A DNA stretch of 64,000 nt from an uncultured Pseudomonadales bacterium (GTDB taxonomy: Bacteria > Patescibacteriota > Microgenomatia > UBA1400 > CAYNMC01): contig CAYPXO010000002.1 of assembly GCA_964414895.1 (NCBI GenBank), positions 35,211-99,210 of the forward strand. Reading direction: 5' to 3'. Numbering within the stretch: position 1 is the stretch's first letter; each line of letters starts with the position of its first letter. The position numbers were made by a program, and so were the translations under genes. Shown here piece by piece: positions 1 to 64,000 of this stretch. Under the pieces are notes generated by a model. That model did no database searches. It saw nothing but the letters and a program-made list of their open reading frames with translations, and was not told where the DNA came from.

Positions 1-925
1 CTGGCGGAAAATAATCATAAAGCGGTAAATATTGCAAAGCGATTAATTTCTCTCCTCTTAGCTCTGAGATTAGCTTATAGTCAAGTTTATCTAGTACTTG
101 GTTTGCTCTTTTTTTAGCCAAAATATACAAACCTCTTTTTCCAGTAATTCTAACCACTAAATAGTTCTCATTTTTTGCCACTACCAAAGCCCTGTTGGAA
201 GGCAAAGTCCAGGGGGTAGTTGTCCATGCCAATAAATAGACAGGTTGCTTAAATTTATTCAAAAAAGAAGGAGGGCTTTTCAATTTAAACTTTACGGTTA
301 TCGCCGGATCTCTCATCAGCTTATATGAATTATCCATCGCTATCTCAAAGTTGGAAACCGGCGTTCCGCAACGAGGGCAATAAAGAGAAGTCCGAACCCC
401 TTTATAAATCAAGCCTTTGTTATATAACTGCTTAAAAACCCAAATAACTGACTCCATGTAACTAATGTCCATCGTCCGGTAAGCGTTTTCCATATCTACC
501 CAACGACCAATATGGTCAATGTACCACCTCCACTGCAAAGAAACACTTTCTACATAAACCTGGCATTCTTTAATAAACTTACTGATTCCAAAATTTTCTA
601 TTTCTCGACGATTAGTCAGGCCTAGCTTTTCCTCAACTTTATTTTCAATTGGTAAGCCATGGCAATCCCATCCCCAAACTCGCCGCACTTTTTTGCCTTT
701 CATGGTAAAAAAACGAGGAATGACATCTTTAGCAATACTGCCAATAAGATGACCATAATGAGGATAGCCGGTTACAAAAGGAGGTCCATCATAAAAAGTG
801 TAAGGGTTGCTATCCGGCCGTTGCTCAATTGATTTCTCAAAAATTTTGTTTTTCTTCCAAAAAGACAAAATTTTCTCTTCCATCTTAAAAAAATCTGGTT
901 TTGCCTCAACCGGCTCAAAATTCAT
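1..925 (-). CDS. ileS: Isoleucyl-tRNA synthetase, N-terminal part; gene continues past the window start
   Basis: Reverse-strand translation from the ATG at 925 gives MNFEPVEAKPDFFKMEEKILSFW...PPFVTGYPHYGHLIGS...GWDCHGLPIE...WTTTPWTLPSN. The class I HIGH-region, the GWDCHGLPIE and the TTTPWTLP motifs are characteristic of IleS. No stop occurs before position 1. Confidence 0.85.
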   Translation of the reverse strand, partial: MNFEPVEAKPDFFKMEEKILSFWKKNKIFEKSIEQRPDSNPYTFYDGPPFVTGYPHYGHLIGSIAKDVIPRFFTMKGKKVRRVWGWDCHGLPIENKVEEKLGLTNRREIENFGISKFIKECQVYVESVSLQWRWYIDHIGRWVDMENAYRTMDISYMESVIWVFKQLYNKGLIYKGVRTSLYCPRCGTPVSNFEIAMDNSYKLMRDPAITVKFKLKSPPSFLNKFKQPVYLLAWTTTPWTLPSNRALVVAKNENYLVVRITGKRGLYILAKKRANQVLDKLDYKLISELRGEKLIALQYLPLYDYFPP

Positions 926-959
926 AGGGGTATTATATAATTTTTTTCTTCATCCGTCG

Positions 960-1700
960 AATTCCGGGACGGGGCCAGAAATTACTAATATAGCAGTAAT
1001 TATTAGCTATATTTTTTTATCCTGTTTACAACAAAGGCTTTAGAACCAAAAGCCTCTCTACTACCTTTCCATGGATTTAAATCTGAAAGGTCTAAATCAA
1101 CTCCTGCATAAACAAACTCAATGTAATCTTTTAAAGAAAATTCTGATTTGCCTATTAATCTCTCTATTTTCTCCTCATTAACAATTTTTGATTCTTTTCT
1201 CCCCACAATCTCAGCAAAACTGGAGTATGGGTAGCTAACAGGATCAGTTACTAACTTTGCTTTTACAGGATTGAGGTGAATATAGCGAGAAAGCTGTAAA
1301 AAATAGCTCTCTTTTTGAACGAGAATACTTTTATAACGATCCTCAAAAATGGGCCCTCTTCTTTCATTCTTCTTATTGAAGTAAACTCCATAGCTGGTTA
1401 GAAGCCTACTCATTATTTTTGCTAATGGGGTTTTATTTATCTCTATCAAAAAATGAAAATGGTTTGGTAAAAGCACATAAGAATAAACAATAAAATCTAA
1501 CTCCCTGTTTAAATCTCCAAATTTATTTAAGAATTTCAAGTAGTCACCTGTAGAGATAAAAATTTTTTGCTTATTTAAACCACGATTGTAGATATGATAA
1601 AAACCACCTTGATAAGTCAACCTTCTAGCTCTAGGCATCTAAGAAGAATATAGCCTTTTTAAACTGTTATGTCAAGCTTTTCTGCCCCCGTCCCAGGTGG
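960..1700 (-). mobile_element. RAYT/IS200-like transposon unit: Y1 transposase gene flanked by inverted GC-rich repeats
   Basis: CCGGGACGGGGCC at 964-976 and GCCCCCGTCCCAGG at 1684-1697 are reverse complements of each other (12/13 match) and bracket the transposase ORF. A tandem GTCCCAGGTGGAA x2 sits at 1690-1715. The unit is inserted in the ileS-ftsZ spacer. Confidence 0.6.
1003..1638 (-). CDS. REP-associated tyrosine transposase (RAYT, TnpA_REP / IS200-like Y1 HUH transposase)
   Basis: MPRARRLTYQGGFYHIYNRG...YVLLPNHFHFLIE (HuH motif)...RRGPIFEDRYKS...YIHLNPVKA...YPYSSF. Motif order and spacing match E. coli RayT/YafM-type TnpA_REP. Confidence 0.85.
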   Translation of the reverse strand: MPRARRLTYQGGFYHIYNRGLNKQKIFISTGDYLKFLNKFGDLNRELDFIVYSYVLLPNHFHFLIEINKTPLAKIMSRLLTSYGVYFNKKNERRGPIFEDRYKSILVQKESYFLQLSRYIHLNPVKAKLVTDPVSYPYSSFAEIVGRKESKIVNEEKIERLIGKSEFSLKDYIEFVYAGVDLDLSDLNPWKGSREAFGSKAFVVNRIKKYS

Positions 1701-1718
1701 AAGTCCCAGGTGGAAATA

Positions 1719-2873
1719 TTACTTCTTGTTTCGCAAGAAGGCGGGGATATCAAACTTCGTATCCTCAGGAGAAAGTTCTTCTTCTTGCTGATCCTCTTCT
1801 GTCTGTTCTCTTTTTATCAAGCGAGGAATATCAAATTCTCCTTGGTTTAGTCTTTTCTTTTTTTCTAACTGAGGTCTTACCGGACCCACTGAAGTTAACT
1901 GTTGCAATCTTTGTTTAGTCTCATCAAAACCGGCGGCAATAACAGTTATTTTTATCTGATCAACCATTTTCTCATCAATTGTCGCCCCAAAAATAATATT
2001 AGCATCAGCCCCGGCCGCGCTAGTGATAACCTCTGCTGCTTGAGAAACCTCGTCCATCGTTAAATCGGAACCGCCAATTATATTAAAAAGAATTCCCTGA
2101 GCTCCTTCTATAGAAATTTCTAGCAAAGGAGAGGAAATAGCAGCGCGGGCGGCCATTTGAGCGCGATTTTCTCCGCTTCCTGCCCCAATTCCCATTAAAG
2201 CAGAACCAGCATCGGTCATCACCGTACGTACATCGGCAAAATCTACATTAATAAGGCCAGGAATTGTTATTAAGTCAGCAATTCCCTGAACTCCCTGGGA
2301 TAAAACCGAATCAGCAACTTTAAAGGCTTCAAGCAAACTCATCTTTTTATCAACAACGTCCAAAAGCCGCTGATTAGGAATAACAATTAATGTATCAACC
2401 TTTTCCTTTAGCCTCTCTATGCCTTCTTCTGCTACCACCATTCTTCTGGTGCCTTCAAACAAAAAAGGCTTAGTAACAACAGCAACTGTCAAAGCACCGC
2501 TTTCTTTGGCTACTTCGGCAATAATTGGAGAAGCACCTGTCCCTGTCCCTCCTCCCATTCCGCAAGTTAAAAAAACCATATCACTATCAAGCAATAAATC
2601 CTTTATCTTTTCTCTTGACTCCTCGGCCGCTTGCTGGCCAATCTCCGGGTTGGCTCCCGATCCCAATCCTTTAGTTAATTTATCTCCAATCTGCACTTTT
2701 GTCGGTGCCTGAGAAGTAAGAAGAGCTTGCGCATCAGTATTTACGGCCACAAAATCCACCCCTTTTATTTTTTCTCCGGTAACCATTGAGGTAACAGCAT
2801 TGCTACCGCCACCACCAACTCCCAAAACTTTTATCTTAGCAAAGGTGTTTAAATCAGGTTTAACTAAAGCCAT
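1719..2873 (-). CDS. ftsZ: Cell division GTPase FtsZ
   Basis: [10 protein letters not shown] and [10 protein letters not shown] tubulin-signature motifs; T7 loop NVDFADV. Confidence 0.95.
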
Positions 2874-2902
2874 AACTTACTTATTTCTTGGGCAGGAGAA
2901 AT

Positions 2903-4192
2903 TCAGGGTAAGAAGGACTTTATAAATTCTATTGTTTTTGCCAACGAACCTCTTACAGGTATCCTTCTAAATATTTTACCAAAATTGTTAAAAGAAAAGG
3001 AAGACTCTCTTGAAATCATATTCCTAATTCCATAAAGAATCAAGCCGTGAGAAACAGCAAAGCGACAACCGGAAACTTCCTCCACTAGTCCAGAAAGTTT
3101 TGATAAAGAAGCAACCCTTACCGGTAAGGAAAGAGTGCCCTTGCAGGCGTCAGAAATACCAATAGTTTCTGCCCCTCCACCACAAAGGACAACACCTGCC
3201 GGTGTTGCTCCTCCAAATCCCGATCTTTTAAGCTCCTCTCCAATAAGAGAAAAAATCTCATTCAATCTGGGTCTTATTATTCCCATCACCAAAGTTTTAT
3301 AAGAAATTTTCCCTGTTTTCTCATTTATTCCTAGCTTCTGAGGGTCAATTTCATCTTTTTTCTTTTCACTTAAATCCAAAATTTCCTCTTTTTTTCTACT
3401 AGAGAGAGCAATTTTTATTTTTTCTGCTGTTTCCAGACTAACCCGCAAACCAATAGCTATATCATTGGTAATATTTTTCGCTCCAACCGGCAAAACAGAA
3501 GAATAAGCTAAAGAGTTATTCGTAAAAATAGCAATACTCGTTGTCCCCCCGCCAATGTCCACCAAACAAACACCTAATTCTTTCTCTGTTTCTGTTAAAC
3601 AAGCCTCGGCAGCCGCTAAACCGGAAAAAACCAACCCATTTATCTCCACCCCTACTTCATTAATGCACTTGGCCAAATTTCTCATTGCCGTTGATGAACC
3701 GCTTACAATATGAGCTTCTGCCTCCAGTCTAACACCGGTCATCCCCAAAGGATCTTTTATTCCTTCCTGGGAATCAAGCTTAAACTCCCGAGGAATAACA
3801 TGAACAACTTCTCTAGAAGAAGGCAAAGAAATTGCTTGAGCCGCCTCTATGACTCGGTTAACATCATTGGAAGTAATTTCCTCTTCTGGATTGGCAACGG
3901 CTACTACCCCTTTTGAGTTCTGCGAATGTACATGAGTTCCTCCAACAGAAATAAAGGCACTGGATAAAGAACAACCAGCCATCCTTTCAGTTGCCTCTAC
4001 ACAAGCCGCTATTGCTTCTATCGCCTCCTCTATATCAACTACTTGACTCTTTTTTAGCCCTTTACTTTCAAGGGAAGAAGCCCCAATAACACTAACCTTG
4101 TCTGACTCCTCAGATAAAGAAGCAATAATCGTAGCAATTTTACAACTCCCTATATCAATACCGGCTATTATTTTTGATTTATTCATTGTCAT
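2903..4192 (-). CDS. ftsA: Cell division protein FtsA (actin-like ATPase)
   Basis: N-terminal IAGIDIGS phosphate-1 motif, DIGGGTT phosphate-2 motif; located immediately upstream of ftsZ. Confidence 0.9.
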   Translation of the reverse strand: MTMNKSKIIAGIDIGSCKIATIIASLSEESDKVSVIGASSLESKGLKKSQVVDIEEAIEAIAACVEATERMAGCSLSSAFISVGGTHVHSQNSKGVVAVANPEEEITSNDVNRVIEAAQAISLPSSREVVHVIPREFKLDSQEGIKDPLGMTGVRLEAEAHIVSGSSTAMRNLAKCINEVGVEINGLVFSGLAAAEACLTETEKELGVCLVDIGGGTTSIAIFTNNSLAYSSVLPVGAKNITNDIAIGLRVSLETAEKIKIALSSRKKEEILDLSEKKKDEIDPQKLGINEKTGKISYKTLVMGIIRPRLNEIFSLIGEELKRSGFGGATPAGVVLCGGGAETIGISDACKGTLSLPVRVASLSKLSGLVEEVSGCRFAVSHGLILYGIRNMISRESSFSFNNFGKIFRRIPVRGSLAKTIEFIKSFLP

Positions 4193-4946
4193 CAGTTGTT
4201 ATCACTGGTTTATCAAAACGTAAGTCAATCTTTAATTTTCCCGTATGTTCGTTTATTTTACTGCTTTGCAATAATAATTGTAAAGAGCCTGCCTGAATAA
4301 AAAAATCCTCGGAGGAAGAAAAAACAGCCCTAAAGCCGGAAAAATGAACAACAAAATTGTCTTTCTCAACAACTACTTTCTCAAAAGGCAAAAAGAAACT
4401 CTCTAAGGCTTTTACCAATTCTAAAGACTTCGCTGTCTGTCCTTGAACTTGTGTCCCCAAAGAAATTCCTTGGTTTTTGTCAACTTCGACAACAGGCAAA
4501 ACCGAATTTTCTCTTTTGTCCAAAGAAAAAACAAAACCTTCCTCGTCAAGCAAAAAGTAATCTTTGCCACTTGATAAAACCACTAAAGGTTCTCTTTTTT
4601 CAAGTCTAACAATCAAGCAATTGGGAAACTTTTTCTTCAGAGTAATCTTTTTTAAAGAAATATCTTTAAACCTAATTTCATTTAAAATCTCTTCTTTTTT
4701 AATAAAAAAAATATTTCGCCCTAAAACAAAATTGAACAATTCTTTTTCTTTGTCTGAACAAGAAAAACCTTCGTTTTTACAATCAATAACAGATATCTCA
4801 AACAAACCCGATTGCCAAAAAAAAATTAAGACCAAAACAAAAAGGAGAGCTAAAAAAATCTTAATCAAAACAGAAAAATGTAAAATAAAATATTTTCCAG
4901 GAGGCGGTTTAAAAAGTCTTTTCTTAATTTCTCTTCTTTTTTTCAT
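4179..4946 (-). CDS. ftsQ: FtsQ/DivIB-like division protein (single TM plus POTRA)
   Basis: N-terminal TM helix, then a POTRA-like segment IFFIKKEEILNEI...CLIVRLEKREPLVVL; position between murG and ftsA. Confidence 0.55.
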   Translation of the reverse strand: MKKRREIKKRLFKPPPGKYFILHFSVLIKIFLALLFVLVLIFFWQSGLFEISVIDCKNEGFSCSDKEKELFNFVLGRNIFFIKKEEILNEIRFKDISLKKITLKKKFPNCLIVRLEKREPLVVLSSGKDYFLLDEEGFVFSLDKRENSVLPVVEVDKNQGISLGTQVQGQTAKSLELVKALESFFLPFEKVVVEKDNFVVHFSGFRAVFSSSEDFFIQAGSLQLLLQSSKINEHTGKLKIDLRFDKPVITTDDNE

Positions 4947-6054
4947 AACTAAATTTTTCTATCTCTTCAACTATTTTATCAGTGGCATCTTTTCTTATCT
5001 TTGCAGTTAAAAATTGAGCGTTTTTTTTGTAAAAATTAAAGTTTTTCTCAACTTCTCTTATTGCTTTCAGCAAACTCTCTTTATTTAACTCTTCCTGGAG
5101 GATAATTTTTCCAGCCCTATGTTTTGTAAATAATCGAGCATTTCTCTCCTGCTCCTGAGCAAAAGCAAAAGGAAGAGGAATAAAAATTGCCGGTTTTCCT
5201 TTCAAAGCTAGTTCATAAACGATATGAGCGCCAGCCCGGCCGACAAAAAAGTGAGCCGTTGCCAAGTTTTCTCCCATTTCCTGATCGGAAAAAAATTTTT
5301 TCAAAATATATCTCTTTTTCAAAGAGAGAAAGTTCCTTTTTTTGGATAAACGGCTAAAATCCTCCGCTTCTAAAATGCTGCCACACTGATGGATCAAATT
5401 AAAATTCTGCAAGACCTCTTCCAAAATTTCTTCTATACAAGAATTAATCACATGGCTGCCTTGCTTGCCGCCAGCTACTAAAATAGTCGGTAATTTTTCG
5501 GGAAAAAGCTTAGTCTTACGACTAAAAACTATTTCTTTTCTCACAGGCAAACCAACAAAAACCGATTTTCGAAAAGGAAAAAACTTTCTTGAGGACGACC
5601 AAGTAAGAAAAACCTTTTTAACAAAAAATTTCAAAAAACGATTGGCCAAACCGGCAGTCCGTGTCTGTTCATGAGTAAAACTGGGAATACCTAAAAACCA
5701 AGCGCTTAAAACAACAGGGACGGCTAAATAGCCTCCAAAAGAAAAAACCAAATCCGGCTTAAGATGGAAAAGATAAGCCCAAGCTCTAAAAAAACCAAAA
5801 AAGACCCTCCACCAATCTTTAAAATTTTTATGGAACTTTCCTGCTCTTAAATTAAAAAAAGCAAAACCACTTGCTTTTACCTGTTTATATTCTTGTCCTT
5901 CTGTTTTTTCCGGCCAACGAGGATAACGTGTTCCTATCCAAAAAACCTGATAGCCTTTTTGCCGCAAGGCTTTTGCTAGAACAAGGGCAGAAATATGATG
6001 CCCGCCGGTAATAACTATTCTTCTTTTCATTCGTTTCTTAACTTTGCCTGGCAA
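4924..6054 (-). CDS. murG: UDP-GlcNAc:lipid I N-acetylglucosaminyltransferase MurG
   Basis: N-terminal ITGGHHISAL (GGTGGH-type) motif; C-terminal GT-B domain with GRAGAHIVYELA; dcw context. Confidence 0.85.
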   Translation of the reverse strand: MPGKVKKRMKRRIVITGGHHISALVLAKALRQKGYQVFWIGTRYPRWPEKTEGQEYKQVKASGFAFFNLRAGKFHKNFKDWWRVFFGFFRAWAYLFHLKPDLVFSFGGYLAVPVVLSAWFLGIPSFTHEQTRTAGLANRFLKFFVKKVFLTWSSSRKFFPFRKSVFVGLPVRKEIVFSRKTKLFPEKLPTILVAGGKQGSHVINSCIEEILEEVLQNFNLIHQCGSILEAEDFSRLSKKRNFLSLKKRYILKKFFSDQEMGENLATAHFFVGRAGAHIVYELALKGKPAIFIPLPFAFAQEQERNARLFTKHRAGKIILQEELNKESLLKAIREVEKNFNFYKKNAQFLTAKIRKDATDKIVEEIEKFSYEKKKRN

Positions 6055-7132
6055 TATTAATTAGTATACCAACCGCTACCATCGCTACAACCAATGAAGA
6101 ACCTCCGTAAGAAATAAAGGGCAAAGGAATACCAGTAAGAGGCAAAAGAGAAACCATCGCCGAAAAATTAACAAAAGCTTGCAATCCCAGCCAAGTTGTT
6201 AAACTGCAAGCCAAAAGTTGCCCGAAGCGGTCTTTTGCCTGCCTAACAACTTTGAATCCCAAAAAAATCAATAAAAGATAAAAAAGAACTAAAAAGCTTG
6301 CGCCTAAAAAACCAACCTCCTCGGCAATAACGGCAAAAATAGAATCGGTAGTCGCCTCTGGCAAATATTGATATTTTTGCCGCGACTGTCCCAACCCTAA
6401 ACCCCAAAAACCCCCAGAGCCAAGAGCAATTAAAATCTGCTGCATATGATAAGATTTTCCCAGGGGATCCAAAGAGGGATCTAAAAAAGTCAAAATCCTA
6501 TTGCGTCGATACTCCGAGGAAAAAATCAAACCTAAACCTAGCAAAAGAGCAAAGAAGGAAAAGAAAAGTAATTTTTTAATTGGCGCCCCGGAAACAAAAT
6601 AAACAAAAAAAGCACTAGCAACAATGACCACTCCTGTTCCCAAATCCGGCTGAAGAATAAGCAAAAATAGTAAAACAAAAATTACTATTAAGAAAGGTAA
6701 AATCGGCCGCTTTTCTTCAAGCCAGGCCGCTAGATAAAGACTTAGGCAGAGCTTTAAAAGTTCCGAAGGCTGAAAACCAAGAAACTCCCTTCCTCCAAAG
6801 AAGTTTCCAAAACTAATCCATCGCCTAGCACCGGAAATCCTCACTCCGACCCCAGGGATTAAAACAATAAGTAAAAGAAAAAAATTAAAAACAAGTAAAG
6901 GTAGGGCAGCTATTTTTAATCTTTTATAATCAAAAAAAGAAGCTAAACTTAAGCCAAGAAATCCCACTCCTCCCCAAATTGCTTGATTGCGTAAAAAGTG
7001 ATATTTATTCCCAAAAATCCTATAGGATTCAAAACTGGAGGCATTATAAATCATTAAAAAACCCAAAAGAACCAAGCTTGCGACAAGAGATAAAAGGAAA
7101 AAGGGAAGATTTTTTTTGGTTTTTGCTTTCAT
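6038..7132 (-). CDS. ftsW: SEDS family lipid II polymerase FtsW
   Basis: Ten-TM profile with C-terminal LPLTGIPLPFISYGGSSL motif. The start is set at the internal MKAKTKK; the longer ORF to 7243 would overlap mraY. Confidence 0.85.
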   Translation of the reverse strand: MKAKTKKNLPFFLLSLVASLVLLGFLMIYNASSFESYRIFGNKYHFLRNQAIWGGVGFLGLSLASFFDYKRLKIAALPLLVFNFFLLLIVLIPGVGVRISGARRWISFGNFFGGREFLGFQPSELLKLCLSLYLAAWLEEKRPILPFLIVIFVLLFLLILQPDLGTGVVIVASAFFVYFVSGAPIKKLLFFSFFALLLGLGLIFSSEYRRNRILTFLDPSLDPLGKSYHMQQILIALGSGGFWGLGLGQSRQKYQYLPEATTDSIFAVIAEEVGFLGASFLVLFYLLLIFLGFKVVRQAKDRFGQLLACSLTTWLGLQAFVNFSAMVSLLPLTGIPLPFISYGGSSLVVAMVAVGILINIARQS

Positions 7133-7140
7133 TTTTAAGA

Positions 7141-8196
7141 TTAAATAATCGCCAACCAAATACCAAAAATGGCCAGCATAATTCCTGCCAGCCAAGTACG
7201 ACTGACAATTTTTGGCTCTTCCCAGCCAAGCAGTTGCAGCCACAAATGTAGAGGAGCTACCGGAAAGACCTTTTTCTTTCTAAACTTTTTAGACAAAAGT
7301 TGTATTAAGCTTGAAGCAACCTCAGCCACAAAAATACCACCAATTACCATTAAAGCCATCACCTTGCCTAGCAATAAAGCAACTACTGCTAGAGTAGCGC
7401 CAAAAGACAAAGAACCAACATCACCAAGCCAAACCCTAGCAGGATAAATATTAAAATAAAGAAAAGAAATCAAAGCACCCAGCCAAAGAGCCAAAAAAAT
7501 AGACAAAGGAGTGTCTAAAATCGCTGCCGATAAAAACCAAAAAACAAAAAGACAAATCATTAAAAGGCCCGAAGCCAAACCATCAAGTCCGTCAGTAATA
7601 TTAACCGCATTGGCAAAAGAAACTATCGTTAAAGCTGACAAAGGAACAAAAAACCAGCCCAGTTTTAACACCCCGTAAAAAGGAATATAAAAAATGTCAA
7701 TCTTTAAGTTTACATACAAAAGAATGCCAATAATCAAAGCCAAAATCCACTGGATTAAAAATTTATGCCTCAATCGCAACCCAAAAAAACCGGTTTGTGA
7801 AAAGCGAAAAAACTTCATTAAATCATCATAAAAACCAAGTAAAGCAAAAGAAACAAAGGTAAAAAAGATTATATTTACTTCTTCTTTAACAGAATAAATA
7901 TGAGTAGCTTCTACACCCAAAAAACTAAGAAGAGGGACCAAAAGGAAAAAGAGAATTCCTGTAGTAAAAATTATCAACAAGCCACCACCAACCGGCGTCC
8001 CTGCTTTGCCTTTGTGAAAACGGTCAAAAATAGGGGTTTTTTTTCCAAAAGCGTCTTTTGTTTTTTGCTGTTGTCTTAAAAATTTAAGCTTATACAAAAA
8101 ATCAATAAAAGGGACAATTAAAATACTGTTTACAATAAAAGAAAAAATAAGCAAACCTAATAGTAAAGCCATTGGGTTTTTCAAATCATCTGTCAT
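7141..8196 (-). CDS. mraY: Phospho-N-acetylmuramoyl-pentapeptide transferase MraY
   Basis: NAVNITDGLDGLA and DVGSLSFGA motifs; the start ATG lies inside the terminal arm of class I repeat copy A. Confidence 0.95.
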   Translation of the reverse strand: MTDDLKNPMALLLGLLIFSFIVNSILIVPFIDFLYKLKFLRQQQKTKDAFGKKTPIFDRFHKGKAGTPVGGGLLIIFTTGILFFLLVPLLSFLGVEATHIYSVKEEVNIIFFTFVSFALLGFYDDLMKFFRFSQTGFFGLRLRHKFLIQWILALIIGILLYVNLKIDIFYIPFYGVLKLGWFFVPLSALTIVSFANAVNITDGLDGLASGLLMICLFVFWFLSAAILDTPLSIFLALWLGALISFLYFNIYPARVWLGDVGSLSFGATLAVVALLLGKVMALMVIGGIFVAEVASSLIQLLSKKFRKKKVFPVAPLHLWLQLLGWEEPKIVSRTWLAGIMLAIFGIWLAII

Positions 8197-8294
8197 TCAT
8201 GGCTTACACCAGGAATCTATACGGATAAATCTATCTTTATAGATCCTGAATCCCCAGCACCATTCGGTGCGGGGCAGGCAAGTTCAGAATGACA
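8191..8294. repeat. Class I nested-palindrome (REPIN-like) element, copy A
   Basis: TGTCATTCATGG...CCAGGAATCTATAC...TATAGATCCTGAATC...GTTCAGAATGACA; fills the dgkA-mraY spacer. Confidence 0.7.
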
Positions 8295-8343
8295 AGGTAG
8301 TAACAAAATTCTAAATTGCCTTACCTACAGCTTAACTGCTATC

Positions 8344-8721
8344 TTACAGATTGTCTACTAAATGCGGAATGACAATCAACACTCCAACTAAGGCAGCGAA
8401 ACAAGCCAATAAAAAAACCGCTCCTGCTGCCATATTCCTTATTTGTCTTGTTTCCTTATATTCCAATTTTAATTTTTCATTTAAAAGATTGCAAATAGCC
8501 TCAATGGCAGAATTCAAAATTTCCGCTGACAAAACAAGAGCTATTAAAACAAAAACAATAAACCATTCAAAAACCTCAAAGCCCAAAATAAAACCGACCA
8601 AAATAATCCCTAAGGCAAAGCCAAGTTCTATTTTTAAATTTCTTTCTTTCTTAAATGCCTGGCAGATGCCTTCTATGGCAAAACTGAATGATTGCAGCAA
8701 ATTATATCTTTTATTTTTCAT
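8344..8721 (-). CDS. dgkA: Diacylglycerol/undecaprenol kinase (DgkA family)
   Basis: 125-aa, 3-TM protein with SFxxAxxG N-terminus and ELLNSAIE-type catalytic motif (AEILNSAIEAI). Confidence 0.75.
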   Translation of the reverse strand: MKNKRYNLLQSFSFAIEGICQAFKKERNLKIELGFALGIILVGFILGFEVFEWFIVFVLIALVLSAEILNSAIEAICNLLNEKLKLEYKETRQIRNMAAGAVFLLACFAALVGVLIVIPHLVDNL

Positions 8722-8739
8722 TTTCAGAGACGCTTATAT

Positions 8740-9762
8740 TCAAAGCCTGCGCCACATCCTTCGTCCTGTCTCAAACAAAAAAACCGGCCAATAATTCCAT
8801 TTTAACGGCAAATCCTGCGCCGGTAAATAGGAAAAAGCCTGCCCCCCAAAACCCTTTTTAAAAAGAGTCACTCCGTAAAAACGATGTTTACGATCTTCTT
8901 TTAAGGTAATTCCCCAAAAATCATAAATAGCACAACCTCTCTTTTTTGCCTCTTTAATTGCTTCCCACTGAATTAAATAAGAAGCAGGAACTTTAGAGAA
9001 AGCCGATGAGGAAGCCGAGTAATGATAAACCGCCCTTTTTCCATAAAAAACAATCATTGCAATAGATAAAACTTTCCCTTTATAAATCGCTTTGAAAATT
9101 TTTATCTGGTCATCAGCGACAAAGGCTTTAAAATGGGCCTGAAGAAAATCAAAAGGAAAGGGGATAAAATTGTGTCTTTTGGCAGTCTCTTTTTGCAGTT
9201 TATACAAAATTTCCACATCTGTCTCTTTAACACTCTTAACTACTTTAACTTTTTCTTTGATTGCTTTCCTTATACAATACCTCGTTGTCTTGCGCATTTG
9301 ACTAAGCAAAGTCTTCTCATCCTTGGTAATATCTAAAATCCAAGTGTCTTGAGCATGAAGATGCATTGGTGCCGGCAAAAAGCCGGCTTTTTTAAACCTT
9401 CCTTTATTAGTTCTATCTCTAACAATCTGCGGTCTTACTCGAACAAAAAGACAGCCCTCTCTCTTTCCTGTTTCTTTTAAAAGCTGGACAAACTTTTCAA
9501 AACAGCTAGGCTCCTGCCAATTAATAATCGGCCCGCCCGGAGACTCTAAATAATTGCCTCTTTTTGCCTCCTGTTTTACCAAAAGAGCAACGCCCTGCAA
9601 ACTACTCCCTCTGTAAAAACCAAAGCGAAAAACTTTACGGCCCAAAAGCCGATGAGTTTCCCCCCAATTCCAAGACTGCAAAAAATTGCCCTGCTCTTTT
9701 TGCCCTAGAACAAAATCCTCCCAAAGCTTCTTATTTGTAATTTCTTCCGTCTGCAAATCCAT
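8740..9762 (-). CDS. FemAB-family peptidoglycan bridge aminoacyl transferase
   Basis: About 340 aa with two GNAT-like halves; KAVYHYSASS...WEAIKEAKKRG region typical of FemX/FemAB; dcw context. Confidence 0.65.
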   Translation of the reverse strand: MDLQTEEITNKKLWEDFVLGQKEQGNFLQSWNWGETHRLLGRKVFRFGFYRGSSLQGVALLVKQEAKRGNYLESPGGPIINWQEPSCFEKFVQLLKETGKREGCLFVRVRPQIVRDRTNKGRFKKAGFLPAPMHLHAQDTWILDITKDEKTLLSQMRKTTRYCIRKAIKEKVKVVKSVKETDVEILYKLQKETAKRHNFIPFPFDFLQAHFKAFVADDQIKIFKAIYKGKVLSIAMIVFYGKRAVYHYSASSSAFSKVPASYLIQWEAIKEAKKRGCAIYDFWGITLKEDRKHRFYGVTLFKKGFGGQAFSYLPAQDLPLKWNYWPVFLFETGRRMWRRL

Positions 9763-9827
9763 ATTTCAAAATTTCAAAAATCTAGAAATTCCTTCATATT
9801 AACTTAAATTACGAAATACTATATCTG

Positions 9828-9962
9828 TTATTCTTCGAGCGGATCCCGAGCCTGCCTGCCGGCAGGCAGGTCTGTCAAGGGAGTAGTCGAGAAGTCTTCT
9901 CTAGTAGGGTTCTCGACTTTGCCCCGCACCGTCTGGTGCAGGGCTTCGCTCGAACAATAAAA
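9828..9962. repeat. Class II GC-rich TIR element, copy 1 (intergenic)
   Basis: TTATTCTTCGAGCG...CCTGCCTGCCGGCAGGCAGG...GTCGAGAAG/CTTCTCGAC...GCCCCGCACCgtctGGTGCAGGGC...CGCTCGAACAATAA; the ends are inverted repeats. Confidence 0.7.
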
Positions 9963-10031
9963 ACTAACAAGCTAACAATTTCGTAACTCACACTAGCATA
10001 AACAAACAAGCAGCTACAACCAGTTGACCAT

Positions 10032-11291
10032 TTATCCATAAAACTTCTTCAAACAGCCAATTACCCTCTCAGCATCACTTAAACTCATTTTAGGATAAGT
10101 TGGCAGGTTTATCACTTTTTTGACTGCTCTCTCAGCGTTGGGACAACTGCCTAGCTTATAGCCAACCCTTTTCAAATTTGTTCCTTTAGGAGCAATTACT
10201 TTACTATACCAATTGCCCAAAATTATTTTTCTTTTTTTTGCAAATTTTAACAATTTTTCTTGTTTTTCAACCAATATGGGAAATCTTAAAAAAATAGGCC
10301 GGTAATCCTTTAACAATTTTGGAAATTGAATATTTTTCATACTTGATAAATTATTAATATAATATTGAGCAATTTTTGGTCTCTTTTTATTAAATTCTTC
10401 TAATTTATTAAACTGTTTAAGGAGTAAAGTTGCTAAACCATTGGGCAATTTTTTTGGATAATCTTTCAGCTTCTCACCAATCTTTTCCTTTCTTTTAACA
10501 GGAAAGTCAAGCAAGCCGATCTTCTGCATTAAAAATAAAATCCCCTTACCTAAACTAAATTTACCAATCCTAAAGCAAAAATAGGCAGGGATAACTAAAG
10601 AAAAAATAATCGGGTGGCCTAACTGTTTAAAAATCCAAAAACTGGAAGGAAAGTCAAGTTTTTGGTAAATTCTTTTCACTCTGGCGGCAAGAAATTTATC
10701 TCCGGTAATCAAAACTCCTCCAAAAACAGAAGAAATCACTTTATCTCTGCCAGAGGAAAAAAAAGCAAACTTTCCAAACTGACCAATTTTCTTTTTCCCG
10801 AAAGTCGCTCCTAAAGACTGAGCACAATCCTCTATTAAAATCAGTTTATGTTTTTTAGCAATCTTTAAAATCTTTTGTAAATCGTCGGGAATTCCAAAAA
10901 GATTTTGAACAATGATAGCTTTTGTCTTTGAGGTGATCTTCTTTTCTAAATCAACAACATCAAGAGAAAATGAATTTTTCCTAATATCGACAAAAACCGG
11001 TTTAAGGCCGGCAAAGCGAACACTATTAGCAACAACAACACAAGAAAAAGCCTGGAGAATAACTTCACTTCCCTTTGGTAAAGCTAAAGCCTGCAAACCA
11101 ACCTGCAAAGCTGAACGTCCGCTATTAAAAGAAAAAGCAAAAGGAACTTTAAAATACTCTTTAAATTTTTGTTCTATTTTTCCAATCGCTTCTCCTTTTT
11201 TCCAAGAAAAGGGAAAAAACAGCTGATTAACTGCCAAAAAAACATCATCCGGAAAGGTATTTGGAGATAGAGAGATGATAACAGGTTTCAT
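10032..11291 (-). CDS. DegT/DnrJ/EryC1/StrS-family PLP aminotransferase
   Basis: N-terminal fold-type-I aminotransferase core (GKIEQKFKEYF...FNSGRSALQVGLQAL...GSEVILQAFSCVVVANS...KPVFVDI). Confidence 0.65.
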   Translation of the reverse strand: MKPVIISLSPNTFPDDVFLAVNQLFFPFSWKKGEAIGKIEQKFKEYFKVPFAFSFNSGRSALQVGLQALALPKGSEVILQAFSCVVVANSVRFAGLKPVFVDIRKNSFSLDVVDLEKKITSKTKAIIVQNLFGIPDDLQKILKIAKKHKLILIEDCAQSLGATFGKKKIGQFGKFAFFSSGRDKVISSVFGGVLITGDKFLAARVKRIYQKLDFPSSFWIFKQLGHPIIFSLVIPAYFCFRIGKFSLGKGILFLMQKIGLLDFPVKRKEKIGEKLKDYPKKLPNGLATLLLKQFNKLEEFNKKRPKIAQYYINNLSSMKNIQFPKLLKDYRPIFLRFPILVEKQEKLLKFAKKRKIILGNWYSKVIAPKGTNLKRVGYKLGSCPNAERAVKKVINLPTYPKMSLSDAERVIGCLKKFYG

Positions 11292-11319
11292 TGAATTTTA
11301 AATTATTTTCGGCGTTTTA

Positions 11320-12771
11320 TTAGGAAACTATTTCTTTTTTTGTTTTTAATTTTTTAAATAAGCTAATAACATTTTTTGGCACTCTTCCTTCCAGCAAAAC
11401 TACCCAATTGCTATTTAATTTTTCACCTAGCCACTTTAAAATCTCCACTTCATTTTGAGAAACCAAAAACTTTTTCTCAAACTGTTCCTTTGCTCCTTTT
11501 TTAAAATAAAAAGCAAAATTCTCATTGGTAATCACCACTTTGTCAGCAACCTTGGCTAGAACTGCTCCCAATTGCTGATGTATTTCCTCACTTTTCTTAC
11601 CTAATTCTATAATACCGGGTGTTACAACTAATTTTTTCCTTTTATACTCAGCAATTTTTTCTAAAGCTCTGAAAAAACCATCAGGGTTACTGGAATAACT
11701 ATCATCAAAGAGTAAATATCCTTCCTTTGTCTTTCCTTTTTTAAATTGAAGCTTTTTTCGTAACTTAGGAATGAACCTTCTCATTTTTGTCTTGGGAATC
11801 TTCAAGTAATCTCCTATTTGCCAGGCTGCTTCAATTGCTTCCTCATACTTTTTTATTTTTCTTCCATAAAGTAAAGAGTTTAACTTTCTACGCCTCTTGG
11901 ATAAACTTAAAGTATATTTATTTCTGGCATTAAACAAAGCTAAACCATCAGCTGGCAGGCTTTTTATCAATTCATATTTAGCGGCTTTGGTATTGGCTAA
12001 ATTCCCAAAAAGAGCTAAATGTTGAGCGTTTATTCCTGTTAAAACCCCAATCTTAGGTTTAACTAGTTGACATATTTCTTCTATTTCTCCTCTTTTATAA
12101 GCCCCCATTTCCACAACAAAAATTTGATGACTCTTATCTAAAGAAAACAGAATAGTTTTAGCCACCCCTATTTGCGTATTGGTATTAGCCGGTGTTCTGG
12201 CAACTTTGTATTTTAAAGAAAGCATCCCAGCAATTACTTCTTTGGTAGAGCTTTTTCCAAAACTACCAGTAATCCCAATAACCAGCAGAGCGTTAAGCTC
12301 TTCTATTTTCTTTTTAGCAAAAAAAACTATAAATCTTTTTGCCGGCCAAAGAAGCAAGGAAAAGAAAAAAGTAATCAGCGAAGTCAAAAGCGGAGTAAAA
12401 TAATAAAAGACAATAATGATTAAAAAAAGGGTTAAAACAAAGCGCTGGTTAAGCAATGAGGACTTAATCAATGGCCGATAGATCAAGAAAAGCAATTGAT
12501 AGCCAATAAAAAAGTGGCTAAAAACTGTCAGTATTGTTCTAAAAGTAATCTTTGGATATTTATTAAAGGGATAAAAATTCAAAAAATTAAAATAGCGCAA
12601 TAGCTCTTTTTTATCTCCTTTATTGCTGATTCTGACCAAAAACCTATCCAATCGATACTCAACAATTTGCCATAAATATAAACAATAAAGGGAAAACTTA
12701 AGAATTTGAAAAATTAAAAAAAAGAAGAAAAGACAAACAAAAAATCCAAAAAAAACCATTATCGCTAACAA
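11320..12771 (-). CDS. murF: UDP-MurNAc-tripeptide:D-Ala-D-Ala ligase MurF with an N-terminal ~150-aa multi-TM extension
   Basis: GITGSFGKSST P-loop, Mur ligase central domain, MurF-type C-terminal DDSYSSNP motif; adjacent to mraY. The N-terminal 150 aa are hydrophobic (about 4 TM helices) and in frame. Confidence 0.7.
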   Translation of the reverse strand: MLAIMVFFGFFVCLFFFFLIFQILKFSLYCLYLWQIVEYRLDRFLVRISNKGDKKELLRYFNFLNFYPFNKYPKITFRTILTVFSHFFIGYQLLFLIYRPLIKSSLLNQRFVLTLFLIIIVFYYFTPLLTSLITFFFSLLLWPAKRFIVFFAKKKIEELNALLVIGITGSFGKSSTKEVIAGMLSLKYKVARTPANTNTQIGVAKTILFSLDKSHQIFVVEMGAYKRGEIEEICQLVKPKIGVLTGINAQHLALFGNLANTKAAKYELIKSLPADGLALFNARNKYTLSLSKRRRKLNSLLYGRKIKKYEEAIEAAWQIGDYLKIPKTKMRRFIPKLRKKLQFKKGKTKEGYLLFDDSYSSNPDGFFRALEKIAEYKRKKLVVTPGIIELGKKSEEIHQQLGAVLAKVADKVVITNENFAFYFKKGAKEQFEKKFLVSQNEVEILKWLGEKLNSNWVVLLEGRVPKNVISLFKKLKTKKEIVS

Positions 12772-13469
12772 AAAGAAATAATTTCTCTTGCTACTTTTTC
12801 TACCAATTTAAAAGGCAAGCCGTGATCGCCGTCTTTAAAAACTTTCAAACGAGAATCTTTTATTTCTCCGGCAAAAATATAAGCATCGGCTACTGGGGTA
12901 ATTTTATCCTTTTTTCCCCATAAAATCAAAGTGGAAACTTGAATTTTCTTCAAGAGTGGTTCTAGTCTTTCCCTAAGAACATTCCTCATTGTCAATTTCA
13001 AAAACTCATCAGCCCGGAAATAATCTTGCTCTCTGGCTAATTTATAAAGAAACCAAACAGCAAATCTTCTAAAAAAAGAAAAAGGAGGAAGAAGAAAAAA
13101 AACTTTTCCTGTTTTGGCTAAAAGTAAAAAAATGGCTTTTTTAAAATTATTTTTTGGATCAATACCGGAGCTGGCGATTAAAATTAACTTTCTTGCCCTA
13201 TTTCCCCGGCTTAGAAACTTTACTGCTAACTGGCCGCCAAAAGAATGACCAACCAAAACAGGATTGTCTATTTTTTTCTTGGCTAAATAATCTTCTAACC
13301 AATCAGCATAATCCTTAAGTTTCCAAGCCTTGGTTAACTTCTTTTCAAAACCAGGCAAAGAGGGTAAAAAAACTTTAAATTTCTTCTGCAAGATCTCAAC
13401 CAGTGGCTGCCACCGAGATAGCCTTGACTGCCAGCCGTGAAGAATAACGATTGTTCGCCTTTGTTTCAT
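12765..13469 (-). CDS. Alpha/beta hydrolase fold protein
   Basis: IVILHGW...VGHSFGG (GxSxG nucleophile elbow). Confidence 0.6.
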   Translation of the reverse strand: MKQRRTIVILHGWQSRLSRWQPLVEILQKKFKVFLPSLPGFEKKLTKAWKLKDYADWLEDYLAKKKIDNPVLVGHSFGGQLAVKFLSRGNRARKLILIASSGIDPKNNFKKAIFLLLAKTGKVFFLLPPFSFFRRFAVWFLYKLAREQDYFRADEFLKLTMRNVLRERLEPLLKKIQVSTLILWGKKDKITPVADAYIFAGEIKDSRLKVFKDGDHGLPFKLVEKVAREIISFC

Positions 13470-14797
13470 TACTTCCCCTCCAGTCTTTTTATTTTTGCTC
13501 CCAGTTGACGAAGCCTCCCATCCAAATCCTCATAACCTCTATCAATATGCTCTACTCCCTCCAAAACTGTTTCTCCACCATCAGTTACCAAACCAGCCAA
13601 CACTAAAGTTGCCCCCGCCCTTAAATCGCTAATTTTTGCTTTTATCCCCTTTAACCGCCTTGACCCTTTAATTTGAATGCCATGAGGATAACCTTGCCAA
13701 TCATTCTCTAAATTAAAATTATAAAATTCTCCAGGGTCATCAACAGTCGGATGGAAAAAAGATATCTCCGCTCCCATCCTTCTTAAGTCTTTTACATATC
13801 CAAAGCGGCTAAGATAGATTGTTTCTATAATCGTTGTTATTCCTCTTAGTTGAGTAGCCAGCACTGCCCACAAAGGTTGCCAATCGGTCATAAAGCCGGG
13901 ATAAGGCTGAGTTACTATGTCTAAGGCGGAAAGAGGTTTTTTATAAAAAAAGCGAATCCCATAATTTCCTACCTCAAAACCACCACCGGCTTCTTCCAAT
14001 TTTTCCAAAAATGTCCTTAAATCTTTACTGCGAGCATTTTCCACTACAATATCTCCTTTAGTCATAATGGCTGCCACCGCATAAGAAACGGCCTCATTTC
14101 TATCGGGCATAATTTGATAAATTACCGGCTCAAGTTTAGCTACACCATAAATATCAATTCTTCTGTTAGTTCGTCTTTTAACTTTTGCTCCCATTTTATT
14201 CAAAAACTCTATAAGGTCGTCAACTTCCGGCTCCTCGGCAGCATTCTCCAAAGTTGTCTTACCTTTGGCTAAAACCGCCGTCATTATCAAAGCCTCTGTT
14301 CCCGTATGGGTATTTTTGTCAAAACGGTAGTTGGCACCAACAAGCTGAGAGCAACCAGCCTCAATTACTCCCCTTTTTACTTTTAGACTAACTCCAAATT
14401 TTTCTAAACCCTTAAAATGACGTTCAAGTGGACGGGGACCAATTTTGTCTCCTCCGGGAAAAGGAACAACTGCTTTGTTAAAGCGCGAAAGAAGAGGACC
14501 AATGAACATTGTTGAAGCTCGTGAGAGCCGGCCCCATTTTTCAGGAATAGCAAATCTATTGACTAAAGAAGTATCTATTAAAAGAGTCCTCTCACCGCAC
14601 TTTCGAATTTTTCCTCCCAAAAGACAAATAATATCTTTAGTTGTTTGAACATCGGCAATTTTAGAAAAATTAAGAAGCCGTGTCTCTCCTTTAGCCAATA
14701 AAGAAGCAATCATTAATTTGAAAGAGGCGTTTTTTGCTCCGCCCAAGCGAACTGCCCCTTTTAAAGGACAACCGCCTTCGATAATTAATCTTTTAGA
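13469..14797 (-). CDS. murA: UDP-GlcNAc 1-carboxyvinyltransferase MurA
   Basis: MSKRLIIEGG...LGGAKNASFKLMIASLLA...; start set at MSKRL. The ORF-track extension to 14821 runs into a GC-rich hairpin island. Confidence 0.9.
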   Translation of the reverse strand, partial: SKRLIIEGGCPLKGAVRLGGAKNASFKLMIASLLAKGETRLLNFSKIADVQTTKDIICLLGGKIRKCGERTLLIDTSLVNRFAIPEKWGRLSRASTMFIGPLLSRFNKAVVPFPGGDKIGPRPLERHFKGLEKFGVSLKVKRGVIEAGCSQLVGANYRFDKNTHTGTEALIMTAVLAKGKTTLENAAEEPEVDDLIEFLNKMGAKVKRRTNRRIDIYGVAKLEPVIYQIMPDRNEAVSYAVAAIMTKGDIVVENARSKDLRTFLEKLEEAGGGFEVGNYGIRFFYKKPLSALDIVTQPYPGFMTDWQPLWAVLATQLRGITTIIETIYLSRFGYVKDLRRMGAEISFFHPTVDDPGEFYNFNLENDWQGYPHGIQIKGSRRLKGIKAKISDLRAGATLVLAGLVTDGGETVLEGVEHIDRGYEDLDGRLRQLGAKIKRLEGK

Positions 14798-14902
14798 CAT
14801 AAAAATAAGCCAAGGGGTCACAGCGGGTGTGATCTTTCGCCTACCTGTCCCCTAGCAAATAGTTCTGGGGCGGCTCACGCCCGGTGTGAAAGAATTGGCA
14901 CA

Positions 14903-15778
14903 CTAAAATTCCCCTAAAAAGAAAATCTCCGGTTCGAGTTCTATCTTACAGTCCATCTTCACTTTTTTACAAACCAGCTTAATTAATTTTACAACTTGTT
15001 CGGCTTTACCTCCACCAACGTTGATAAAAAAATTAGCGTGTCTCTCACTTATTTTTACCCCTCCTATTTTCTTGCCTTTCAAACCTACTTTATCAATCAA
15101 ATAACCGGCCGATTTACCTTTAGGGTTTTTAAAAATACAGCCAGCTGATTTGCCTTTCGGCTGATTGCTTCTTTCCTTTAATGTTTCCTTTATTTTTCTC
15201 TTCAAAGTACTTTCATTCTCTTTGTTTAATTTAAAACTAGCGCTAAGAACTATCATCCCTTTTTTTCGTAAGCTCGACCAGTCATAAGAAAAATCCAAGT
15301 CCTTCTTTTTAAAAACTTTTCTTTCAAGATTTTTATTTAAAACTTCCACTTTCTCCAAACAGTCGGAAAAAAAGTGATCCTTCCAATGACTGTTATTATA
15401 AACTGCTCCACCAACTGTTCCCGGCAGGCCAGCGAAAAATTCCAAACCTCCTAAACCTCTATTCACCGTTTCTTCTACAATTCTATTCACCATCACTCCT
15501 CCTTCGCAATAGGCTTTCTCATTTTGAATTTTGAATTTTGAATTTTGAATTTTTATTACCAATCCCCTCACTCCCTTATCAGCTACCAATAAATTACTTC
15601 CCCCACCTAAAATATAAAAAGGTAATTTTTTGGCTTTTGCCCAGTTAACGGCTTTGACAATCTGCTGGCTGTTTCTAGCCTCAAAAAAATAATCGGCCGG
15701 CCCGCCAATACCAAAAGTAGTAAAAGGAGCCAAATCAATATCCTTTTTAATCTTGAATTTTAATCTTGAATTTTGCAT
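14903..15778 (-). CDS. murB: UDP-N-acetylenolpyruvoylglucosamine reductase MurB
   Basis: FAD-binding N-terminus FTTFGIGGPADYF...ILGGGSNLL; carries an in-frame (AATTTTG)4 array. Confidence 0.85.
   Translation of the reverse strand: MQNSRLKFKIKKDIDLAPFTTFGIGGPADYFFEARNSQQIVKAVNWAKAKKLPFYILGGGSNLLVADKGVRGLVIKIQNSKFKIQNEKAYCEGGVMVNRIVEETVNRGLGGLEFFAGLPGTVGGAVYNNSHWKDHFFSDCLEKVEVLNKNLERKVFKKKDLDFSYDWSSLRKKGMIVLSASFKLNKENESTLKRKIKETLKERSNQPKGKSAGCIFKNPKGKSAGYLIDKVGLKGKKIGGVKISERHANFFINVGGGKAEQVVKLIKLVCKKVKMDCKIELEPEIFFLGEF
15521..15554. repeat. Heptanucleotide tandem array (AATTTTG/CAAAATT)x4.5 inside murB
   Basis: attttgaattttgaattttgaattttgaattttt; translated in frame as KIQNSKFKIQN. Confidence 0.8.
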
Positions 15779-17184
15779 TTTAAATTATTAATTATTTTAT
15801 CGTGCCATAAAAATATATCCCCCGCCCCTAAGGTAAAAATGACATCGCCAGCTTTAATATTCTCTTCCAAAAACCGGCAAACCGCCTGACAACCGGCCTG
15901 ATAGCAAACTTTTTTACCTCTTTTAGCAATTTCTTGAGCAAGAATCGCTCCGCTTATTTGTAAATCGGCTTTTTCTCTTGCCGAAGCATAAATCTTAGTA
16001 ATAATTATTTGATCAGCATCCTGAAAACTATCGGCAAACTCAGTTAGTAAAAACTTTGTTCGACTATAAGTATGAGGTTGAAAAATAACAACAATTTTCC
16101 TGTTGTTAAACCAAGACTTTGCCGCTTTAAGTGTTGCTTTAATTTCCAAAGGGTGGTGGGCATAATCATCGTAAAGCAGAACTTTTCCAACTTCAGCAAC
16201 TTTTTCAAATCTTCTTTCTGTTCCTAAAAAAGCTAACAAACCCTGCTTTAATTTGTCAAACTTTAATCCTAAAAAATTCCCCACCACAAAACTGGCAGTT
16301 GCGTTCAAAATATTAAATCTCCCTGGAACTTTTAAGGTTAAATCTTTAAAAACATCTCCTTTGTGTCTAAGGGAAAAAACTGTCTTTCCTGGTTCCAAGT
16401 GCCAGTCTATAATTTGCCAATCAGCATATTTGCAAAAACCATAAGTTTTAACTGGCACTTTAATTGACTGAATTAAATTAGCTACATTCTTATTATCAAG
16501 ACAAGCCACTAAAAGACAATCGGAACTAAGTTTAACAATAAAATTTCTAAAAGCTTTTAAGGTGCTCTTAATATTTGGATAAACATCAGGGTGGTCATGC
16601 TCAATATTGGTCAAAACTACAATTTTTGGTTTTTGGAACATAAACCTGGGAGTTCTATCTGAAGGAGAAGTGGCATACTCATCGGCCTCGGCCACAAAGG
16701 CTTTACCTTTTTCATTAAACCTACCAGGAAAGCCCAAAGGGAAAATCTCGCCAGCGCCGATAGCAAAACTTGGGTTTAAGCCAGCAGTTTGCAAAAGGAT
16801 AGCAATCATCGAAGCTGTTGTTGTCTTCCCACCAACTCCACAAGTAGAAATACCAATCTTTCCTTTCATAAATCTTGCCAATGCTTGAGCATGGGAAAAA
16901 GTAACAACTCCTTTTTGCTGAGCAGCAACTACTTCTCTATTAGCTTCTCCACCATGAGCACCAGTAAAAATCAGCAAGTCAGTATCTTCAGGAATATTTT
17001 CTGGAGAAAAACCAGTCTGCCATTTAATCCCTCGCCTTTCTAAAACCGCATCGGTAACAAACTCCTCTTTAACATCGCTACCGCTAACTTCCAGGCCCAA
17101 ATCTTGAGCACAAAAAGCCAGAGCCGCCATCCCAACTCCCTTAATACCGGTAAAATGAACTTTTTTGATTCTTCTTAAATCCAA
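15760..17184 (-). CDS. murC: UDP-MurNAc:L-Ala ligase MurC
   Basis: HFTGIKGVGMAALA...GLEVSGSD N-terminus, GTHGKTTT-type P-loop (GVGGKTTTASMIA). Confidence 0.9.
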   Translation of the reverse strand: MDLRRIKKVHFTGIKGVGMAALAFCAQDLGLEVSGSDVKEEFVTDAVLERRGIKWQTGFSPENIPEDTDLLIFTGAHGGEANREVVAAQQKGVVTFSHAQALARFMKGKIGISTCGVGGKTTTASMIAILLQTAGLNPSFAIGAGEIFPLGFPGRFNEKGKAFVAEADEYATSPSDRTPRFMFQKPKIVVLTNIEHDHPDVYPNIKSTLKAFRNFIVKLSSDCLLVACLDNKNVANLIQSIKVPVKTYGFCKYADWQIIDWHLEPGKTVFSLRHKGDVFKDLTLKVPGRFNILNATASFVVGNFLGLKFDKLKQGLLAFLGTERRFEKVAEVGKVLLYDDYAHHPLEIKATLKAAKSWFNNRKIVVIFQPHTYSRTKFLLTEFADSFQDADQIIITKIYASAREKADLQISGAILAQEIAKRGKKVCYQAGCQAVCRFLEENIKAGDVIFTLGAGDIFLWHDKIINNLKCKIQD

Positions 17185-17230
17185 AATTCCTCCTTATTAT
17201 TTAGTATATATAGTATACTGAATAATAAGC

Positions 17231-18145
17231 TCAACTTCTTAAACCAATAATAGAGGCAAATCTTCCCTCCACTTCTCCTTTCCTTAAAGCACGAAAGTGA
17301 GAAAAAAAACGCTTATTGCAAATCGTGCAAATCCCTGTATCTTCAATATTGCCTCTTTCTACACCAAAAGAAACAAGTTTGTCTGTTATAAAGGAAGCAA
17401 TATCTAAAGATTTAACGGGGATCCTTCGCGCGCCTGCAGCCAGGCAGGCAGGCTCAGGATGACGGTTTGATCTTAGTATGTACTGCTTCCATTCCGGCAA
17501 TTTCTCTTGAATATAATGGCTGTGGACAAAGCAACATTTCCTTGCTCCCGGCCCAATAACTACCTTAATGTTGACAGGTTGACAAGCAAATTTCTTCATC
17601 ATAATCAGCAAAGTTTCTAAAAAAATTTTCTCTACCGCCCCTCGCCAGCCAACATGAACAGCAGCAACCACTCGTTTCATAGGATCAAAAAACAAAAGAG
17701 GAAAACAATCAGCCGTTTTTACCATCAAAAAAATCCCCGGTTTATCACTAATCAAAGCGTCAACTTCAGAAATAATATTAGTTAAGTGGTTTCTTCTTCG
17801 AGCGAGTCTCGATTTTAATCGAGAGGAGTCGAGAAGCTCATCTGGAATATCTTGAAAAGTTCTTAACTTCTCCCTCTCCGCCTCTTTGGCGGATCGGGAA
17901 CCGCTCGAACAATAAAAAATCTTGTTTAAATCCTGATCATCTAAAACTCTAACCTTGCTTCCGTGAACCTGATCCATTTCAAAAAGAGTCTCTAAATCAA
18001 TTCCTAATTGTCTTGCCAATCTTTTTCTATTGCCTAAAACCTTTCCATCTTCCCCAAAACGAAGGTCAATATTTCCTGAAGCCTTATCAGAAATTCCACA
18101 AACAAGCTTTTCTTCTTTTTTAAAAATTTTAAAATTTTTAAGCAC
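17231..18145 (-). CDS. pgeF: Peptidoglycan editing factor PgeF/YfiH (DUF152) carrying two in-frame repeat-element insertions
   Basis: QVHGSKV...ADALISDKPGIFLMVKTADCFPLLF...AAVHVGWRG core motifs. 304 aa versus ~250 typical; the extra segments correspond exactly to class II element sequence. Confidence 0.7.
   Translation of the reverse strand: MLKNFKIFKKEEKLVCGISDKASGNIDLRFGEDGKVLGNRKRLARQLGIDLETLFEMDQVHGSKVRVLDDQDLNKIFYCSSGSRSAKEAEREKLRTFQDIPDELLDSSRLKSRLARRRNHLTNIISEVDALISDKPGIFLMVKTADCFPLLFFDPMKRVVAAVHVGWRGAVEKIFLETLLIMMKKFACQPVNIKVVIGPGARKCCFVHSHYIQEKLPEWKQYILRSNRHPEPACLAAGARRIPVKSLDIASFITDKLVSFGVERGNIEDTGICTICNKRFFSHFRALRKGEVEGRFASIIGLRS
17419..17465. repeat. Class II fragment (GATCC...GCCTGCCTGG.CAGGC) fused to a class I-like end (CTCAGGATGACGG), in frame in pgeF
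   Basis: ggatccttcgcgcgcctgcagccaggcaggcaggctcaggatgacgg; encodes RHPEPACLAAGARRIP. Confidence 0.6.
17791..17917. repeat. Class II GC-rich TIR element, copy 2, inserted in frame (126 bp, 42 codons) in pgeF
   Basis: TTCTTCTTCGAGCG...AGTCTCGATTTTAATCGAGAGG...CGCTCGAACAATAAAA; encodes FYCSSGSRSAKEAEREKLRTFQDIPDELLDSSRLKSRLARRR between the conserved VHG and ADAL motifs. Confidence 0.75.
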
Positions 18146-18893
18146 TTTTTTTAGTTAATCTTTCTTTCATAAGCTTATCGGCTATTCCTAATTCTTCTTT
18201 GGTATTAACACCATAAGCAACCAAGGGATCATCAATCTTAAAGATCTCCACTGAGAGATTGTTTTCTACCGCCAGCCTTGCTAAATCTGTTAAATAATAC
18301 TCACCACTGGGATTTTCTTTAATTTTAGGCAAAAATCTTCTTAAAAAAGAAAGTTTAAAAAGGTAAAGGCCAAGATTTAGTTCTTTTATTTTCTTTTGTT
18401 CTTTTGTGCAAAATCTCTCCTCGACAATTTCCTTAAATTTTCCTTTTTTATCCCTTAGTATTCGTCCATAGGCAAAATGTCTTGAAGGGATAACAGTTGC
18501 CACCGTCATTACCGCCTTTCTCTTTTGATGATCGTTAATTAACTTTTTTAAGGAATCAGGAGAATAAAAAGCACAATGATCACCATACATAACCAAAATG
18601 TCTTTTTCTTCGCTTTTCATTTTTTTGACGGCATCATAAACAGCAGCCCCGGTTCCCCACCTCTTTCCTTGTCTAACAAAAATAAGATTTTCTCCATTTA
18701 ATTTATTTTTAATTGAATCAACAGCAAAATTAACTACTATAAAAATGTCTTTTATTCCTACTTTTTTCAAGCTTTTTAACCCATAAGTTATCATTGGTTT
18801 GCCGGCAAGCTTCATTATCACTTTGTTTTTTCTCTGGCAATTTAGCCTTGTCCCTTTTCCTGCTGCCAGCACTACAGCGGCAAGCTTAACCAA
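18138..18893 (-). CDS. GlmU N-terminal-domain-like sugar-1-phosphate nucleotidyltransferase (start uncertain; TTG at 18893 proposed)
   Basis: VVLAAGKGTRL...KLAGKPMITYGL matches the GlmU pyrophosphorylase N-terminus; no LbH acetyltransferase domain. The upstream in-frame ORF to 19115 is class II element sequence. Confidence 0.6.
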   Translation of the reverse strand: MVKLAAVVLAAGKGTRLNCQRKNKVIMKLAGKPMITYGLKSLKKVGIKDIFIVVNFAVDSIKNKLNGENLIFVRQGKRWGTGAAVYDAVKKMKSEEKDILVMYGDHCAFYSPDSLKKLINDHQKRKAVMTVATVIPSRHFAYGRILRDKKGKFKEIVEERFCTKEQKKIKELNLGLYLFKLSFLRRFLPKIKENPSGEYYLTDLARLAVENNLSVEIFKIDDPLVAYGVNTKEELGIADKLMKERLTKKSA

Positions 18894-18934
18894 TTTTCTC
18901 TTTGAAAAATTGTCTTTTACAGGACTTACGCGCT

Positions 18935-19015
18935 TTATTCTTCGAGCGATCCCGGTGTAATACCGGGAGAGTCGAGAAGTTCTCGACTTCGCTGACGCTC
19001 CGCTCGAACAGTAAG
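18935..19015. repeat. Class II GC-rich TIR element, copy 3
   Basis: TTATTCTTCGAGCG-ATCCCGGTgtaatACCGGGA-GAGTCGAGAAGTTCTCGACTT-...CCGCTCGAACAGTAAG. Confidence 0.7.
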
Positions 19016-19045
19016 AAATACTGTGTAATTCCTGTTTCATATAAT

Positions 19046-20245
19046 TCATAAATTTCTTAAGGCCTTCTTGACTGCTTTGTGTTCTGACCAAGGATGTTCT
19101 TTTTCCCCAAAACACATTGACTGTTCGTGGCCCTTGCCAAAAAGAGTAACAATATCTCCTTTTTTAGCAAGCTTCCTAATAGCAAAATTTATTGCTTTTT
19201 GTCTATCTGCAATTTTACAAAGCTTTCTTTTATTTTTACATCCTGAAGCTATTTCTTCAATAATTTCCTTGACATTCTCAGTCCGTGGGTCCTCGGCCGT
19301 CAAAACCACCTTATCAGCCAATCGGCAAGCAATTTTCCCCATTGCTGGTCTTTTATAATGATCGCGCAAGCCAGCGCAACCAAAAATGGCAATTAACTTC
19401 CGATGAGAAAAAGTTCTTAAAGTTTTCAGAGCGTTCTTTAAAGCGTTAGGGGTATGAGCAAAATCAATAATCACCTTAAAATTCTTATCATAAACTTTCT
19501 CCATTCTTCCCTTAACTCCTTTGAATTGAGCAATAACCTTTCTAACAACAGGTTCTTTTACTTTAAGAATTTTAGCAACACTAATAGCGGCTAAACAATT
19601 AAGTCTGTTGTATTCTCCTGGCAAAGAAGTCTTAAAAGGAAACTTTTTTAAATTAAGATCACCTTTTTTTAAACCATAAGTAATAACTTTTCCCTTAGCG
19701 ATTTTTTTTAAATAGCCAAAAGACTTGTCTTCAATGTTTAAAACAGCAAACTTTGTCTTTTGAAATAATCGAGCCTTGGCTGACAAATAGTCTTGCCAAT
19801 TTCCATGATAATCTAAATGCTCGTCAGTCACATTTGTAACCACTCCTATATTAAAATTAACCCCAAGGAGACGGTGTTGATCCAAGCCATGGGAAGTTGT
19901 TTCTAAAATTATAAACTTAAATTTCCTATCGGCAATGCGGCGCAAAAGCTTCTGCAACTTACAAGAGTCTGGAGTAGTCACATGCAAGCCGGTGTCTAAA
20001 ACCTCCTCTCCAATTTTGGCACAAACACTGGTTATCAAAGCTACTCTTTTCCCTGCTTTTTTGAGAATTTCATAAATTAAAGTAGAAGTTGTTGTTTTCC
20101 CGTCTGTGCCAGTAACGCCAATAACAACCAAATTCTTAGCCGGATAGCGATAAAAAACAACCGCCAGAATAGAAATAGGGAGATGGTAAAAAGTATTAAC
20201 AAGCCAGTGAGGGATAAAATTTCGCAGAGTTTGTAAGAAAGACAT
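19046..20245 (-). CDS. murE: Mur ligase (MurE-like; MurD not excluded) lacking the usual N-terminal domain
   Basis: GVTGTDGKTTTSTL P-loop near the N-terminus, NVTDEHLDYHG and Y..AKARLF motifs; position between ftsI and murF/mraY. Confidence 0.65.
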   Translation of the reverse strand: MSFLQTLRNFIPHWLVNTFYHLPISILAVVFYRYPAKNLVVIGVTGTDGKTTTSTLIYEILKKAGKRVALITSVCAKIGEEVLDTGLHVTTPDSCKLQKLLRRIADRKFKFIILETTSHGLDQHRLLGVNFNIGVVTNVTDEHLDYHGNWQDYLSAKARLFQKTKFAVLNIEDKSFGYLKKIAKGKVITYGLKKGDLNLKKFPFKTSLPGEYNRLNCLAAISVAKILKVKEPVVRKVIAQFKGVKGRMEKVYDKNFKVIIDFAHTPNALKNALKTLRTFSHRKLIAIFGCAGLRDHYKRPAMGKIACRLADKVVLTAEDPRTENVKEIIEEIASGCKNKRKLCKIADRQKAINFAIRKLAKKGDIVTLFGKGHEQSMCFGEKEHPWSEHKAVKKALRNL

Positions 20246-20287
20246 ATCTAATTTAGAAATTAGTCTATGGGCTTGGGTATAGAAACT

Positions 20288-20313
20288 TGTTTGCCTGCCT
20301 GCCGGCAGGCAAA
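20288..20313. repeat. Isolated perfect GC palindrome GTTTGCCTGCCTGCCGGCAGGCAAAC (class II core) between ftsI and the Mur ligase
   Basis: 26-bp perfect hairpin sharing the GCCTGCCGGCAGGC core. Confidence 0.7.
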
Positions 20314-20344
20314 CCTAAACCCATTTTCTGATTAACTTATTATA

Positions 20345-22087
20345 TCATTCTGGCGGAATCCCATAATAAAAGAAAAGTTTCTCTGCAATTTTAAAAAAAA
20401 GCGGGGCGGCTGTTTCTGAACCCCAAGGAGAACTAGTCGGTTCTCTAAGATAGGTAAGCATTACAAACCTCGGCTTATCTGCCGGGGCAAAGCCGATAAA
20501 AGAAGCAATCGTTTTTTCTTTATCATAATGTCCGGCTACCGGAATTTGCGCTGTTCCTGTTTTTCCGGCTATCTTGTAACCGTCAAGCTTTGTCCATTTA
20601 ACTTCTCCCTCCTCTACTGCATTAACCATCATTTCTGTTATTTCCCGAGTCGCCTTCTCTTTTAAAACTCTAGTTATAATCTTTGGTTTTATCTCTAAAC
20701 TCTTTTTCTCTCCTTCTATTTTCGCTACAACATGTGGCTCCGGTAAGCTACCTCCGTTAGCAATTGCCGCCACCGCCCTAACCATTTGAATGCCAGTTAC
20801 TGCCAAGCCTTGCCCAAAAGAAGCAGTTGCTAAATCTACGTTGCTCCATTGCTTTTTGTCTTTAAGAGAAACATTTCCTTCCTCTTGAAGGTCAATCCCG
20901 GTTTTCTTGCCAACTCCCAACCTTTCTAGGTATTCTGCCAATTTATCTTTACCTAACTTCTGACCTACAAAAACCATCCCAACATTATCAGAATTTTTTA
21001 TAACCTCGCGCATCGTTTGATTGGGATAATACTCATCATTCCAAGTTTTTATAATATATTTATCAATTTTAAAAGGTTTTTCACAAATAGCGCATTTTGT
21101 CTCTGGCGTAATAACCTCTTGGTCTAAAGCCGCTGCCATCACCAAAACCTTAAAAGTAGAACCCGGTTCATAGCTTTCGGCAATACAAGGATTTTTATAC
21201 ACTTCTTTGGAATAATCTGAAAACCTGGCCTGCTCATATCTTGGATAAGCAGCCATTGAAAGAACTGCCCCGCTATAAGGTTCTATAACAACTACCCAGC
21301 CGGATTTCGCTTTGTATTTCTCAACTGCTTTCTCTAACTCTTTCTCTACTGAAAGTTGAAAAGAGCGGTCTAGGTGTAAAATTAAGTTCTTACCATCTTT
21401 TTTTTCTTCTTTGTTAAAAAATCCCGTTAAAATTGGATCGTTGGAAACATCCTTTTCTTGAACTAAAACTCCTTGCTGCCCTTCAAGTTCAAAATTGTAA
21501 AAACCTTCAATTCCAAAATAACCAGTTTGTTCGCCGGCAAAATTAGCACCAACAAAACCGGTTAGATGAGCAGCCATCGAAGCCTCTGGGTAAAATCTAA
21601 GCATCTCCTGCTCAAAACCCAATCCCTCAATTTCTAAATTTTCTATTTGTTCCTTCTGGACCAAAGAAAGCTTTTTTTGTAAAGGAACCCACAATTTCTC
21701 TTCTGGCTCAAGAAGAGCTTTTAATTTTTCACTGTTTTCGTCTAGTATTTCCTCTTTTTTTTTAGCAGAAGAGGTTGCTTCAATTTGAGGTGCGGCTATA
21801 ATTGGAGTTAAACTCTTGACTATCTTTTTCTTTTCTTCCTCTTTTATCTTTTTCAAGTTAGCAAAAAGTAAATAAGATTCCTTGCTGGAAACCAAAGGGA
21901 AGCCATCAGCCGTCAAGATCTCACCCCTAACAGGATTAATTTTCTTAATTTTCTCCCATTGGTCTGATCCTAAAATGGCCAACTCTTCCGCTTTAATTAC
22001 CTGCCAATAAAAAAGCCTAACAATTATTAGGCCTGTAAAAAAAATAAAAAGAAAAACTAAGACAGACAATCGCCTTTCGATATCCAT
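20345..22087 (-). CDS. ftsI: Penicillin-binding protein transpeptidase FtsI (class B PBP)
   Basis: N-terminal TM; STFK (SxxK), SDN and KTGTA active-site motifs. Confidence 0.85.
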   Translation of the reverse strand: MDIERRLSVLVFLFIFFTGLIIVRLFYWQVIKAEELAILGSDQWEKIKKINPVRGEILTADGFPLVSSKESYLLFANLKKIKEEEKKKIVKSLTPIIAAPQIEATSSAKKKEEILDENSEKLKALLEPEEKLWVPLQKKLSLVQKEQIENLEIEGLGFEQEMLRFYPEASMAAHLTGFVGANFAGEQTGYFGIEGFYNFELEGQQGVLVQEKDVSNDPILTGFFNKEEKKDGKNLILHLDRSFQLSVEKELEKAVEKYKAKSGWVVVIEPYSGAVLSMAAYPRYEQARFSDYSKEVYKNPCIAESYEPGSTFKVLVMAAALDQEVITPETKCAICEKPFKIDKYIIKTWNDEYYPNQTMREVIKNSDNVGMVFVGQKLGKDKLAEYLERLGVGKKTGIDLQEEGNVSLKDKKQWSNVDLATASFGQGLAVTGIQMVRAVAAIANGGSLPEPHVVAKIEGEKKSLEIKPKIITRVLKEKATREITEMMVNAVEEGEVKWTKLDGYKIAGKTGTAQIPVAGHYDKEKTIASFIGFAPADKPRFVMLTYLREPTSSPWGSETAAPLFFKIAEKLFFYYGIPPE

Positions 22088-22088
22088 T

Positions 22089-22370
22089 TTAGAATTTCAA
22101 AGCAATTCCTTTTTGGTCTGGCAGATAAACAACAGAAGGATTTTTGCTAAAACCAAGTTGTTTTGCTTTTTCTTCCAGTTCTAGTAAGCTACTACAAGAA
22201 GCAATCTGATTACTAAGTCTTCTGTTTTCCATTTTTAAAACTTCAGCCTCTTTTTCCATCTTTTGTAAAACCTCTCCCGAAGTTGCCAATTTGTTGGCAA
22301 AAATAATTTGCAACAAAGCCAAAACAGCTACAATCACAACCAAAAATAAATGGTAAGAAATTTTTTTCAT
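22089..22370 (-). CDS. ftsL: FtsL-like small bitopic division protein
   Basis: 93 aa, one TM then a coiled-coil; located between rsmH and ftsI. Confidence 0.5.
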   Translation of the reverse strand: MKKISYHLFLVVIVAVLALLQIIFANKLATSGEVLQKMEKEAEVLKMENRRLSNQIASCSSLLELEEKAKQLGFSKNPSVVYLPDQKGIALKF

Positions 22371-23125
22371 AATTTTTTTATCGCCCGCAGTTTAGCACTC
22401 CGCGCTCTAGGATTTACTTTTAGTTCTCTATCATCAGGCACAATTGGCTTTTTGGTTAACACTTGGAACAAAGCTTCTCTATCTTTCTCTTTAAAAAATT
22501 TCTTAACGATTTTGTCTTCTAACCCATGAAAGCTGATCACTACCAATTTTCCTTTTTTCTCTAAAATTTCCAAGGCTTCAGGCAATGCCTTTCTCAAATT
22601 GTTCAACTCATCATTAACAGCAATTCTCAAAGCCTGAAAAATCTTTGTTGCTGGATGGATTTTTCTCCTTCCTTTCTGTTGACAATAAACTTTCTCCACA
22701 ATTTTAGCTAGCTGCCCGGTAGTTTCAATTGGCTTTTCTCTACGGGTCCGATTAATAGCACGAGCAATTGCCAAAGAATACTTTTCTTCACCCAGCTTAG
22801 AAAAAAGTTCATAAAGCTCTTTCTGCCCCAACGCTGCAATCAGGTCGGCGGCACTCACTTTTAAATTCTCATCCATCCGCATATCCAAAAGCTCATCTTT
22901 CTGGAAAGAAAACCCTCTGCCTTTGGATTGCAGCTGGTGATGAGAGGTTCCTAGATCAAAAAGAATTCCGGCAGGACGAGCAATTCCCTGGCTTTGCCAA
23001 ACACTTTTCAAATTGGCAAAATTGGCCTTTACCAGCTTGAAAGCGTTTGTAGGGCAGGCGTGTTTCTGACAAAAAACCGCCAAACGCTTTTTGGCAAAAT
23101 CTACTGCCTCAGAATCGCAGTCCAA
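22367..23125 (-). CDS. rsmH: 16S rRNA m4C1402 methyltransferase RsmH (canonical start missing; the conserved N-terminus is encoded in frame up to 23284)
   Basis: GILFDLGTSHHQL...RGFSF...LDMRMD motifs. Upstream in frame, IISEDFSQFHQPALLKEAISYL...IDVTIGSAGHA has no ATG/GTG; the frame is closed by a TGA inside the class I element end. Confidence 0.8.
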   Translation of the reverse strand: MDCDSEAVDFAKKRLAVFCQKHACPTNAFKLVKANFANLKSVWQSQGIARPAGILFDLGTSHHQLQSKGRGFSFQKDELLDMRMDENLKVSAADLIAALGQKELYELFSKLGEEKYSLAIARAINRTRREKPIETTGQLAKIVEKVYCQQKGRRKIHPATKIFQALRIAVNDELNNLRKALPEALEILEKKGKLVVISFHGLEDKIVKKFFKEKDREALFQVLTKKPIVPDDRELKVNPRARSAKLRAIKKL

Positions 23126-23288
23126 TCCGAAAACTCTTCCTCCCTTTAATAAAATTTCTAAAGCGTGGCCGGCACTGCCAATAGTGACATCAATGTAAAG
23201 CCAGCCAGGCTTAACACTTAGGTAACTTATTGCTTCTTTTAAAAGAGCAGGCTGATGGAACTGGCTAAAATCTTCGGAAATTATTCAT

Positions 23289-23362
23289 TGTCATTCCTGG
23301 CTCGACCAGGAATCTATACAAATAATTACTGTTATAGATTCCGCATCAAGTGCGGAATGACA
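23289..23362. repeat. Class I nested-palindrome (REPIN-like) element, copy B (mraZ-rsmH spacer)
   Basis: TGTCATTCCTGGctcgaCCAGGAATCTATACAaataattacTGTTATAGATTCCGCAtcaagTGCGGAATGACA. Confidence 0.75.
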
Positions 23363-23374
23363 AGGAAAAACAAC

Positions 23375-23812
23375 TCATATTCTGATTTCAAGATTATTTA
23401 ATCTTTCGGCAATCTCATCAGAAGTCTTTTCAATTTTTGACTGATACTCCTCAAACTTATCTTTTGCCCAAATTTCTATGCGATCAAGACTGCCGGCCAC
23501 AACTGCTTGCTTCTTTAAGTAAGCAAACTTTTTAAGGACTTCCGGCAGGAGAATTCTTCCCTGACTGTCGAACTCAACTGCAAAAGCCTCATAGGTCAAA
23601 AGTCTTGTAAAAGCGCGAGCGTCCAAGCTTGTTAGAGGGGTTTGGCGCAATTTTTTAGCAATTTCTTGCCAGCGAGTTTTAGGAAAGAGAAACAAACAAC
23701 CATCCAAACCCCTAGTCAAAATCCCTTCTTTTCCTAAAGTTCCTCTGAATTTTTTGGGAATCGCCAGCCTTCCTTTGGCTTCTAAATTCCTCTCGTATAA
23801 CCCGATAAACAT
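23375..23812 (-). CDS. mraZ: Transcriptional regulator MraZ
   Basis: MFIGLYERNLEAKGRLAIPKKFR, a duplicated MraZ/SpoVT-AbrB-type fold; start set at MFIG rather than the track ATG at 23851. Confidence 0.85.
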   Translation of the reverse strand: MFIGLYERNLEAKGRLAIPKKFRGTLGKEGILTRGLDGCLFLFPKTRWQEIAKKLRQTPLTSLDARAFTRLLTYEAFAVEFDSQGRILLPEVLKKFAYLKKQAVVAGSLDRIEIWAKDKFEEYQSKIEKTSDEIAERLNNLEIRI

Positions 23813-23834
23813 ACTCTTTGCTCTATTATTATTA

Positions 23835-23854
23835 TCACCACTTTTCACCACTAA
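23835..23854 (-). promoter_or_regulatory. Candidate MraZ operator: direct repeats AGTGGTGA x2 at 10-bp spacing, with a degenerate third repeat upstream
   Basis: Minus strand TTAGTGGTGAAAAGTGGTGATAA sits between the -10 element and the mraZ ATG. The GTGG-type, 10-bp periodic repeats resemble described MraZ boxes. Confidence 0.45.
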
Positions 23855-23857
23855 TAA

Positions 23858-23890
23858 ACATTTTTATATACTCAACTCATGCTTGTCAAG
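23858..23890 (-). promoter_or_regulatory. Sigma70-like promoter of the dcw cluster (Pmra)
   Basis: Minus strand CCTCTTGACAagcatgagttgagtaTATAAAAAT: a perfect -35 TTGACA and an AT-rich -10 at 15-17 bp. Confidence 0.55.
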
Positions 23891-23899
23891 AGGGAAAAA

Positions 23900-23940
23900 T
23901 CAACAAAAAAACACTCTAATGATTCGAATCATTAGAGTGT
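23900..23940 (-). terminator. Rho-independent terminator of the upstream GDH-like gene
   Basis: Perfect 30-bp palindrome ACACTCTAATGATTCGAATCATTAGAGTGT, followed on the minus strand by TTTTTTTGTTGATTTTT. Confidence 0.65.
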
Positions 23941-24066
23941 TAAAGAAATTAATCTCTTCCTAAAACTATTCTCCCCAACCTGGATTTCCCCAACCAGTTC
24001 GAGCAGGAGAAGAGAGAGTCTTTCTGTTTTTTCTAGAGAGTTAGTTTTTTTAAATTTTTGATATTC

Positions 24067-25608
24067 TTACCTCATCCACTTCCTTACATATCTCTCCATC
24101 GCCATATAATAGAAAGCGTCAGCCAAAGAATCAACAATTCCTTTTTTAACCAACTTATTCATTTCTTCAAAATTACTCCTTAGGCAATGGGCTATATATT
24201 TTTCTGATTTTTTTTTGTTAACAGCAAAGTTGCCAACATTGCCGGCCCATTCAATCAGTGAACCAATCACTCCGCCGGAATTGGCAAAAGAGCCGGTTAA
24301 ATGATCAATTTTTCTTTTAGGCAATTGCATTTCTGCCTTGGGAGTAACCGGACCGTTGGCTCCATCAACAACCAAACTCCCTTCCGGTAAAAAACAAACA
24401 TTCTTGTTGTTTATAATCATTGCGTCTGAAGAGACAAAAAGGACATTCATTCCTGAGTCCTGCCATAAACGAACTTTACCCTTATCTAAATCCTCCCTCT
24501 TTTCAGCTATGGCTTTTACTCCTTTTTTCCCTCTGGCCCATTGGGCTAAACTACCCCGTTTTGCCTTAATTCTTCCTATTTCCTGCAAGTCTCTTGGCTT
24601 AAAACCTTCCTTTACCATAATTACTGATCTACTATCCGTCATCCCGACTACTTTAATTCCATAATTAACCAAAAAGGTTGCCGCTGGTCGCGCGGCATTA
24701 CCAGCCCCATCAAAAACAACTATTAAATCTTTCAGCTTTTTCCCTTTGGTCTTTGCCCAGGCTTTCAAGGCTTCTACTGTGCCAAAACCGGTCGCTGTTG
24801 CCCGAGCCGGATTGCCAAGATACCTATCATCGGATGTTTTCCCGGTAAGGACAGCAACCACTAAGTTCCTTTTCATCTTCACCCCTAAATTCTTTATCGC
24901 CTTTTGGTAGCCGTCAACAAAACCATCCAAAACAGAACTGCCCTTAACTTTCCCTGTTGTACCAATATCACCGGCCGGCACATCCCTGTCCCAGCCAACT
25001 ATCTGCAAAAGCCCGAGTTTATAGCCAAAAACCTCCAAAGCCCTTTTTACAAACTGGTTATGATCAGGTAAGTGTAAAGACCGAGGAGCAATAATGACTC
25101 CTTTAGAACCGCCAACAATATCCAAATCTTTAAGAGATCTCCTTTTTTTAATAAGCCCCCCTTCTTCTAAAACCCGTTTACGAAAATTAGTCCCTGAATT
25201 TTTAGCGAGCATCTCTAGTCCTAAAGCCATTACATCATCCAAGGCAGACTGGCGGGCTTTCTTCTCATCAGCAATACTTATTATCCTGCCTTGAGTTTCT
25301 TCTTCAACAGACAAAAATCTTATCCCTCCCTTAACAATTTCTCCTTTCTTGTGCAACTTGCCGTTATCAAACCAAGCTCTCATACCTAAACAAATATAAA
25401 TCTTTCCTTTAAACTCCACTGGCAAAATTACTTCTACTGTTCTTGAAGGATGAAGAATCTGATAAACAACAAAGCGATCAATATCTAAACTGGTAGTGCT
25501 CTCAAGTTGGCCTAAAGCTCGTAAAACCCGCCACTGAGCGCCAGCCATAAAGCTTTTCTCACCCTGTTCGGCTAAACTTTTTAAACTTTTTTGAAAGTCT
25601 ATAGTCAT
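24067..25608 (-). CDS. Divergent Glu/Leu/Phe/Val dehydrogenase-family protein
   Basis: KGEIVKGGIRF and DIVGGSKGVI resemble the GDH-family KGGxRF / GGxKGG motifs; the Rossmann region is divergent. Confidence 0.45.
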   Translation of the reverse strand: MTIDFQKSLKSLAEQGEKSFMAGAQWRVLRALGQLESTTSLDIDRFVVYQILHPSRTVEVILPVEFKGKIYICLGMRAWFDNGKLHKKGEIVKGGIRFLSVEEETQGRIISIADEKKARQSALDDVMALGLEMLAKNSGTNFRKRVLEEGGLIKKRRSLKDLDIVGGSKGVIIAPRSLHLPDHNQFVKRALEVFGYKLGLLQIVGWDRDVPAGDIGTTGKVKGSSVLDGFVDGYQKAIKNLGVKMKRNLVVAVLTGKTSDDRYLGNPARATATGFGTVEALKAWAKTKGKKLKDLIVVFDGAGNAARPAATFLVNYGIKVVGMTDSRSVIMVKEGFKPRDLQEIGRIKAKRGSLAQWARGKKGVKAIAEKREDLDKGKVRLWQDSGMNVLFVSSDAMIINNKNVCFLPEGSLVVDGANGPVTPKAEMQLPKRKIDHLTGSFANSGGVIGSLIEWAGNVGNFAVNKKKSEKYIAHCLRSNFEEMNKLVKKGIVDSLADAFYYMAMERYVRKWMR

Positions 25609-25642
25609 TTTTTATCCTTTAAAAGAATTGCGAAAGTGCTCT

Positions 25643-26470
25643 TTACTTCTCCACTAAAACAAAAGCTCCCAAACTGTCAACCTCTGCCGAGGCCTTGCCT
25701 CCACTGACCTCTGTTTCATATTCCTGCCAACTATCACCGTTCCATCTTAACACAACAACCCCTTCCTTTTCTACTCCTTTAAAGATCAAAGCAGCATTGG
25801 CAAGACTTCTTGGTCCGTCAGCATAAAAACCATAAGGACCGGCTATAATCTCCCCTTCGGGAATCTCCGGTAAGCCCAAAGTAGAAGCAATAACCAAGTA
25901 ATCATCGCTTTCTAAATCGCTACTGCCGACTTCAAGGCTAACTTTTTCGTCAGGACTGGTAAACAATCCTTCTACTTCTGTTTTGTTTTGCAGATTAAAG
26001 TCAGTTTTCAAAGCGGCTTCTTCTCCATTGAAAAATTGAAAAGTAAACTTCCCTTCGTAAACTCCCTCATCATACTTATATTTACCTTTAGAGGCTGACC
26101 CAAAAGCAATCTCTTTGGAAACTGGCGGTTTTTCTTTGGTAAAATCTATTCTTCCCATCCCTCCCTGGATCATCGAACCAGTCGTATATTCAAACTCATA
26201 CTCTACTTCCTCAAAACCCCCAATTTTGTCAATAGTCACCGTTACCCAATGACCTAAGCTCTTTGGCTCAATATTGCTCTTTGGCTCAAGGATAATATAA
26301 GGCCTTTTTTCTAACTCTAGGGTATTTACCTGCAAGATTTTTCTTTCTGTTAAAGGCTTTGTTGAAATCATGGAAGAATCCTCAGAAGAAAAAGGTTTAA
26401 AAAACCATAAAATAAAGGCAACCGCCAAAGAAATCAATCCTAAAATAATAAAAATAATTTTTTTATTCAT
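25643..26470 (-). CDS. Hypothetical secreted/membrane-anchored protein
   Basis: N-terminal signal/TM MNKKIIFIILGLISLAVAFILWFF; no recognisable domain. Confidence 0.4.
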   Translation of the reverse strand: MNKKIIFIILGLISLAVAFILWFFKPFSSEDSSMISTKPLTERKILQVNTLELEKRPYIILEPKSNIEPKSLGHWVTVTIDKIGGFEEVEYEFEYTTGSMIQGGMGRIDFTKEKPPVSKEIAFGSASKGKYKYDEGVYEGKFTFQFFNGEEAALKTDFNLQNKTEVEGLFTSPDEKVSLEVGSSDLESDDYLVIASTLGLPEIPEGEIIAGPYGFYADGPRSLANAALIFKGVEKEGVVVLRWNGDSWQEYETEVSGGKASAEVDSLGAFVLVEK

Positions 26471-27755
26471 TTATCAATTTTTCTTTAAAATAGTTTTCCA
26501 ATCTTTTTACTTTCATTCTCTTTTGTTTCGTTGTATCTCTGTCTCTCACTGTTACTGTCTCATCCTCCAAGGTTTGAAAATCAACGGTCACACACCAGGG
26601 GGTACCAATTTCATCCTGAGAATAATAGCGCTTGCCAATGTTGCCTCTATCATCCCAAACAACTACAAAAGACTTTCTCAAGCTATTATAAATTATCCTT
26701 GCCTTTTTTACCAAAGTCGGCTTGTTAGCCAGCAAAGGAAAAACCGCTACTTTAAAAGGAGCTATCTTAGGCTTTAGCTGTAAAACTACCCTTTTATCCT
26801 CTTGTTTATAAGCCTGGCATAAAAGAGCCAAAAATAATCTTTCTACTCCCACTGAAGGCTCAATTACAAAAGGATAAAACTCTTTTCCTTTCTCATCTTT
26901 AAAGCTTAAATTTTTCCCTGAAAACTTAGAGTGGTTTTTAAGATCAAAGTCTGTTCTACTAGCAATACCTTCCAGTTCACCCCAACCAAAAGGATAACGG
27001 TACTCAATGTCAACGGTCCTTTTGGAATAATGAGCCAAGCTTTCTTTCGGGTGATCAAAGCGCCGCAAGTTTTCTTTTTTAAGACCTAAGTTCAAATGCC
27101 AAGCCTCTCTTTTCTTAAGCCAGTAATCAAACCATCTCTCATCCTCGCCAGGATTAACAAAAAATTCCAACTCCATCATCTCTATTTCTCTATCTCTAAA
27201 AATAAAATTGCCGGTAGTAATTTCATTGCGAAAACCTTTACCGATCTGGGCAATTCCAAAAGGAAGGTGCGTCCGCATCGTATCAACTACATTGGCAAAG
27301 TTAATAAAAATCCCCTGGCAAGTCTCCGGACGAAGATAAGCCTGATGAGCAGTATCCTCTGCCGGACCAACAAAAGTCTTAAACATTAGGTTAAATTGCT
27401 TAACTTCCGTAAGTTCACCTCCACACTGAGGACATTTGTCATCCGTCAGATGGTCAGCGCGAAACCGTTGATGACACTTTTTACATTCCCGCAAAGGATC
27501 AGTAAAAGAAAGGCTGTGACCGGAAGCTCTCCATACCTTAGGATTATGAATTACTGTCGAGTCCAAGCCATAAACATCATCTCTTTCTTCTACCATTTCT
27601 CTCCACCAAAGATCTTTAATATTTTTTCTCATCAACACTCCCAAAGGCCCAAAGTCCCAAAAACCACCAATCCCTCCATAGATTTCCGAGCCCGGGAAAA
27701 CAAACCCTCTTCTTTTGCAAAGAGAAACAATTTTCTCCATAAGTTTATTTGTCAT
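26463..27755 (-). CDS. glyQS: Glycine--tRNA ligase (alpha2 dimeric type)
   Basis: Class II motifs plus a Zn-finger-like CKKCHQRF...CPQCGG insertion; C-terminal anticodon-binding domain. Confidence 0.9.
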   Translation of the reverse strand: MTNKLMEKIVSLCKRRGFVFPGSEIYGGIGGFWDFGPLGVLMRKNIKDLWWREMVEERDDVYGLDSTVIHNPKVWRASGHSLSFTDPLRECKKCHQRFRADHLTDDKCPQCGGELTEVKQFNLMFKTFVGPAEDTAHQAYLRPETCQGIFINFANVVDTMRTHLPFGIAQIGKGFRNEITTGNFIFRDREIEMMELEFFVNPGEDERWFDYWLKKREAWHLNLGLKKENLRRFDHPKESLAHYSKRTVDIEYRYPFGWGELEGIASRTDFDLKNHSKFSGKNLSFKDEKGKEFYPFVIEPSVGVERLFLALLCQAYKQEDKRVVLQLKPKIAPFKVAVFPLLANKPTLVKKARIIYNSLRKSFVVVWDDRGNIGKRYYSQDEIGTPWCVTVDFQTLEDETVTVRDRDTTKQKRMKVKRLENYFKEKLINE

Positions 27756-27814
27756 TTTTTACAATTTTACCAAATAACTTAATAATATTAAACAAAAAAC
27801 AAGCTTTTGTTTTT

Positions 27815-27850
27815 ACAATAAACGACTTGCGGGTGCAAGTCATTTATTGT
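27815..27850 (-). terminator. Near-perfect 16-bp-arm hairpin overlapping the recO stop (possible terminator/attenuator)
   Basis: ACAATAAACGACTTGCgggtGCAAGTCATTTATTGT; the downstream T-run is not immediately adjacent. Confidence 0.3.
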
Positions 27851-28406
27851 AAAATTCACAACTCTTTCCTCTTAAAAATTTTTCACTATTAAGCCTTCTG
27901 TCTAAAATGCTCTCAATATGCCTCTCTAGAGTAGACAAGTCTTGCTTTGCTGGTAAACCAAAACCTAAATGAGTCAAAAGAGACTTTTGAAAGTCAATAA
28001 TCTCAGTTCCTCCAAATTTCCTTCTTTCATTTATTCTTCTTAAGGAATTGACTAAAAGCTTGTAAATAAAAAGGCTCTCCTGGTTTTCTGCGGTTAAACA
28101 GTTAATCAATTCCACTAGATAATAAGCTGTCCTTACAAGAGAAAAATTCTTACGCAAATAAGGAAAATCTTCAAGTAGTTTTGTTTCTGTTACTAAACTC
28201 AGGCTTTTTCCTTTAACTAAAAAAAGTGAGGCTTGATTAAAAAGCTCAAGCGAAGGAGCCCGTCTGGAGTTTATTTTACGAATTCCCTTAGCAAGACAAC
28301 AAACTTTGCCTCTTTGCTTACTAAAGACTGTTAAAATCTTGTCTGTTTCTCCATAGTTTATTCTTTTTAAAATAATTGCCTCTATTCTGTAAGTTCCAGC
28401 CATCAC
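27840..28406 (-). CDS. recO: RecO-like recombination mediator (short form)
   Basis: N-terminal OB-fold pattern YRIEAIILKRINYGETDKILTVFSKQRGKV...AKGIRK. Confidence 0.5.
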   Translation of the reverse strand: MMAGTYRIEAIILKRINYGETDKILTVFSKQRGKVCCLAKGIRKINSRRAPSLELFNQASLFLVKGKSLSLVTETKLLEDFPYLRKNFSLVRTAYYLVELINCLTAENQESLFIYKLLVNSLRRINERRKFGGTEIIDFQKSLLTHLGFGLPAKQDLSTLERHIESILDRRLNSEKFLRGKSCEFYNK

Positions 28407-30373
28407 TCCACTTTCATTTTTACCTCTTTATCTGCCATCAAATCAAATTCTTCCTCTTTTCCTCCCGCTTTTATCTTGTAGCGCGAATCCTTTGTTCCTG
28501 GCTGCTTTTGAATCAAAAGTCGATACTCGTCCTCAATTTTTACACTCTCCGGTAACTCATAGCGCAAAACTACCTTGGCTCTGCCGCCACCGCCGCGAAG
28601 AGTAAAAAACCCTTCAAAAAAAGTCTTTCCTAATTCTTCTCCTTGACCAAATTCTTCCTCTGAACCTAAACCTTCAATCAACTTACTCCCCTTGGGTACA
28701 TAGACCCGTAAGTAATCCCTTAAAACTCCATTAAGACAAAGGCCCTCTTTTCTCTCCAAGCTACAATCACTCATTGGTGTTGGATTACTGTAAGTTAGAG
28801 TCAAAGTGCTTAACAAACGACCATCATCTCCAACAGAAACTTCCTTTTCTACCTCTTGTTCAACAAAAAGATTAGACTTTGCTCCCCCAAAATTAGAGTC
28901 GTTAACATGAAGGTAATCGCCATCATAATCTTTAATTCGGCCGGCAGCACCAAAAATCTCGGCCGCTTCTTGAGCCTCCTCATCAAGTAAATAAAAAAGA
29001 ATATGTTTCTGTTTAATATTCTCAATAACTGTTTTAAAAAGATTTGGCCAAACATTTTTTGGAGTTCCCATTGCTTTTAAAATCATCTCCTGCATCATCG
29101 GTCCCAAAACATCTTTGCGGGCTACTTTCACTCCAGGAATAGGAACATCGGCAATATGTTCCAACTCACAAATAATCTGAGGAATATCAAAACACCTTTC
29201 ATCCGGTTCCAAGTTAAACTCACCATAGCCAGGAACATCAATCGGCCCCAAAATCTCTACCAAATCTTTTAAAACTTCTGTATCCATAGCAATTATGCCA
29301 TCCACCTCTGGCTCTCCCTTTATCTTTTGGTAATTAGGTAAAAAAGTTTCCATTGAAAGGCGAAAATCAGGCCAAAAATTCATGTCACGAAGGTAAAAAT
29401 AAGGAACAATGCCCGTGTTTAGATCTGCACTAAGAAGATATTTAGCAATCGGCTCAGGTGGCTCAAGCCGACTATTAAACTTTTTGTCCAGAGAATAAAT
29501 ATCATCACTCTTCTCCGCCCTTATTCTTCCGGATTCTGCTCTTAAAACTCCATATGCTGTCATAAAACCACCGGTCGCCCGCAACTCACCATCATTTTGA
29601 AAAAGAGCTAAATATCTTTTGGTGTCCGGATAGCCCAAAACTGAAGGTAAAACTTCCAAAACTGGCCGAGCGTCCGTTAAGGCCAAAGTAGCATCATGTA
29701 ATAATTCTTTCGCCTCAACAATCTTCTCACGAATAATAATTCCCTTTATTTGACTTGGGTAGCGATTGGGGTTCACTTCATTTAGCTGTTTATCCATCTC
29801 TTCCATTTTCTCCCCAATCTCTTCAAATTTGGGGCTAATTTTAGATAAAGTTTCTACCATTTTGGCTATTCTGTCTTCTGCTGTTCCCCCGGTAAAACTC
29901 CCCTTGCCTTTAAATCCCAAAATATCAGCATAGGGAGTAATTGCCTTTATTAAACTTTGTCCTGCTTCTAAACCAATCTCTCCTGCCTGTAAAAAATGCT
30001 CACCGTCTTTATAATAAACTCCTAAAAGGGGAATATATTTCGACCAAAAAAAACGTTTATAAAGAGATTTTGTTTTTGCCAAACTCTGTTGCGTCTGCAT
30101 TATCTGCTCTTCGGCAGCCGTTAAATCTTGAACTTTTAATAAGTTATAGAGCTCTCTTGCTGTAGCATAAGTTTCCTTACCGCTAAGCAAAAGAGGTTTA
30201 ACTAAAACCATAAAACCAATACTGGCAATCAAGAAAAGCAAAACTAAGCCTAATCCTAAAAAAGCAAAAATTTTGATTATTTTCTTTTTTCTGCCCACTT
30301 TTTTAATCTCCACAGTATCTTCAAGTTTTTCTTCTTTTTGCTGAGCAAAATTTATTCTATTTATTTCTACCAT
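28403..30373 (-). CDS. Large membrane-anchored extracytoplasmic protein (DUF4012-like)
   Basis: N-terminal TM then a 600-aa soluble region with RYLALFQNDGELRATGGFMTAYGVL and GIIAMDTEVL segments; sits at the head of the glycan island. Confidence 0.35.
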   Translation of the reverse strand: MVEINRINFAQQKEEKLEDTVEIKKVGRKKKIIKIFAFLGLGLVLLFLIASIGFMVLVKPLLLSGKETYATARELYNLLKVQDLTAAEEQIMQTQQSLAKTKSLYKRFFWSKYIPLLGVYYKDGEHFLQAGEIGLEAGQSLIKAITPYADILGFKGKGSFTGGTAEDRIAKMVETLSKISPKFEEIGEKMEEMDKQLNEVNPNRYPSQIKGIIIREKIVEAKELLHDATLALTDARPVLEVLPSVLGYPDTKRYLALFQNDGELRATGGFMTAYGVLRAESGRIRAEKSDDIYSLDKKFNSRLEPPEPIAKYLLSADLNTGIVPYFYLRDMNFWPDFRLSMETFLPNYQKIKGEPEVDGIIAMDTEVLKDLVEILGPIDVPGYGEFNLEPDERCFDIPQIICELEHIADVPIPGVKVARKDVLGPMMQEMILKAMGTPKNVWPNLFKTVIENIKQKHILFYLLDEEAQEAAEIFGAAGRIKDYDGDYLHVNDSNFGGAKSNLFVEQEVEKEVSVGDDGRLLSTLTLTYSNPTPMSDCSLERKEGLCLNGVLRDYLRVYVPKGSKLIEGLGSEEEFGQGEELGKTFFEGFFTLRGGGGRAKVVLRYELPESVKIEDEYRLLIQKQPGTKDSRYKIKAGGKEEEFDLMADKEVKMKVE

Positions 30374-30996
30374 TTACTTATCATTGCTCTTGGCGTCTTC
30401 ACGACAATCAGCAAATCCTTCCAAAAATTATAATCTTTAGCATAACTAGCATCCATTCTAACACGTTTAACAAAAGGAATCTCATTCCTTCCTGAGGTCT
30501 GCCAAGGACCGGTAATCCCCGGCTTAACTTTAAGAATCTGGCTGACTAATTTTTTAGTTTTGGGGTGTTTCCTAGTTTGTTCCCTTATTTCTTCTTGCAC
30601 ATAGGCCCGCGGCCCAACAATACTCATTTCTCCTTTTAAAACATTTAAGATTTGAGGAAATTCATCAATGGTTAAATTACGAAGTAAACGACCCAATCTA
30701 GTAATCCGTGGATCTTTTTCTAATTTCCAATCACTATCTTTAAATTTCCTAAAAAGCTTCTTCTTTTTACGAAGGATTTCATCAGCATTGGCTACCATTG
30801 TTCTAAATTTAAACATCGCAAACTCTTTTCCCTTTTTTCCCACTCTCTTATGAGAGTAAAACACCGATCCGGGAGAATCAATAACAATCAAGAAAGGAAT
30901 TATTACCCAAATCGGCAAAAATAAAACCGCCAAAAAAATACTCAAAACAATATCTATTAAACGCTTTATGAAATCGTAACTAAAAAAGGTAATCAT
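30367..30996 (-). CDS. Small initiating phosphoglycosyl transferase (bacterial sugar transferase, WbaP/PglC-like)
   Basis: KRLIDIVLS...KFRTM...DEFPQILNVLKGEMSIVGPRA...KPGITGPWQ motifs. Confidence 0.85.
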   Translation of the reverse strand: MITFFSYDFIKRLIDIVLSIFLAVLFLPIWVIIPFLIVIDSPGSVFYSHKRVGKKGKEFAMFKFRTMVANADEILRKKKKLFRKFKDSDWKLEKDPRITRLGRLLRNLTIDEFPQILNVLKGEMSIVGPRAYVQEEIREQTRKHPKTKKLVSQILKVKPGITGPWQTSGRNEIPFVKRVRMDASYAKDYNFWKDLLIVVKTPRAMISKW

Positions 30997-32098
30997 GTGT
31001 ACTTTTTGTATTTCTTACTTTTCCCGAAAGAATTAACCAATTCTTTTATCGCCGGCATTGCCTCCTGTTGACAGACAAGAATAACATCTTTTGTAACTAC
31101 TATCGCCAAATCTTTAACTCCCACGGCAGCTACCAATTGAGAACTATAATTATATGCCAGGTTATTTTCCGATTTATAAAGGAAACTCTTGCCGAAAACA
31201 ACATTGTCCTTTTCTTCTTTTTGTAAAGCTTCCTTCAAAGCCTGCCAAGTGCCTACATCACTCCAGCCCATATCAACAACAATCACCTTTCCTTTCTCCG
31301 GTTCCAACTTCTCCAAAATAGCTTCATCAAAAGAAATTTTCTTTAAAGTCGGGTAGATTGTCTCTAAAGCTTGAAGATGGCTTTTTTGACCAAAAGAGTC
31401 AGCAAGCTTTGTCAACTTTTTATACATAACTGGCTGAAAACGTTTATATTGCTCAAGTACAAAAGAGGGCTTTACTACCCAATACCCGGGATTCCAATAG
31501 TATTTTTTGCTTTGGAAAAACTTCTCTGCTTTTTCAAGACTCGGGCGGTATTTTATACCTTTAAAAGCAAAAAGAGGTAAGCCTTTCAATTTTGTTTCAC
31601 ATCTTGCTACCTGGATCCATCCTAAATTTTGATTAGCAAAACGGGCTTTTTCCCCTATAAACAAAAATATTTTGGGATTTTTTCTAATAAACTCTTCTCC
31701 CGCCTTCAAAACTTTTTTAAAGGTAGCCAAATTTTTACGAATATGGTCACTCCAAAGAATTACTGTTGGCTCGTCTCCTGCCTTTGTTAAAATAGACATT
31801 AAATAGCCAACCGCTGGCGCCACATCTCTTCTTGCCGGTTCACCAATAACATTTTGAGAAGGAATATTGGGAAGTTGGCGACGAATTATCCCAACATATT
31901 TTTTGTTGGTAGAAATAAAAATATCTTTTGGGGAAAATTCCGGTCTTAGATGTTTAACTGTTAATTGGATTGTAGACTGGCCGTTGATAATCTTTTCAAA
32001 CTGCTTAGGAAAATTAACTCGGCTTACCGGCCACATTCTTGTTCCTACTCCGCCGGCAAAAATTACTGCCTTGGCAGCTTTAGAGATAATTTTGGCTT

Positions 32099-32102
<4 letters not shown>
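30993..32102 (-). CDS. manC: Mannose-1-phosphate guanylyltransferase-like nucleotidyltransferase
   Basis: VIFAGGVGTRMWPVSR...PKQF N-terminus. Confidence 0.65.
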
Positions 32103-33200
<1,098 letters not shown>

Positions 33201-33223
<23 letters not shown>

Positions 33224-34280
33224 AAACTTCCAGTGTTCTCTCGGCACATTTTCTCCAAGAATACTTCTCAGTTTGCTCTTTTCCCAACTTAATTAATTTC
33301 TCTTTTTCTTTCTTGTTCATCTTTAAAAACTTGTTTATTTTTCTGCTAATATTACCAATATCCTTAGGGTCAAAATAAAAAGCTGCTCTTCCATAAATCT
33401 CTCTAAAAACAGGAATGTTCGAACAAACCACCGGACAACCAAGACTCATCGCCTCCAACCCGGGTAAACCAAAACCTTCCATTAAAGAAGGATTGATAAA
33501 ACAAAGGGCATTTTTATAAAGAGAGACTAATTCTTTGTCCGAAGCCGCCCCATAGAATATAATTTTTTCTTCTAAATTACTCTTTTCCACTGTCTTTTTT
33601 AATCTTTCATAAAAATAATCCTCTGGCCCTACAAATAATAATTTTAAATTTTGAATTTCAATTTTGAATTTGTCATTTTTAATTTTGAATTTATTAAATG
33701 CCTCTATCAACCTCTCTAAATTTTTATGCGGATAAGCATTTCCCACATAAAGTAAGTAGCTGGTAGCTGGTAGCTGGTAGCTGGTAGCTGGCTTTCTCTT
33801 CTTGAACTTTGAATCAACTCCTTCATAAATAACAACTATTTTCTCTGGGCTAACTTTCAAACATCTAACAATCTCTTTCTTAGTTGTCTTAGAAACAGCA
33901 ATAATCTTCTCTGCCTTTCTTGCTCCAATAAAAAGAAGCATTTTATAACAAAAATGTTTTATTTTATAAAACAAGCCCGGAAGACTGCTTGCCCTTCCGG
34001 TTTTAAAACGCCAAGGAATCAAATCATGAATAGTAAGAACAAACTTGCCTGGATAAAAAAGAGGAAAAGAAAAATAAGTAAAGTGAACTAAATTAAAATT
34101 TTTTTTTAGCAACCAAAAAGGAAAGCAGACTTGCTCGGCCAAAGAATGCCAGCGAAATTTTGGCTTAATAAGAATATATTCGTTCCTCTTATTAAACCTC
34201 TTTAATTGATTAAAGAGGTTTTTGGCATATCTTCCAACACCGGTTTGATCTATTAAACGACCATCGATTGCAACTTTCAT
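33201..34280 (-). CDS. Glycosyltransferase family 4 (GT-B); carries an in-frame (TAGCTGG)5 array
   Basis: MKVAIDGRLIDQTGVGRY...EGFGLPGLEAMSLGCPVV; the upstream ORF extension to 34349 is a translation of a GC hairpin island. Confidence 0.7.
33757..33791. repeat. Heptanucleotide tandem array (TAGCTGG)x5 inside a GT4 gene
   Basis: tagctggtagctggtagctggtagctggtagctgg; encodes PATSYQLPATSY. Confidence 0.8.
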
Positions 34281-34286
34281 AAAAAT

Positions 34287-34345
34287 ACCGGGCGGGTCAC
34301 GACCCGCCCCTACTGTAGGGGCGGCCGGTCGGGGGCCCGGCAACA
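34287..34345. repeat. GC-rich tandem hairpin island
   Basis: GGGCGGGTCacGACCCGCCC (9-bp stem), GCCCCTActgTAGGGGC (7-bp stem), GGCCGGTCGGGGGCCCGG. Confidence 0.6.
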
Positions 34346-34350
34346 ACACG

Positions 34351-35250
34351 TTATTCTCTAAACCTGCTTACCAACCATATTCCTGCAAAAACTAACTTCC
34401 GAACTACCCAAGGATATTTCTCACTGTAATGCTTCTTATAAAAAACTTTCATTGTTTTGTAAAAATTTCGTTTTGTTGACATTCTTATTTCTTCTGTCAA
34501 ATCTTTATTTTTTTTCTTATCGGGTAATTTTTCTCTTCCTGATTTTCTCTTCGAATGAATAATTTTTGTTTTCGGGTAATAAAAGATTCTAAAACCCAAC
34601 TTTTTAATCCGGTAACACCAATCAATGTCTTCTCCATAGATAAAAAATCTCTCATCTAAAAACCCTACTTTATCAATTATTGATTTTCTTATCATGAAAA
34701 AAGCACCACTACAAACATCAATTTGATGAGCTTTATCTAAATCCTTCCAGCCTTGGTGATAACCGGCAAAAAACCTTAAACTAGGGAAAAGCCTCTCTAA
34801 ACCTAAAAAATAACAAAAAGCGTTCCAGGGAGTCGGAAAACCGCGATGAGAAGCAGGGTCAATTTTGCCATTTGGCAACTCCACTCTGCAAGTAGCCCCG
34901 TCGGCTTTTGGATGATCTCCCATAAATTTGATCATTTTGCTCAAAGTTTCAGGAAAAACTTTTGTATCTGAATTAAGTAGTAAAACCAGTTCTCCCTTCA
35001 CTTTTAAAATTCCCTGGTTGTTGGCAGCGGCAAAACCAAAATTTTTCTTATTAACAATCAACTTCACCCATTTAAACTTACTTTTAATCAGCTGTACGGT
35101 TCCATCCTGCGAATGATTATCAACTACTATTGTCTCCACCCGAAAGCCCTCTTTCTCACAAACCTCAACTGCCTTCTTTAAAGAATCTAAAAGATTAATT
35201 AGTAAATCCTTGGTATTAAAACTGACAATGATAATAGAAAGATCAATCAT
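34351..35250 (-). CDS. Glycosyltransferase family 2
   Basis: SIIIVSFNTKDLL...VVDNHSQDGT DXD-type N-terminus. Confidence 0.8.
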   Translation of the reverse strand: MIDLSIIIVSFNTKDLLINLLDSLKKAVEVCEKEGFRVETIVVDNHSQDGTVQLIKSKFKWVKLIVNKKNFGFAAANNQGILKVKGELVLLLNSDTKVFPETLSKMIKFMGDHPKADGATCRVELPNGKIDPASHRGFPTPWNAFCYFLGLERLFPSLRFFAGYHQGWKDLDKAHQIDVCSGAFFMIRKSIIDKVGFLDERFFIYGEDIDWCYRIKKLGFRIFYYPKTKIIHSKRKSGREKLPDKKKNKDLTEEIRMSTKRNFYKTMKVFYKKHYSEKYPWVVRKLVFAGIWLVSRFRE

Positions 35251-36431
35251 TTTTCTCCTAACTCCTGATAAATCTTGTCCAAATGGGAAGAAATAATCTC
35301 CCAGTTATACTTCTCTTGAACCAGCTTTTTTGCTTTTTTGGCAATCTTCCTTCCTAACAAAGGAGAAGATAATAACCTCAAAGCTTGCTTGGCTAATCTT
35401 TCAGCACTTTTAGCAATTAAAACTTCTTTTTCATTAACAACATCTATACCCTCAATACCAAGAGGGGTGGTAACAACAGGTAAACCAGTCGCCATTGCTT
35501 CCAAAACTTTATATTTTGTCCCCCGACCATTTCTAATAGGAGCTAACAAAACCGAAGCACCGCCAAAAGCTTCCCTTATATCCTCAAGGCTCTCGTCAAC
35601 TTTAATATCCGGTCCGGAGAGTGACTTTATCTCTTTGGTAGGATTTTTGCCTACAATCCAAAGTTGAGCATGAGATAGTTTTCTCTTAATCAACGGCCAA
35701 ATTTTCCGAGCTAAAAAACAGGCAGCATCTTTATTTGGCAACCATTTAAAGTTACCAACAAAAAGGACAGCTGGTTTACTTGGTTTTTTTACCTTCGTGG
35801 CATTAAAAAAATCGCTATCAACCCCGTTGGCAACAACATCTACTTTCACTCCCTTTAATGTTTTTTCAACAATTTTTTTATCTTCAACGGACATTGTTGC
35901 CAAACGAGCCGCTTTTTTCCAATAATGTTTTTCCCAAAACTGAATTTTCAAAACATCGAGAAAAAGTAAAGGCTTGAGAGGCCAAAATTTAAAATTGTGC
36001 ACAAAATTCTCATAAACCAAAGACTCAATCGTTTGCTCAACCAAAAGAATGGGCAAATTGGTTTCCGGCAAATTAGGCATTACATAAAAAGTTTCTGCAT
36101 GAATAAGGTCGTAATTATTCCTTGCCAGCTCCTTCTTAATAAGGCCCTTTAATGACAAAGAAAGATAGATTGCTACCAAAAACGGGTAAGGAGTAAAACC
36201 AGCCAAAGCGAGGTTTTTCCAACTCCAGGCTCGCCTCCTTTGGATAACTTCAACCTTCTTACAATACCTAAGAAGTTCCTTTATATGTTTTTTCTCCTTC
36301 TCTTCCCTAATAAAGGAAAACAAAGTTATCTCATGCTTTAAGCTTAAATTTTTCAAAAGATTGTAAGTCCGAATTTGCCCACCAGAAAGCAAAGGATAAG
36401 GGAAATAAGGGGTAAGCATTAGAATTTTCAA
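35247..36431 (-). CDS. Glycosyltransferase family 4
   Basis: MKILMLTPYFPYPLLSGGQIRTYNL...EGIDVVNEKE... Confidence 0.75.
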   Translation of the reverse strand: MKILMLTPYFPYPLLSGGQIRTYNLLKNLSLKHEITLFSFIREEKEKKHIKELLRYCKKVEVIQRRRAWSWKNLALAGFTPYPFLVAIYLSLSLKGLIKKELARNNYDLIHAETFYVMPNLPETNLPILLVEQTIESLVYENFVHNFKFWPLKPLLFLDVLKIQFWEKHYWKKAARLATMSVEDKKIVEKTLKGVKVDVVANGVDSDFFNATKVKKPSKPAVLFVGNFKWLPNKDAACFLARKIWPLIKRKLSHAQLWIVGKNPTKEIKSLSGPDIKVDESLEDIREAFGGASVLLAPIRNGRGTKYKVLEAMATGLPVVTTPLGIEGIDVVNEKEVLIAKSAERLAKQALRLLSSPLLGRKIAKKAKKLVQEKYNWEIISSHLDKIYQELGEK

Positions 36432-36504
36432 GTCTCGAATGTCAAGTGTTAAGTGTCAAAGTAAGTTCTTTACTGACACTGCCCCTTGAACAAAAATAAC
36501 AAAG

Positions 36505-37965
36505 TTATCTAAAATCACATCTTCGAAGGTCAACAATTGCAAAACTCTCCTGTTCTTCCAATAATAAGCATTGCTTCTTCAAATCTTTCAGCTCCTGATC
36601 CTTCTTAACCGTTACATAAAAACTTGCTCCTTTTTTTATCCTATCTTCAATATTGCCTCCAATCGGCCAGCCTTTTCTTTCGGTTTGATATAAAAAGGCT
36701 GTGTCTCCTCCATAAGGAGCAATTACCTTATCTTCCTCCTGGCTTAGCTTTTTTACTTGTTGGCCGGCAGCCACTATTTCCGGATGATTAATATTAAAAA
36801 AGTCTCTTACTTGATACCAACCAAAAGACTCCATAAACAAAAAGCAGCCAGCAGCCAGCAGCCAGCAGCCAAGGGAACTGAATATCTTTCGTGCTTCCTT
36901 TAACAAAAATAAAACCCCTCGAGCCAGAAAAATACAAACAACTGGAATGATTAAAATCTGATAATAGTCGTGGCGAACATTGCCAGTAGCTACTACTGCT
37001 AAATAAGCCAAACAGCTCAAAAACCAAAAATGAAAAAGGTAGCTTGACTTCTGGGAAGCTTTTCTTAAAAGACCAAAAGCCAAAAAAATCACCCCCCAAT
37101 AGCCCAAAATTAATTTAGCAAGCCTTTCGGCAAATAACCAATAAAACCAAGCTCCTTTAAAACGAATCTCATCACCGTTTAAAAGCCACATATTGGCGGG
37201 AATTCCTTCAGGGAACTGCTGAATCCAAAGCCGCCAGACAGCAAAAGGCAACAACCCAATAAATAAATAAATAAATAAGCCAATAAATAAATAAAGTTTT
37301 TTCTTAGATTGAAAAAACTTTTTAATAAAAATATATAAAACCGGTGGCAATATCAAAAAAAGAGCAAACGGTTTAAGAAGTAGAGCAATTATAAAAAAAA
37401 TAGAAGAAAGAAAGAAATTGAAAATTGAAAATTGAAAATTGAAAATTGAATTTGTTCCCTTTATAAAAAAATAAACAGAACCTAAACTCGTTGCTATCAT
37501 CATCGGCTCAGGCAAAATCACTCGGTTGTAATAAATGTTGTAAGGCAGAACTGCATAAAAAAAAGCTGTTATTAAAGCAAGAGGCAAACCAGCAATTTCA
37601 CCAACAATTAAAAAAAGGAAAATTATTGTTCCTAACGAAAAGAAAATTGACAATAATCTTCCTCCCGTCTCAAAACTAACAAATGAAAAAAGCTTGAAAA
37701 AAAGGCTGTGTAAAAAGGCAAAGATGGGAAACTCCACCATCCGGTATCCTTGAGGGTTCTCTTGTCCTGAAGCAATAGTGGATAAATCATCATACTTTGG
37801 TTTTAGAAGGTCAATTTCTTGATTGACAAAATTCCTTGCCACTGCCGCCGTATCTGCTTGACGCCAAGAATGCCAATCGGCCAAAGGAGCAGTTATCCTA
37901 TAAGTCCTTAAAATAAAAGCTAAAACCAAAATCAATAAAAGAAAAGCAAATTCTTTTTTAAACAT
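36505..37965 (-). CDS. GT-C fold membrane glycosyltransferase (GT39/GT83, ArnT/PMT-like) carrying three in-frame repeat arrays
   Basis: N-terminal WRQADTAAVARNF motif region, more than 10 TM helices; contains (GAAAATT)4.5, (CAGCCAG)3.7 and CCAATAAATAAATAA x2. Confidence 0.55.
   Translation of the reverse strand: MFKKEFAFLLLILVLAFILRTYRITAPLADWHSWRQADTAAVARNFVNQEIDLLKPKYDDLSTIASGQENPQGYRMVEFPIFAFLHSLFFKLFSFVSFETGGRLLSIFFSLGTIIFLFLIVGEIAGLPLALITAFFYAVLPYNIYYNRVILPEPMMIATSLGSVYFFIKGTNSIFNFQFSIFNFFLSSIFFIIALLLKPFALFLILPPVLYIFIKKFFQSKKKLYLFIGLFIYLFIGLLPFAVWRLWIQQFPEGIPANMWLLNGDEIRFKGAWFYWLFAERLAKLILGYWGVIFLAFGLLRKASQKSSYLFHFWFLSCLAYLAVVATGNVRHDYYQILIIPVVCIFLARGVLFLLKEARKIFSSLGCWLLAAGCFLFMESFGWYQVRDFFNINHPEIVAAGQQVKKLSQEEDKVIAPYGGDTAFLYQTERKGWPIGGNIEDRIKKGASFYVTVKKDQELKDLKKQCLLLEEQESFAIVDLRRCDFR
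36844..36873. repeat. Heptanucleotide tandem array (CAGCCAG)x3.7
   Basis: cagccagcagccagcagccagcagcc; in frame (WLLAAGCWLL). Confidence 0.75.
37255..37295. repeat. Tandem duplication CCAATAAATAAATAA(ATAAG) x2 with (AAAT)n
   Basis: ccaataaataaataaataagccaataaataaataaag; encodes the duplicated LFIYLFIG. Confidence 0.7.
37414..37453. repeat. Heptanucleotide tandem array (GAAAATT)x4.5
   Basis: gaaattgaaaattgaaaattgaaaattgaaaattgaattt; encodes FNFQFSIFNF in frame. Confidence 0.85.
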
Positions 37966-39637
37966 GACTCTTTCTTGCTTTTAATTTTAGGACAACTAAT
38001 AAAACTGCCATCAATCCCCAAAAAGTGAAAGCTACTTTTGAAGCTTCAAAAACATCAATATAGGCAGCATTAACCAAAATTGCTACAATTCCTCCCATCA
38101 TCCCAGCTACCAAAGCGGAAAAAAATCTATCCCTAATTCGCCTAAAAGAAAAATAACTAATCTTCAAAATCAAAGCGATAATAACAAAAAAGCTCATAAA
38201 ACCAAAAAGTCCTGTTTCTCCCAAAGCCCGAAGATAATCATTGTCTGTTGACTCTGCTTCGGTAAAATCACTAACTTTCTCTTTAGTTAAGGTTGAATAG
38301 CCAGAACCAAAGAAAGGATTTTTTAAAAAGCCTCTAATTGCTTTTGGCCAGAGGGAATCAAAACGAATAGCCGAAGATAAGCCAACAGCAAAAGCAGTTG
38401 GTGAATAGTCACGGGGCACTTTGACAACGGCTGTTTCTGTTGCCTCGTCTTGGCCTTTAAATAGATCTTCTCCTTCCTTCGCGCTCGGCGTGCTAACAAC
38501 ATCAGGAATGTCCTCATAAACATCAGGGGGCAATTTTCTTTTCTTTTCACCATCGCCTTCAGTTCCATCTTTAACAACAATCTTTGGCGGTTGATCTGAT
38601 CGAGAATAAACCAAATCTAGATCTCCTTCCAAGACAATATATCTTAAGTCTTTCTCTTCTATCCCAAATATCTTCTCTTTCACCAAATAACCAATCAAAT
38701 AATCATCCCAAAAATCAACTTTTAAAAAATCGGCAAATCTCTCTGAAAGATCGCCGCCCCAAAAAAACATCACCAAAAAACTAAAGCAAACAACTGTCAA
38801 CCAACGTGATAAACCCCAAAAAATCTTTCTTTTTTCAATCTTTAGGGCTAAAAGGCCAATAGAAACAGAAATCCCTATTAGGTAAGCAATAAAAGAAGTC
38901 CGCGAAGCAGTATAAATGAGCAAAAAGAAACTAACAAAAAAAACAACAAAAAAGAAAAATCTCTTCTTTTCGTCTTTTATAAAAATAGCCAAGCTTGCAA
39001 AAAGCGTTAAGAAAAAAGCCAAATAAGCGGCTAAATCATAGTGCCCGGCAAAAGTCGAAGGAATCCGAGCGTGTTCGGTTAAAACCAAGCGCCAGCCTTT
39101 AGAAAACTCTCTATTCATTGTTGAGTAAACCGGCCAACCAAAAAATTTCTGCCCAAAACCGTAAAAAGAAATAAACATAAGAGTAATTCCTAAAAAAACA
39201 ACCAGTCTTTTAATCTGATTTGAGTCTTTAATCGCTGAATAAAGAATAAAAAACAAAGACATATATTCAACTCTTCTCAGAAAGTGCAAAACTAGTTTAC
39301 TTATATGAATTAGCTGAAAGGGGACCGTTTTACTGATTAAAACGGCATAGAATGAAGAAAAAAGACCAACCGCTAAATACACGCCAATCGGCACCAATAA
39401 AGGATTAGGGAAAATTTTTACCTTTTTCCTTAAAACTTGAATTAAGCAAACTAAAAAAACAAAAGCTACTAAAAAATCTTCAATTCTCACTCTAACTATA
39501 TAACCGGGCAGAACATCAAAAAGCGGCCATTTAGGGTAAAGAGGAATAAAAACTAGTAAAAAAGTGGCTAAAACAAACAAAAGATTCTCTTCAAGCCACT
39601 TTGAAAGCCTGCCAATAGATTTTCTTTTTTTCTTCAT
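37958..39637 (-). CDS. O-antigen ligase/polymerase-like polytopic membrane protein
   Basis: About 12 TM helices with a large periplasmic loop and TASRTSFIAYLIG segment; family assignment tentative. Confidence 0.4.
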   Translation of the reverse strand: MKKKRKSIGRLSKWLEENLLFVLATFLLVFIPLYPKWPLFDVLPGYIVRVRIEDFLVAFVFLVCLIQVLRKKVKIFPNPLLVPIGVYLAVGLFSSFYAVLISKTVPFQLIHISKLVLHFLRRVEYMSLFFILYSAIKDSNQIKRLVVFLGITLMFISFYGFGQKFFGWPVYSTMNREFSKGWRLVLTEHARIPSTFAGHYDLAAYLAFFLTLFASLAIFIKDEKKRFFFFVVFFVSFFLLIYTASRTSFIAYLIGISVSIGLLALKIEKRKIFWGLSRWLTVVCFSFLVMFFWGGDLSERFADFLKVDFWDDYLIGYLVKEKIFGIEEKDLRYIVLEGDLDLVYSRSDQPPKIVVKDGTEGDGEKKRKLPPDVYEDIPDVVSTPSAKEGEDLFKGQDEATETAVVKVPRDYSPTAFAVGLSSAIRFDSLWPKAIRGFLKNPFFGSGYSTLTKEKVSDFTEAESTDNDYLRALGETGLFGFMSFFVIIALILKISYFSFRRIRDRFFSALVAGMMGGIVAILVNAAYIDVFEASKVAFTFWGLMAVLLVVLKLKARKSHV

Positions 39638-40403
39638 TGCCTAATAGTATACCAAAAATAAAAATCCTTAGGAGAGCTCCAATCTTCAATAAAAGTTCAA
39701 GAATAACTTTTTCCCAAGAAGGTTTGTGTTTTTCAAAAAACAGCTTTAATCCCTTATATTCTGCCAAGATCGCTTTTTGAGATAAACTTCTAGGGCTTGC
39801 CTCTTTATAATGGATAATTTCCGGCTCCGGCACATAAAAAACTCGAAAGTCCTTTTTCTTGGCCCGAAAACAAAAATCGACTTCTTCGGCATACATAAAA
39901 TAGTCTTCATCAAAGCCACCAATTTCCTCCACTAATTTTCTCTTGGTTAACAAGAAGGCTCCGGTCACCCAATCAACTTTTCTCTGCTTTCTGTAAAAAC
40001 TTCTCCTCTGTTGGTGATAAGGCTTTAAAAAGAGATTAAAAACAGGCAAGTCATCTAAAAAAAACATCATATAAAAAATCTGGCGCAGTTTTGGGAAAAA
40101 ACCGGCTGATGGTTGGAGTGTCCTGTCTTTGTTTAAAAGCTTGCAACCCAAAATATCAATCTTCTCATTTTTATCTATTATTTTTACTGCCCTTTCTATT
40201 GCTTTTTCCAAAACAACTGTATCCGAGTTTAAAAAAAGAACATATTCACCCTTTGCCTTTCCAATCGCCTGATTACATGCTTTAGCAAACCCCAAATTTT
40301 TTTTGTTTCGGATAAGCCTAATATTTAAGCTTGCATATTTCTTCTTGACACTTGACACTTGACACTTGACACTATAATCCGATCCATTATCAACAACGAT
40401 CAC
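39591..40403 (-). CDS. Glycosyltransferase family 2 (GTG start per ORF track; the conserved N-terminus LTLTIIIPSFNTKEYLEDCIRSI continues in frame to 40520 without a canonical start)
   Basis: VVDNGSD...; in-frame upstream codons encode the typical GT2 IIIPSFN motif and run to a TGA lying inside the class I element end. Confidence 0.7.
   Translation of the reverse strand: MIVVDNGSDYSVKCQVSSVKKKYASLNIRLIRNKKNLGFAKACNQAIGKAKGEYVLFLNSDTVVLEKAIERAVKIIDKNEKIDILGCKLLNKDRTLQPSAGFFPKLRQIFYMMFFLDDLPVFNLFLKPYHQQRRSFYRKQRKVDWVTGAFLLTKRKLVEEIGGFDEDYFMYAEEVDFCFRAKKKDFRVFYVPEPEIIHYKEASPRSLSQKAILAEYKGLKLFFEKHKPSWEKVILELLLKIGALLRIFIFGILLGNEEKKKIYWQAFKVA
40344..40373. repeat. Heptanucleotide tandem array (GACACTT)x4
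   Basis: cttgacacttgacacttgacacttgacact; encodes SVKCQVSSVK in frame. Confidence 0.8.
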
Positions 40404-40518
40404 TTCATAATCGATCCCTTTTGTCTCTCGCCATATGGAACGAATACAGTCTTCTAGATATTCTTTAGTATTAAAACTAGGGATGATGATGGTAAGAGTT
40501 AGTTGAGAAATTCTATTT

Positions 40519-40594
40519 TGTCATTCCTGCGAAAGCAGGAATCTATAAAAATAAATATTATCTGTATAGATTCCTGATCAAATCAGGAATGACC
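40519..40594. repeat. Class I nested-palindrome (REPIN-like) element, copy C
   Basis: TGTCATTCCTGCgaaaGCAGGAATCTATAAAAataaatattatcTGTATAGATTCCTGATcaaATCAGGAATGACC. Confidence 0.75.
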
Positions 40595-40601
40595 ACGAAG
40601 T

Positions 40602-41198
40602 TCACTGAAAAAGTCTTGCTCTGCCTAAACGATAATCAAGTTTCTTTACTTTTCTTTTACCAATCTCTTTGGCGGGAACGCCGCCAACCATTGTCAGCGG
40701 AGCAACATTTTCGGTGACAACGGCACCAGCGGCCACTACTGCTCCTTTACCAATCTTTACTCCCGGAAGAATAACTGCTCTCGCACCGACAAAAACATAA
40801 TCTTTTATCTCCACCGGCTCTTCTATGGGAGCAAAGTCTTCACTGCTAATATCATGCTCGCTGTTGTAAATTAAAACTTGAGAAGCAATCGCTACATGAC
40901 TGCCAATTTTTAAAGAGGCCCGGCCGTCCAAAAAACAATGATCTCCAATAATTGTTCCCTCGCCGATTTCGATATTTTTCGGCTGGAAAAATCTTGCCGC
41001 CATATGTATTGTTGAACCCTTGCCCATTTTGATCCCAAAGAAACTATAAACAACCCTTCGAAAAAGATGACTAGGAATATATCCCGTCCATCTTAGAACC
41101 AGCAAAACAAAATCAAGATAGTAGTTATAAAACCTATTTATGATTTTCGGCCAAGCTTGGCTTAATGTTAATTTATTTCCCATGCGATCGTAAAACAT
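40602..41198 (-). CDS. Hexapeptide-repeat (LbH) acetyltransferase
   Basis: Repeated [LIV]G..x..I hexapeptides; GAVVAAGAVVTENVAPLTMVGGVPAK. Confidence 0.75.
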   Translation of the reverse strand: MFYDRMGNKLTLSQAWPKIINRFYNYYLDFVLLVLRWTGYIPSHLFRRVVYSFFGIKMGKGSTIHMAARFFQPKNIEIGEGTIIGDHCFLDGRASLKIGSHVAIASQVLIYNSEHDISSEDFAPIEEPVEIKDYVFVGARAVILPGVKIGKGAVVAAGAVVTENVAPLTMVGGVPAKEIGKRKVKKLDYRLGRARLFQ

Positions 41199-41241
41199 AA
41201 TTTATTTCTTGTACAATAAATTGCGCCACTACAAAAAGCCC

Positions 41242-42336
41242 TTAATTATCAGTAGTCTTCTGCAAAACCCTTATTGTCTTTTTGGCACATTTCTCCCAAG
41301 AGAATTTTTTTACTTGCTGCAAACCTTTTTTTATTAAATTATTCCTTTCCCTTTGCTTTGATTTTAACATCTTTGACAAACTTTTATAAATCGAATTATC
41401 AGAATAAGGGTTTTCAATATAAACCGCCGCCTCCCCTGCCACCTCAGGCAGGGAAGAAGTCTTGCTGGTTACAACCGGACAGCCGGCTGCCATTGCTTCA
41501 AGCACTGGTATGCCAAAGCCTTCATAGAGTGAAGGGTAAACAAAGCATAAGGCATTCTTTAATAAAGCTTGTTTTTCTTTTTCGCTGACAAAACCGGTAA
41601 AAATAACTTCTTTTTCTAAACCTAACTGTTTTACTTTATTAAATATCTCTTTGTAAAGCCAACCCTTCTTTCCAGCTATTACTAATTTAGTATTTAGGGA
41701 TAAGTATTTAGTATTTAGGGAAGCGAAAGCTTCTATAAGACGAGTGAGGTTTTTTCTGGGCTGGAGAGTGCCGAGGTAAAGAAGATAATTGCTAGCTGGT
41801 AGCTTTTTAAATTCATTCTTTATTCTTGATTCTTTATTCTTGATTCTTTTACTTAGTCCCGGATAAGTAACGGTAATTTTCTCCTCCGGATAATCATAAA
41901 AATGGATAATCTCCTTTTTAGTAAACTCTGAGATGGTAAAAATATGAGCCGCTTTTTTAATTGAATACCTTGTCCAGTTTTTTAGCTGCCAAAGATCGCT
42001 CTTTTTAAACTGCTCAGGAAAACGCCAGAAAGCTAAATCCATAATAGAAATCACCCTTGGGCAAGAAGAAAACCGAGGAGCATAATGACCCGGAGTAAAA
42101 AATAAATCCGGTTTAGGCCGCAAAAAGAATAATTCCAAAGGCAGCCGCCACTGCGTCCACCATAACCCCGGCCGCAAAACCTTATATCGCCACCAACCTG
42201 TCTCTTTAGGTAAATCATCTAAAAGTTTATCTTTCAAAAAAATTTTGAATTTTAAACTGCAATCCTGCCTGCCGGCAGGCAAGGTTTTAATTTTTAATTT
42301 TTCATTTTTAATTTGTCTATATATTTCCCACAACAA
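41242..42336 (-). CDS. Glycosyltransferase family 4, paralog a (tandem duplicate of 42515-43693)
   Basis: C-terminal half identical to paralog b (YLLYLGTLQPRKNL...EGFGIPVLEAMAAGCPVVTSKTSSLPEVAGEAAV). Confidence 0.75.
   Translation of the reverse strand: MLWEIYRQIKNEKLKIKTLPAGRQDCSLKFKIFLKDKLLDDLPKETGWWRYKVLRPGLWWTQWRLPLELFFLRPKPDLFFTPGHYAPRFSSCPRVISIMDLAFWRFPEQFKKSDLWQLKNWTRYSIKKAAHIFTISEFTKKEIIHFYDYPEEKITVTYPGLSKRIKNKESRIKNEFKKLPASNYLLYLGTLQPRKNLTRLIEAFASLNTKYLSLNTKLVIAGKKGWLYKEIFNKVKQLGLEKEVIFTGFVSEKEKQALLKNALCFVYPSLYEGFGIPVLEAMAAGCPVVTSKTSSLPEVAGEAAVYIENPYSDNSIYKSLSKMLKSKQRERNNLIKKGLQQVKKFSWEKCAKKTIRVLQKTTDN
41682..41721. repeat. 21-bp tandem duplication TAAGTATTTAGTATTTAGGGA x1.9
   Basis: Encodes the duplicated KYLSLNT in the GT4-a interdomain linker. 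Confidence 0.75.
41814..41848. repeat. Heptanucleotide tandem array (ATTCTTK)x5
   Basis: attctttattcttgattctttattcttgattcttt; encodes RIKNKESRIKNE. Confidence 0.75.
42263..42283. repeat. Class II core palindrome CCTGCCTGCCGGCAGGCAAGG inserted in frame near the GT4-a N-terminus
   Basis: Encodes LPAGRQDCS; paralog b has NCNA at the homologous position. Confidence 0.7.
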
Positions 42337-42416
42337 CTCATAAGAATAAACATTACTACCTACTCTTTCTTTTATATTCGCTTCGTTACCGTCAATGGCA
42401 ATAAAAATAGTAGTTA

Positions 42417-42449
42417 GTAGTTAGTAGTTAGTAGTTAGGGATCCTCTGT
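42417..42449. repeat. Heptanucleotide tandem array (TAGTAGT)x4.5, intergenic, abutting class I half-element D
   Basis: tagtagttagtagttagtagttagtagttaggg. Confidence 0.8.
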
Positions 42450-42455
42450 CATTCC

Positions 42456-42496
42456 TGGCTCCGACCAGGAATCTATACAAATAAATCTTATTACTT
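42456..42496. repeat. Class I half element (solo REP-like hairpin), copy D
   Basis: TGTCATTCCTGGctccgaCCAGGAATCTATACAAATAAATC with no right half. Confidence 0.65.
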
Positions 42497-42514
42497 ACCC
42501 TCAACCACTGACTA

Positions 42515-43693
42515 TCAACTACCTACTTCCTCATAAACTTTTAGTGTTTCCCTTGCACATTTTTCCCAAGAGAATTTTTTTACTTGCTGCAAACCTTTTT
42601 TTCTTAGATTGCTTTGCAACCGTTTACTTCCCAAAACTTTTTTAATTGCTAAACCAATTTCATCGACCTTCTGCGGATTAACTAAAACCGCCGCCTCCCC
42701 TGCCACCTCAGGCAGAGAAGAAGTCTTGCTGGTTACAACCGGACAGCCGGCTGCCATTGCTTCAAGCACTGGTATGCCAAAGCCTTCATAGAGTGAAGGG
42801 TAAACAAAGCATAAGGCATTCTTTAATAAAGCTTGTTTTTCTTTTTCGCTGACAAAACCGGTAAAAATAACTTCTTTTTCCAAACCTAACTCTTTTACTT
42901 TATTAAATATCTCTTTGTAAAGCCAACCTTTCTTTCCAGCCATTACTAATTTTAGATCTTCAAGTTTTTTTGTTTTTGAGTTTGTGTTTTTGGTTTTTGG
43001 TTTTTGGTTTTTAACATTGGCAAATGCTTTGACTAGCCTAATGAGGTTCTTCCTAGGCTGGAGGGTGCCTAAATAGAGTAAGTAATTGTTGCTAATATTA
43101 TATTTTTTCTTAATAGCTTTAAGCTTTGCGCTGTGGCTTTGCGCTTTGAGCTTTGCGCTTTGAGTTTTTCCTAAATATACTATCCTGATTCTTTCTTCAC
43201 TGAAACCCAACAAACTAACCAAATCATCTTTAGTCGCCTTTGAGTCGGCTATTACTAAATCAGACTCCTCTTTTACCCAGTAAAGCCGCCTTTTCTGCGT
43301 TTTGATAATCTTTTTAGGAAAAGTTTCCGGAAAGTGCAAAAAAGACAAATCATGAACTGTAGTTACTTTTTTTGCCCTTGTTGGCGGTTGTATCCAATCC
43401 GAGGAATGAAAAATGTCAACTCTTCCAATCAACCTCTCAACTTCTAAAAGATGTAGCTTATTCCATAGAAATTCTAGAGGCGTCGGAGGAATAGGAAAAA
43501 TTTTAAATTTTGCATTGCAGTTTTTAATTTTACATTTTAAATTTTGAATTTTCTCTCTTTGCCTTAAAGAATAACCCAAAAAAATATACTCGTTCTTTTT
43601 ATCAATTCTTAAAAGATTATCTACCAGCTTTTCAGTATAACGGCTAACGCCTGTCTGGTAAACTATTTGACTAATATCAATCCCTATTTTCAT
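42515..43693 (-). CDS. Glycosyltransferase family 4, paralog b
   Basis: MKIGIDISQIVYQTGVSRY...; the linker is encoded by repeat arrays (TTTTTGG and GCTTTGCGCTTTGAG). Confidence 0.75.
   Translation of the reverse strand: MKIGIDISQIVYQTGVSRYTEKLVDNLLRIDKKNEYIFLGYSLRQREKIQNLKCKIKNCNAKFKIFPIPPTPLEFLWNKLHLLEVERLIGRVDIFHSSDWIQPPTRAKKVTTVHDLSFLHFPETFPKKIIKTQKRRLYWVKEESDLVIADSKATKDDLVSLLGFSEERIRIVYLGKTQSAKLKAQSHSAKLKAIKKKYNISNNYLLYLGTLQPRKNLIRLVKAFANVKNQKPKTKNTNSKTKKLEDLKLVMAGKKGWLYKEIFNKVKELGLEKEVIFTGFVSEKEKQALLKNALCFVYPSLYEGFGIPVLEAMAAGCPVVTSKTSSLPEVAGEAAVLVNPQKVDEIGLAIKKVLGSKRLQSNLRKKGLQQVKKFSWEKCARETLKVYEEVGS
42966..43012. repeat. Degenerate heptanucleotide array (TTTTTGG)n
   Basis: tttttgtttttgagtttgtgtttttggtttttggtttttggttttt; encodes KNQKPKTKNTNSKTKK. 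Confidence 0.7.
43116..43166. repeat. About 15-bp tandem array GCTTTGCGCTTTGAG x3
   Basis: Encodes SAKLKAQSHSAKLKA. Confidence 0.7.
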
Positions 43694-43775
43694 CTTTCTC
43701 GCCTTCTAAAACCTAATATATTTTTTAAAAAGAGCAAAGCTGTCTATTTTTAAATACATCATGGAGTGAGCTCTT

Positions 43776-44546
43776 TTATTTAATTCTCCCTTCTATTTTA
43801 ACAAAAAATATCTGCCGATAATAAGGCGGCTTATCCCAAAGCTTAAAAAAAGGAATCAAAAACAAAAAAATCTTTCTAAATAAAAAATCAACAAAAATAT
43901 TTTTTGTCATCCAACCCTTCATTAAAAAATTTCTCAAGCCTAAATTTTCATTACCCTGAATTTTAATTCCGACTTTCTTTTTTTCTCTTTTTGCTGCTAA
44001 TTTAATTAATTGAACTATTTCTTCTTTCTTTGGCAAACCATATTCCAAATGCTCTTTAAAAAAAGAAAAAGGCTGCTTAAAAACCTGTTGGTATCTTTTA
44101 TCTAATTTTTTATCTTGAATAAAACTTTTCTTTCCACAAGGAACAGCTATAAAAACCTCTCTTTTTGCCACCCGTAGAACTTCTCTTATCGCTTTTTCCC
44201 TTTTTGTCTTCTGCAAGTGTTCCAGAACATCAACACAAACAACAAAATCAAAACTATCTCTTTTAAAGGGTAGCTTTAAAACGCTTCCCTTTATCTGCTT
44301 TAACAAACCAAACTTCCTTCCTTCAAAATCCTCATCCAAACCAACAACCTCTTTTCCTAAATAAGGAGCAATCCCCAGCCACCCCGACCCCACTTCAAGA
44401 ATAGAAATTTCTTTGACACTTGACACTTGACACTTGACACTTCTTGCTATCGGCCAGTATCTAATCGCTACTTCTGGATGCCAACGAAAAAAATTGAAAA
44501 TTGAAAATTGAAAATTGAAAATTTTATTTACGATACTCATAAACAA
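43776..44546 (-). CDS. Class I SAM-dependent methyltransferase (type 11-like)
   Basis: ILEVGSGWLGIAPYLG motif I, DFVVCVDVLEHL motif; the N-terminus carries the (GAAAATT)4.5 and (GACACTT)4 arrays. Confidence 0.6.
   Translation of the reverse strand: MFMSIVNKIFNFQFSIFNFFRWHPEVAIRYWPIARSVKCQVSSVKEISILEVGSGWLGIAPYLGKEVVGLDEDFEGRKFGLLKQIKGSVLKLPFKRDSFDFVVCVDVLEHLQKTKREKAIREVLRVAKREVFIAVPCGKKSFIQDKKLDKRYQQVFKQPFSFFKEHLEYGLPKKEEIVQLIKLAAKREKKKVGIKIQGNENLGLRNFLMKGWMTKNIFVDFLFRKIFLFLIPFFKLWDKPPYYRQIFFVKIEGRIK
44413..44442. repeat. Heptanucleotide tandem array (GACACTT)x4
   Basis: ttgacacttgacacttgacacttgacactt. Confidence 0.8.
44487..44525. repeat. Heptanucleotide tandem array (GAAAATT)x4.5
   Basis: aaaattgaaaattgaaaattgaaaattgaaaatttt. 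Confidence 0.85.
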
Positions 44547-46011
44547 AACCGACTCCGGGAAAATCGACTGTTTGATTCAAGGAAAAACCACTATCACCCA
44601 ACCAGCCTGTTGCCTTTTGGTCTGGATCAGTCATTCCCGAAAGATACTGAAAGAGAAAAACCTGCTTCTTACTTGGAACTATTTCCTTTAAAAACAAAGA
44701 AATCTTCTCTCCTTTCTCAAAAATTCCCCTCGCTTCAAGGTTTCTTCTTTGATAATAACTCCAAGGCCCAAATGGAGAAGAAAACTCAAAAAGAACTAAA
44801 CTCTTGTCGCCACTTGCCTTATCTTCCACCCAAGAGACTGCCTGACGCCATTGTTCTCTTTGAAACTGAGAGTCAAAATAATATCTCCCCAAACTAAAAA
44901 AATTAATCGTCAAAACCAAACCTACTGCCAACTTCTGCCATTTTTTTTCTAAAGTAAAAACACCCATTGATAACAACAAATAAAAGAAAGGCAAAGTTAA
45001 AAGCAACCTTTTTGGGGCAATAACCGGCACAAAAAAAGATAACAAAAAAGCCCCAAAAACCGGCACTAAAAAAAAGCTTAAAACAATAAAAGCCTTTCTT
45101 CTCTCTTTTCTCCAGCTTCTTATAACAAGAAAAGAGAAGAAAAGAAATAATAAAAAGGCTAAAAAACCATAAAAAAATTTATTTTCAAAACTGGTATTTC
45201 CTATCCAAAATTTAGTTAATACTAAAGGTACTGCTTTTAATAAAGGAGTTGCCACACTAACTTTCCAGAGAGGAAAAATGGCTGCCCAACCTCGACCAAT
45301 CGCTAATTGTTTAAAAAACATCGGCAGCCAAGGCAAAAAAACAAAAAAGCTCAAAGCCAAATTCACCAGCCAATTTGATAATTTATCTTTGTAGAAAAGT
45401 AAAATAATTAAAAATTGAGTAATAAAAATGAAAGGAAAAAAATATAGACTATATAGTCCAGCGATATTGACTAATACAAAAGGGGCAAAAATTCTATAAA
45501 TATGAAAGGAACTGTCCCTAATAAAAAACTTCAAAAAGAAATAAAAAGAGGCAGTTGCTAAAAAACAAGATAACATATAGGGTCTGAATTCTTGGGAATA
45601 GTAAATATGAAAAGGAGAAGTTGCTAAAAAAAGACTAGAGAGCAAAGCGATTTTCTTATTAGTCAATTTCTTAGCAAACAAAAAAACAAACCAAATCGAT
45701 CCCAATCCTAAAAAGACCGGTAATAATCTTGACCACCATTCAGTTTGTGATATCTTTAACCAAAGCCAAGCTAAATAATGGAAAAGCGGCGGGTGAAAGT
45801 CGGCTGGGATTCGCCAAACCTGCCAAAAAGAAACCTTTGATTCCAAAACTTGAATTGCCTCATCAAGCCAAAAGGACTGGTTAATAGCAATTAGGCGCAA
45901 AAATAAAGCCAGAAACAGGATCAAATAAAACACTTCTACTTTTTTTATTGTTCGAGCAAATCTCGATCCGGCTGCGCCGGAGAGAGAGCAGTCAAGAACT
46001 ACTGCCAACAA
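44524..46011 (-). CDS. GT-C fold membrane glycosyltransferase (PMT_2/ArnT-like); the true start probably lies downstream of the ORF-track ATG
   Basis: FWLDEAIQVLE...FHPPLFHYLAW motif region, about 12 TM helices; the first ~20 codons are class II element sequence. Confidence 0.55.
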   Translation of the reverse strand: MLAVVLDCSLSGAAGSRFARTIKKVEVFYLILFLALFLRLIAINQSFWLDEAIQVLESKVSFWQVWRIPADFHPPLFHYLAWLWLKISQTEWWSRLLPVFLGLGSIWFVFLFAKKLTNKKIALLSSLFLATSPFHIYYSQEFRPYMLSCFLATASFYFFLKFFIRDSSFHIYRIFAPFVLVNIAGLYSLYFFPFIFITQFLIILLFYKDKLSNWLVNLALSFFVFLPWLPMFFKQLAIGRGWAAIFPLWKVSVATPLLKAVPLVLTKFWIGNTSFENKFFYGFLAFLLFLFFSFLVIRSWRKERRKAFIVLSFFLVPVFGAFLLSFFVPVIAPKRLLLTLPFFYLLLSMGVFTLEKKWQKLAVGLVLTINFFSLGRYYFDSQFQREQWRQAVSWVEDKASGDKSLVLFEFSSPFGPWSYYQRRNLEARGIFEKGEKISLFLKEIVPSKKQVFLFQYLSGMTDPDQKATGWLGDSGFSLNQTVDFPGVGFVYEYRK

Positions 46012-46065
46012 AACTTCTCGACTTCGCCCCGCACCGAATGGTGCAGGCTTCGCTCGAAGAATAAG
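45946..46065. repeat. Class II GC-rich TIR element, copy 4
   Basis: TTATTGTTCGAGC...CTTCTCGACTTC-GCCCCGCACCgaatGGTGCAGGC-TTCGCTCGAAGAATAAG. Confidence 0.7.
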
Positions 46066-46084
46066 TTTATCAGCTCAATCCTCT

Positions 46085-46921
46085 CTAATAATAGCCTTTA
46101 AACAATATCTTCTCCAATAAACCAACAAATGAACCAAAATCAAAAACAATTTTAAAAATTAAAAACTCCGCTTTATTAAACCAAACTGCTTTAAAAAAAC
46201 TAATTATTAAAGAAATCGGTAAAAAAGATTTAAGCAGATGAAAAAAATCGCCTAACACTCCCCCTTTATATTTTCTTTTTGCCCGCCATTTGGCTTGAAA
46301 GAAAACCTCTCTTAAATTCTCCGGATTATAATGATAATAGAAAGCTCCTTTGGCCAAACTAGCTTTGTAACCTAGTTTTTCACTCAAACTCCAGTCATCG
46401 GTGTAGCCAGTTTTTTCAAAGCCGCCTGCTTTGAGAAACTCAGATTTTAAAATCGCCCGAAAAACTGGCGAACGGTTGGGATAATTTCTAGGGATTTTTC
46501 TTTTATTCTTAAGCCCAAAATTATAGTTCCAGCATTTTGCCCAAAGATTGCTCCAGTTGGCCACATATTCATCTTTAGAAAAAGTCCCTTTAACCCTTCC
46601 TTGTTTAATTGGTTGAATTAGATTTTTAATAAAATTTTTATCAAAAACCATATCACTATCAACAAAAACTAAAATCTCTCCTTTTGCCTGTTTGGCTCCC
46701 AAATTCCTCGCCGCCCCCGCACCCTTATGTTTCTGTCTAAAAATTGAAAATTGAAAATTGAAAATTGAAAATTCTGACAAAATATCTGATATTTTGTCAG
46801 TGCTCCCATCATCAATTACAACAATTTCCAAGTCTTTAAAAGTCTGTTTTTTTAAACTTTCAAGGCACTCTGGCAAATATCTATATTTATTATAAACAGG
46901 AATAATTACGGAAACTTTCAC
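46085..46921 (-). CDS. Glycosyltransferase family 2; carries an in-frame (GAAAATT)4.5 array
   Basis: MKVSVIIPVYNKYRYL...VVIDDGSTD. Confidence 0.75.
   Translation of the reverse strand: MKVSVIIPVYNKYRYLPECLESLKKQTFKDLEIVVIDDGSTDKISDILSEFSIFNFQFSIFRQKHKGAGAARNLGAKQAKGEILVFVDSDMVFDKNFIKNLIQPIKQGRVKGTFSKDEYVANWSNLWAKCWNYNFGLKNKRKIPRNYPNRSPVFRAILKSEFLKAGGFEKTGYTDDWSLSEKLGYKASLAKGAFYYHYNPENLREVFFQAKWRAKRKYKGGVLGDFFHLLKSFLPISLIISFFKAVWFNKAEFLIFKIVFDFGSFVGLLEKILFKGYY
46738..46773. repeat. Heptanucleotide tandem array (GAAAATT)x4.5
   Basis: aaaattgaaaattgaaaattgaaaattgaaaattc; encodes EFSIFNFQFSIF. Confidence 0.85.
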
Positions 46922-48000
46922 TAGACTAAGCTTAAAAAAACCTCCTCATATTTTTTAGCAATCTTATCCCAAGAAAATTTCTCTGCTTGTTTTCTTGGTT
47001 TGTTTTGCCAATTCATCTTTAGAGCCTTTTCTAAAACAGAAGCGTATTTTTGACTCTCTTCCGGATTTTTAATAAACAAGCCGGCTCTGCCAATAATTTC
47101 CCGACGCAGGCTATCATCAGTTGCTACTACCGGCAGTCCAGAAGCCATCGCCTCCAAATAAACAATTCCAAAAGCTTCAGAACTCTCAGAAACTAAAGTA
47201 AACAAATCGCCAGCACGATAATAAGAGGGAATCTCTTTGTGTCTTACTGTCAAGCGCAAAAAGCGATTTTTTCCTAAAAGTTTTCTCCCCAGATTGTCAA
47301 TAAATTCTTCCTGCTTTTTATCACCACTGCCTATCAACAAAAGACTCCCTTTAGACAAACAAGCAACTGCTCTGATAACTGTATCTATTCTTTTATATTC
47401 TTGAAAGGCAGAAACAGTCAAAATCAGCGGTTTTTGCAAGCCTAAAGAAACCCTTTTGCCTTTTTTCCTAAATCTTTTTAAATCAACACCGTCGGGAATT
47501 CTCTTTATTTTTACCCAAGGACAAACTTTTTTTGCCCACAAAAAGCCTCTTTGAGACAAAGCAACAAAAACATCAGGGCGACAGTATAAATTAAAGCGGT
47601 CGTCCCAGCCAATTCCCGAGTGTCCGCCGACTACTATTTTCTTTCTCCAAACAAGACAAAAAAACTTAGTCAACAAAGTCTGCCAGCCTCCATTTAAAGG
47701 CAAAACCAAATCAAACCCGTCTTTCTTTACTTTTCCTAAAGCTTTTAGGCTAAATTGAAAAATAAGGCGAGAGTAGTAATCTAAAAAAAGCTTTCTTTGC
47801 CAACTTTTTGTAAAGTCTTTTGGCCAATCATTTTTTACCTTTATCCTTTTTATTTGATAATTTTTCTTTTCTTTAATCGGCCCTGTTTGAAAAATTACTA
47901 TTTCGTGTTTTTTTGCCAATCTTCTAGCTAAATTATCTACCCAGACCTCCACTCCTCTATTAACAAAACCGGAATAAAAAGACAAAACAGCAATTCTCAT
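46921..48000 (-). CDS. Glycosyltransferase family 4
   Basis: MRIAVLSFYSGFVNRGVEVWV...; C-terminal AFGIVYLEAMASGLPVVATD. Confidence 0.7.
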   Translation of the reverse strand: MRIAVLSFYSGFVNRGVEVWVDNLARRLAKKHEIVIFQTGPIKEKKNYQIKRIKVKNDWPKDFTKSWQRKLFLDYYSRLIFQFSLKALGKVKKDGFDLVLPLNGGWQTLLTKFFCLVWRKKIVVGGHSGIGWDDRFNLYCRPDVFVALSQRGFLWAKKVCPWVKIKRIPDGVDLKRFRKKGKRVSLGLQKPLILTVSAFQEYKRIDTVIRAVACLSKGSLLLIGSGDKKQEEFIDNLGRKLLGKNRFLRLTVRHKEIPSYYRAGDLFTLVSESSEAFGIVYLEAMASGLPVVATDDSLRREIIGRAGLFIKNPEESQKYASVLEKALKMNWQNKPRKQAEKFSWDKIAKKYEEVFLSLV

Positions 48001-49238
48001 GAACTTATTGCCCTAATGATTATCAATAAATTAATTACCACAAAACTAATAGCTGTGGCCAAAGCCGCGCCAGTCGCCGCCATTTTAGGAATAAAAACCA
48101 AATCTAAAGTTATTATCAAAACTACTTGGAAAAAATTAGCCAGAGCAAAAAATTTTGTCTGTCCTTTCCGATACAAAAGATAAGAAGTAAAAGGAACAGA
48201 CATAACAAAAGCAAAAAAACCAAGGCTTAAAATCTGGGTAGGCAAAATCGCTGCCTTGTAAGCCAAACCATAAAAAAAATTAATAAAAAAAGGGGCAAAG
48301 AAAATAAATCCCAAAAGCAAAAAAGCAAAGCCACTTGCCAGCAAAGCCGCTTTTTTAAGATAAGCTTTTGCTTGAATTTCTTTTTTAAAAGAAGCAAAAC
48401 GAGGAGCAAAAACAATCGATAAAACAGAAGAAAACTGATTTACCGGTAGAAAAAAACGATAACCTGCTTGATAAAAACCAACCATCTCCGGACCGGAAAA
48501 CCTCATCAAAAAAAGAGTATCTATTCGACTGTGAATAGCTACCAAAACAAAAGCTAAAGTCAACCATCCTTGAAAAGAAAAGAAGTTCCCTCTTACCTGT
48601 GAGCTAATTCTTGCCTTTAGGAAATCTAAAGAAATCATTTTAATTCCTATCAAAAAAAGAATAAAATTGGCAACAATCTGCAACCAAAAAACATTATTAA
48701 CCGTTAAGCTGCCGGCAAATATAAAAAATAGAAGAAAGGCCAATCTTAACAAGCTCGCTCCTATATCCAAACCAACGCTCTTGACAAATTTTTTTTCTCC
48801 TTGAAAAATCGCCCTAGGTAAACGATAAAGAAAAATAACAAAAACTAAAAAGGAGGCAATTTTTAAAGGTAAACTAATCTCTTGACGCAAAACTAAGGAA
48901 AAACTTCTTGCTAGAGAAAAAAGCAAAAGAAAGAAAAAAGCACCAAGCATTACTTTTAATAAAAAGGCAAACTTAAGATATGATTTCTTTTCCTTTAAAC
49001 CAATAAAGCGGACAATGCTGCTATCCAAAGACAAATCAACAGTATCAGTCACCATAATAACTACCGCCGTTACTGTTGTATAAATGCCTAATTTGGCCGG
49101 GCCCAAAACTCTGGCAATAAGAAAAAAGAACAAAGCAGAAATCAAAGCCCAAATAAGCTGGCCAAAAAAAACTATCCCCGTATCTTTTATTGTTGCCGTT
49201 TTGGAAATTTTCTTTAGCTTTTTAACAAGAAGCTTCAT
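47997..49238 (-). CDS. wzx: Wzx-like oligosaccharide flippase (polysaccharide biosynthesis protein, MOP superfamily)
   Basis: About 12 TM helices; N-terminal KDTGIVFFGQLIWALISALFFFLIARVLGPAKLGIY pattern. Confidence 0.6.
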   Translation of the reverse strand: MKLLVKKLKKISKTATIKDTGIVFFGQLIWALISALFFFLIARVLGPAKLGIYTTVTAVVIMVTDTVDLSLDSSIVRFIGLKEKKSYLKFAFLLKVMLGAFFFLLLFSLARSFSLVLRQEISLPLKIASFLVFVIFLYRLPRAIFQGEKKFVKSVGLDIGASLLRLAFLLFFIFAGSLTVNNVFWLQIVANFILFLIGIKMISLDFLKARISSQVRGNFFSFQGWLTLAFVLVAIHSRIDTLFLMRFSGPEMVGFYQAGYRFFLPVNQFSSVLSIVFAPRFASFKKEIQAKAYLKKAALLASGFAFLLLGFIFFAPFFINFFYGLAYKAAILPTQILSLGFFAFVMSVPFTSYLLYRKGQTKFFALANFFQVVLIITLDLVFIPKMAATGAALATAISFVVINLLIIIRAISS

Positions 49239-49247
49239 AAAAACAAG

Positions 49248-49607
49248 CTAACTTTTAGCTACACAAATAATGCCTGTCAAAATCAGGCTCAAACCAAACC
49301 AGCGGAATAAAGAAACATCCTCTTTTAAAATCACCTTTGCCAAGATCGTTGTCAACACATAAGAAAAGGCAACCATTGGATAAGCAAAGCTCAAATTTTC
49401 GCGAGACAAAACCACCAGCCAAATAATCAAACTAACCCCATACAAAAAAAGCCCTCCTAAAACAAAAGGGTTGCTAAAAGCACGAAAAAGAGGGCCAAAG
49501 GCTAGACTAATCTCTCCATTTTTGGCCATTCCTATCTTCAAAACGATCTGGCCTATTGCCGCCAAGCCAATAGAAGAAAAGATTAAAGAGTATCTTAAAA
49601 ACTGCAT
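49248..49607 (-). CDS. ArnE/ArnF-like small EamA/SMR-type undecaprenyl-phosphate-aminosugar flippase subunit
   Basis: 119 aa, 4 TM helices; GQIVLKIG...YPMVAFSYVLTTILAKVILKE typical of ArnE/ArnF. Confidence 0.55.
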   Translation of the reverse strand: MQFLRYSLIFSSIGLAAIGQIVLKIGMAKNGEISLAFGPLFRAFSNPFVLGGLFLYGVSLIIWLVVLSRENLSFAYPMVAFSYVLTTILAKVILKEDVSLFRWFGLSLILTGIICVAKS

Positions 49608-49655
49608 TCTAAAAAATTACTAATTACTTCCTTTTTATGTTAATATCATATCATT

Positions 49656-50633
49656 GTGAAGAAACAAAAGGCAAAAAGTTACCTTATCACCGGCGGAGCC
49701 GGTTTTATCGGCTCTTTTTTATGCCAGAAACTAGTCAACAAAGGAGAAAAAGTTGTCTGCCTTGATAATCTTTGTACCGGATCAAAAAAAAACATAAAAT
49801 ATCTTCTTAAGGAAAAAAACTTTACTTTCATCAAAGCCAATGTTTACTCTCAAAAAGAGCTTGGTAAAGTTTCCAATTTTCCCTTTGATTTTATTCTTCA
49901 TTTGGCTTCTCCGGCCGGTCCTAATCCTCAAAGTCCCAAAAGCTACCATCAGCTTTGGCAGGAAACATATTTGGTCAATTCTCTTGGCACTCATCTTTTG
50001 TGCCAGCTGGCAGAAAAAAGAAAAGCCGTTTTTCTTTTCGCCTCAAGCTCAGAAGTTTATGGCAACCCAAAAGTCCATCCGCAAAAAGAGAACTACTTTG
50101 GTAATGTCAATCCCAATGGCCCAAGAGCTATTTATGACGAGGGAAAAAGACTGGGGGAAGCAATTGTTTCCAACTTCACCCGCCACAAAAACCTGAAAAC
50201 TCGAATTGTTCGCATCTTTAACACCTATGGGCCAAGAATGAATGTTGATGACGGCCGAGTTCTTTCCTTATTCGTCTATCAAATTCTTAATAAAAAAGAG
50301 GTTACCATTCATGGTGATGGCCAGCAAACTCGTAGCTTTTGTTATATTGATGACCAAGTAGAAGGAATATTAAAACTTCTTTATTGTAAAAAAGCTAACG
50401 GCTTGCCGGTTAACATCGGCAATCCCCAAGAAATTACTATTCTCAAACTTCTGGAGAAAATAAAAAAACTAACCAAGCTGACTCCAAAAATAAAATACGC
50501 TCCTCTCCCTAAAGATGATCCTAAAAGGAGAAAGCCGGATATTAGCCGCGCCAAAAAACTGCTTGGCTGGCAACCAAAGATTGGTTTGGAGAAAGGCCTA
50601 AGGAGAACCGTTAAGTATTTTCAAAAAAACTAA
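49656..50633 (+). CDS. UDP-glucuronate decarboxylase (UXS/ArnA C-terminal-domain-like SDR)
   Basis: LITGGAGFIGS...DNLCTG...YxxxK region, C-terminal SRAKKLLGWQPK typical of UXS. Confidence 0.75.
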   Translation: MKKQKAKSYLITGGAGFIGSFLCQKLVNKGEKVVCLDNLCTGSKKNIKYLLKEKNFTFIKANVYSQKELGKVSNFPFDFILHLASPAGPNPQSPKSYHQLWQETYLVNSLGTHLLCQLAEKRKAVFLFASSSEVYGNPKVHPQKENYFGNVNPNGPRAIYDEGKRLGEAIVSNFTRHKNLKTRIVRIFNTYGPRMNVDDGRVLSLFVYQILNKKEVTIHGDGQQTRSFCYIDDQVEGILKLLYCKKANGLPVNIGNPQEITILKLLEKIKKLTKLTPKIKYAPLPKDDPKRRKPDISRAKKLLGWQPKIGLEKGLRRTVKYFQKN

Positions 50634-50644
50634 ATCCAGAAATT

Positions 50645-50694
50645 AGAAGAGCGAAGCTATCTATATTTAAAATACATCATGAAGTGAGCTTATT
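50645..50694 (+). repeat. Conserved ~45-nt motif, copy 2 (AGCTRTCTAT.TTTAAAATACATCATGRAGTGAGCT)
   Basis: Near-identical to 43727-43776 in the same orientation. Confidence 0.5.
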
Positions 50695-50822
50695 ACCAAC
50701 TCCCAACATGTCACTGAGTAAATGGTGCGAACGCAATGTTGAGCAAGCGCAGAATCCAAAATAAAGACCAAAATAGCCAGCGCAAGCGCTATTTAAAAAT
50801 ACGATAGCAAGCTCTTTTAAGC

Positions 50823-51782
50823 ATGGAAATTCTCATCACCGGCTGTGCCGGTTTTATCGGCGCTCATTTAAGCAAAAACCTCATTACCAAAAACCATTCT
50901 ATAATCGGCATTGACAACCTAAACAATTACTACAGCCCCCATTTTAAAAAACTCCGTTTAAAAAAACTTGTCGGCAAAGATAAAAATTTCCAATTTATAA
51001 AAGGAGATATTTGTAACAAAAAACTCCTCTATGAAGTTTTTAAGAAAAATAAATTTGATTTGGTAATTCATCTGGCCGCTCAGGCGGGAGTCAGATATTC
51101 CTTAATCAATCCCTTTGTTTACGAGTCAAGCAATCTCAAGGGAACCCTAAATATTTTAGAAATGATAAGACACCACCATAAACCCAGGCTTATCTTTACC
51201 TCCTCCAGCAGTGTTTATGGTAACAACAAAAAGGTTCCCTTTTCTGAAAATGATGCCTGCAATCAGCCAGCTTCTCTTTATTCGGCTAGCAAAAGAGCAG
51301 GAGAATTGATGATCAAAGCCTACCATTACCTTTACGGTATTAAAAGCTGCTGCTTAAGGCTCTTTACTGTTTATGGCCCCTGGGGACGGCCGGACATGGC
51401 TTATTTTATTTTCACCAAAGCTCTTCTGGAAAACAAACCATTAACCGTTTTCCAAAAAGAAACCGCCAGAGACTTTACCTATATTGACGATATTATCAAG
51501 GGAATCACTGCCGCTATGAAAAAAGATTTTAACTTTGAGATTATCAATCTGGGAAACTCCCATCCGATCACTTTAGCCCAACTTATCACTCGCCTAGAAA
51601 AAGAAACCGGTAAAAAAGCAAAAATAAAAATAAAACCGCTTCCTCCTGGTGATGTTAAAAAAACTTACGCGGATATAAACTATGCTAAAAAAAAATTAGG
51701 CTGGAGGCCAAAAACCAAAATAGAAAAGGGCTTAAAAAACTTTGTCGTTTGGTATAGAAAAGAAGGAATAAAAATAAGTTAA
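50823..51782 (+). CDS. NAD-dependent sugar-nucleotide epimerase (UDP-GlcA/UDP-GlcNAc 4-epimerase-like, WbpP/GalE family)
   Basis: ILITGCAGFIGAHL...NLNNYYSPHFKKLRL...SSSSVYG...YSASKRAGE. Confidence 0.7.
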   Translation: MEILITGCAGFIGAHLSKNLITKNHSIIGIDNLNNYYSPHFKKLRLKKLVGKDKNFQFIKGDICNKKLLYEVFKKNKFDLVIHLAAQAGVRYSLINPFVYESSNLKGTLNILEMIRHHHKPRLIFTSSSSVYGNNKKVPFSENDACNQPASLYSASKRAGELMIKAYHYLYGIKSCCLRLFTVYGPWGRPDMAYFIFTKALLENKPLTVFQKETARDFTYIDDIIKGITAAMKKDFNFEIINLGNSHPITLAQLITRLEKETGKKAKIKIKPLPPGDVKKTYADINYAKKKLGWRPKTKIEKGLKNFVVWYRKEGIKIS

Positions 51783-51807
51783 TCTGTGGAAGGAAATCCA
51801 TCTTACT

Positions 51808-52542
51808 CTAAGCGACCCGCGATTGCGTGTCAGCTAGACTATATAAAACTTCCGGTAACTCCTCTTTTTTCATTTTTAGTGCCTTGCCTTTTCCTAAAAA
51901 TTTATATTTCTTAAGTCTATCAATCACCCGTAACTGATGCTGCCAACCACTTCTTTTAAGATGGGTGGCGTGCAAATACCAAGTATCAACAAACTCCAGC
52001 CGAGAGACCAACTCTTGGATTGGCTTACCTTTCAGGCTATAGGCTTCCAGTGGATATTCTCCTTTTACTTGCAAACCATCAATTTTCCTTATTGCCCGGA
52101 TGTTAAGATGGCCTTCCCAAGGTCCTATTTGATATTCTCCCTCGCTTTCAGGCGAATAATGATAAACATCGCTAATACAATTCCTAGTTTTATTTACTAA
52201 AGCAATTGTCTGTTTCTTGGCTTTCTTCATCGCTTTAATTAAATAAACTAAATTTCTCTTAGGCCAAATCTCATCTCCATCAACAAGTAAAAACCAGGGT
52301 GTCTTTGTTTCTTTGAGCTGCTGGTTGCGCAACTCAACTAATTGTTTTCTATTAACTTTTCCACATTGTTTAAATTTAATTTTATTTGATTTCATTGATT
52401 CTATTATCTTTACTGTCTTGTCTGTTGAGCCGGTATCCCAAACAAGCAACTCCTCGGCATAATCCAAAACCGAAAGCAAAGCCGATTTTATAAACTGCTC
52501 TTCATTCTTAACAACAGTGTGAACCGTAAATTTTACAGACAT
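51808..52542 (-). CDS. Glycosyltransferase family 2-like protein
   Basis: VHTVVKNEEQFIKSAL...LVWDTGSTDKT...LLVDGDE (DXD). Confidence 0.5.
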   Translation of the reverse strand: MSVKFTVHTVVKNEEQFIKSALLSVLDYAEELLVWDTGSTDKTVKIIESMKSNKIKFKQCGKVNRKQLVELRNQQLKETKTPWFLLVDGDEIWPKRNLVYLIKAMKKAKKQTIALVNKTRNCISDVYHYSPESEGEYQIGPWEGHLNIRAIRKIDGLQVKGEYPLEAYSLKGKPIQELVSRLEFVDTWYLHATHLKRSGWQHQLRVIDRLKKYKFLGKGKALKMKKEELPEVLYSLADTQSRVA

Positions 52543-52562
52543 TTTTGTCGTAAATATCAATT

Positions 52563-54059
52563 TTAAAATTCAATCTCATATGCTTTACTAGAATTATCCA
52601 AAATATAAACCCGCCAGCCTTCAAAATCTTTTTTGTCAATTATCGGCAAAACTGGCTGATAATCCTTATGGGACCAATTGTCAACAAAAAGAACCACAAT
52701 TTTGGGAAAAACCTCAGCCGGCTTTTCCCGATAAAGCCAAAAGAAATCCGGATCAATAAAACTGATTGCCGGCGGGCTTTCTTTTATTTCAAACAAATAA
52801 CGAAGCCCATTATAGCGAAAACATTTGCTCTTAACATCTAAAGCAAAATCTCTGTCTTTTAATTTTTCGATTGTCCAATTGACTGCTTCTTTAGTACTAG
52901 CCAGTCCATAGGCATTTCTGGCCTTAAAAACCAAACCTATATTGGAAAAAACGAAAAAAATCAGCAAAAAAAATCCTATTGCCCAAAATCGAACAAAAAC
53001 TTTGGCCGTAATTACCGCAAAAACAGGCAAAAGCCCGGCCAGATAATGCTCATAAATAGGCTTTCCCAGCAAACCTCCATAAACTAAAAGTCCTAAAAGG
53101 TAAATCATCAAAAGTCGGGCGAAATAAATCTCGCCAGACTTTCCAGCTCTCTTTTTGCCAAAATAGTAAACAGTCAAAAGCACTAAAGCCAAAAACTGCA
53201 GAAAAACCGGCTGGCCAAACTGCCTTATAAAAGCTACTGGCGAGCAATAAGTATGAAAAAAACTAACCTCTTTCTGTGGAGAATACCAAAATCGAGATAG
53301 GCTCCGAGTCGGCAGAAGGAAGGCAGCCAAAAAGCTCTTTGGATCAAGACTTACCTCTCCTTTCTTTTCAAAGAACTGCAAAATTCCTTGGACGTTGCTT
53401 CCCTGATGGCGAAGGTCAAAGAAAATCAAAGGGGTTAAAAAGAGCGCCCCAAAAATAAGAACAAAAACTAAGCCTTTGCCAAAAATTTCTCTTTCTTCCC
53501 ATAAAGAATAACCGGTTAGCAAAAGTAAAACTAAATTGGAAGGGTCAGCCGTTATCGCAAAAGCCAAAAGCAAACCCAGCCAAAACCAACGCCAGTAAAG
53601 GTTTTTCTTTACCAGTAAAAAAACGACTAAAATTGTAAATAACGGATTTAAGCTTAAAGGCCACCAGTGCCGGTCAAAAAAAACTGCTGTAAAAGAAACT
53701 CCATAAACCAAAGACGTCACCAATCCCATCCTGGTATTGTGAAACTCTTTGGCTAAACAAAAAAGGGCAAAAACAGTCATCACTCCAAAGACTGCTGTTA
53801 ACCAACCCCAAACTAAGGGATTAAAATCAGTCAAAGGTAAAAAGAATGCCGAAAAATAATAAAAGTAAGGAGGAAGATGAAAACCCAAAGAACTAATTCC
53901 ACCAATCAAAAAGGGATGTTTTAAAGCAAACAGTCCCCAACCGCGAAAGGCCAAAAGAGCCTCATCCATCATAAAATAAAAAAGCTCCTCAAGCCTAAAA
54001 ACTCTCAAAAAAAAAGCAAGGCCCAATATTATCCAAAGAAAAAAAGGGGCTTTTCTCAT
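52563..54059 (-). CDS. GT-C fold membrane glycosyltransferase (ArnT/PMT-like)
   Basis: Polytopic; N-terminal FYFMMDEALLAFRGW motif region. Confidence 0.5.
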   Translation of the reverse strand: MRKAPFFLWIILGLAFFLRVFRLEELFYFMMDEALLAFRGWGLFALKHPFLIGGISSLGFHLPPYFYYFSAFFLPLTDFNPLVWGWLTAVFGVMTVFALFCLAKEFHNTRMGLVTSLVYGVSFTAVFFDRHWWPLSLNPLFTILVVFLLVKKNLYWRWFWLGLLLAFAITADPSNLVLLLLTGYSLWEEREIFGKGLVFVLIFGALFLTPLIFFDLRHQGSNVQGILQFFEKKGEVSLDPKSFLAAFLLPTRSLSRFWYSPQKEVSFFHTYCSPVAFIRQFGQPVFLQFLALVLLTVYYFGKKRAGKSGEIYFARLLMIYLLGLLVYGGLLGKPIYEHYLAGLLPVFAVITAKVFVRFWAIGFFLLIFFVFSNIGLVFKARNAYGLASTKEAVNWTIEKLKDRDFALDVKSKCFRYNGLRYLFEIKESPPAISFIDPDFFWLYREKPAEVFPKIVVLFVDNWSHKDYQPVLPIIDKKDFEGWRVYILDNSSKAYEIEF

Positions 54060-54592
54060 TTCTTTTTTATTTTTGCCGGCACACCAACAGCCAAAGAGTC
54101 GGCAACAACATCTTTAGTAACTACCGCTCCTGCTCCAATCATCGCTCTTTTACTTATTTTAAGACCGGGTAAAATTATCGCTCCAAGCCCAATAAAAGAG
54201 CCACTTTCAATAACAGTCTTTTTGACAAACTTGGGATATTTGTCCACCAAAGGATGGTTGGAAAATCCAACTGAGAAATGAGAAATCAGAGAAGCCCGAG
54301 CAGAAACAGTAATCTGATCTTGCAAAACTATCTCTCCTGCCAGATCAAAAAGTGCTCCCCGACCCAAGAAAGACTCTCTCCCTACCTGAAATCCAGCTAA
54401 ACCAGTCCTGTCAAGATTAATAAAATCAATCCTGTCGACAACACATCTCTTCCCAATTTTTGCTCCCCCTAATTTTAGCCAAAAAACCCTTAAAGGCGAA
54501 AAAGGCAAAAAGTCAAAGACCATTTGCCAAAAAGAAAAAATAAAATGGCGAAAGAGTCTTTTAAAACCAATTTCTCTCAAGAGCCTTTTCAT
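54056..54592 (-). CDS. Hexapeptide-repeat (LbH) acetyltransferase
   Basis: IGAGAVVTKDVVADSLAVGVPAKI plus hexapeptide repeats. Confidence 0.7.
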   Translation of the reverse strand: MKRLLREIGFKRLFRHFIFSFWQMVFDFLPFSPLRVFWLKLGGAKIGKRCVVDRIDFINLDRTGLAGFQVGRESFLGRGALFDLAGEIVLQDQITVSARASLISHFSVGFSNHPLVDKYPKFVKKTVIESGSFIGLGAIILPGLKISKRAMIGAGAVVTKDVVADSLAVGVPAKIKKK

Positions 54593-54751
54593 AAAGAGAA
54601 AATTGCGAAAGTAGTCTCCGAGCTACTGAGCAATTTGACTATAATAATTTTAAACGAAAAGCAAGATACTGGCACGAACATTATTTAAAAATATAGCTCT
54701 TTAAAAACAAAATGGCGGGTTTTTAAAACCTTCTCTTTTTTATTTCTCATT

Positions 54752-54854
54752 TGTCATTCTCGACCTGAAAGCGAAAGCGCTTCAAGATCGGGAATCTATA
54801 AAAATATTAAAGCTGAATTATTTGTATAGATTCTGAATCAAGTTCAGAATGACA
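54752..54854. repeat. Class I nested-palindrome (REPIN-like) element, copy E
   Basis: TGTCATTCTCGACC...GGGAATCTATAAAAATATTAAAGCTGAATTATTTGTATAGATTCTGAATCAAGTTCAGAATGACA. Confidence 0.75.
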
Positions 54855-54905
54855 AAGGTGACATTTTGTTTTAACATTGCTATAGGACGCCAAGCTCTCA
54901 AAGAA

Positions 54906-55616
54906 CTAAAGATTAAAACGAAAGCTTATTAAATTTCTCAAATATCTAAAGCTGTCAGGAATCAATCTAACGGTTGAGGTCTTGTCAAACCGCCTTACAA
55001 AAGCAACCGGAATTTCCCTAACTTCAAGTTTTGCCCTGTAGGCCCTAGCCATTATTTCCGTATCCCAAAACCAAGCCGGATAAACAGAGTTTTCGAAAAT
55101 CTTTTTGCTGGTTTTTTTTCTAAAAAACTTATAACCGGCTTCCGTATCTTTAAAAGGCAATCCCAAAAAGATCTTTCTCAACAAAATATAGCCTTTACTG
55201 CTAATCCAGCGAGCAAGGGTAGCCAGCCTAAAATCGTATATCCGCCAAGCAATAGCCACATCAGCACCCTTCTCAATCGTCTGGATAAACTTGGACAAAT
55301 ACCACTCACCTATTTCCAAATCAACATCAATAAAGCCAACCATCTTCCCATGAGCCTTTAAAAATCCCTCAACTACTGTCTTGCCTCTTCCTTTGTTTTT
55401 CCAATGAAAAAAGGCCCGCAGGTTTTTTCTGGGATATTTTTTCAGTGCCTCTTTTATAAGTTTTTTGGTTTTATCTTTCGATTTATCATCAATAAAAATT
55501 ATCTCCCAGGTATAGCTTGTTTCATCCAAAACCTCTATTATCCTGGCAAGAGAATCAACAAAAATCTCTCCTTCATTGTAACAAGGTAAAATCAGAGAAA
55601 AATCAAACTTGCTCAT
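54906..55616 (-). CDS. Polyprenyl-phosphate sugar synthase, GT2 (ArnC/DPM1/GtrB-like)
   Basis: SLILPCYNE...FIDDKSKDKT...DVDL motifs; 236 aa soluble GT2 typical of the Und-P-sugar-forming enzymes. Confidence 0.75.
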   Translation of the reverse strand: MSKFDFSLILPCYNEGEIFVDSLARIIEVLDETSYTWEIIFIDDKSKDKTKKLIKEALKKYPRKNLRAFFHWKNKGRGKTVVEGFLKAHGKMVGFIDVDLEIGEWYLSKFIQTIEKGADVAIAWRIYDFRLATLARWISSKGYILLRKIFLGLPFKDTEAGYKFFRKKTSKKIFENSVYPAWFWDTEIMARAYRAKLEVREIPVAFVRRFDKTSTVRLIPDSFRYLRNLISFRFNL

Positions 55617-55663
55617 AATCTTTATCTTACAATATTGCCCTATTTTAGTCTATAATAGTAACA

Positions 55664-56827
55664 GTGAGAAAAAATTTTTTAATCTTTGGCCAGCCGAGAT
55701 TTTTTAAAGAAGAGCTAACGGGAATCTTGGAAACGCTGCGCTCCGGTTGGTGGGGAACCGGACCAAAAACACAAAAATTCCAAAAACTTTTTGCTAAATA
55801 TACTAAAGCCAAATACGCTCTGGGTTTAAATTCCTGCACTGCCGCTTTAGAGCTGGCCTTGGATGTTTTAAAGATTGGCCCTGGCGATGAGGTTATCACC
55901 ACTCCAATTACTTTTGTTTCTACTGTTAATGTTATTGTCCACCGTGGTGCCAAACCGGTTTTTGCTGACATCAATCCTTCTACTTGGAACATCAATCCCC
56001 GTAAGATTGAAAAAAAGATAACCAAAAAAACCAAAGCAATTATCCCCGTTCATCTCCATGGCCGACCATGTCAAATGGATGAAATCTTAAAACTTGCCAA
56101 AAAACATAAGCTCTTTGTCGTTGAAGACGCTGCCCATGCACTGGAGGCTTGGCATAAAGGTAAAAAAATCGGCTCAATTTCCGATTTTACCGCTTTTTCT
56201 TTTTATGTCACCAAAAATCTGGCTACCGGCGAAGGCGGGATGTTAACGACCAACAATAAAACTTGGTTTAGGCAAGCAACCATAAAAAGCCTGCACGGCA
56301 TTTCTGCCGATGCCTGGAAAAGATATTCGGCCAGCGGCTTTAAACCTTATGAAGCCGTTTATGCCGGCTATAAATTCAACATGACTGATCTGCAGGCCTC
56401 TTTGGGTATTCCTCAGCTTAAAAGAGTCAACAAAAACTTAAAAATTCGCCAAAAGTATTGGCAAGTTTATATGCGAGCTTTTGAAAACCTAAAGGAAATT
56501 AGCTTGCCAGCGCCGATAGAAAAAAATACCATCCATGGTATGCACATCTTCGCTATTTTATTGAACCTAAAAAGACTAAAAATCAACCGTAATCAATTTA
56601 TAGAAGCTCTGCAAAAAGAAAACATTGGCGCCGGTATCCACTTTACTGCCGTGCATCTGCACAAGTTTTACCGGCAAAGATTTGGTTTTAAAAAAGGAGT
56701 TCTACCGGTTGCCGAAAGGATCGGCAACCGCCTTGTTTCCCTCCCCTTCTACCCCCACATGACTAAAAAAGATCTAAACGATGTTATCGCTGCTGTTCAT
56801 AAAATCATCCGTCTTTATAAAAAGTAA
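55664..56827 (+). CDS. ArnB-like UDP-4-amino-sugar aminotransferase (DegT family)
   Basis: IFGQPRFFKEELTGILETLRSGWWGTGPKTQKFQKLFAKYT...NSCTAALELAL...GDEVITTPITFVSTVN aligns closely with ArnB/perosamine synthase N-termini. Confidence 0.8.
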   Translation: MRKNFLIFGQPRFFKEELTGILETLRSGWWGTGPKTQKFQKLFAKYTKAKYALGLNSCTAALELALDVLKIGPGDEVITTPITFVSTVNVIVHRGAKPVFADINPSTWNINPRKIEKKITKKTKAIIPVHLHGRPCQMDEILKLAKKHKLFVVEDAAHALEAWHKGKKIGSISDFTAFSFYVTKNLATGEGGMLTTNNKTWFRQATIKSLHGISADAWKRYSASGFKPYEAVYAGYKFNMTDLQASLGIPQLKRVNKNLKIRQKYWQVYMRAFENLKEISLPAPIEKNTIHGMHIFAILLNLKRLKINRNQFIEALQKENIGAGIHFTAVHLHKFYRQRFGFKKGVLPVAERIGNRLVSLPFYPHMTKKDLNDVIAAVHKIIRLYKK

Positions 56828-56883
56828 TAAAAATACCTAGCTGTCTCGGCTTTAACACCTCCCAAGTGATAAAGCCTGAACAC

Positions 56884-58662
56884 CTAGGAAGTTTTTTTAA
56901 AGATCAAAAAAGCAAGGCAAGAAAAAGCAGCAATGGAAAGCAAGTCGGCAAATAAACGCAACTTTGTCTCTCCAAATTTCAACTTAACTTGAAATTCTCC
57001 TGCCGGTGCAGAAAACAAAACCAAACCTTTGGATTTTTTAAAGTCCTTTAGATTTTCTTTTACTTCTTCCGTTAATTCTCTTCCATCAACAAACAACCGC
57101 CAGCCAGGATAATAATAGTTGTGAATCAAAATTTCTGATTTTTGTCTGCAAGCAAGATTAAAAGAAATTAAATTGCTTTTTTGTAAAAGTTTTTCCACTC
57201 GGCAATCACCCTGGTTAATTTCAACTTTTTGCTCTGGCGGTAGCTGGTATGGTTTTTTTCTTGCCCAGCGAGGAATATATTCATTCCAACCGCTGCCTAC
57301 CCAATAATAAGTCTTAAAATAGTTATCCGGATAGTCAATGGTGTCATTAATACGCAAATGATTGCGATTACCATAAAAAGCAAGAATTAAAAGCATCATA
57401 GAAGCAAAAATTAAAAACTTTCTCTCTTTTAAATTAGCAATCAGCCAACCAGACAAAAAAGCGGCTGTAAAAACGGAAAGAGCCAAAAAGCGCCAAGGAG
57501 TATCTACCTTTTGTAGTGGAGAAAAAAGAACCCAAATCGGCTTGGAAATCTCAAGCATTAAAAAGATTGAAAGAAAAAAATTAAAGAGAAGAATAATAAT
57601 AAGGCTTAAGTTTTTTCGCTTATTTTTCTTTTTTATTATAAAGTATATATAGTATACAGGAGTACACTTAATAATAAGAAAAATGCTTAGAAAAACTGCT
57701 AGCCATTGGGCAATTCCAATTCTTAAGGTCAGATCATTACCAAAGCCCGGCGCTCCATAGCCCCAAGGCGAATAGAGGAGTTTTTTAAAAGAAACAAATT
57801 GGTCATAATTGGCAGAAACAATCTCTGTGTAGTAAGTGTAAGCAGCTTCCCAAACGGCAGGGATTAAATAAAAACTACAAATTCCCACCGCCAGCAAAAT
57901 GGCAACCAGCCACCGTTTTATTATCCTTTTTTTCTTTTTTGAATAACTAACTAGCCAAAAAGAGAATAAAAACCAAAGAGGAAAGAAAATAACCAAAGTT
58001 ATCAAATGAGAAAGAATCAAACCAGCCAAAGCAAAAACAAGAGCGACAAAATTTTTCTTTGTCGATTTTTTGGAAAACCGAAAGACAAAAAGAAAAACTA
58101 AAGGAACAAAAGCAAAGCCAACTGCTTCCCCTAGAGAGGCAGTCACAAAAATCTTGACAAAGCGATAAGGAGCCCAAGACCAAAGAATGCTAGAGACAAA
58201 AGCGGCCCAACTGTTCTTAAAAAGCTCTCTTGCCAAAAAATACATTCCCAAAGCAGAAGTAAAATAGGAAAAAACAATAACCAGCTTAACCGATTCGGCC
58301 AAATTAAAACCAGCAAAATGAAAGCCTTCGGCCAGCCAGTAAGGCAAAGGATAGGCAAAAATAAAAACCGGGTAACCTCTAGTGCCGGAAAACTGGCCGG
58401 CCCAGCGAGGAGGAAACTGGCCTTCTTTTAAAATACGATCAAATTCATAAAGCCTGGCCAGGTGTGACTGTCCATCATGGGAAGTATAAAATTTCGGCCC
58501 CCAAAGATCTTTAAGAGCAAAAAGAGATATAACAAAAATTGCAACAATCAACAATAAATTTATTCCTTTTTTCACTTTTTTAAGGTATAGATAAAACAAA
58601 TAATAATTATTGTTCGAGCCCTGCCTGCCGGACGGGCAGGCAGGCAGGCGTGTCGAGAACAT
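56884..58662 (-). CDS. Large polytopic membrane protein, GT-C-like (YfhO/ArnT-like); the N-terminus reads through a class II element
   Basis: More than 12 TM helices, HDGQSHLARLYEFDR motif; the first ~20 codons (MFSTRLPACPSGRQGS) are element sequence. Confidence 0.4.
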   Translation of the reverse strand: MFSTRLPACPSGRQGSNNNYYLFYLYLKKVKKGINLLLIVAIFVISLFALKDLWGPKFYTSHDGQSHLARLYEFDRILKEGQFPPRWAGQFSGTRGYPVFIFAYPLPYWLAEGFHFAGFNLAESVKLVIVFSYFTSALGMYFLARELFKNSWAAFVSSILWSWAPYRFVKIFVTASLGEAVGFAFVPLVFLFVFRFSKKSTKKNFVALVFALAGLILSHLITLVIFFPLWFLFSFWLVSYSKKKKRIIKRWLVAILLAVGICSFYLIPAVWEAAYTYYTEIVSANYDQFVSFKKLLYSPWGYGAPGFGNDLTLRIGIAQWLAVFLSIFLIIKCTPVYYIYFIIKKKNKRKNLSLIIILLFNFFLSIFLMLEISKPIWVLFSPLQKVDTPWRFLALSVFTAAFLSGWLIANLKERKFLIFASMMLLILAFYGNRNHLRINDTIDYPDNYFKTYYWVGSGWNEYIPRWARKKPYQLPPEQKVEINQGDCRVEKLLQKSNLISFNLACRQKSEILIHNYYYPGWRLFVDGRELTEEVKENLKDFKKSKGLVLFSAPAGEFQVKLKFGETKLRLFADLLSIAAFSCLAFLIFKKTS

Positions 58663-58696
58663 CGGAATTTGAACTTCCCGATTTCACTCGAAGAGT
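58608..58696. repeat. Class II GC-rich TIR element, copy 5
   Basis: TTATTGTTCGAGCC-CTGCCTGCCGGACGGGCAGGCAGG-CGTGTCGAGAAC...CACTCGAAGAGTAAAA. Confidence 0.7.
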
Positions 58697-58715
58697 AAAA
58701 TTCTATTAGTCTTGT

Positions 58716-60167
58716 CTATAGATAAAAATAACTATACATTGTCCAAAAGCCAACTGCATTAAGAGCTATGCTTCCGGCTATTAAAAACAAGCTCAAGATT
58801 TTCTCAAATTTTTCCGGCACCAAAGTTTTCAATCCCAAAAGCAAAAGAGCCATTTGGGCCGTAATTATAGGAATAAAGTAGCGGCCTTGCAAACCAAAAG
58901 CTTTGCCGGTATCAACAAAAACTTTAAAATCATTGAAAACAAGTCCCAAAAAATATATCAAAATTGTTGCCAGTAAAAAAACTGCCGATCGGAATTGAAA
59001 AGTTTTTCTTCTCTTAAAATATAAATAAAACCATCTTGCCAAGCCAATTATGCCTAATCCGCAAATTATCTTTAAAATCCGGTAAACTACCAAAGGCATT
59101 GTTACCTCCAGCCAGCCAAAAACTCCCCAATACCAAGGAAAAAGATTGTTTAAATAAAACTCTTTAGTGGAAGAAAAATAACTGCTTATTTGTTTAAAAA
59201 CTTGGCCATTTCTAATTTGAGAGAAGAAAAAAGAAAAAAGATCCAGATATTGACCAAAAGCCACCTGAAACCTTAACCGATTTAAAAAAGCAGGACATCG
59301 CCCTTGTTTTACTACCATTCTTTCTAAAATTCCAAAGAAAAAATAAGCAATTATCAAAATAGTAAAAAAGGTTACTAAAGTCACCAAAACCCCTCTCTTT
59401 GCTTTTTTTCTCCAAAGCAAGGGAAAAATAAAAAGGAAAATCAAAAATTGAGGTTTGACAAAAAGGCCAAAAATAATTGTCAAAAAAGCAAAAAAAAGCA
59501 GTTCTTTTTTTTCTTCTTTAATAACTTTTAAACCAAAATATATAAAAACTGTTGCTAAAAAAATCAGCAAAACATCGTTATTTATGCTGGCGGTCATAAA
59601 AGAAAAGCTTGGCTGAAAAGCAACCAAAGTGGCAAGAGAAATAGCCATTAATTTGCCCTTTTCACCAAACAACAAAATCCCAATCCTGTAAGCAAGAAAA
59701 ACAGTAAATAAGGAAATTAATAAAGAAAAAAACCTGACCGTAAAAAAGCGATACAAAAAATTAGCCAAATAAAAAAACCTATAAAAACAAGCAGCCAAAG
59801 AATAATAGAGAGGTGGGTTTTTATAACTTCTGCTGATTCCTGATGGAAGAGAAGTTTTGGGAATAAACTCTTTTCTGTCATTAAAAGGAATCTCTTCTAT
59901 TTTCTCCTGCCAGTTTTCTTGATATTCCTGCCAAACAGGATGGCTTTTCCCCCAATTGAAATTCAAAATTCGAGCCACTTTCAAAAGCTCGCTGGAAACA
60001 ATCTTAACATTTCTTGGATCGCTGCGGTTTCCTGTTTCTGCAACCCTCTGAACATAAGCAAAATGGTTGGCTTCATCAGGTGACTGAAAAATTGGAATGG
60101 CAAACAGCCATAAAAAGCTTTTAATAATAATCAAAGCAGCAATGAAATACACTAGATTATTTCTCAT
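58716..60167 (-). CDS. Polytopic membrane protein with PDE..HF N-terminal motif (GT-C/DUF2142-like), paralog 1
   Basis: IPIFQSPDEANHFAYVQRVAE; about 12 TM helices; paralogous to 60241-61896. Confidence 0.4.
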   Translation of the reverse strand: MRNNLVYFIAALIIIKSFLWLFAIPIFQSPDEANHFAYVQRVAETGNRSDPRNVKIVSSELLKVARILNFNWGKSHPVWQEYQENWQEKIEEIPFNDRKEFIPKTSLPSGISRSYKNPPLYYSLAACFYRFFYLANFLYRFFTVRFFSLLISLFTVFLAYRIGILLFGEKGKLMAISLATLVAFQPSFSFMTASINNDVLLIFLATVFIYFGLKVIKEEKKELLFFAFLTIIFGLFVKPQFLIFLFIFPLLWRKKAKRGVLVTLVTFFTILIIAYFFFGILERMVVKQGRCPAFLNRLRFQVAFGQYLDLFSFFFSQIRNGQVFKQISSYFSSTKEFYLNNLFPWYWGVFGWLEVTMPLVVYRILKIICGLGIIGLARWFYLYFKRRKTFQFRSAVFLLATILIYFLGLVFNDFKVFVDTGKAFGLQGRYFIPIITAQMALLLLGLKTLVPEKFEKILSLFLIAGSIALNAVGFWTMYSYFYL

Positions 60168-60180
60168 TTCCTTCTTTTCT

Positions 60181-60291
60181 CGTCATTCTGAGTCCCACAT
60201 TTTGCGGGACGAAGAATCCCCTTCGGAATTATTCAGACTTCTAGGGAGATCCTTCGCTCCGCTCAGGATGACATAGAATTTCAGAATGACA
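60181..60291. repeat. Class I-family element, copy F (variant internal hairpins)
   Basis: CGTCATTCTGAGtcccacattttGCGGGACGAAGAATCCCCttcgg...CTCAGGATGACAtagaatttCAGAATGACA; overlaps the stop of 60241-61896. Confidence 0.65.
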
Positions 60292-61896
60292 TGAAATTGC
60301 ACAAAATCTTACTAGCTTAAATATAAAAACCAATAAGGCCAATAAATAAACAGCCAATAGAACCACCAAGTAATATCCCTTAGCAAACCAGGGCTTATAT
60401 TGACTGGCTTGAATGATAAACTTTCTAAAATTTGACAGATCATAATAAGAGCCGATCACCCAAAAAAAGGCAAAAGAGTTTATAAAAATAAACCATAAAC
60501 AGAGCGAAAAGCGAAAAGCGAAAAGCGAAAAGCGAATTATTTTTTTATTTATTTTTAAAACTCTCCTTATTATTCTCACAATCAAAGCCCAAAAAGTTTC
60601 CAAACCTACAACTAATAAAATTATATGAGGAATAATTACTGGAAAATAATACCTGCCTTGAATTCCAAAAGAAAAACCATGAGCTCGAAAAAAACACCAA
60701 TCCCAAACAAAAAGAGCAAAGAAATAAACTAAAGCAGTGTAAAAAATAAAAAGTAAAAGCAAATTTTGTCTATTAAACCGCCTGTTTTTTGCTAATAAAA
60801 ACTTTATTAATAACCCGACAAGCCCAGCGGCCAAAAGACGCATCAAAACTCGGTTGATCCACCTTGGTAAAACTAAAGACAGCCAACGAAAGACTCCCCA
60901 ATACCAGGGAATCACTTCTTTTATTGTATGCCTCACCGTCCAGCCAAAGTGCTTCCAAATACTATAATTCTTGAGTGAAGGCAAAACATTATAATCAAAA
61001 TAAGGAAGTTCTCCGGAGAATATAGATTTAACCAAAGCGTATATCAAACCCTCCCTAAACTTCACAATTATCAATACAAAAATAAGTAAAAATAATAACT
61101 TCAAAAACAATCTACGCCTATAAAGAACTAAAAATATAACTGGCACTAAAATAATAGCAAGTCCTACAAGAAAATTATGCTTTGTAAAAGAACCAAAAAT
61201 GAAACAAGTTAGCAATAAAGATAAATTAACTAAATTAGGTTTTGCCATCAATAAAATTGAAAAACAAATCAAGCCACTGAAAAACAAATTTAAAATGTTG
61301 TCTATGGAAACTCCAGAACTTACAAAAGTAAACATCGGATGAAAAGAAACTAATAAAGGAACAGTAAGTTGATATTCTACTTTGCTGGGAAAAATTTCTT
61401 TAGCAATCAAAAAAGATAAATAAACCATCAAAACAATAGAGAAAAGCCAAAAAATTCTTATCACAAAAACCCGAACAAACAAATTCTCATAATAAAATAA
61501 TTTATAAACCAATCCGGAAATTTTATAAAAAAAAGAATTATAAGCTGCTGCTTCTTTCCCGACAAAGTCCTTCCGGGTCGAAAGAGGAACATTTTTAATT
61601 TCCTCTTCTCTTAATCCAAAGGAATCATCCGAATATCCAATATTGAACTCTGGATGATAAGTAAATTTATTATTACCCCCGCCGTCCCGTTTAGTTCCCA
61701 GGATTTTTTCAGAAAGCAAAATTTCCTCAGAAAGATTCAAGCCCTGCCCAATTGATTCACCTCCTTCGGCTAAATACTCTACATGGGCAAAATGAGCCTG
61801 TTCGTCAGGAAAATGCCAAAGAGGAATAAAAAAAGACCAAACTAAACCTTTTAAAAAAGTAATTGCAATAATTAAAAATAGTAATCGTTTCATCAT
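60241..61896 (-). CDS. Polytopic membrane protein with PDE..HF motif (GT-C/DUF2142-like), paralog 2
   Basis: IPLWHFPDEQAHFAHVEYLAE; the C-terminal residues (HSEILCHPERSEGSP) are translated from class I element F; carries a (GCGAAAA)4 array. Confidence 0.4.
   Translation of the reverse strand: MMKRLLFLIIAITFLKGLVWSFFIPLWHFPDEQAHFAHVEYLAEGGESIGQGLNLSEEILLSEKILGTKRDGGGNNKFTYHPEFNIGYSDDSFGLREEEIKNVPLSTRKDFVGKEAAAYNSFFYKISGLVYKLFYYENLFVRVFVIRIFWLFSIVLMVYLSFLIAKEIFPSKVEYQLTVPLLVSFHPMFTFVSSGVSIDNILNLFFSGLICFSILLMAKPNLVNLSLLLTCFIFGSFTKHNFLVGLAIILVPVIFLVLYRRRLFLKLLFLLIFVLIIVKFREGLIYALVKSIFSGELPYFDYNVLPSLKNYSIWKHFGWTVRHTIKEVIPWYWGVFRWLSLVLPRWINRVLMRLLAAGLVGLLIKFLLAKNRRFNRQNLLLLFIFYTALVYFFALFVWDWCFFRAHGFSFGIQGRYYFPVIIPHIILLVVGLETFWALIVRIIRRVLKINKKIIRFSLFAFRFSLCLWFIFINSFAFFWVIGSYYDLSNFRKFIIQASQYKPWFAKGYYLVVLLAVYLLALLVFIFKLVRFCAISCHSEILCHPERSEGSP
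60504..60538. repeat. Heptanucleotide tandem array (GCGAAAA)x4.5
   Basis: gcgaaaagcgaaaagcgaaaagcgaaaagcgaatt; encodes FAFRFSLC in frame. Confidence 0.8.
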
Positions 61897-61982
61897 TAAT
61901 CTACCCTTGTTATGAAATTATACTTTAACTTCTTCTTAAAAGTATATTTACACAAGTTTTGCACTTTAACTGAACAAGACTC

Positions 61983-62080
61983 TGTCATCCTGGGAGATCA
62001 GGCACAGCCTGAAACTGATAGGATCTCTTGAGAGATCCTATCGTTCCTCCGCCAGCTGGCGAACTCACTCCAGAATGACA
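61983..62080. repeat. Class I-family element, copy G (variant internal hairpins)
   Basis: TGTCATCCTGGGAG...AGGATCTCTtgagAGAGATCCT...GCCAGCTGGC...CTCCAGAATGACA. Confidence 0.65.
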
Positions 62081-62114
62081 CGGAACTGCGAAACTCGTAA
62101 TTTATATTCAGTCT

Positions 62115-62290
62115 TGACAGATTGTGTAATAAGTGTTCAGACTTTAGGAATAAAAATCAAGTTGTAGTGGTGCCATTTATAGCACCCTAAATTATTTAAG
62201 GTGTGATAAATCACACCACTACATTTTTTTATCATAGATAAATGAAAAAAACTCTTCCTATAGTCTGAACAGTTACATTGTGTAATCTTT
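62115..62290. repeat. IR-flanked structured element upstream of the rfbF remnant
   Basis: Inverted copies of A.STGTTCAGACT.TA at 62131-62146 and 62259-62274; direct ATTGTGTAAT at 62119 and 62276. The centre is a compound hairpin GTAGTG-GTGCcatttataGCAC-...-GTGTGATaaATCACAC-CACTAC. Confidence 0.5.
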
Positions 62291-62356
62291 CTGGAAAAGT
62301 AGAAAAAGCGGTGCTAAAATTAAACTGTCTAAGAATACTTAACAAGAAGCTTCTAA

Positions 62357-62521
62357 ATGAAAAAAAAATTAAAAGTCGTTATTTTGGCCGGTGGGCTTGG
62401 TACGAGACTTGAAAAAGAAACTGTTGTGACTCCCAAACCAATGGTGGTGATTGGGCAATATCCAATACTGTTCCATACAATAGAAGTCTATTCTCATTTT
62501 GAGTTCAATGTCTTTCAGTAA
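62357..62521 (+). pseudogene. rfbF: N-terminal remnant of glucose-1-phosphate cytidylyltransferase (rfbF-like), 54 codons
   Basis: MKKKLKVVILAGGLGTRLEKETVVTPKPMVVIGQYPILFHTIEVYSHF matches the RfbF/DdhA N-terminus (about 257 aa when full length), then an immediate stop. Confidence 0.6.
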
Positions 62522-62616
62522 AAAAAGTCAAAAAATCTTGGAGTGGAAACTTAAATTTCTGTCAGTTGAAGGATTTAAGAAAACGGTAACTTGTTATAAA
62601 AATTAATTGAGAATCC

Positions 62617-63339
62617 ATGTTGCTAAATAATCATTGTATAAATATTAGAAGAAATGTTCTCCGTCTAAGTTATAAATATCATTGGGGACATATCGGTTCA
62701 GCTTTATCATGCGTAGATATTTTAATGGTTCTTTACTTTAAAGTGATGAAAAAAACCGATCGTTTTATTCTCTCAAAAGGCCACGCCGCTATGACCTTAT
62801 ATTCTATACTATTAGAAAAAGGGCAATTAACAAAGAAAGAAATCGCTAAATTAGGAGAACATCCTGATAAAAATGAAAAATTAGGTATTTGGTGTTCTAC
62901 CGGTAGTCTTGGACATGGTTTACCAATTGGTTTAGGGATGGCCTTGGCGGGGAGAAAAACTTTTGTTTTGTTATCTGATGGAGAATTTGATGAAGGTTCA
63001 AATTGGGAAGCAATAAAAATTGCCTCGGGTCATAAAATAGATATTACTGCTATTATTGACTTTAATGACTTGCAGGCTTATCGCAAACTACCTTATGGGG
63101 CTCAAATTTTAGCCAAGAGGCTTAAATCTTTTGGTTGGAAAGCACAAATCATTGATGGTCATAATTATTCTGCGATCATTAAAGCCTTAAAATTTAAACA
63201 TAAAAATACTCCTTATGCAATTATTGCTAAAACAATAAAGGGAAAAGGTATTGCTTTTTTAGAAAATCAACTGGAAAGTCATTATCTTAAACTCAATCAT
63301 AATTCTTTAAAAGAAGCGTTAAATTTTCTAACTTCTTAA
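62617..63339 (+). CDS. Transketolase, N-terminal (TPP-binding) subunit
   Basis: HIGSALSCVDIL...LSKGHAAMTLYSIL...GSLGHGLPIGLGMA. Confidence 0.8.
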   Translation: MLLNNHCINIRRNVLRLSYKYHWGHIGSALSCVDILMVLYFKVMKKTDRFILSKGHAAMTLYSILLEKGQLTKKEIAKLGEHPDKNEKLGIWCSTGSLGHGLPIGLGMALAGRKTFVLLSDGEFDEGSNWEAIKIASGHKIDITAIIDFNDLQAYRKLPYGAQILAKRLKSFGWKAQIIDGHNYSAIIKALKFKHKNTPYAIIAKTIKGKGIAFLENQLESHYLKLNHNSLKEALNFLTS

Positions 63340-63341
63340 GT

Positions 63342-63842
63342 ATGCGTCAGACATTTGCTAAATCTTTACATCAGGCAATGAAAAAAGATAACCGAATTTA
63401 TCTACTAGTTGGTGATCTAGGTTGGGGTATATTTGATCAAATAAAAAAGCAATTCTCAGATAAACTTAAAGATAAGAAAAGAGCTCGTTTTATAAACTGC
63501 GGTGTGGCAGAACAAGCAATGGTGGGAATGGCAGTAGGATTGGCTTCGGTTGGTAAAATACCTTTTGTCTATTCCATAAGCTCTTTTTTAATTTATCGCG
63601 CTTATGAGTTTATTAGAAATGACGTTGGTCGAGATCAAGCAAATGTTAAGCTGATAGGCAGTGGGAGAAACCGGGAATATGGCAATCAAGGATTTACTCA
63701 CTGGTGTACTGATGATAAGGAAATTATGGCAAAATGTAATATAAGGGTTTTTTATCCTGACAAAAAAGAAGAGATTCCTCTTATTCTAAAGTTAATGATA
63801 ACAAATAAAAAACCAGCCTATTTGAATCTGTCCCGTGGCTAA
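63342..63842 (+). CDS. Transketolase, C-terminal (pyrimidine-binding) subunit, unusually short
   Basis: IYLLVGDLGWG...FINCGVAEQAMVGMAVGLA; 166 aa versus about 300 typical (no C-terminal domain). Confidence 0.6.
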   Translation: MRQTFAKSLHQAMKKDNRIYLLVGDLGWGIFDQIKKQFSDKLKDKKRARFINCGVAEQAMVGMAVGLASVGKIPFVYSISSFLIYRAYEFIRNDVGRDQANVKLIGSGRNREYGNQGFTHWCTDDKEIMAKCNIRVFYPDKKEEIPLILKLMITNKKPAYLNLSRG

Positions 63843-64000
63843 ATAATTTTAAAGAAGACACTAATCTTTTTCTACATCAAAAAGATTAGTTTATTGTTAT
63901 TAACCAAAATTGCAAGTCAAAATTTGTACAGAAGAAGGAGAAAGGCCTTTTCAAATATGAAATCTAAAAATATTATCAGGGTTAATTGTTCCCAATGTGG

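What the first reader, a model, noticed from the sequence alone, without database searches (positions are those of the whole stretch)
17231..18145. GC-rich palindromic elements inserted in frame inside an intact conserved gene (pgeF)
Two element insertions leave the pgeF reading frame intact. The first is a complete 126-bp class II element at 17791-17917 (exactly 42 codons, bounded by TTCTTCGAGCG / CGCTCGAACAATAA). The second is a 48-bp GC palindrome fragment at 17419-17465. The conserved PgeF motifs (VHG...ADAL...TADC...VHVGWRG) lie on either side, and the protein is about 50 aa longer than the family norm. The insert sequences are the same GC-rich elements that occur intergenically at 9828, 18935, 45946 and 58608. 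Repeat-borne peptide segments grafted into proteins are well documented for Rickettsia palindromic elements; in this lineage it appears to be an independent instance.
Basis: partly seen in the sequence, partly recalled or inferred. Interest (0 to 1): 0.8.

Follow-up and report, generated by a model that had tools for sequence, protein, structure and literature searches.

The report
Palindromic repeat DNA translated inside PgeF
An intact cell-wall editing gene (pgeF) of an uncultivated ultra-small bacterium carries two in-frame pieces of GC-rich palindromic repeat DNA, and the same repeat family turns out to be spread over many uncultivated phyla and to sit repeatedly inside housekeeping proteins, much like the palindromic elements of Rickettsia.

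Summary
ORF 17231-18145 (-) is an intact 304-aa PgeF/YfiH. Its 52 homologues are 212-267 aa, and it has two query-only segments. Insert 1 (17791-17915) is a complete copy of a repeat with paired ends TTATTSTTCGAGC/GCTCGAASAATAA; four more copies lie between genes in the window. Insert 2 (17417-17461) is a solo GC hairpin that matches 17 of 18 nt of a hairpin inside copy 9828. The PgeF core models confidently and both inserts have low pLDDT.

The family is not private to this lineage. A pattern scan hit at least 116 genome stretches: Patescibacteria, Omnitrophota, WOR-3, Stahlbacteria and others. The element is modular: conserved TCGAG boxes flank variable hairpins. It occurs as solo half-units, inverted pairs and a circularly permuted form.

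Twenty of 83 full copies lie in frame inside genes such as PurA, GatA, RecJ, TsaD, NadE and MVD, and 15 of these 20 use one frame ('YSSS...ARTI'). No out-of-frame, gene-splitting copies were seen, so the copies are most likely translated and not spliced out.

It works like Rickettsia palindromic elements with a REP/BIME-like layout. The mobilising enzyme is unknown. At one orthologous MVD codon the boxes are far better conserved than neutral host sites, and this is unexplained.

The parts
17231..18145 (-). pgeF / yfiH ORF, 304 aa, intact, carrying both inserts
17791..17915 (-). Insert 1: a complete class II palindromic element of 125 nt. It is read in frame as (F)YCSSGSRSAKEAEREKLRTFQDIPDELLDSSRLKSRLARRR(N), residues 78-118. 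GC is 0.46 and there are 3 box mismatches, making it the most decayed copy in the window.
17903..17915 (-). Outer box TTATTGTTCGAGC, 0 mismatches (one closing-stem arm)
17791..17803 (+). Outer box TTCTTCTTCGAGC, 1 mismatch (the other closing-stem arm)
17807..17824 (.). Variable hairpin A (TCTCGAT-TTTA-ATCGAGA)
17828..17867 (.). Central boxes GTCGAGAAG (17828-17836) and a degenerate partner GTTCTTAAC (17859-17867; consensus GTTCTCGAC), separated by a 22-nt AT-rich loop
17871..17899 (.). Variable hairpin B (CCGCC-TCTTT-GGCGG core), related to a hairpin of copy 45945 through a compensated change
   Evidence: (I11)
17417..17461 (-). Insert 2: a solo GC hairpin module of 45 nt, GC 0.71, read as HPEPACLAAGARRIP (residues 229-243). 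It matches 17 of 18 nt of ATCCCGAGCCTGCCTGCC in hairpin A of copy 9828.
   Evidence: (I24)
9828..9960 (+). Intergenic class II copy of 133 nt with all four boxes perfect. It carries the CCTGCCTGCCGGCAGGCAGG hairpin.
18935..19014 (-). Class II copy of 80 nt lying between the murE-like stop (19046) and the GlmU-N-like domain. It is in frame and stop-free ('YCSSGASAKSRTSRLSRYYTGIARRI').
45945..46064 (+). Intergenic class II copy of 120 nt
58607..58698 (+). Intergenic class II copy of 92 nt carrying the CCTGCC-type hairpin
20293..20314 (.). Solo CCTGCCTGCCGGCAGGCA palindrome (the same module as insert 2)
42263..42284 (.). Solo CCTGCCTGCCGGCAGGCA palindrome

Best explanation
Two pieces of non-coding, GC-rich palindromic repeat DNA became inserted into variable loops of pgeF: a full two-unit 'class II' element and a solo hairpin module. 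They are now translated as 42 and 15 extra residues that hang off an otherwise normal PgeF fold.

The element belongs to a widespread non-autonomous repeat family. Its basic unit is about 35-50 nt: box STTCTCGAC, then a variable spacer or hairpin, then box GCTCGAASAATAA. Units occur alone or as inverted pairs, either tail-to-tail (as in this window) or head-to-head (a circular permutation of the same sequence). Other palindromic modules nest in their loops.

Copies arise throughout the genome. Inside genes, only copies that are a multiple of three in length, stop-free, in a tolerated hydrophilic frame and in a permissive surface loop survive selection. Shown here: repeat origin, in-frame state, absence from homologues, family distribution, frame bias and recurrent hits in one permissive loop.

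Inferred, not shown: that the inserts are translated and PgeF stays active, and that spread depends on a trans-acting enzyme recognising the TCGAG boxes in folded DNA. That enzyme is unidentified.
For: Repeat origin:
- Paired ends and central boxes are far above chance.
- The five copies align with conserved boxes and variable hairpins.
- All five fold as a closing stem plus 2-3 hairpins, with z from -3.4 to -6.6.
- Insert 2 shares 17 of 18 nt with a hairpin of copy 9828.

In-frame, intact host:
- Homologues are 212-267 aa, and the two query-only gaps coincide with the inserts.
- The invariant His/Cys/His and other motifs are kept.
- The AF2 model has mean pLDDT 85, with the inserts at 53-60 and 49.
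- The model matches solved YfiH/PgeF structures at target-normalised TM 0.74-0.83.
- The sequence match to PDB entries splits exactly at insert 1.

Family behaviour:
- At least 116 genome stretches were hit against about 17 expected by chance on my own estimate.
- 20 of 83 full copies lie in frame in long ORFs, and Pfam domains span both sides in 10 tested genes.
- No out-of-frame, gene-splitting copies were found.
- 15 of 20 use frame 'YSSS', although that frame is open in only 39% of intergenic copies, which implies an expected share of about 17%.
- Intergenic copies show no significant orientation bias relative to transcription, 13 against 8.
- One MVD loop carries inserts in about 23 of 120 homologues, from several repeat classes and at two different class II positions.
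- Length differences between orthologous copies are multiples of three.
Against: - No transcript or peptide data show that the inserts are translated or that this PgeF is active.
- NCBIfam PgeF scores 127.6 bits, below its 141.15 cutoff.
- Insert 1 lies only 16 residues after the conserved H61.
- No target-site duplication, autonomous parent or associated enzyme was found.
- No empty site is available, because every window protein tested is a singleton at 90% identity.
- Boxes at an orthologous MVD codon are 42-44 of 44 identical, while host third-codon positions are 55-57% identical. A purely selfish element decaying in place does not predict this.
Confidence: 0.8

Rival explanations
1. The elements are host-functional nucleic-acid or protein modules kept by selection, for example mRNA or DNA structures or flexible linkers, and are not merely tolerated selfish DNA. 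Alternatively, their boxes are sites of ongoing site-specific recombination that swaps hairpin 'cassettes' in place.
For: - At one orthologous MVD codon three lineages (76-78% aa identity, third-codon-position identity 0.55-0.57) keep 42-44 of 44 box positions.
- Two of those lineages share a 52-nt unit with one mismatch, while the modules between boxes differ.
- The boxes are conserved across phyla.
- Modules recur in different combinations, and a permuted form exists.
- Synteny breakpoints between two 90-94% identical genomes fall at a box.
Against: - Most homologues of PgeF and MVD lack any insert.
- Decayed copies exist: P0056 and the pgeF copy itself.
- There is no significant orientation bias relative to transcription.
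- No Rfam family matches.
- Concerted evolution among repeat copies could mimic constraint.
Confidence: 0.15
2. pgeF here is a recently inactivated pseudogene that happens still to be open. The inserts destroyed its function.
For: - The NCBIfam PgeF score is below the curated cutoff.
- A 42-aa insert lies between the catalytic His and Cys, and no expression data exist.
Against: - 304 codons remain open in a 36% GC genome. My estimate of the chance of this for random sequence of that composition is about 3e-10.
- All invariant family residues are retained.
- The inserted element has itself decayed (GC 0.46 against 0.53-0.57; 3 box mismatches) while the ORF stayed open, which implies selection after insertion.
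- The same family sits in frame in essential genes elsewhere, including GatA, TsaD, an aminoacyl-tRNA synthetase and PurA.
Confidence: 0.08
3. The inserts are removed before or during protein synthesis, by an intron-like or bulge-helix-bulge-like excision, translational bypassing, or an intein-like step, so the mature PgeF is of normal length.
For: The closing stem brings the two insert boundaries together. GC-rich mobile clusters are bypassed in some yeast mitochondria (my own knowledge). Patescibacteria are rich in introns (abstract listed).
Against: - All intragenic copies seen are stop-free and keep the frame, which excision would not require.
- The strong frame bias argues for selection at the peptide level.
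- Both orientations occur in genes.
- No Rfam ribozyme or intron model matches.
- The segments are far too short for an intein.
Confidence: 0.04
4. The insert is an assembly or binning artefact, a chimeric join through repeats.
For: Repeats can mislead assemblers, and the source is a MAG.
Against: - A second assembler (Logan contigs) recovers the identical 304-aa ORF.
- The flanks on both sides belong to one gene in one frame.
- The same phenomenon is seen in dozens of independent assemblies.
Confidence: 0.01

Closest known systems
Rickettsia palindromic elements (RPE; Ogata et al. 2000/2002, as summarised in PMC10969869 and PMC3184786)
   Same: Both are short (about 100-150 bp) palindromic, non-autonomous repeats found between genes and in frame inside unrelated housekeeping genes. 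Both add peptide segments judged compatible with the protein fold. The mobilising mechanism is unknown for both.
   Different: The host phyla differ: Patescibacteria, Omnitrophota, WOR-3 and others, not Rickettsia. No NCBIfam RPE-domain model appeared among the hits. The architecture here is modular boxes plus exchangeable hairpins, with solo halves and a permuted form. Box sequences are conserved across phyla.
REP / BIME / REPIN elements of Proteobacteria
   Same: Both have a small unit containing a hairpin. Both occur as singlets and as inverted pairs in head-to-head and tail-to-tail arrangements with variable linkers, form mosaics, and nest with other elements.
   Different: In REPs the palindrome itself is conserved and the elements are extragenic and species-specific. 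Here the flanking boxes are conserved, the hairpin varies, about a quarter of full copies are intragenic, and the boxes are shared across phyla. No RAYT association was tested.
Bacterial MITEs with in-frame ORF fusions (ERIC, BOX, QMITE1 of Coxiella, Anabaena MITEs; PMC10969869)
   Same: Both have terminal inverted repeats, small size, multiple copies and occasional in-frame fusions.
   Different: No consistent target-site duplication and no parent IS with the same ends were found. Intragenomic copies share only the boxes; mean column identity in A2 is 59%.
Mobile GC clusters / 'byp' elements of yeast mitochondria
   Same: Both are GC-rich hairpin elements invading AT-rich genomes, including coding regions (my own knowledge).
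   Different: Those are bypassed by the ribosome or lie outside frames. Here the copies are stop-free and in frame, which points to read-through translation.

Membership tests
PgeF / YfiH (host gene) | Match to Pfam PF02578 above the gathering score | tested here: met
   173.8 bits against a 22.9 cutoff, in two stretches split by insert 1
PgeF / YfiH (host gene) | NCBIfam equivalog TIGR00726 above the curated cutoff | tested here: not met
   127.6 bits against a 141.15 cutoff. The shortfall is plausibly due to the inserts and divergence.
PgeF / YfiH (host gene) | Conserved His...Cys...His residues and the YfiH fold | tested here: met
   H61, C147 and H164 are invariant in A1. The AF2 model matches PDB YfiH/PgeF chains at TMt 0.74-0.83, E as low as 3e-21.
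Rickettsia palindromic elements (RPE) | Palindromic repeat present both intergenically and in frame within ORFs | tested here: met
Rickettsia palindromic elements (RPE) | Sequence or peptide similarity to the RPE-1 to RPE-10 families | tested here: inconclusive
   No RPE-domain model was among NCBIfam hits at E<=1 for 10 insert-bearing proteins. I did not verify that the RPE models are in this release, and no Rickettsia DNA was compared.
Rickettsia palindromic elements (RPE) | Occurrence in Rickettsia / Rickettsiales | tested here: not met
   Record titles of the 116 loci name Patescibacteria, Omnitrophota, WOR-3 and others, and no Rickettsiales.
MITE (IS-derived) | Terminal inverted repeats, size under 300 bp, multiple copies | tested here: met
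MITE (IS-derived) | Target-site duplication flanking the element | tested here: inconclusive
   Flanks of 78 copies show no direct repeat. The conserved TA just inside each end could be a TA duplication, but the lengths of in-frame copies (mod 3 = 2 or 0, never 1) do not fit that rule.
MITE (IS-derived) | Autonomous IS with the same ends | tested here: inconclusive
   None was seen among unpaired ends in 788 kb of loci. Collections cannot be scanned with long gaps.
REP / REPIN / BIME | Singlets plus inverted doublets in both arrangements, with mosaic nesting | tested here: met
   94 solo units, 42 tail-to-tail, 15 head-to-head, 6 tandem; nesting
REP / REPIN / BIME | The conserved part is the palindrome itself, and the location is extragenic | tested here: not met
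   Hairpins vary while the boxes are conserved. 20 of 83 copies are intragenic.
REP / REPIN / BIME | Associated RAYT (Y1 transposase) gene | not tested
   Whole genomes were not available with these tools.
Integron attC site | R''/R' core sites RYYYAAC ... GTTRRRY | tested here: not met
   By inspection, CTCGAAC and GTTCGAG each break the consensus at two positions (sequences). The elements lie inside ORFs, not in cassette arrays.
Known structured RNA, ribozyme or intron (Rfam 15) | Match to a covariance model | tested here: not met
   0 hits at gathering score in the window. Only chance-level hits at E<=10 or E<=1 over the elements.

The most novel reading that the evidence does not exclude
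The class II elements may be more than decaying selfish DNA. They could form a cross-phylum cassette-like system in which four conserved TCGAG-containing boxes are maintained at the nucleotide level even inside coding genes, either by selection or by an unidentified structure-specific recombinase. Hairpin modules between the boxes would then be exchanged in multiples of three nucleotides. That would make the elements an active engine that remodels surface loops of housekeeping proteins in Patescibacteria and neighbouring uncultivated phyla.
Probability: 0.2. Interest if true: 0.85.

Novelty: new variant of a known kind. Interest (0 to 1): 0.62.

Why it matters
In-frame palindromic repeats have been treated mainly as a Rickettsia curiosity. 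A 2024 review only says it is 'conceivable' that the same happens in other prokaryotes (PMC10969869).

This work shows a second, unrelated and much more widely distributed family doing the same thing in ultra-small uncultivated bacteria. It repeatedly hits the same permissive loops of essential enzymes.

There are three consequences:
- Many 'lineage-specific insertions' in proteins of these bacteria may be repeat-derived.
- Gene callers and family cutoffs are affected. PgeF here falls below its NCBIfam cutoff, and some predicted starts lie inside elements.
- The conserved boxes give a concrete handle for finding the enzyme that moves such elements, which is still unknown even for RPEs.

I found no description of this family in the held literature. 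That is not proof that it is unpublished.

Tried and rejected
- Rfam scans of the window and of the elements gave nothing above chance, so a known RNA, ribozyme or intron was rejected.
- A viral-contig scan with the element pattern gave 2 hits. That is about the chance level by my own estimate, so there is no sign of phage carriage.
- A profile search with 15 inserted peptides (A7) against 5.8 billion proteins found 249 candidates and none at E<=10. The profile is too short for database-size E-values, so proteome-wide prevalence could not be counted this way.
- AF2 on the insert-deleted PgeF without an alignment gave pLDDT 37 and is uninformative.
- The search for 'empty' copies of the outer palindrome that surrounds some intergenic copies found that all 7 copies were filled, so exact insertion boundaries were not obtained.
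- In-silico deletion of elements restored an ORF in 6 cases, but I judged these to be artefacts of removing the element's terminal TAA; only the first listed case was examined in detail.
- The apparent covariation of the two S positions within a unit (C..G 114, G..C 86) is one asymmetric master sequence read on either strand. It is not evidence of base pairing.
- The organism could not be named. Exact look-ups gave no names, and every window protein tested is a singleton cluster.
- Two attempts to fetch the Ogata 2002 paper failed.
- attC, intein, Xer/dif-like and RuvC-consensus resemblances were considered by inspection only and are not claimed.

Full report
**1. What is at the coordinates**

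The minus strand of 17231-18145 is one open frame of 304 codons. It matches Pfam Cu-oxidase_4 (the PgeF/YfiH family) at E=5e-51, in two stretches. A search of 5.8 billion proteins returned 52 homologues of 212-267 aa. The only 304-aa hit is the protein itself, and the next best is 46-47% identical.

In an alignment with 16 homologues the query has two private segments. One is about residues 76-121, and the other is residues 229-243 (HPEPACLAAGARRIP). All invariant family columns are present, including H61, D129, C147, H164, G166 and H283. The window is 36% GC; insert 2 is 71% GC and insert 1 is 46% GC.

**2. The inserts are repeat DNA**

The 13-mer TTATTSTTCGAGC occurs as inward-facing pairs at five places: 9828/9948, 17791/17903, 18935/19002, 45945/46052 and 58607/58686. 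That is 14 matches at <=2 mismatches against 4.06 expected, and no shuffle reached 14. An internal 9-mer GTCGAGAAS occurs 7 times against 0.25 expected, always inside these elements.

The five copies align with conserved ends and a conserved central palindrome, but with unrelated GC-rich hairpins in between. Each folds as a closing stem plus two or three hairpins, better than all 200 shuffles (z from -3.4 to -6.6).

Insert 1 is such a copy, 125 nt from end to end. It runs from the third base of codon F77 to the first base of N119.

Insert 2 is not a full element. It shares ATCC(T/C)GAGCCTGCCTGCC (17 of 18 nt) with hairpin A of copy 9828. The same CCTGCCTGCCGGCAGGCAGG palindrome stands alone at 20293 and 42263 and inside copy 58607.

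The other four full copies lie between co-directional genes. Copy 18935 lies between the murE-like stop and the GlmU-N-like domain, which starts at residue 77-80 of ORF 18138..19115. It is itself in frame and stop-free.

**3. The host protein looks intact**

An AlphaFold2 model built on the 17-sequence alignment has mean pLDDT 85. Insert 1 is at 53-60 and insert 2 at about 49, between high-confidence strands. The model matches solved YfiH/PgeF structures with target-normalised TM 0.74-0.83. A sequence search of the PDB splits the match exactly at insert 1: an 11-residue loop of B. licheniformis YfiH corresponds to 52 residues here.

The pgeF copy is the most decayed in the window, with three box mismatches and the lowest GC. 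The 304-codon frame has nevertheless stayed open in an AT-rich genome. This argues that selection continued after insertion.

An independent Logan assembly encodes the same protein. A no-alignment model of the insert-deleted protein was uninformative.

**4. The family is widespread and modular**

My estimate of chance is about 17.

By record title the loci divide as follows:

| Label in record title | Loci |
|---|---|
| Patescibacteria lineages | 49 |
| Omnitrophota | 15 |
| 'Uncultured Gammaproteobacteria/Pseudomonadales' TPA MAGs | 26 |
| Stahlbacteria | 5 |
| WOR-3 | 4 |
| Auribacterota | 2 |
| Actinomycetota MAG | 2 |
| Elusimicrobia, Woesearchaeota, Nitrospira, Marinobacter | 1 each |
| Unclassified | 9 |

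The 'Gammaproteobacteria' labels are doubtful. One such contig encodes an MVD 66% identical to a Levyibacteria one and shares outer repeat layers with Roizmanbacteria. Viral contigs gave only chance-level hits. No Rfam family matches.

Across 83 full copies, the two S positions of the closing stem are C..C or G..G in 71 cases. This is a conserved mismatch that makes the two strands distinguishable.

The basic unit is: box STTCTCGAC, a spacer or hairpin of 11-51 nt, then box GCTCGAASAATAA. Among 215 units I counted 94 solo, 42 tail-to-tail pairs (the window's form), 15 head-to-head pairs and 6 tandem. The head-to-head pair is an exact circular permutation of the tail-to-tail form.

The same hairpin modules recur in different genomes and positions. 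Intergenic copies often sit at the centre of larger palindromes. A 'class I' element (GTCATTCC...GGAATGAC) is nested in the apical loop of a class II copy in one MVD gene.

**5. In-frame insertion is a general habit of the family**

Twenty of 83 full copies lie in stop-free ORFs extending at least 40 codons on both sides. Ten tested hosts are conserved genes with Pfam domains on both sides:

- PurA, with two copies
- GatA-type amidase
- RecJ
- TsaD
- a MurF-like ligase
- a DegT-FemAB fusion, with three copies
- two NadE
- two MVD

Computational deletion of the other copies did not reveal out-of-frame split genes.

Fifteen of the 20 are read as (x)YSSS[ED]...ESRS...SSR...ARTI or ...RSNN. Three more, including both window copies, use the equivalent frame of the other strand (YCSS or YGSS). 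In 56 intergenic copies all six frames are open at similar rates (21-45%), so the expected share of the favoured frame is about 17%. The bias therefore reflects selection on the encoded peptide (Ser/Arg/Glu-rich and hydrophilic) and not on stop-codon content.

Intergenic copies between tandem genes show no significant orientation preference, 13 against 8. Together these results favour translation of tolerated inserts over excision.

**6. A permissive-loop hot spot and an unexplained conservation**

Among the 120 best MVD homologues, the loop between TTTVEF and HLDRIR is 37 residues in most. It is 15-40 residues longer in about 23. The extra sequence comes from several different repeat classes. 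Class II occupies two distinct positions, and there are decayed copies such as P0056.

At one of those positions three lineages carry the element at the same codon. Host proteins are 76-78% identical and third codon positions 55-57% identical. Yet 42-44 of 44 box positions are identical, and two lineages share a 52-nt unit with one mismatch. The modules between the boxes differ, and length differences are multiples of three (101 against 89 nt at this codon; 113 against 89 nt for the pair at the other class II position).

Simple decay of a resident selfish copy does not predict this pattern. The options are constraint on the DNA or RNA, concerted evolution or cassette exchange at the boxes, or repeated insertion at one codon. 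I could not separate them. Synteny breakpoints at a box between two 90-94% identical genomes are a single anecdote pointing the same way.

**7. Comparison with known systems**

Functionally the closest analogue is the Rickettsia palindromic element. RPEs are repeats of about 105-150 bp found in frame in many unrelated genes, with fold-compatible positions and an unknown mobilisation mechanism (PMC10969869; PMC3184786).

Membership in the RPE families is not supported: the hosts differ, and no NCBIfam RPE-domain hit appeared, although that similarity test is inconclusive. Architecturally the solo, inverted-pair and mosaic organisation resembles REP/BIME/REPIN. However, here the boxes and not the palindrome are conserved, a quarter of full copies are intragenic, and the boxes are shared across phyla.

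Classical MITE criteria are only partly met. TIRs are present, but no clear target duplication or parent IS was found. I found no paper in the held library describing such elements in Patescibacteria.

**8. Verdict**

The single locus is a new example of a known phenomenon. The family behind it is unusual in three ways: its cross-phylum distribution, its modular and permuted build, and the conservation of its boxes inside genes. That lifts it to a new variant of the kind and leaves a testable open question about how it moves and why its boxes persist.

Noticed in passing
window 23290-23361, 40520-40593, 42448-42487 (half), 54753-54853, 60182-60290; related 8240-8375: A second palindromic repeat family ('class I') has the same four-way layout: closing stem GTCATTCC/GGAATGAC, a hairpin, central GGAATCTATA...TATAGATTCC, and a second hairpin. 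In locus L122 a class I copy is nested in the apical loop of a class II copy inside an MVD gene.
   Followed up: partly
window 18935-19014 within ORF 18138..19115 (-): A class II copy is in frame and stop-free upstream of a GlmU N-terminal-type domain that starts at residue 77-80. An ATG lies 7 nt after the upstream gene's stop, and a TTG lies just before the domain. The element is therefore either an N-terminal extension or a 5' leader, and gene callers may choose the wrong start.
   Followed up: partly
window 44524..46011 (-) and 56884..58662 (-): The longest-ORF start codons of these two genes fall inside class II copies 45945 and 58607. This suggests repeat-induced misplacement of start codons.
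   Followed up: no
loci L058, L006, L073, L025 and others ('uncultured Gammaproteobacteria' TPA MAGs): These contigs carry CPR-type genes: an MVD 66% identical to a Levyibacteria protein, and outer repeat layers shared with Roizmanbacteria. The NCBI organism label therefore looks wrong.
   Followed up: partly
proteins P0055-P0063, P0077, P0078, P0086, P0091, P0103, P0110, P0111, P0120, P0155 (MVD homologues): The same MVD loop carries peptides typical of other GC-rich palindromic repeat classes: 'VIAS..KQSH..PRND', 'SLRGAKRRSNL..DCHA..ARND', 'RHSG..QNL..DSGQARMT', 'PPLIRGG..SPPDKGELEG' and 'ILNEVKDL..SPQND'. The loop is a multi-family insertion hot spot.
   Followed up: partly
L095:1604-3154 (MurF-like) and L056:4450-5418 (RluD-like): Besides the class II insert, these proteins contain further repeat-like segments: 'CHCEEERRSNLTRKRLPHQSADWFAMT' and 'SSRPPSRDPEGKEAGFRVKPGMTDD'.
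   Followed up: no
L111 126-1208 versus L053: Two genomes that are 90-94% identical differ by a rearrangement. Its breakpoints coincide with box GCTCGAAC of class II units, and an 81-nt direct repeat ending in a unit flanks a 1-kb gene segment.
   Followed up: partly
window 37393-37453, 44483-44529, 46726-46786, 40345-40373, 44413-44441, 15516-15553: Short tandem heptamer runs, (TTGAAAA)n, (TTGACAC)n and (TTTTGAA)n, recur at several places in the window.
   Followed up: no
window 41421-41688 and 42685-42952: A 268-nt direct repeat at 98% identity, 1264 nt apart, lies within two adjacent ORFs that share the peptide [27 protein letters not shown], a motif I recognise as glycosyltransferase-like. 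This looks like a recent tandem gene duplication or gene conversion.
   Followed up: no
window 14813-14904 and 34281-34361: Two GC-rich, apparently non-coding segments have no Rfam match. The 64-kb window also has no tRNA genes.
   Followed up: no

What the first reader, a model, noticed from the sequence alone, without database searches (positions are those of the whole stretch)
37414..37453. Identical (GAAAATT)4.5 heptamer arrays embedded in frame in four unrelated genes
Arrays occur at 37414 (GT-C gene), 44487 (methyltransferase N-terminus), 46738 (GT2) and, as the one-base variant CAAAATT, at 15521 (murB). They have the same length and no shared flanking sequence, and each is translated as FNFQFSIFNF-type (or KIQNSKFKIQN-type) peptide. 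A degenerate 12-13-bp relative encodes KFKIKNDKFKIEIQN at 33640-33700, and similar KFKI motifs sit at the N-termini of both GT4 paralogs. Recurrence of the same unit at the same copy number is not expected from independent slippage and suggests copying or insertion of a small module.
Basis: seen in the sequence. Interest (0 to 1): 0.75.

Follow-up and report, generated by a model that had tools for sequence, protein, structure and literature searches.

The report
In-frame heptamer microsatellites inside Patescibacteria genes
The identical 7-base repeats are real, but they are home-grown microsatellites that grow from short native seeds in frame-preserving steps or overwrite native codons, not a module pasted in from elsewhere, and related bacteria carry such repeats at the same protein sites with constantly changing units.

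Summary
The window, from a Patescibacteria (Microgenomates-group) MAG, holds 11 perfect heptamer arrays of 27-36 nt. Simulations give none, and periods 5, 6 and 8-12 have 0-1. About nine degenerate arrays are also present. All 10 coding arrays are read through in frame.

They are not inserted modules. At the methyltransferase N-terminus a relative carries a native 13-nt seed (AATTTTCAATTTT) and the window has exactly 21 nt (3 units) more. That explains the shared copy number of about 4.9. In MurB, a GT-C membrane helix and a GT2 gene, the arrays replace native codons with no length change.

Dozens of related genomes carry arrays at the same MurB and GT-C sites with different units. Genomes 97% identical differ in every copy of the unit but not in length, which indicates concerted evolution.

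Composition-matched control heptamers are equally common in viral contigs, so GAAAATT is not a special element.

Heptamer repeat excess in bacteria is known. In-frame, site-persistent, often length-neutral arrays inside conserved enzymes look like a new variant. The mechanism I propose, out-of-register realignment by 7 nt, is inferred and not shown.

The parts
15521..15553 (-). murB array, (AAAATTC)4.7 on the coding strand, peptide KIQNSKFKIQN. It overlays the native beta-hairpin that follows the G-L-V-I motif.
   Evidence: The array is perfect. It aligns without gaps to 15 homologs and lies within +1/-2 aa of solved MurB structures. Six other genomes carry a perfect array of a different unit starting at the same codon.
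32613..32650 (-). GT4 (32099-33247) array of alternating units, (AAACTGG CAACTGG)2.4, in the interdomain linker.
   Evidence: TRF reports period 14 at 100%. The unit layout is shown. The window is +4 aa relative to the L131 ortholog.
33640..33700 (-). GT4 (33201-34349) degenerate AAAATTS-type array, peptide KFKIKNDKFKIEIQN, in the loop after the LIEAF helix.
   Evidence: Described. The window is +11 aa relative to L131, whose native DNA is CAAAAAATTGAAAATTAT, an AAAATTG seed.
33756..33791 (-). GT4 (33201-34349) array, (CCAGCTA)5.1, peptide PATSYQLPATSY, in the interdomain linker.
   Evidence: The array is perfect. It is a net insertion of about 8 aa relative to the L131 ortholog, which has only S-Y at this place.
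36428..36459 (.). Degenerate CTTGACA-class array in inverted orientation, at the junction between the GT4 start and the intergenic region.
   Evidence: TRF reports 72% matches. The unit layout TTGACAC TTAACAC TTGACAT is shown.
36843..36871 (-). GT-C/PMT_2 array, (GGCTGCT)4.1, peptide LGCWLLAAGC, inside a transmembrane helix. It is length-neutral.
   Evidence: The aligned segment is 27 aa in the window and in 72 of 118 homologs. L131 has native TGTTGGTTGCTGGTG, a 2.1-copy quasi-repeat, at the same codons. Twelve heptamer-encoded stretches from about 10 different units occur at this site among the homologs.
37415..37450 (-). The array at the finding's own coordinates: GT-C/PMT_2, (AATTTTC)5.1, peptide SIFNFQFSIFNF, in a length-variable loop.
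   Evidence: The array is perfect. The loop segment ranges from 16 to 40 aa among homologs, with modes at 25 and 27 and 30 in the window. Homologs carry other heptad arrays here, for example KVQSQKSKVKS.
40344..40373 (-). GT2 (39591-40520) array, (AGTGTCA)4.3, peptide SVKCQVSSVK. It is length-neutral.
   Evidence: It aligns without gaps to L131's QIKEQIAKIK, and the V/I-K positions are retained.
41685..41849 (-). Two arrays in GT4 (41242-42336): (CTAAATA)4.9 with one diverged unit at 41685-41718, and alternating (AAAGAAT CAAGAAT)2.5 at 41815-41849. They occupy the same two structural sites as the arrays in the paralogous GT4 genes.
   Evidence: Described.
42238..42314 (-). A-rich heptamer stretches on both sides of a GC-rich palindrome (CCTTGCCTGCCGGCAGGCAGG), all translated in frame at the GT4 N-terminus (…IKNEKLKIKTLPAGRQ…).
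   Evidence: Described (I1). The fold is not significant overall, z = -1.5.
42408..42438 (.). The only intergenic perfect array, (TAACTAC)4.4 on the minus strand. It has stop codons on both strands.
   Evidence: Described.
42966..43552 (-). Three arrays in GT4 (42515-43693): (AAAAACC) at 42966-43012, alternating (AAAGCGC/AAAGCTC) at 43116-43168, and degenerate AAAATTN at 43498-43552.
   Evidence: Described.
44413..44442 (-). Methyltransferase array, (AGTGTCA)4.3, peptide SVKCQVSSVK, in a variable loop before SAM motif I. It has the same unit and the same 30-nt length as the array at 40344.
   Evidence: Described. The loop is length-variable, and homolog P0295 has KVKSQKSKVKS at this site. No native seed of this unit class was found.
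44490..44523 (-). Methyltransferase N-terminal array, (AATTTTC)4.9, which equals the native 13-nt seed plus exactly 3 units.
   Evidence: L466 reads ATG AAT ATA TTA AAT AAA ATT TTC AAT TTT TGG. The window has the same sequence plus CAATTTT x3, that is 21 nt or 7 aa.
46740..46773 (-). GT2 (46085-46921) array, (AATTTTC)4.9, peptide SIFNFQFSIF, covering the loop and beta-strand 3 of the GT-A fold. A perfect 13-nt-arm hairpin lies directly upstream at 46774-46800.
   Evidence: It aligns without gaps to PDB entries 5hea and 2z87 and has the same segment length (37 aa) as the closest homologs. The site is bimodal (32-34 or 37-42 aa) in the wider family and carries heptad peptides in several homologs. 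The hairpin is shown.
60503..60536 (-). DUF2142 membrane protein array, (TTCGCTT)4.9, peptide FSLFAFRFSL.
   Evidence: Described. It was not analysed further, and there is no solved homolog.

Best explanation
These are heptanucleotide simple-sequence repeats, the same kind as the cyanobacterial STRR repeats and the heptamer excess described by Mrazek. They are generated locally from short native seeds and filtered by selection on the reading frame and on protein structure.

**Seeds.** AT-rich codon strings such as AAA ATT CAA AAT (K-I-Q-N) or ATT TTC AAT TTT (I-F-N-F) already hold 1.7-1.9 copies of a heptamer.

**Two outcomes of 7-nt misalignment (inferred).** During replication or repair the nascent strand can re-pair 7 nt out of register.
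- If it stays misaligned, units are added. In coding DNA only +3 units (21 nt, 7 aa) keeps the frame. Seeds therefore jump to about 4.7-5.1 copies, which is why unrelated genes show the same copy number.
- If it copies a few bases and realigns, or if out-of-register heteroduplex is repaired, neighbouring bases are overwritten to match the unit. The array then spreads or re-homogenises with no change in length.

**Selection.** Only arrays that are stop-free on the sense strand and whose peptide suits the local structure survive. MurB's hairpin carries A-rich, hydrophilic-coding units. The GT-C membrane helix carries T-rich, hydrophobic-coding units.

**Persistence.** Once established, an array stays at its site for very long periods. 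Its unit drifts and is repeatedly homogenised (concerted evolution).

**Shown:** local seeds, one exact +21-nt case, length-neutral replacement, arrays at orthologous sites, and unit turnover at constant length.

**Inferred:** the misalignment and realignment mechanism, and the absence of any function.
For: **The excess is specific to period 7.**
- 11 perfect arrays against 0 simulated, with other periods at 0-1.
- The same bias appears in other fetched loci: 234 period-7 arrays against 0-15 for other periods in 892 kb.

**The length spectrum is bimodal.** Background stretches end at 18 nt, none fall at 19-26 nt, and 11 arrays lie at 27-36 nt, which is seed plus 21 nt.

**One exact case of seed plus 3 units** is seen at the DNA level.

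**Native seeds exist in the syntenic relative L131**, which has no arrays in 15 kb.

**Some arrays replace native sequence without length change:**
- MurB.
- The GT-C helix.
- GT2 at 40344.

**The same MurB codon carries a perfect array of a different unit in other genomes.** Seven genomes were examined. Six carry perfect arrays of 31-39 nt, from five units 1-2 substitutions apart, and one carries a decayed array.

**Close relatives differ in unit but not in length.**
- Genomes 97% and 91% identical over 4.8 kb align without gaps, yet differ in every copy of the unit.
- One variant is present in only the two middle units.
- Within clusters of at least 90% identity, more than 60 MurB sequences show no length variants. 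They show only in-register substitutions, with intermediates.

**Protein-level test for heptamer-encoded stretches.**
- 28 of 120 MurB homologs and 12 stretches at the GT-C helix are positive.
- Shuffled proteins give 0 of 205.

**Strand and structure filters.** All 10 coding arrays are stop-free on the sense strand, and the one intergenic array is not.

**Array length.** Arrays in long ORFs reach at most 41 nt, against up to 106 nt in the non-coding class; the longest arrays fetched reach 130 nt.

**Unit recurrence.**
- Control units show that AAAATTS is not special.
- Seed-weighted sharing of a unit is only mildly in excess: 4 pairs against 1.3 expected.

**Literature.** Heptamer excess and the polymerase-slippage hypothesis are described in PMC4692102 and PMC4679880.
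Against: - The mechanism itself was not observed, and there are no read data.
- Gradual base-by-base conversion would predict intermediate arrays of 19-26 nt, and none exist in the window. The length-neutral arrays therefore need either a patch-like event or fast growth that has not been shown.
- The two 30-nt CTTGACA arrays, plus a degenerate third, have no native seed in the window or in related loci. That fits copying between loci better.
- 9 of the 11 perfect arrays lie within 15 kb of the glycosylation cluster (P = 7e-5). Relaxed constraint could explain this, but it was not tested.
- L131 has no arrays in 15 kb, which points to a lineage-specific factor that I could not identify.
- Nothing here explains why the period is 7.
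- The viral control set includes giant viruses and may not represent bacterial genomes.
Confidence: 0.55

Rival explanations
1. Slippage alone. All arrays arise and are re-homogenised only by gain and loss of whole units in multiples of three. Selection restores the native protein length through later deletions or re-contraction, and no overwriting or conversion step exists.
For: - One exact +21-nt expansion is seen.
- The arrays in GT4 linkers and loops are net insertions.
- The gap at 19-26 nt in the length spectrum fits jumps of 3 units.
- Alternating 14-nt arrays show that larger slippage steps occur.
- The GT2 site at 46740 has two length classes in the wider family.
Against: - No variant 7 aa shorter or longer is seen among 120 MurB homologs, or among more than 60 sequences in clusters of at least 90% identity, although the unit changes between genomes 97% identical.
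- A variant confined to the two middle units and the D/E intermediates look like conversion between units, not collapse and re-expansion.
- Three arrays in rigid protein elements are exactly length-neutral.
Confidence: 0.15
2. Contingency loci. The arrays are selected mutational switches. Gain or loss of one unit shifts the frame and turns surface-glycan genes off and on, as in E. coli neuO.
For: - 9 of the 11 perfect arrays lie in glycosyltransferase or methyltransferase genes of a surface-glycan cluster.
- A 7-nt unit is not divisible by 3.
- There are precedents. neuO carries a heptanucleotide tract in its 5' coding region and is ON only when the repeat number is divisible by 3 (PMC13001214). 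H. influenzae has (AATTTTG)14 with a frameshift inside hmw1a (PMC2651432).
Against: - The tracts are short (4-5 units, against 3-53 in neuO) and lie anywhere in the protein, including essential murB.
- Every array-bearing ORF in the window is intact across its arrays.
- No length variation is seen among more than 60 closely related MurB sequences.
- Coding arrays appear capped at about 41 nt, as expected if slippage-prone long tracts are selected against, not for.
- Strain variation in the glycosyltransferase genes could not be tested, because no close relatives exist in the collections.
Confidence: 0.12
3. Copied module. Existing arrays act as donors and are copied onto other loci. This could happen by ectopic gene conversion or by annealing of single-stranded array fragments at the replication fork, replacing about 30 nt without length change. 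It is the reader's 'copying' idea without insertion.
For: - Three AATTTTC arrays of 34-36 nt and two AGTGTCA arrays of exactly 30 nt lie within 10 kb of each other and share no flanks.
- The AGTGTCA class has no native seeds.
- Patch-like replacement would explain both the length neutrality and the missing 19-26 nt class.
Against: - Sharing of a unit is only mildly above the seed-weighted expectation, 4 pairs against 1.3.
- The methyltransferase array is explained fully by its own seed.
- At the murB site each genome has its own unit, not a genome-wide common one.
- Control units are equally common elsewhere.
Confidence: 0.1
4. Functional sequence motif. The arrays are kept perfect because a protein or RNA recognises them, for example as regulatory or nucleoid-binding sites or as RNA-binding sites, as proposed for the TAACTGA repeats of Beggiatoaceae.
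For: - Arrays stay perfect at the same site across deep divergence.
- MacGregor (2015) proposed binding of heptamer repeats by S1, Csp or CsrA-type proteins.
- In a 68% GC genome the same unit forms intergenic inverted pairs.
Against: - The unit sequence at one site changes freely between close relatives, which is hard to reconcile with sequence-specific recognition.
- No Rfam family matches.
- The fold around 42238-42314 is not significant.
- The positions of the arrays follow protein structural tolerance, not gene starts.
Confidence: 0.05

Closest known systems
Heptanucleotide long simple-sequence repeats in prokaryotes (Mrazek et al. 2007, as summarised in PMC4692102 and PMC4679880)
   Same: - Tandem heptamers are the over-represented repeat period.
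- Several unit families occur in one genome.
- Arrays are typically a few units long.
- Slippage linked to the polymerase footprint is the proposed origin.
- The 4-unit mode was also reported for the Xanthomonas GGGAATC arrays.
   Different: - The described cases are mostly intergenic and come from large genomes.
- Units divisible by 3 were reported as the ones found in coding regions.
- Here the arrays are in frame inside conserved enzymes of a small-genome Patescibacterium. They are often length-neutral, and they persist at orthologous sites.
STRR (short tandemly repeated repetitive) heptamers of heterocystous cyanobacteria (Mazel et al. 1990; recalled from my own knowledge, and cited for Calothrix in PMC4692102)
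   Same: - They are heptamer tandem arrays of a few copies, dispersed at many loci, with a few unit families per genome.
- Nostocales were prominent among the hits for (AAAATTS)4.
   Different: - The classical STRR units differ (CCCCAGT, TTGGTCA, CAACAGT; recalled from my own knowledge).
- In the fetched cyanobacterial loci the arrays lie mostly in short open frames, that is in intergenic DNA.
neuO-type phase-variable heptanucleotide tracts in coding regions (E. coli K1; PMC13001214)
   Same: - A heptamer array is translated in frame within a glycan-modifying enzyme.
- Only multiples of three units keep the frame.
   Different: - neuO tracts are long and hypervariable (3-53 units), lie at the 5' end, and are OFF in 65.6% of genomes.
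- Here the arrays are 4-5 units long, invariant in length among close relatives where this could be tested, lie anywhere in the protein, and also occur in essential murB.
TAACTGA direct repeats of marine Beggiatoaceae, Cyanobacteria and Bacteroidetes (MacGregor 2015, PMC4679880)
   Same: - A specific heptamer array is found in distant phyla with no known transfer mechanism.
- Orientation is constrained by stop codons.
- The window's one intergenic array, TAACTAC, differs from TAACTGA at two positions.
   Different: - Those repeats sit mainly just upstream of start codons.
- When coding, they lie at the periphery of proteins.
- One unit dominates there, whereas many units occur here.
Concerted evolution (molecular drive) of tandem arrays, as known for eukaryotic satellites and rDNA (established concept, from my own knowledge)
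   Same: Unit variants spread through all copies faster than the flanks diverge, and partially spread variants are seen.
   Different: The array here is only 4-5 units long, lies inside a protein-coding frame, and keeps its total length fixed.

Membership tests
Heptanucleotide simple-sequence repeat (microsatellite-like LSSR) | Head-to-tail perfect copies of a short unit, longer than chance allows. | tested here: met
   11 perfect arrays of 27-36 nt against 0 in 40 Markov-3 simulations.
Heptanucleotide simple-sequence repeat (microsatellite-like LSSR) | An excess specific to period 7, not a general excess of repeats. | tested here: met
   Periods 5, 6 and 8-12 have 0-1 arrays in the window. 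Other fetched loci have 234 period-7 arrays against 0-15 for other periods.
Heptanucleotide simple-sequence repeat (microsatellite-like LSSR) | Origin by local tandem duplication from a native short direct repeat. | tested here: met
   The methyltransferase array equals the native 13-nt seed plus 21 nt. Seeds are present in L131 at two other sites. This was not shown for the CTTGACA arrays.
Heptanucleotide simple-sequence repeat (microsatellite-like LSSR) | Copy-number polymorphism among close relatives. | tested here: not met
   No length variants occur among more than 60 MurB sequences in clusters of at least 90% identity, or among three genomes 91-97% identical. Variation is by in-register substitution. 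This was tested only at the murB site.
Phase-variable contingency locus | Tract length varies between strains or cells and produces ON and OFF reading frames. | tested here: not met
   All array-bearing ORFs are intact across their arrays. There is no length variation at murB. The glycosyltransferase genes could not be tested because no close relatives were found.
Phase-variable contingency locus | A long tract placed in the promoter or the 5' coding region of a surface or host-interaction gene. | tested here: inconclusive
   The gene class fits, since 9 of 11 arrays lie in glycan genes. The tracts, however, are 4-5 units long, lie at aa offsets 17-460, and include essential murB.
Small mobile or inserted element (MITE, REP or SDR-like module) | Shared ends, terminal inverted repeats or target-site duplication. 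| tested here: not met
   Same-unit arrays share no flanking similarity.
Small mobile or inserted element (MITE, REP or SDR-like module) | Presence or absence as a net insertion relative to orthologs that lack it. | tested here: not met
   The arrays in MurB, the GT-C helix and GT2 at 40344 align without gaps to array-free orthologs. Where length is gained, the gain is a local unit expansion from a native seed.
Small mobile or inserted element (MITE, REP or SDR-like module) | A specific sequence over-represented relative to composition-matched controls. | tested here: not met
   Viral contigs hold 47 stretches of AAAATTS against 44, 42 and 78 for three controls, and 2 of GTCAAGT against 1 for its control.
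Cyanobacterial STRR family | The canonical STRR units, in heterocystous cyanobacteria, mostly intergenic. | tested here: not met
   The organism is a Patescibacterium, the units differ, and 10 of the 11 perfect arrays are coding. It is the same kind of repeat but not a member of that family.

The most novel reading that the evidence does not exclude
Some bacterial lineages, including many Patescibacteria, may have a heptamer-specific process that writes repeats over existing sequence without changing its length. The cause could be a property of their replication or repair machinery, or a dedicated factor. This process would create and continually re-homogenise 30-35-nt arrays at fixed sites, even inside essential enzymes. 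The arrays would then be long-lived entities evolving by molecular drive, not ordinary slippage products. Because coding arrays record both length and register, they would give a direct handle on the old question of why bacterial repeats prefer 7 nt. They would also show which gene's presence tracks the activity: L131 has no arrays in 15 kb, while this genome has 9 in the syntenic and adjacent 15 kb.
Probability: 0.3. Interest if true: 0.75.

Novelty: new variant of a known kind. Interest (0 to 1): 0.55.

Why it matters
**The open question.** An excess of heptamer repeats in bacteria has been known since 1990 and 2007, but it has never been explained, and it has been studied almost only in intergenic DNA.

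**What the coding arrays add.**
- The arrays sit inside conserved proteins, so alignment to orthologs shows what each event did: +21 nt from a seed, or replacement at constant length.
- Phylogenetic series at one codon of murB show rapid unit turnover with the length fixed.
- This turns a descriptive oddity into something testable, for example by correlating array density with the repair and replication gene content of Patescibacteria.

**Practical consequences.**
- These arrays create 7-aa periodic, low-complexity stretches in enzymes, with local sequence unrelated to homologs. That can mislead alignment, phylogeny and structure prediction for candidate-phyla proteins.
- Any claim of phase variation in these organisms needs read-level evidence, not only the presence of a repeat.

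Tried and rejected
1. **A special cross-phylum element.** The genome scan found (AAAATTS)4 in Nostocales, Bacteroidota, many Patescibacteria and genomes of up to 68% GC, sometimes as inverted pairs around a GC-rich core. This first looked like a special cosmopolitan element. I rejected the idea after composition-matched control units gave equal counts in viral contigs.

2. **A preferred 32-nt module size.** The mode at 32 nt is a truncation effect. Lengths fall at 25, 32, 39 and 46 nt, that is 7n+4 with arrays running from AATT to AATT, and only arrays of at least 27 nt were selected.

3. **Strain variants of the murB array.** I searched the metagenomes with the exact flanks and found none. 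The window's own MurB was not on record in the contig index. No close relative of this genome exists in the collections; the best MurB match is 58% identical.

4. **A hairpin at 42238-42314.** The fold of array, palindrome and array is not significant (z = -1.5).

5. **RNA families.** There are no Rfam matches in the window.

6. **A compositional island.** The array-rich 32-47 kb region shows no anomaly in GC content or skew.

7. **The DUF2142 array.** There is no solved homolog to test it against.

8. **Strict length neutrality of the GT2 array at 46740.** This claim was weakened. The array aligns without gaps to PDB entries and to its nearest homologs, but the site has two length classes in the wider family.

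9. **Literature.** Searches found no report of heptamer arrays in Patescibacteria or candidate-phyla bacteria. Elhai's paper on small dispersed repeats could not be retrieved.
Full report
**1. The observation**

- The four arrays exist as described:

| Coordinates | Gene | Length | Copies |
|---|---|---|---|
| 37415-37450 | GT-C/PMT_2 | 36 nt | 5.1 |
| 44490-44523 | methyltransferase | 34 nt | 4.9 |
| 46740-46773 | GT2 | 34 nt | 4.9 |
| 15521-15553 | murB | 33 nt | 4.7 |

- A 21-nt GAAAATT pattern has 13 matches against 0.2 expected.
- All four arrays lie in long minus-strand ORFs and are read through as NFQFSIF-type or KIQNSKF-type peptide.
- Flanks are unrelated.
- On the coding strand murB reads AAAATTC and the others read AATTTTC. 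The "one-base variant" therefore holds only across strands.

**2. The finding is a slice of a larger pattern**

- The window has 11 perfect heptamer arrays of at least 3 copies, against none in 40 order-3 Markov simulations. Periods 5, 6 and 8-12 have 0-1.
- The other units are GTAGCTG, AGCAGCC, CTTGACA (twice), TAGTAGT, GTTTTTG and AGCGAAA.
- About nine degenerate or alternating-unit arrays are also present.
- Ten of the eleven perfect arrays are coding and stop-free on the sense strand. The only array with stops on both strands is the intergenic one.
- Nine of the eleven lie in 32-47 kb, within a surface-glycan gene cluster (P = 7e-5). Composition there is not unusual.
- The organism is a Patescibacteria/Microgenomates-group MAG. 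The closest MurB in 5.8 billion proteins is 58% identical.

**3. Are the arrays insertions? Mostly not**

*MurB.*
- The array peptide aligns without gaps to homologs.
- It lies within +1/-2 aa of solved MurB structures. It overlays a native beta-hairpin.

*GT-C.*
- The AGCAGCC array lies in a membrane helix whose aligned segment is 27 aa in the window and in 72 of 118 homologs.

*Comparison with the syntenic relative L131.* Its orthologs are 60-73% identical, and it has no heptamer array in 15 kb.
- GT2 at 40344: SVKCQVSSVK against QIKEQIAKIK, gap-free.
- GT-C at 36843: LGCWLLAAGC against YQCWLLVIIC, gap-free. The native DNA in L131 is already a 2.1-copy quasi-repeat, TGTTGGTTGCTGGTG.
- GT4 linkers and loops: the arrays are net gains of +4, about +8 and +11 aa. 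At one of these sites L131 carries a native AAAATTG AAAATTA seed, coding K-I-E-N.

*The clearest case: the methyltransferase N-terminus.*
- Relative L466 reads …AAT AAA ATT TTC AAT TTT TGG….
- The window has the same sequence plus exactly CAATTTT x3, which is 21 nt or 7 aa.
- A 1.86-copy seed plus 3 units gives 4.86 copies.

*The array at the finding's own coordinates (37415).*
- It lies in a loop that ranges from 16 to 40 aa among homologs.

*The GT2 array at 46740.*
- It aligns without gaps to PDB entries 5hea and 2z87 and to its nearest homologs.
- The site has two length classes in the wider family.

**4. Why the copy number is the same**

- The length spectrum of perfect period-7 stretches in the window is bimodal. 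Background ends at 18 nt, nothing lies at 19-26 nt, and the 11 arrays lie at 27-36 nt.
- In a genome that is almost entirely coding, adding one or two units shifts the frame. The smallest viable jump is 3 units.
- Seeds of 8-15 nt plus 21 nt give 29-36 nt. This accounts for the uniform 4-5 copies without any shared module.

**5. Orthologous sites and concerted evolution**

*Different units at the same murB codon.*
- DNA from six other Patescibacteria genomes shows arrays starting at the same murB codon, directly after G-L-V-I.
- Five are perfect arrays of 31-39 nt: (AAAATTC)5, (AAAATAC)5.6, (AAAGTCA)4.7, (AAATGTC)4.4 and (TCAATTT)4.6. One is decayed.
- Where measured, these MurB proteins are only about 45-50% identical to the window's.

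*Close relatives.*
- Three genomes, 97.2% and about 91% identical over 4.8 kb, align without gaps here but carry different units:
  - (TCAAATG)4.7;
  - TCAAATA TAAAATA TAAAATA TCAAATA;
  - (GCGAATT)4.6.
- One substitution is present in every unit, and a second is present only in the two middle units.
- Within clusters of at least 90% identity, more than 60 MurB sequences show no length variants. They show in-register substitutions with intermediates: RIQDTRYKIQDTRI, RIQDTRYTIQETRI and RIQETRYTIQETRI.

*A stringent protein-level test.* It asks whether a 7-aa periodic stretch is the exact three-frame translation of one heptamer.
- Positive in 28 of 120 MurB homologs at the hairpin (9 units).
- Positive in 12 stretches at the GT-C helix site (about 10 T-rich units coding hydrophobic residues).
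- Also positive at the GT-C loop and the two methyltransferase sites.
- Shuffled proteins give 0 of 205.

*Conclusion from this section.* Arrays persist at particular sites, stay perfect, keep their length and change their unit. This is concerted evolution.

**6. Is GAAAATT special?**

- In those loci, period 7 again dominates.
- In a 68% GC genome the same array forms intergenic inverted pairs around a GC-rich core.
- This suggested a cosmopolitan element, so I ran controls in the viral collection, where counts are complete:

| Unit | Stretches |
|---|---|
| AAAATTS | 47 |
| AAATATS (control) | 44 |
| AAATTAS (control) | 42 |
| AATAATS (control) | 78 |
| GTCAAGT | 2 |
| GTACAGT (shuffled control) | 1 |

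- The unit is therefore not preferred over composition-matched heptamers.
- Within the window, the chance that two arrays share a unit class is 0.0026 per pair if units are drawn from single heptamers. It is 0.024 per pair if they are drawn from actual 12-17-nt seeds, where AAAATTS classes rank high. The seed-weighted figure gives 1.3 expected shared pairs against 4 observed.
- The AAAATTS recurrences are thus largely explained by seed supply. The two 30-nt CTTGACA arrays, which have no seeds, are not explained.

**7. Mechanism**

*What is shown.*
- Origin from local seeds.
- An exact +3-unit expansion.
- Replacement at constant length.
- Persistence at orthologous sites.
- Unit turnover faster than divergence of the flanks.
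- Sense-strand and structural filtering.
- A cap of about 41 nt for arrays in long ORFs, against up to 106 nt in the non-coding class and 130 nt for the longest array fetched.

*What is inferred.*
- A 7-nt out-of-register re-pairing of the nascent strand could act, or of the two strands after unwinding. It would either persist and add units, or realign after copying or repair and convert neighbouring bases.
- The published proposal links the 7-nt preference to the DNA segment held by the polymerase. I have no new evidence on why the period is 7.

*Weak points.*
- The empty 19-26-nt class is not what slow base-by-base conversion predicts.
- The CTTGACA pair hints at copying between loci.
- The absence of arrays from L131 implies a lineage-specific factor that has not been identified.

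*A possibly related signal.*
- Perfect hairpins with arms of at least 11 nt number 6 against about 0.9 expected.
- Two of them lie inside glycosyltransferase ORFs, one directly upstream of the 46740 array.
- This would fit a genome prone to template switching, but the evidence is weak.

**8. Rivals**

- **Phase variation** has real precedents: neuO and the H. influenzae hmw1a (AATTTTG)14 tract. It also fits the gene class. Against it, the tracts are short, lie anywhere in the protein, are all intact across the array, occur in essential murB, and do not vary in length where I could test. It remains open for the glycosyltransferase genes because no close relatives or reads were available.
- **Slippage alone** fits the expansions, but not the length-invariant unit turnover.
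- **A functional binding motif** is hard to reconcile with free change of the unit at a fixed site.

**9. Comparison with what is known, and novelty**

- Heptanucleotide repeats are the most abundant long SSR class in many bacteria. They have been described for cyanobacteria (STRR), Xanthomonas and Beggiatoaceae, mostly in intergenic DNA.
- Coding examples were reported at the periphery of proteins or as long phase-variable 5' tracts.
- I found no report for Patescibacteria.
- Within the limits of the literature I could search, three features look like a new variant of a known kind:
  - in-frame arrays inside conserved domains;
  - arrays that are often length-neutral;
  - arrays that persist at orthologous codons across a phylum-level radiation, with rapid concerted unit change.

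**10. Verdict**

- The insertion or module reading is largely wrong. The intuition that the shared copy number needs explaining was right, and the explanation is frame constraint on native seeds.
- Interest is moderate, and higher if the length-neutral overwrite proves to be a distinct process that varies between lineages.

Noticed in passing
window 23293-23320, 40523-40548, 40570-40596, 42451-42478: A small hairpin element, TATAGATTCCTG-n6-CAGGAATGACA, recurs in intergenic DNA. Two copies form an inverted pair between 40520 and 40600, which resembles a REP or REPIN doublet. Y1_Tnp (RAYT-like) genes lie near murB in a related genome (L002).
   Followed up: partly
window 9851-9870, 20294-20313, 42264-42283: A GC-rich 20-nt palindrome, CCTGCCTGCCGGCAGGCAGG, occurs three times in a 36% GC window (0 expected). 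Two copies are intergenic. One is translated in frame (LPAGRQ) inside a GT4 gene, between A-rich heptamer stretches. The MurB homolog P0020 has a 'PALPAGR' insertion inside its array, so this may be a small palindromic element that lands in arrays.
   Followed up: partly
window 40403-40520: The GT2 gene 39591-40520 has a conserved N-terminus (LTIIIPSFN…, which aligns to solved GT2 structures from residue 9). There is no ATG, GTG or TTG between the upstream stop codon and 40403. The gene may use an unusual start codon such as ATT, or the start may have been lost.
   Followed up: partly
window 34194-34221, 46774-46800, 23910-23941, 62017-62042: Perfect hairpins with arms of 12-16 nt are in excess: 6 with arms of at least 11 nt, against about 0.9 in simulations. 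Two lie inside glycosyltransferase ORFs. One of these is directly upstream of the 46740 heptamer array. A 16+16-nt perfect palindrome lies upstream of mraZ.
   Followed up: partly
window 32617-32650, 41815-41849, 43116-43168: Some arrays are perfect 14-nt repeats of two alternating heptamer variants, for example AAACTGG CAACTGG. This implies slippage or duplication in two-unit steps.
   Followed up: no
P0055 cluster (Nealsonbacteria MurB) and P0415 (GT2 homolog): Some array peptides look like a heptamer array whose unit would contain a stop codon in one frame, with that codon changed by one base. KILNSKFYILNSK fits (ATTCTAA)n with TAA changed to TAT. KFEIRNLKFEI fits (AAATTTG)n with TGA changed to AGA or CGA. 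This was inferred from the protein sequence only.
   Followed up: no
L073:495-579 and L073:1928-2008 (Thermoanaerobaculia MAG, 68% GC): Two intergenic composite elements have the form (AATTGAA)4.3, then a 21-nt GC-rich loop, then (TTCAATT)4-5. The two loops are similar to each other (GTCGAGGCC and GTCGAAGCC). AT-rich heptamer arrays form 30-bp stems in a GC-rich genome, which resembles a MITE. Similar inverted pairs occur in L079 and L111.
   Followed up: partly
P0053, P0057, P0062 (MurB homologs): A 14-aa insertion (…KFDYVKDSSGMDNS…) splits the KIQNSKF array at the MurB hairpin site in one clade.
   Followed up: no
window 28000-62000: A very large surface-glycan cluster is present. It includes at least three PMT_2/GT-C paralogs, two DUF2142 membrane proteins (one with a weak PMT_2 match) and a PTPS-related membrane protein. 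It also holds six GT4 and five GT2 genes, two hexapeptide transferases, Wzy and Wzx-type genes, and sugar-nucleotide enzymes. Almost all genes lie on one strand, and GC skew is strongly negative throughout the window.
   Followed up: partly

What the first reader, a model, noticed from the sequence alone, without database searches (positions are those of the whole stretch)
40344..44442. A set of at least nine distinct heptanucleotide tandem arrays concentrated in the glycosylation island: candidate contingency (phase-variation) repeats
The arrays, each 3.7-5 copies and almost all inside GT, GT-C or methyltransferase coding sequence (one is intergenic), are:
- (GACACTT)4 at 40344 and 44413
- (TAGCTGG)5 at 33757
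- (CAGCCAG)3.7 at 36844
- (ATTCTTK)5 at 41814
- (TAGTAGT)4.5 at 42417
- (TTTTTGG)n at 42966
- (GCGAAAA)4.5 at 60504
- (GAAAATT)4.5 at three sites
A 7-bp unit changes the reading frame on gain or loss of a single copy, which is the classical mechanism of phase-variable surface-glycan genes in pathogens. Heptameric units are also the hallmark of cyanobacterial STRR repeats. Here they sit in frame in coding DNA of an AT-rich genome, which is unusual.
Basis: partly seen in the sequence, partly recalled or inferred. Interest (0 to 1): 0.7.

Follow-up and report, generated by a model that had tools for sequence, protein, structure and literature searches.

The report
In-frame seven-base repeats inside genes
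Short runs (4-5 copies) of 7-base units are read in frame inside many genes of this candidate-phyla-radiation bacterium and its relatives, essential enzymes included, so they look like a lineage-wide repeat-forming habit filtered by selection, not on/off switches for surface sugars.

Summary
The window holds 11 perfect period-7 arrays of at least 3 copies (none at periods 6 or 8-15; 0 expected) plus about 8 decayed ones. They are roughly 10-fold concentrated in the glycosylation island, above all at 32.6-46.8 kb. The contingency-locus reading is not supported. All 17 coding arrays are in frame and only 4-5 units long. One lies in essential murB, where it encodes an ordered beta-hairpin without changing protein length. 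At that hairpin, more than half of 120 Patescibacteria MurB homologues carry heptanucleotide-derived 7-residue periodic peptides with different units; none of about 50 non-CPR orthologues does. GT4 homologues and a syntenic relative carry arrays at the same two linker/loop positions, again with different units. (AAAATTC)4-5 arrays occur in frame in GatA, PriA, DnaG, PolA, PGK, Fmt, aaRS and Mur ligase genes in metagenomes. The best reading is STRR-like heptanucleotide microsatellites that form and turn over, often length-neutrally, at tolerant protein positions, filtered for stop-free units. The generating mechanism is unresolved: AT-rich arrays inside GC-rich genes and identical arrays in several genes leave room for a cassette-like or templated process. 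No population data were available, so some incidental phase variation cannot be excluded.

The parts
15521..15553 (-). (AAAATTC)4.7 inside murB (14903-15778); encodes KIQNSKFKIQN
   Evidence: Gap-free against orthologues. The same array is at the same codons in L002. Ordered beta-hairpin, pLDDT 93-96.
32613..32650 (-). (AACTGGM)5.4 (14-nt super-unit) in GT4 32099-33247, inter-domain linker (site A)
   Evidence: The L084 orthologue has (AATCAAT)4.9 at the same site. Crossed intact by Logan contig L228.
33640..33692 (-). Decayed (AAAATTC)-type array in GT4 33201-34349, site B (helix end and loop)
   Evidence: 7 residues (3 units) longer than the L084 orthologue. pLDDT 69.
33756..33791 (-). (CCAGCTA)5.1 in GT4 33201-34349, site A linker; encodes PATSYQLPATSY
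   Evidence: Gap-free against L084, which has (CAAAATA)5.3 there. Lowest-confidence linker, pLDDT 56.
36428..36459 (-). Decayed (TTGACAC)4.6 directly 5' of the start codon of GT4 35247-36431; reverse complement of the GTGTCAA unit used in coding arrays
36843..36871 (-). (TGGCTGC)4.1 in GT-C/PMT_2 gene 36505-37965; encodes LGCWLLAAGC
37415..37450 (-). (CAATTTT)5.1 in GT-C gene 36505-37965; encodes SIFNFQFSIFNF
   Evidence: Replaces a same-length loop of the L084 orthologue.
40344..40373 (-). (AGTGTCA)4.3 in GT2 39591-40511, just after the VVDNGS motif; encodes SVKCQVSSVK
   Evidence: Same GT2 site as the arrays in L091, L149, L176 and L194. Crossed intact by Logan contig L227.
41685..41718 (-). 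Decayed (CTAAATA)4.9 in GT4 41242-42408, site B
41815..41849 (-). (AAGAATM)5 in GT4 41242-42408, site A linker
42285..42314 (-). (AAAATTA/AAAATGA)4.3 in the N-terminal part of GT4 41242-42408, followed by a 21-nt GC-rich palindrome (42262-42282, LPAGRQ) and then AAAATTC-type units again
42408..42438 (-). (CTAACTA)4.4 abutting the 5' end of GT4 41242-42408 (contains TAA, so it cannot be coding); preceded by a hairpin element
42966..43012 (-). (AAAAACC)6.7 (3.9 perfect copies) in GT4 42515-43693, site B
43116..43168 (-). (CAAAGCK)~6 in GT4 42515-43693, site A linker
43498..43552 (-). Decayed (AAAATTY)8 in the N-domain of GT4 42515-43693
44413..44442 (-). (AGTGTCA)4.3 in methyltransferase 43776-44546, before motif I; encodes SVKCQVSSVK
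   Evidence: Length-neutral against homologues.
44490..44523 (-). (CAATTTT)4.9 at the extreme N-terminus of methyltransferase 43776-44546
46740..46773 (-). (CAATTTT)4.9 in GT2 46085-46921, after DDGSTD; encodes FSIFNFQFSIF
   Evidence: Logan contig L001 ends here.
60503..60536 (-). (TTCGCTT)4.9 in DUF2142 membrane protein 60241-61896

Best explanation
The arrays are STRR-like heptanucleotide microsatellites. They are a property of this Patescibacteria (Microgenomates-type) lineage and of some other bacterial genomes, and they are not dedicated switches. Shown: (a) the DNA forms period-7 arrays and no other period; (b) in coding DNA only stop-free units, in the sense orientation and in frame, are seen, each read in all three phases as a 7-residue periodic peptide; (c) they occupy a limited set of protein positions (MurB beta-hairpin, GT4 inter-domain linker and the following loop, the GT2 segment after the DxD region, the methyltransferase N-terminus, GT-C loops), and these positions recur in distant relatives; (d) at those positions the unit changes between relatives, usually with no or little change in protein length; (e) arrays are capped at about 5 units. 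Inferred: a replication or repair misalignment process with a 7-nt step (slipped-strand mispairing, plus transient misalignment that copies the neighbouring unit and realigns) creates and homogenises arrays without a frameshifted intermediate. Selection then removes everything except stop-free, in-frame, structurally tolerated arrays, and removes long arrays because they would throw off frameshifts. Glycosyltransferase genes accumulate arrays because they offer many tolerant linkers and evolve fast. Any phase variation would be a by-product.
For: Period-7 specificity in the window. Same specificity in CPR relatives and in 757 kb of array-bearing metagenome loci: 7.3 per 100 kb against 0.4 at periods 5, 6 and 8. 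Control phyla have 0.37 per 100 kb. MurB: the array is gap-free against orthologues; perfect (AAAATTC)5 at the same codons in a genome with 46% MurB identity; (GAAATTC)3.9 in L003; (CAAACTA)4.6 in L015; 70 period-7 peptide runs in 120 homologues against 3/9/12/26 at periods 5/6/8/9, most at this one site; none in about 50 non-CPR orthologues; 28 of the 70 are exact three-frame readings of a single heptamer, against a 0.4% background; unit types are scattered on the tree. GT4: 78 period-7 runs against 1-14 at other periods, at the same two sites. The syntenic island L084 has 9 of 12 tandem-repeat rows at period 7, with arrays at orthologous sites but different units. Flanks about 90% identical at the nucleotide level carry (CAAAATA)5 in one genome and (AAATCAK)5 in another. 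Essential hosts are confirmed by Pfam. GatA and ValRS pairs of 67% and 58% identity share the array site. Structure: ordered hairpin in MurB, low-confidence linker and loop in GT4. The methyltransferase arrays are length-neutral. All 17 coding arrays are in frame. Literature: heptameric SSRs are over-represented in many bacteria, with polymerase slippage proposed (PMC4692102).
Against: 26 of 120 (AAAATTC)~4.9 arrays lie in locally 50-67% GC coding DNA, e.g. an 11-residue insert in DnaG of a 63% GC contig; a local seed for such an AT-rich array is improbable there. Identical 34-nt arrays occur in three genes and identical 30-nt arrays in two genes of the window. Array length is nearly constant (mode 34 nt) whatever the phase of the ends. 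These points fit a cassette-like or templated process better than local slippage. Tolerance alone does not explain why 19 of 23 island arrays lie in 14.8 kb while GT genes at 47-62 kb, and 8.8 kb beyond the window, have almost none. No direct measurement of slippage or of the proposed length-neutral conversion exists.
Confidence: 0.55

Rival explanations
1. Contingency loci. Gain or loss of one 7-nt unit by slipped-strand mispairing switches individual glycosyltransferase and methyltransferase genes off and on, diversifying the surface glycan within the population.
For: The unit length is not a multiple of 3. Arrays are about 10-fold enriched in the glycosylation island. Several sit near 5' ends: the methyltransferase at residues 9-20 and 36-45, the GT2s at about residue 45-60. 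Two arrays abut start codons. A precedent exists in neuO. Four of eight Logan contig ends fall on arrays.
Against: All 17 coding arrays are ON. There are only 4-5 units, against 3-53 at neuO. Identical types of array lie in essential genes. Orthologous sites differ by unit replacement, not copy number. Many arrays are decayed yet still in frame. Five arrays have the same copy number in an independent assembly of run SRR14802572. The other four contig ends lie on hairpins or a T-run, so the breaks are probably graph artefacts.
Confidence: 0.12
2. Written cassettes. Heptamer blocks of about 30-36 nt are inserted or converted into DNA by a dedicated or semi-specific process (a mobile mini-element, ectopic gene conversion between arrays, or break repair with reiterative or templated synthesis), and selection keeps the in-frame, stop-free ones.
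For: AT-rich (AAAATTC)~4.9 blocks occur inside 50-67% GC genes, including an 11-residue insert in DnaG. Identical arrays occur in 3 and in 2 window genes. Array length has a narrow mode (34 nt) and there are few arrays of 6 or more units. Different heptamer arrays are juxtaposed (L100, L132, L141). Small GC-rich palindromes lie inside arrays, as at window 42262-42282 and in L003 MurB. From memory, this recalls the small dispersed repeats of Nostoc (Elhai et al. 2008; the paper could not be read).
Against: Array ends have no fixed phase, and no target-site duplication or flank similarity is seen. Most arrays replace sequence of equal length, which simple insertion does not do. No candidate enzyme lies nearby except a Y1 transposase at 1003-1638, which is more plausibly linked to the hairpin elements. 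Genomes with one unit carry many other units.
Confidence: 0.2
3. Functional nucleic-acid sites. The heptamers are binding sites for a single-strand nucleic-acid-binding protein (Csp-, S1- or CsrA-like) or otherwise tune translation or transcription, as proposed for TAACTGA repeats.
For: Two arrays lie directly 5' of GT4 start codons. [quoted passage not shown] Positions persist across relatives despite unit change.
Against: There are at least 12 different units in one 64-kb window, with no shared motif beyond what the stop-codon filter imposes. 17 of 19 arrays are internal to coding sequence. Units change freely between close relatives.
Confidence: 0.08
4. Assembly or sequencing artefact of a metagenome-assembled genome.
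For: The source is an uncultivated-lineage assembly, and k-mer contigs break at arrays.
Against: Reading frames are preserved through every array. An independent Logan assembly of run SRR14802572 reproduces the sequence at 99.8-100% identity, including five arrays. The same phenomenon appears in NCBI, ENA, JGI and Logan data from many projects.
Confidence: 0.02

Closest known systems
neuO of E. coli K1 (CUS-3 prophage O-acetyltransferase): heptanucleotide (AAGACTC)n phase variation
   Same: A 7-nt unit inside the coding sequence of a surface-glycan-modifying enzyme, translated in all three phases; full-length protein only when the frame is kept (PMC13001214).
   Different: neuO has 3-53 copies, 65.6% of genomes are OFF, and +/-1 variants are measurable within a culture. 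Here there are 4-5 copies and all 17 are ON. The same arrays occur in essential genes, many are decayed, and relatives differ by unit, not by count.
Cyanobacterial STRR and TAACTGA-type heptamer direct repeats (Calothrix, Nostoc, Beggiatoaceae, some Bacteroidetes; GGGAATC in Xanthomonas)
   Same: Strictly period 7; several unit families per genome; 2-6 copies typical; often just upstream of start codons; no known mechanism (PMC4679880, PMC4692102). The control cyanobacterial loci show a similar density (3.4 per 100 kb).
   Different: Those repeats are mainly intergenic. Here 17 of 19 are in frame inside genes, at protein positions that recur across a phylum-level radiation, in small-genome CPR bacteria.
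Long SSRs of 5-11 bp in prokaryotes (the 2007 survey cited as ref. 33 in PMC4692102; its content is partly recalled from memory)
   Same: [quoted passage not shown] They are interpreted as a general tendency to expand, possibly tied to the polymerase footprint, not as an adaptive switch.
   Different: That work does not, to my knowledge, describe orthologous-site persistence, length-neutral replacement, or in-frame arrays in essential enzymes.
In-frame mini-insertions: Rickettsia palindromic elements and Nostoc small dispersed repeats (from memory; Elhai 2008 is listed in the references of PMC3116915)
   Same: Tiny repeated DNA tolerated in frame within protein genes. GC-rich 21-nt palindromes here sit inside heptamer arrays.
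   Different: Those are defined-sequence, hairpin-forming elements with fixed ends. The arrays have no fixed ends, are not palindromic and mostly replace sequence instead of inserting.
Hypervariable 9-mer (PTD) repeat gene of a Gracilibacterium (PMC6851277)
   Same: A CPR genome with a perfect coding tandem repeat prone to slippage.
   Different: It is one gene with a 9-nt unit (always in frame) and a long, population-variable array. Here there are many genes with a 7-nt unit and short arrays.

Membership tests
SSR-mediated contingency (phase-variable) loci | Repeat unit not divisible by 3, lying in a coding region or promoter so that +/-1 unit changes expression | tested here: met
   The 7-nt units lie inside ORFs, and two arrays abut start codons. 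This feature is necessary but not sufficient.
SSR-mediated contingency (phase-variable) loci | Copy number varies within populations and between strains | not testable with these tools
   No close strains exist: nearest homologues are 58-62% identical and cluster sizes are 1. Logan contigs of one run agree with the window at five arrays.
SSR-mediated contingency (phase-variable) loci | A mixture of in-frame (ON) and out-of-frame (OFF) alleles among loci and genomes | tested here: not met
   17 of 17 coding arrays are in frame. 78 of 125 metagenomic arrays lie in long intact ORFs. At neuO 65.6% of genomes are OFF.
SSR-mediated contingency (phase-variable) loci | Confined to dispensable, mostly surface or host-interaction genes | tested here: not met
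   An array lies in murB here. Others lie in GatA, PriA, DnaG, PolA, PGK, Fmt, aaRS and Mur ligase genes elsewhere.
Heptanucleotide STRR / long-SSR class | Tandem arrays strictly of period 7, over-represented relative to neighbouring periods | tested here: met
Heptanucleotide STRR / long-SSR class | Several different unit sequences in one genome | tested here: met
   At least 12 units occur in 64 kb.
Heptanucleotide STRR / long-SSR class | Predominantly intergenic or 5'-UTR location | tested here: not met
   17 of 19 arrays are coding. Only 36428 and 42408 are 5' of genes.
Mobile in-frame mini-elements (RPE / SDR / MITE-like) | Defined sequence with conserved ends and/or a hairpin, and target-site features | tested here: not met
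   Array ends are in variable phase, there is no target-site duplication, and the arrays are not palindromic.
Mobile in-frame mini-elements (RPE / SDR / MITE-like) | Present as an insertion relative to orthologues that lack it | tested here: inconclusive
   Insertions: +7 residues at GT4 site B and about +11 residues in DnaG of L154. Equal-length replacements: MurB, GT4 site A, GT-C and the methyltransferase.

The most novel reading that the evidence does not exclude
Heptanucleotide blocks of about 33 nt are actively written into genomes by an unrecognised templated or reiterative process (break repair, conversion or a mobile cassette). The process works across GC contents and repeatedly installs 11-residue hairpin or linker modules at the same positions of proteins, essential enzymes included. 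That would be a new class of coding micro-element, with CPR bacteria as heavy users and glycosyltransferase linkers as its main playground.
Probability: 0.15. Interest if true: 0.85.

Novelty: new variant of a known kind. Interest (0 to 1): 0.6.

Why it matters
First, it removes a tempting but unsupported annotation. These arrays should not be scored as phase-variable glycan genes in CPR genomes without population evidence. Second, it exposes a poorly understood phenomenon in a tractable form. Period-7 repeats are known to be over-represented in bacteria and nobody knows why. Here they are embedded in essential, well-folded proteins (the MurB hairpin, GatA, DnaG, PolA) at positions that recur across a huge radiation while the unit turns over. 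That gives natural replicates for inferring how such arrays are born, homogenised and capped, and for asking whether a length-neutral or templated mechanism exists. Third, there are practical consequences: the arrays break short-read assemblies, create 7-residue periodic peptides that look like low-complexity noise in protein databases, and mark hypervariable linkers in glycosyltransferases.

Tried and rejected
1. 'Seed + 3 units' quantisation. The (AAAATTC) set seemed to cluster at 4-5.3 and 7-8.3 copies, but the pooled data show arrays of 3, 4 and 5 units alike (bumps at 20, 27 and 34 nt). I do not rely on quantisation.

2. Logan contig breaks as evidence of polymorphism. All 8 ends lie on arrays, hairpins or a T-run, and the 5 mismatches are in a GC-rich palindrome. 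This is uninformative.

3. Paralogue comparison of GT4 41242 and 42515 as a clock for array turnover. The segment between the arrays is itself only about 78% identical, so the comparison is not clean.

4. Arrays as recombination sites for GT domain shuffling. The four GT4 linker arrays all use different units, so this is not supported.

5. Frameshifted ('OFF') genes. GT2 39591, GT4 41242 and mraW looked N-terminally truncated, but their frames continue upstream to ATT/ATA codons without a frameshift.

I used it as a control set instead.

8. Elhai 2008 could not be read. Literature searches linking CPR with heptanucleotide repeats found nothing.

9. The viral-contig hits were not analysed.

Full report
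OBSERVATION. Tandem Repeats Finder and an exact-periodicity scan find 11 perfect period-7 arrays of at least 3 copies in the 64-kb window. There are none at periods 6 or 8-15 and one at period 5. Markov-1 and Markov-4 simulations of the window give 0.0 at period 7.

GENE MAP. Pfam annotation of every long ORF shows three blocks, almost all on the minus strand. A dcw/mur cell-wall cluster runs from about 1 to 24 kb. A few housekeeping genes follow at 24-30 kb. A glycosylation island runs from about 30.4 to 62 kb. Ten of the 11 perfect arrays, and 23 of 25 TRF period-7 arrays, lie in the island (P=0.005 and 8e-6). Nineteen of the 23 are inside 32.1-46.9 kb. A further 8.8 kb of the same genome to the right has no heptamer arrays. 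A further 2.2 kb to the left has two, both intergenic.

ANATOMY. On the coding (minus) strand, 17 arrays are read in frame, so each unit is translated in all three phases as a 7-residue periodic peptide. Examples are KIQNSKFKIQN in MurB, SVKCQVSSVK in a GT2 and a methyltransferase, and FNFQFSIFNF in a GT-C, a GT2 and the methyltransferase. The four GT4 paralogues carry different units at the same two positions: just before the YLLYxG strand, and after the LIEAF helix. Two arrays are not coding but abut GT4 start regions: (CTAACTA)4.4, which contains TAA, and a decayed (TTGACAC) array. Both methyltransferase arrays lie inside sequence that aligns with homologues and are roughly length-neutral.

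STRUCTURE. AlphaFold models place the MurB array in a confidently predicted beta-hairpin (strands 70-77 and 82-85, pLDDT 93-96). They place the two arrays of GT4 33201-34349 in the inter-domain linker (pLDDT 56) and in a helix end plus loop (pLDDT 69).

SOURCE AND RELATIVES. The window comes from an NCBI assembly (contig 108 kb). The nearest MurB and GT4 homologues are only 58-62% identical, and those that carry names are Microgenomates or Patescibacteria. Independent Logan contigs of run SRR14802572 are 99.8-100% identical to the window.

THE DECISIVE COMPARISON: MurB. The murB array is not an insertion, since it aligns without gaps to orthologues. A genome whose MurB is 46% identical (L002, 41% GC) has a perfect (AAAATTC)5 at the same codons. 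L003 has (GAAATTC)3.9 there, interrupted by a 21-nt GC-rich palindrome. L015, a Wildermuthbacteria genome, has (CAAACTA)4.6. Among 120 MurB homologues there are 70 period-7 peptide runs, against 3, 9, 12 and 26 at periods 5, 6, 8 and 9. Most lie at this one hairpin and derive from related units: AAAATTC, AAAATAC, AAATGTC, AAAAGTC and AATTTTC. Twenty-eight runs are exact three-frame readings of a single heptamer, against a 0.4% background. None of about 50 non-CPR orthologues shows this. Unit types are scattered over the MurB tree.

GT4 AND THE SYNTENIC ISLAND. The same holds for GT4. There are 78 period-7 runs in 120 homologues, against 1-14 at other periods, at the same two sites and with the same vocabulary. 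A syntenic island in GCA_040960095.1 (L084) has 9 of 12 tandem-repeat rows at period 7. Its arrays sit at orthologous linker sites but use different units. In a trio whose flanks are about 90% identical at the nucleotide level, the linker array is (CAAAATA)5 in two members and (AAATCAK)5 in the third. Relative to L084 orthologues, the window's arrays are mostly equal-length replacements (GT4 site A, the GT-C loop). One is exactly 7 residues longer.

BREADTH. Copy number peaks at 4.6-5.3 (mode 34 nt), and arrays of 6 or more units are rare. Of 125 arrays, 78 lie in stop-free sense spans of at least 120 codons. Pfam confirms hosts such as GatA (two genomes, same site), PriA, DnaG, DNA polymerase I, PGK, Fmt, class-I aaRS and a Mur ligase. 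Four GT2 genes carry the array at the same post-DxD site as the window's two GT2s. Loci holding one such array are enriched for heptamer arrays of many other units (7.3 per 100 kb against 0.4 at periods 5, 6 and 8), in every GC class. Control loci from other phyla have 0.37 per 100 kb, cyanobacteria 3.4, CPR dcw loci 3.5, and the window's island 32.

INTERPRETATION. A contingency-locus reading predicts long, copy-variable tracts, a mix of ON and OFF alleles, and restriction to dispensable genes. The genuine heptanucleotide switch neuO shows 3-53 copies, and 65.6% of genomes are OFF (PMC13001214). Here there are 4-5 units, 17 of 17 arrays are ON (P about 1e-8 under neuO-like proportions), the same arrays occur in essential genes, and relatives differ by unit replacement. 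The unit vocabulary is one C followed by an A-run, as in TCAAAAT, TCAAATG and TCAATTT. That is what remains in an AT-rich genome once TAA, TAG and TGA are forbidden in all three phases (inference). I therefore read the arrays as STRR-like heptanucleotide microsatellites, filtered by selection to stop-free units, in-frame lengths and tolerant positions. Heptamer over-representation in bacteria, with polymerase slippage proposed as the cause, is known (PMC4692102). So are intergenic heptamer repeats next to start codons (PMC4679880). I found no description of in-frame, position-persistent arrays in CPR genomes.

MECHANISM: SHOWN AND INFERRED. Shown: period-7 specificity, sense-strand and in-frame filtering, site recurrence, unit turnover, frequent length neutrality, and a cap near 5 units. 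Inferred: a 7-nt-step misalignment process. I suggest that transient misalignment, which copies the neighbouring unit and then realigns, could extend and homogenise arrays without frameshifted intermediates. That would explain arrays in essential genes and equal-length replacement.

Not explained by this: 26 of 120 AT-rich arrays sit in locally 50-67% GC genes, including an 11-residue insert in DnaG. Identical arrays occur in several window genes. Block length is nearly constant while end phase varies. The arrays are sharply localised to 32-47 kb. These facts keep a cassette-writing or templated process alive as a rival, at about 0.2.

LIMITS. There are no population or strain-level data. Logan contig breaks at arrays are uninformative, because every break lies on some low-complexity feature. 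The metagenome sample is biased to one unit and contains some non-bacterial contigs; L164, for example, carries TTTAGGG arrays. Statements about the 2007 SSR survey, Elhai 2008 and the Rickettsia palindromic elements rest partly on memory.

VERDICT. The contingency interpretation is not supported, and the STRR analogy is apt. This is a new (coding, position-persistent, CPR-wide) variant of a known kind of repeat, of moderate to high interest because it makes the old question of why heptamers predominate directly testable.

Noticed in passing
window 23282-23300 (mraW), 40505-40523 (GT2 39591-40511), 42400-42423 (GT4 41242-42408): Three genes have no ATG/GTG/TTG at their true N-terminus. Their frames run up to ATT/ATA codons just downstream of the same hairpin element (...CAGGAATGACA). 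This could mean non-canonical initiation tied to that element, or silenced genes.
   Followed up: partly
window 23290-23365, 40520-40595, 42445-42480: A composite palindromic element, GTCATTCC-loop-GGAATCTATA...TATAGATTCC-loop-GGAATGACA, lies upstream of mraW, the GT2 and (as a half copy) the GT4. The motif ATTCCTG-N-CAGGAAT occurs 4 times against 0.01 expected.
   Followed up: partly
window 9850-9871, 20293-20310, 42262-42282, 58623-58649, 34303-34349; L003:10248-10268: GC-rich palindromes (CCTGCCTGCCGGCAGGCAGG and relatives; 13 matches against 0.67 expected) occur in intergenic DNA. They also occur in frame inside genes as 'LPAGRQ' or 'PALPAGR', twice embedded within heptamer arrays. One (34303-34349) creates a spurious N-terminal ORF extension.
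   Followed up: partly
window 1003-1638: A Y1 (IS200-like) transposase gene lies next to ftsZ. It might be a REP-associated transposase for the palindromic elements.
   Followed up: no
window 41242-41650 versus 42515-42920: The two adjacent GT4 paralogues share about 270 nt at roughly 98-99% identity (a gene-conversion tract). The tract starts exactly at the 3' edge of their differing site-B arrays.
   Followed up: partly
L154:4316-6145, L100, L130, L174, L169, L195: The AT-rich (AAAATTC)~4.9 array occurs in frame inside genes of 60-68% GC contigs (e.g. DnaG), sometimes next to arrays of other heptamers such as (TTGCTGG)n. Composition clashes strongly with the host.
   Followed up: partly
L208-L225 (IMG/VR): 18 viral contigs, several labelled as giant-virus MAGs, carry (AAAATTC) arrays of 4 or more copies. 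One (L214) has at least 12 copies.
   Followed up: no
whole window: Nearly all genes are on the minus strand, and GC skew is uniformly negative on the plus strand until about 62 kb, where both the skew sign and the gene orientation flip. This may be a replication-related boundary.
   Followed up: no
window 10032-11291: The DegT/DnrJ aminotransferase matches its Pfam profile in two separate stretches, which suggests an internal insertion. I did not examine it.
   Followed up: no
L229:10238-10335 (about 2 kb left of the window): Two more heptamer arrays of the same genome, (AAATCCC)4.6 and (TTGAAAA)3.4, lie in the intergenic DNA after an IleRS-type gene, right where the Logan contig ends.
   Followed up: no
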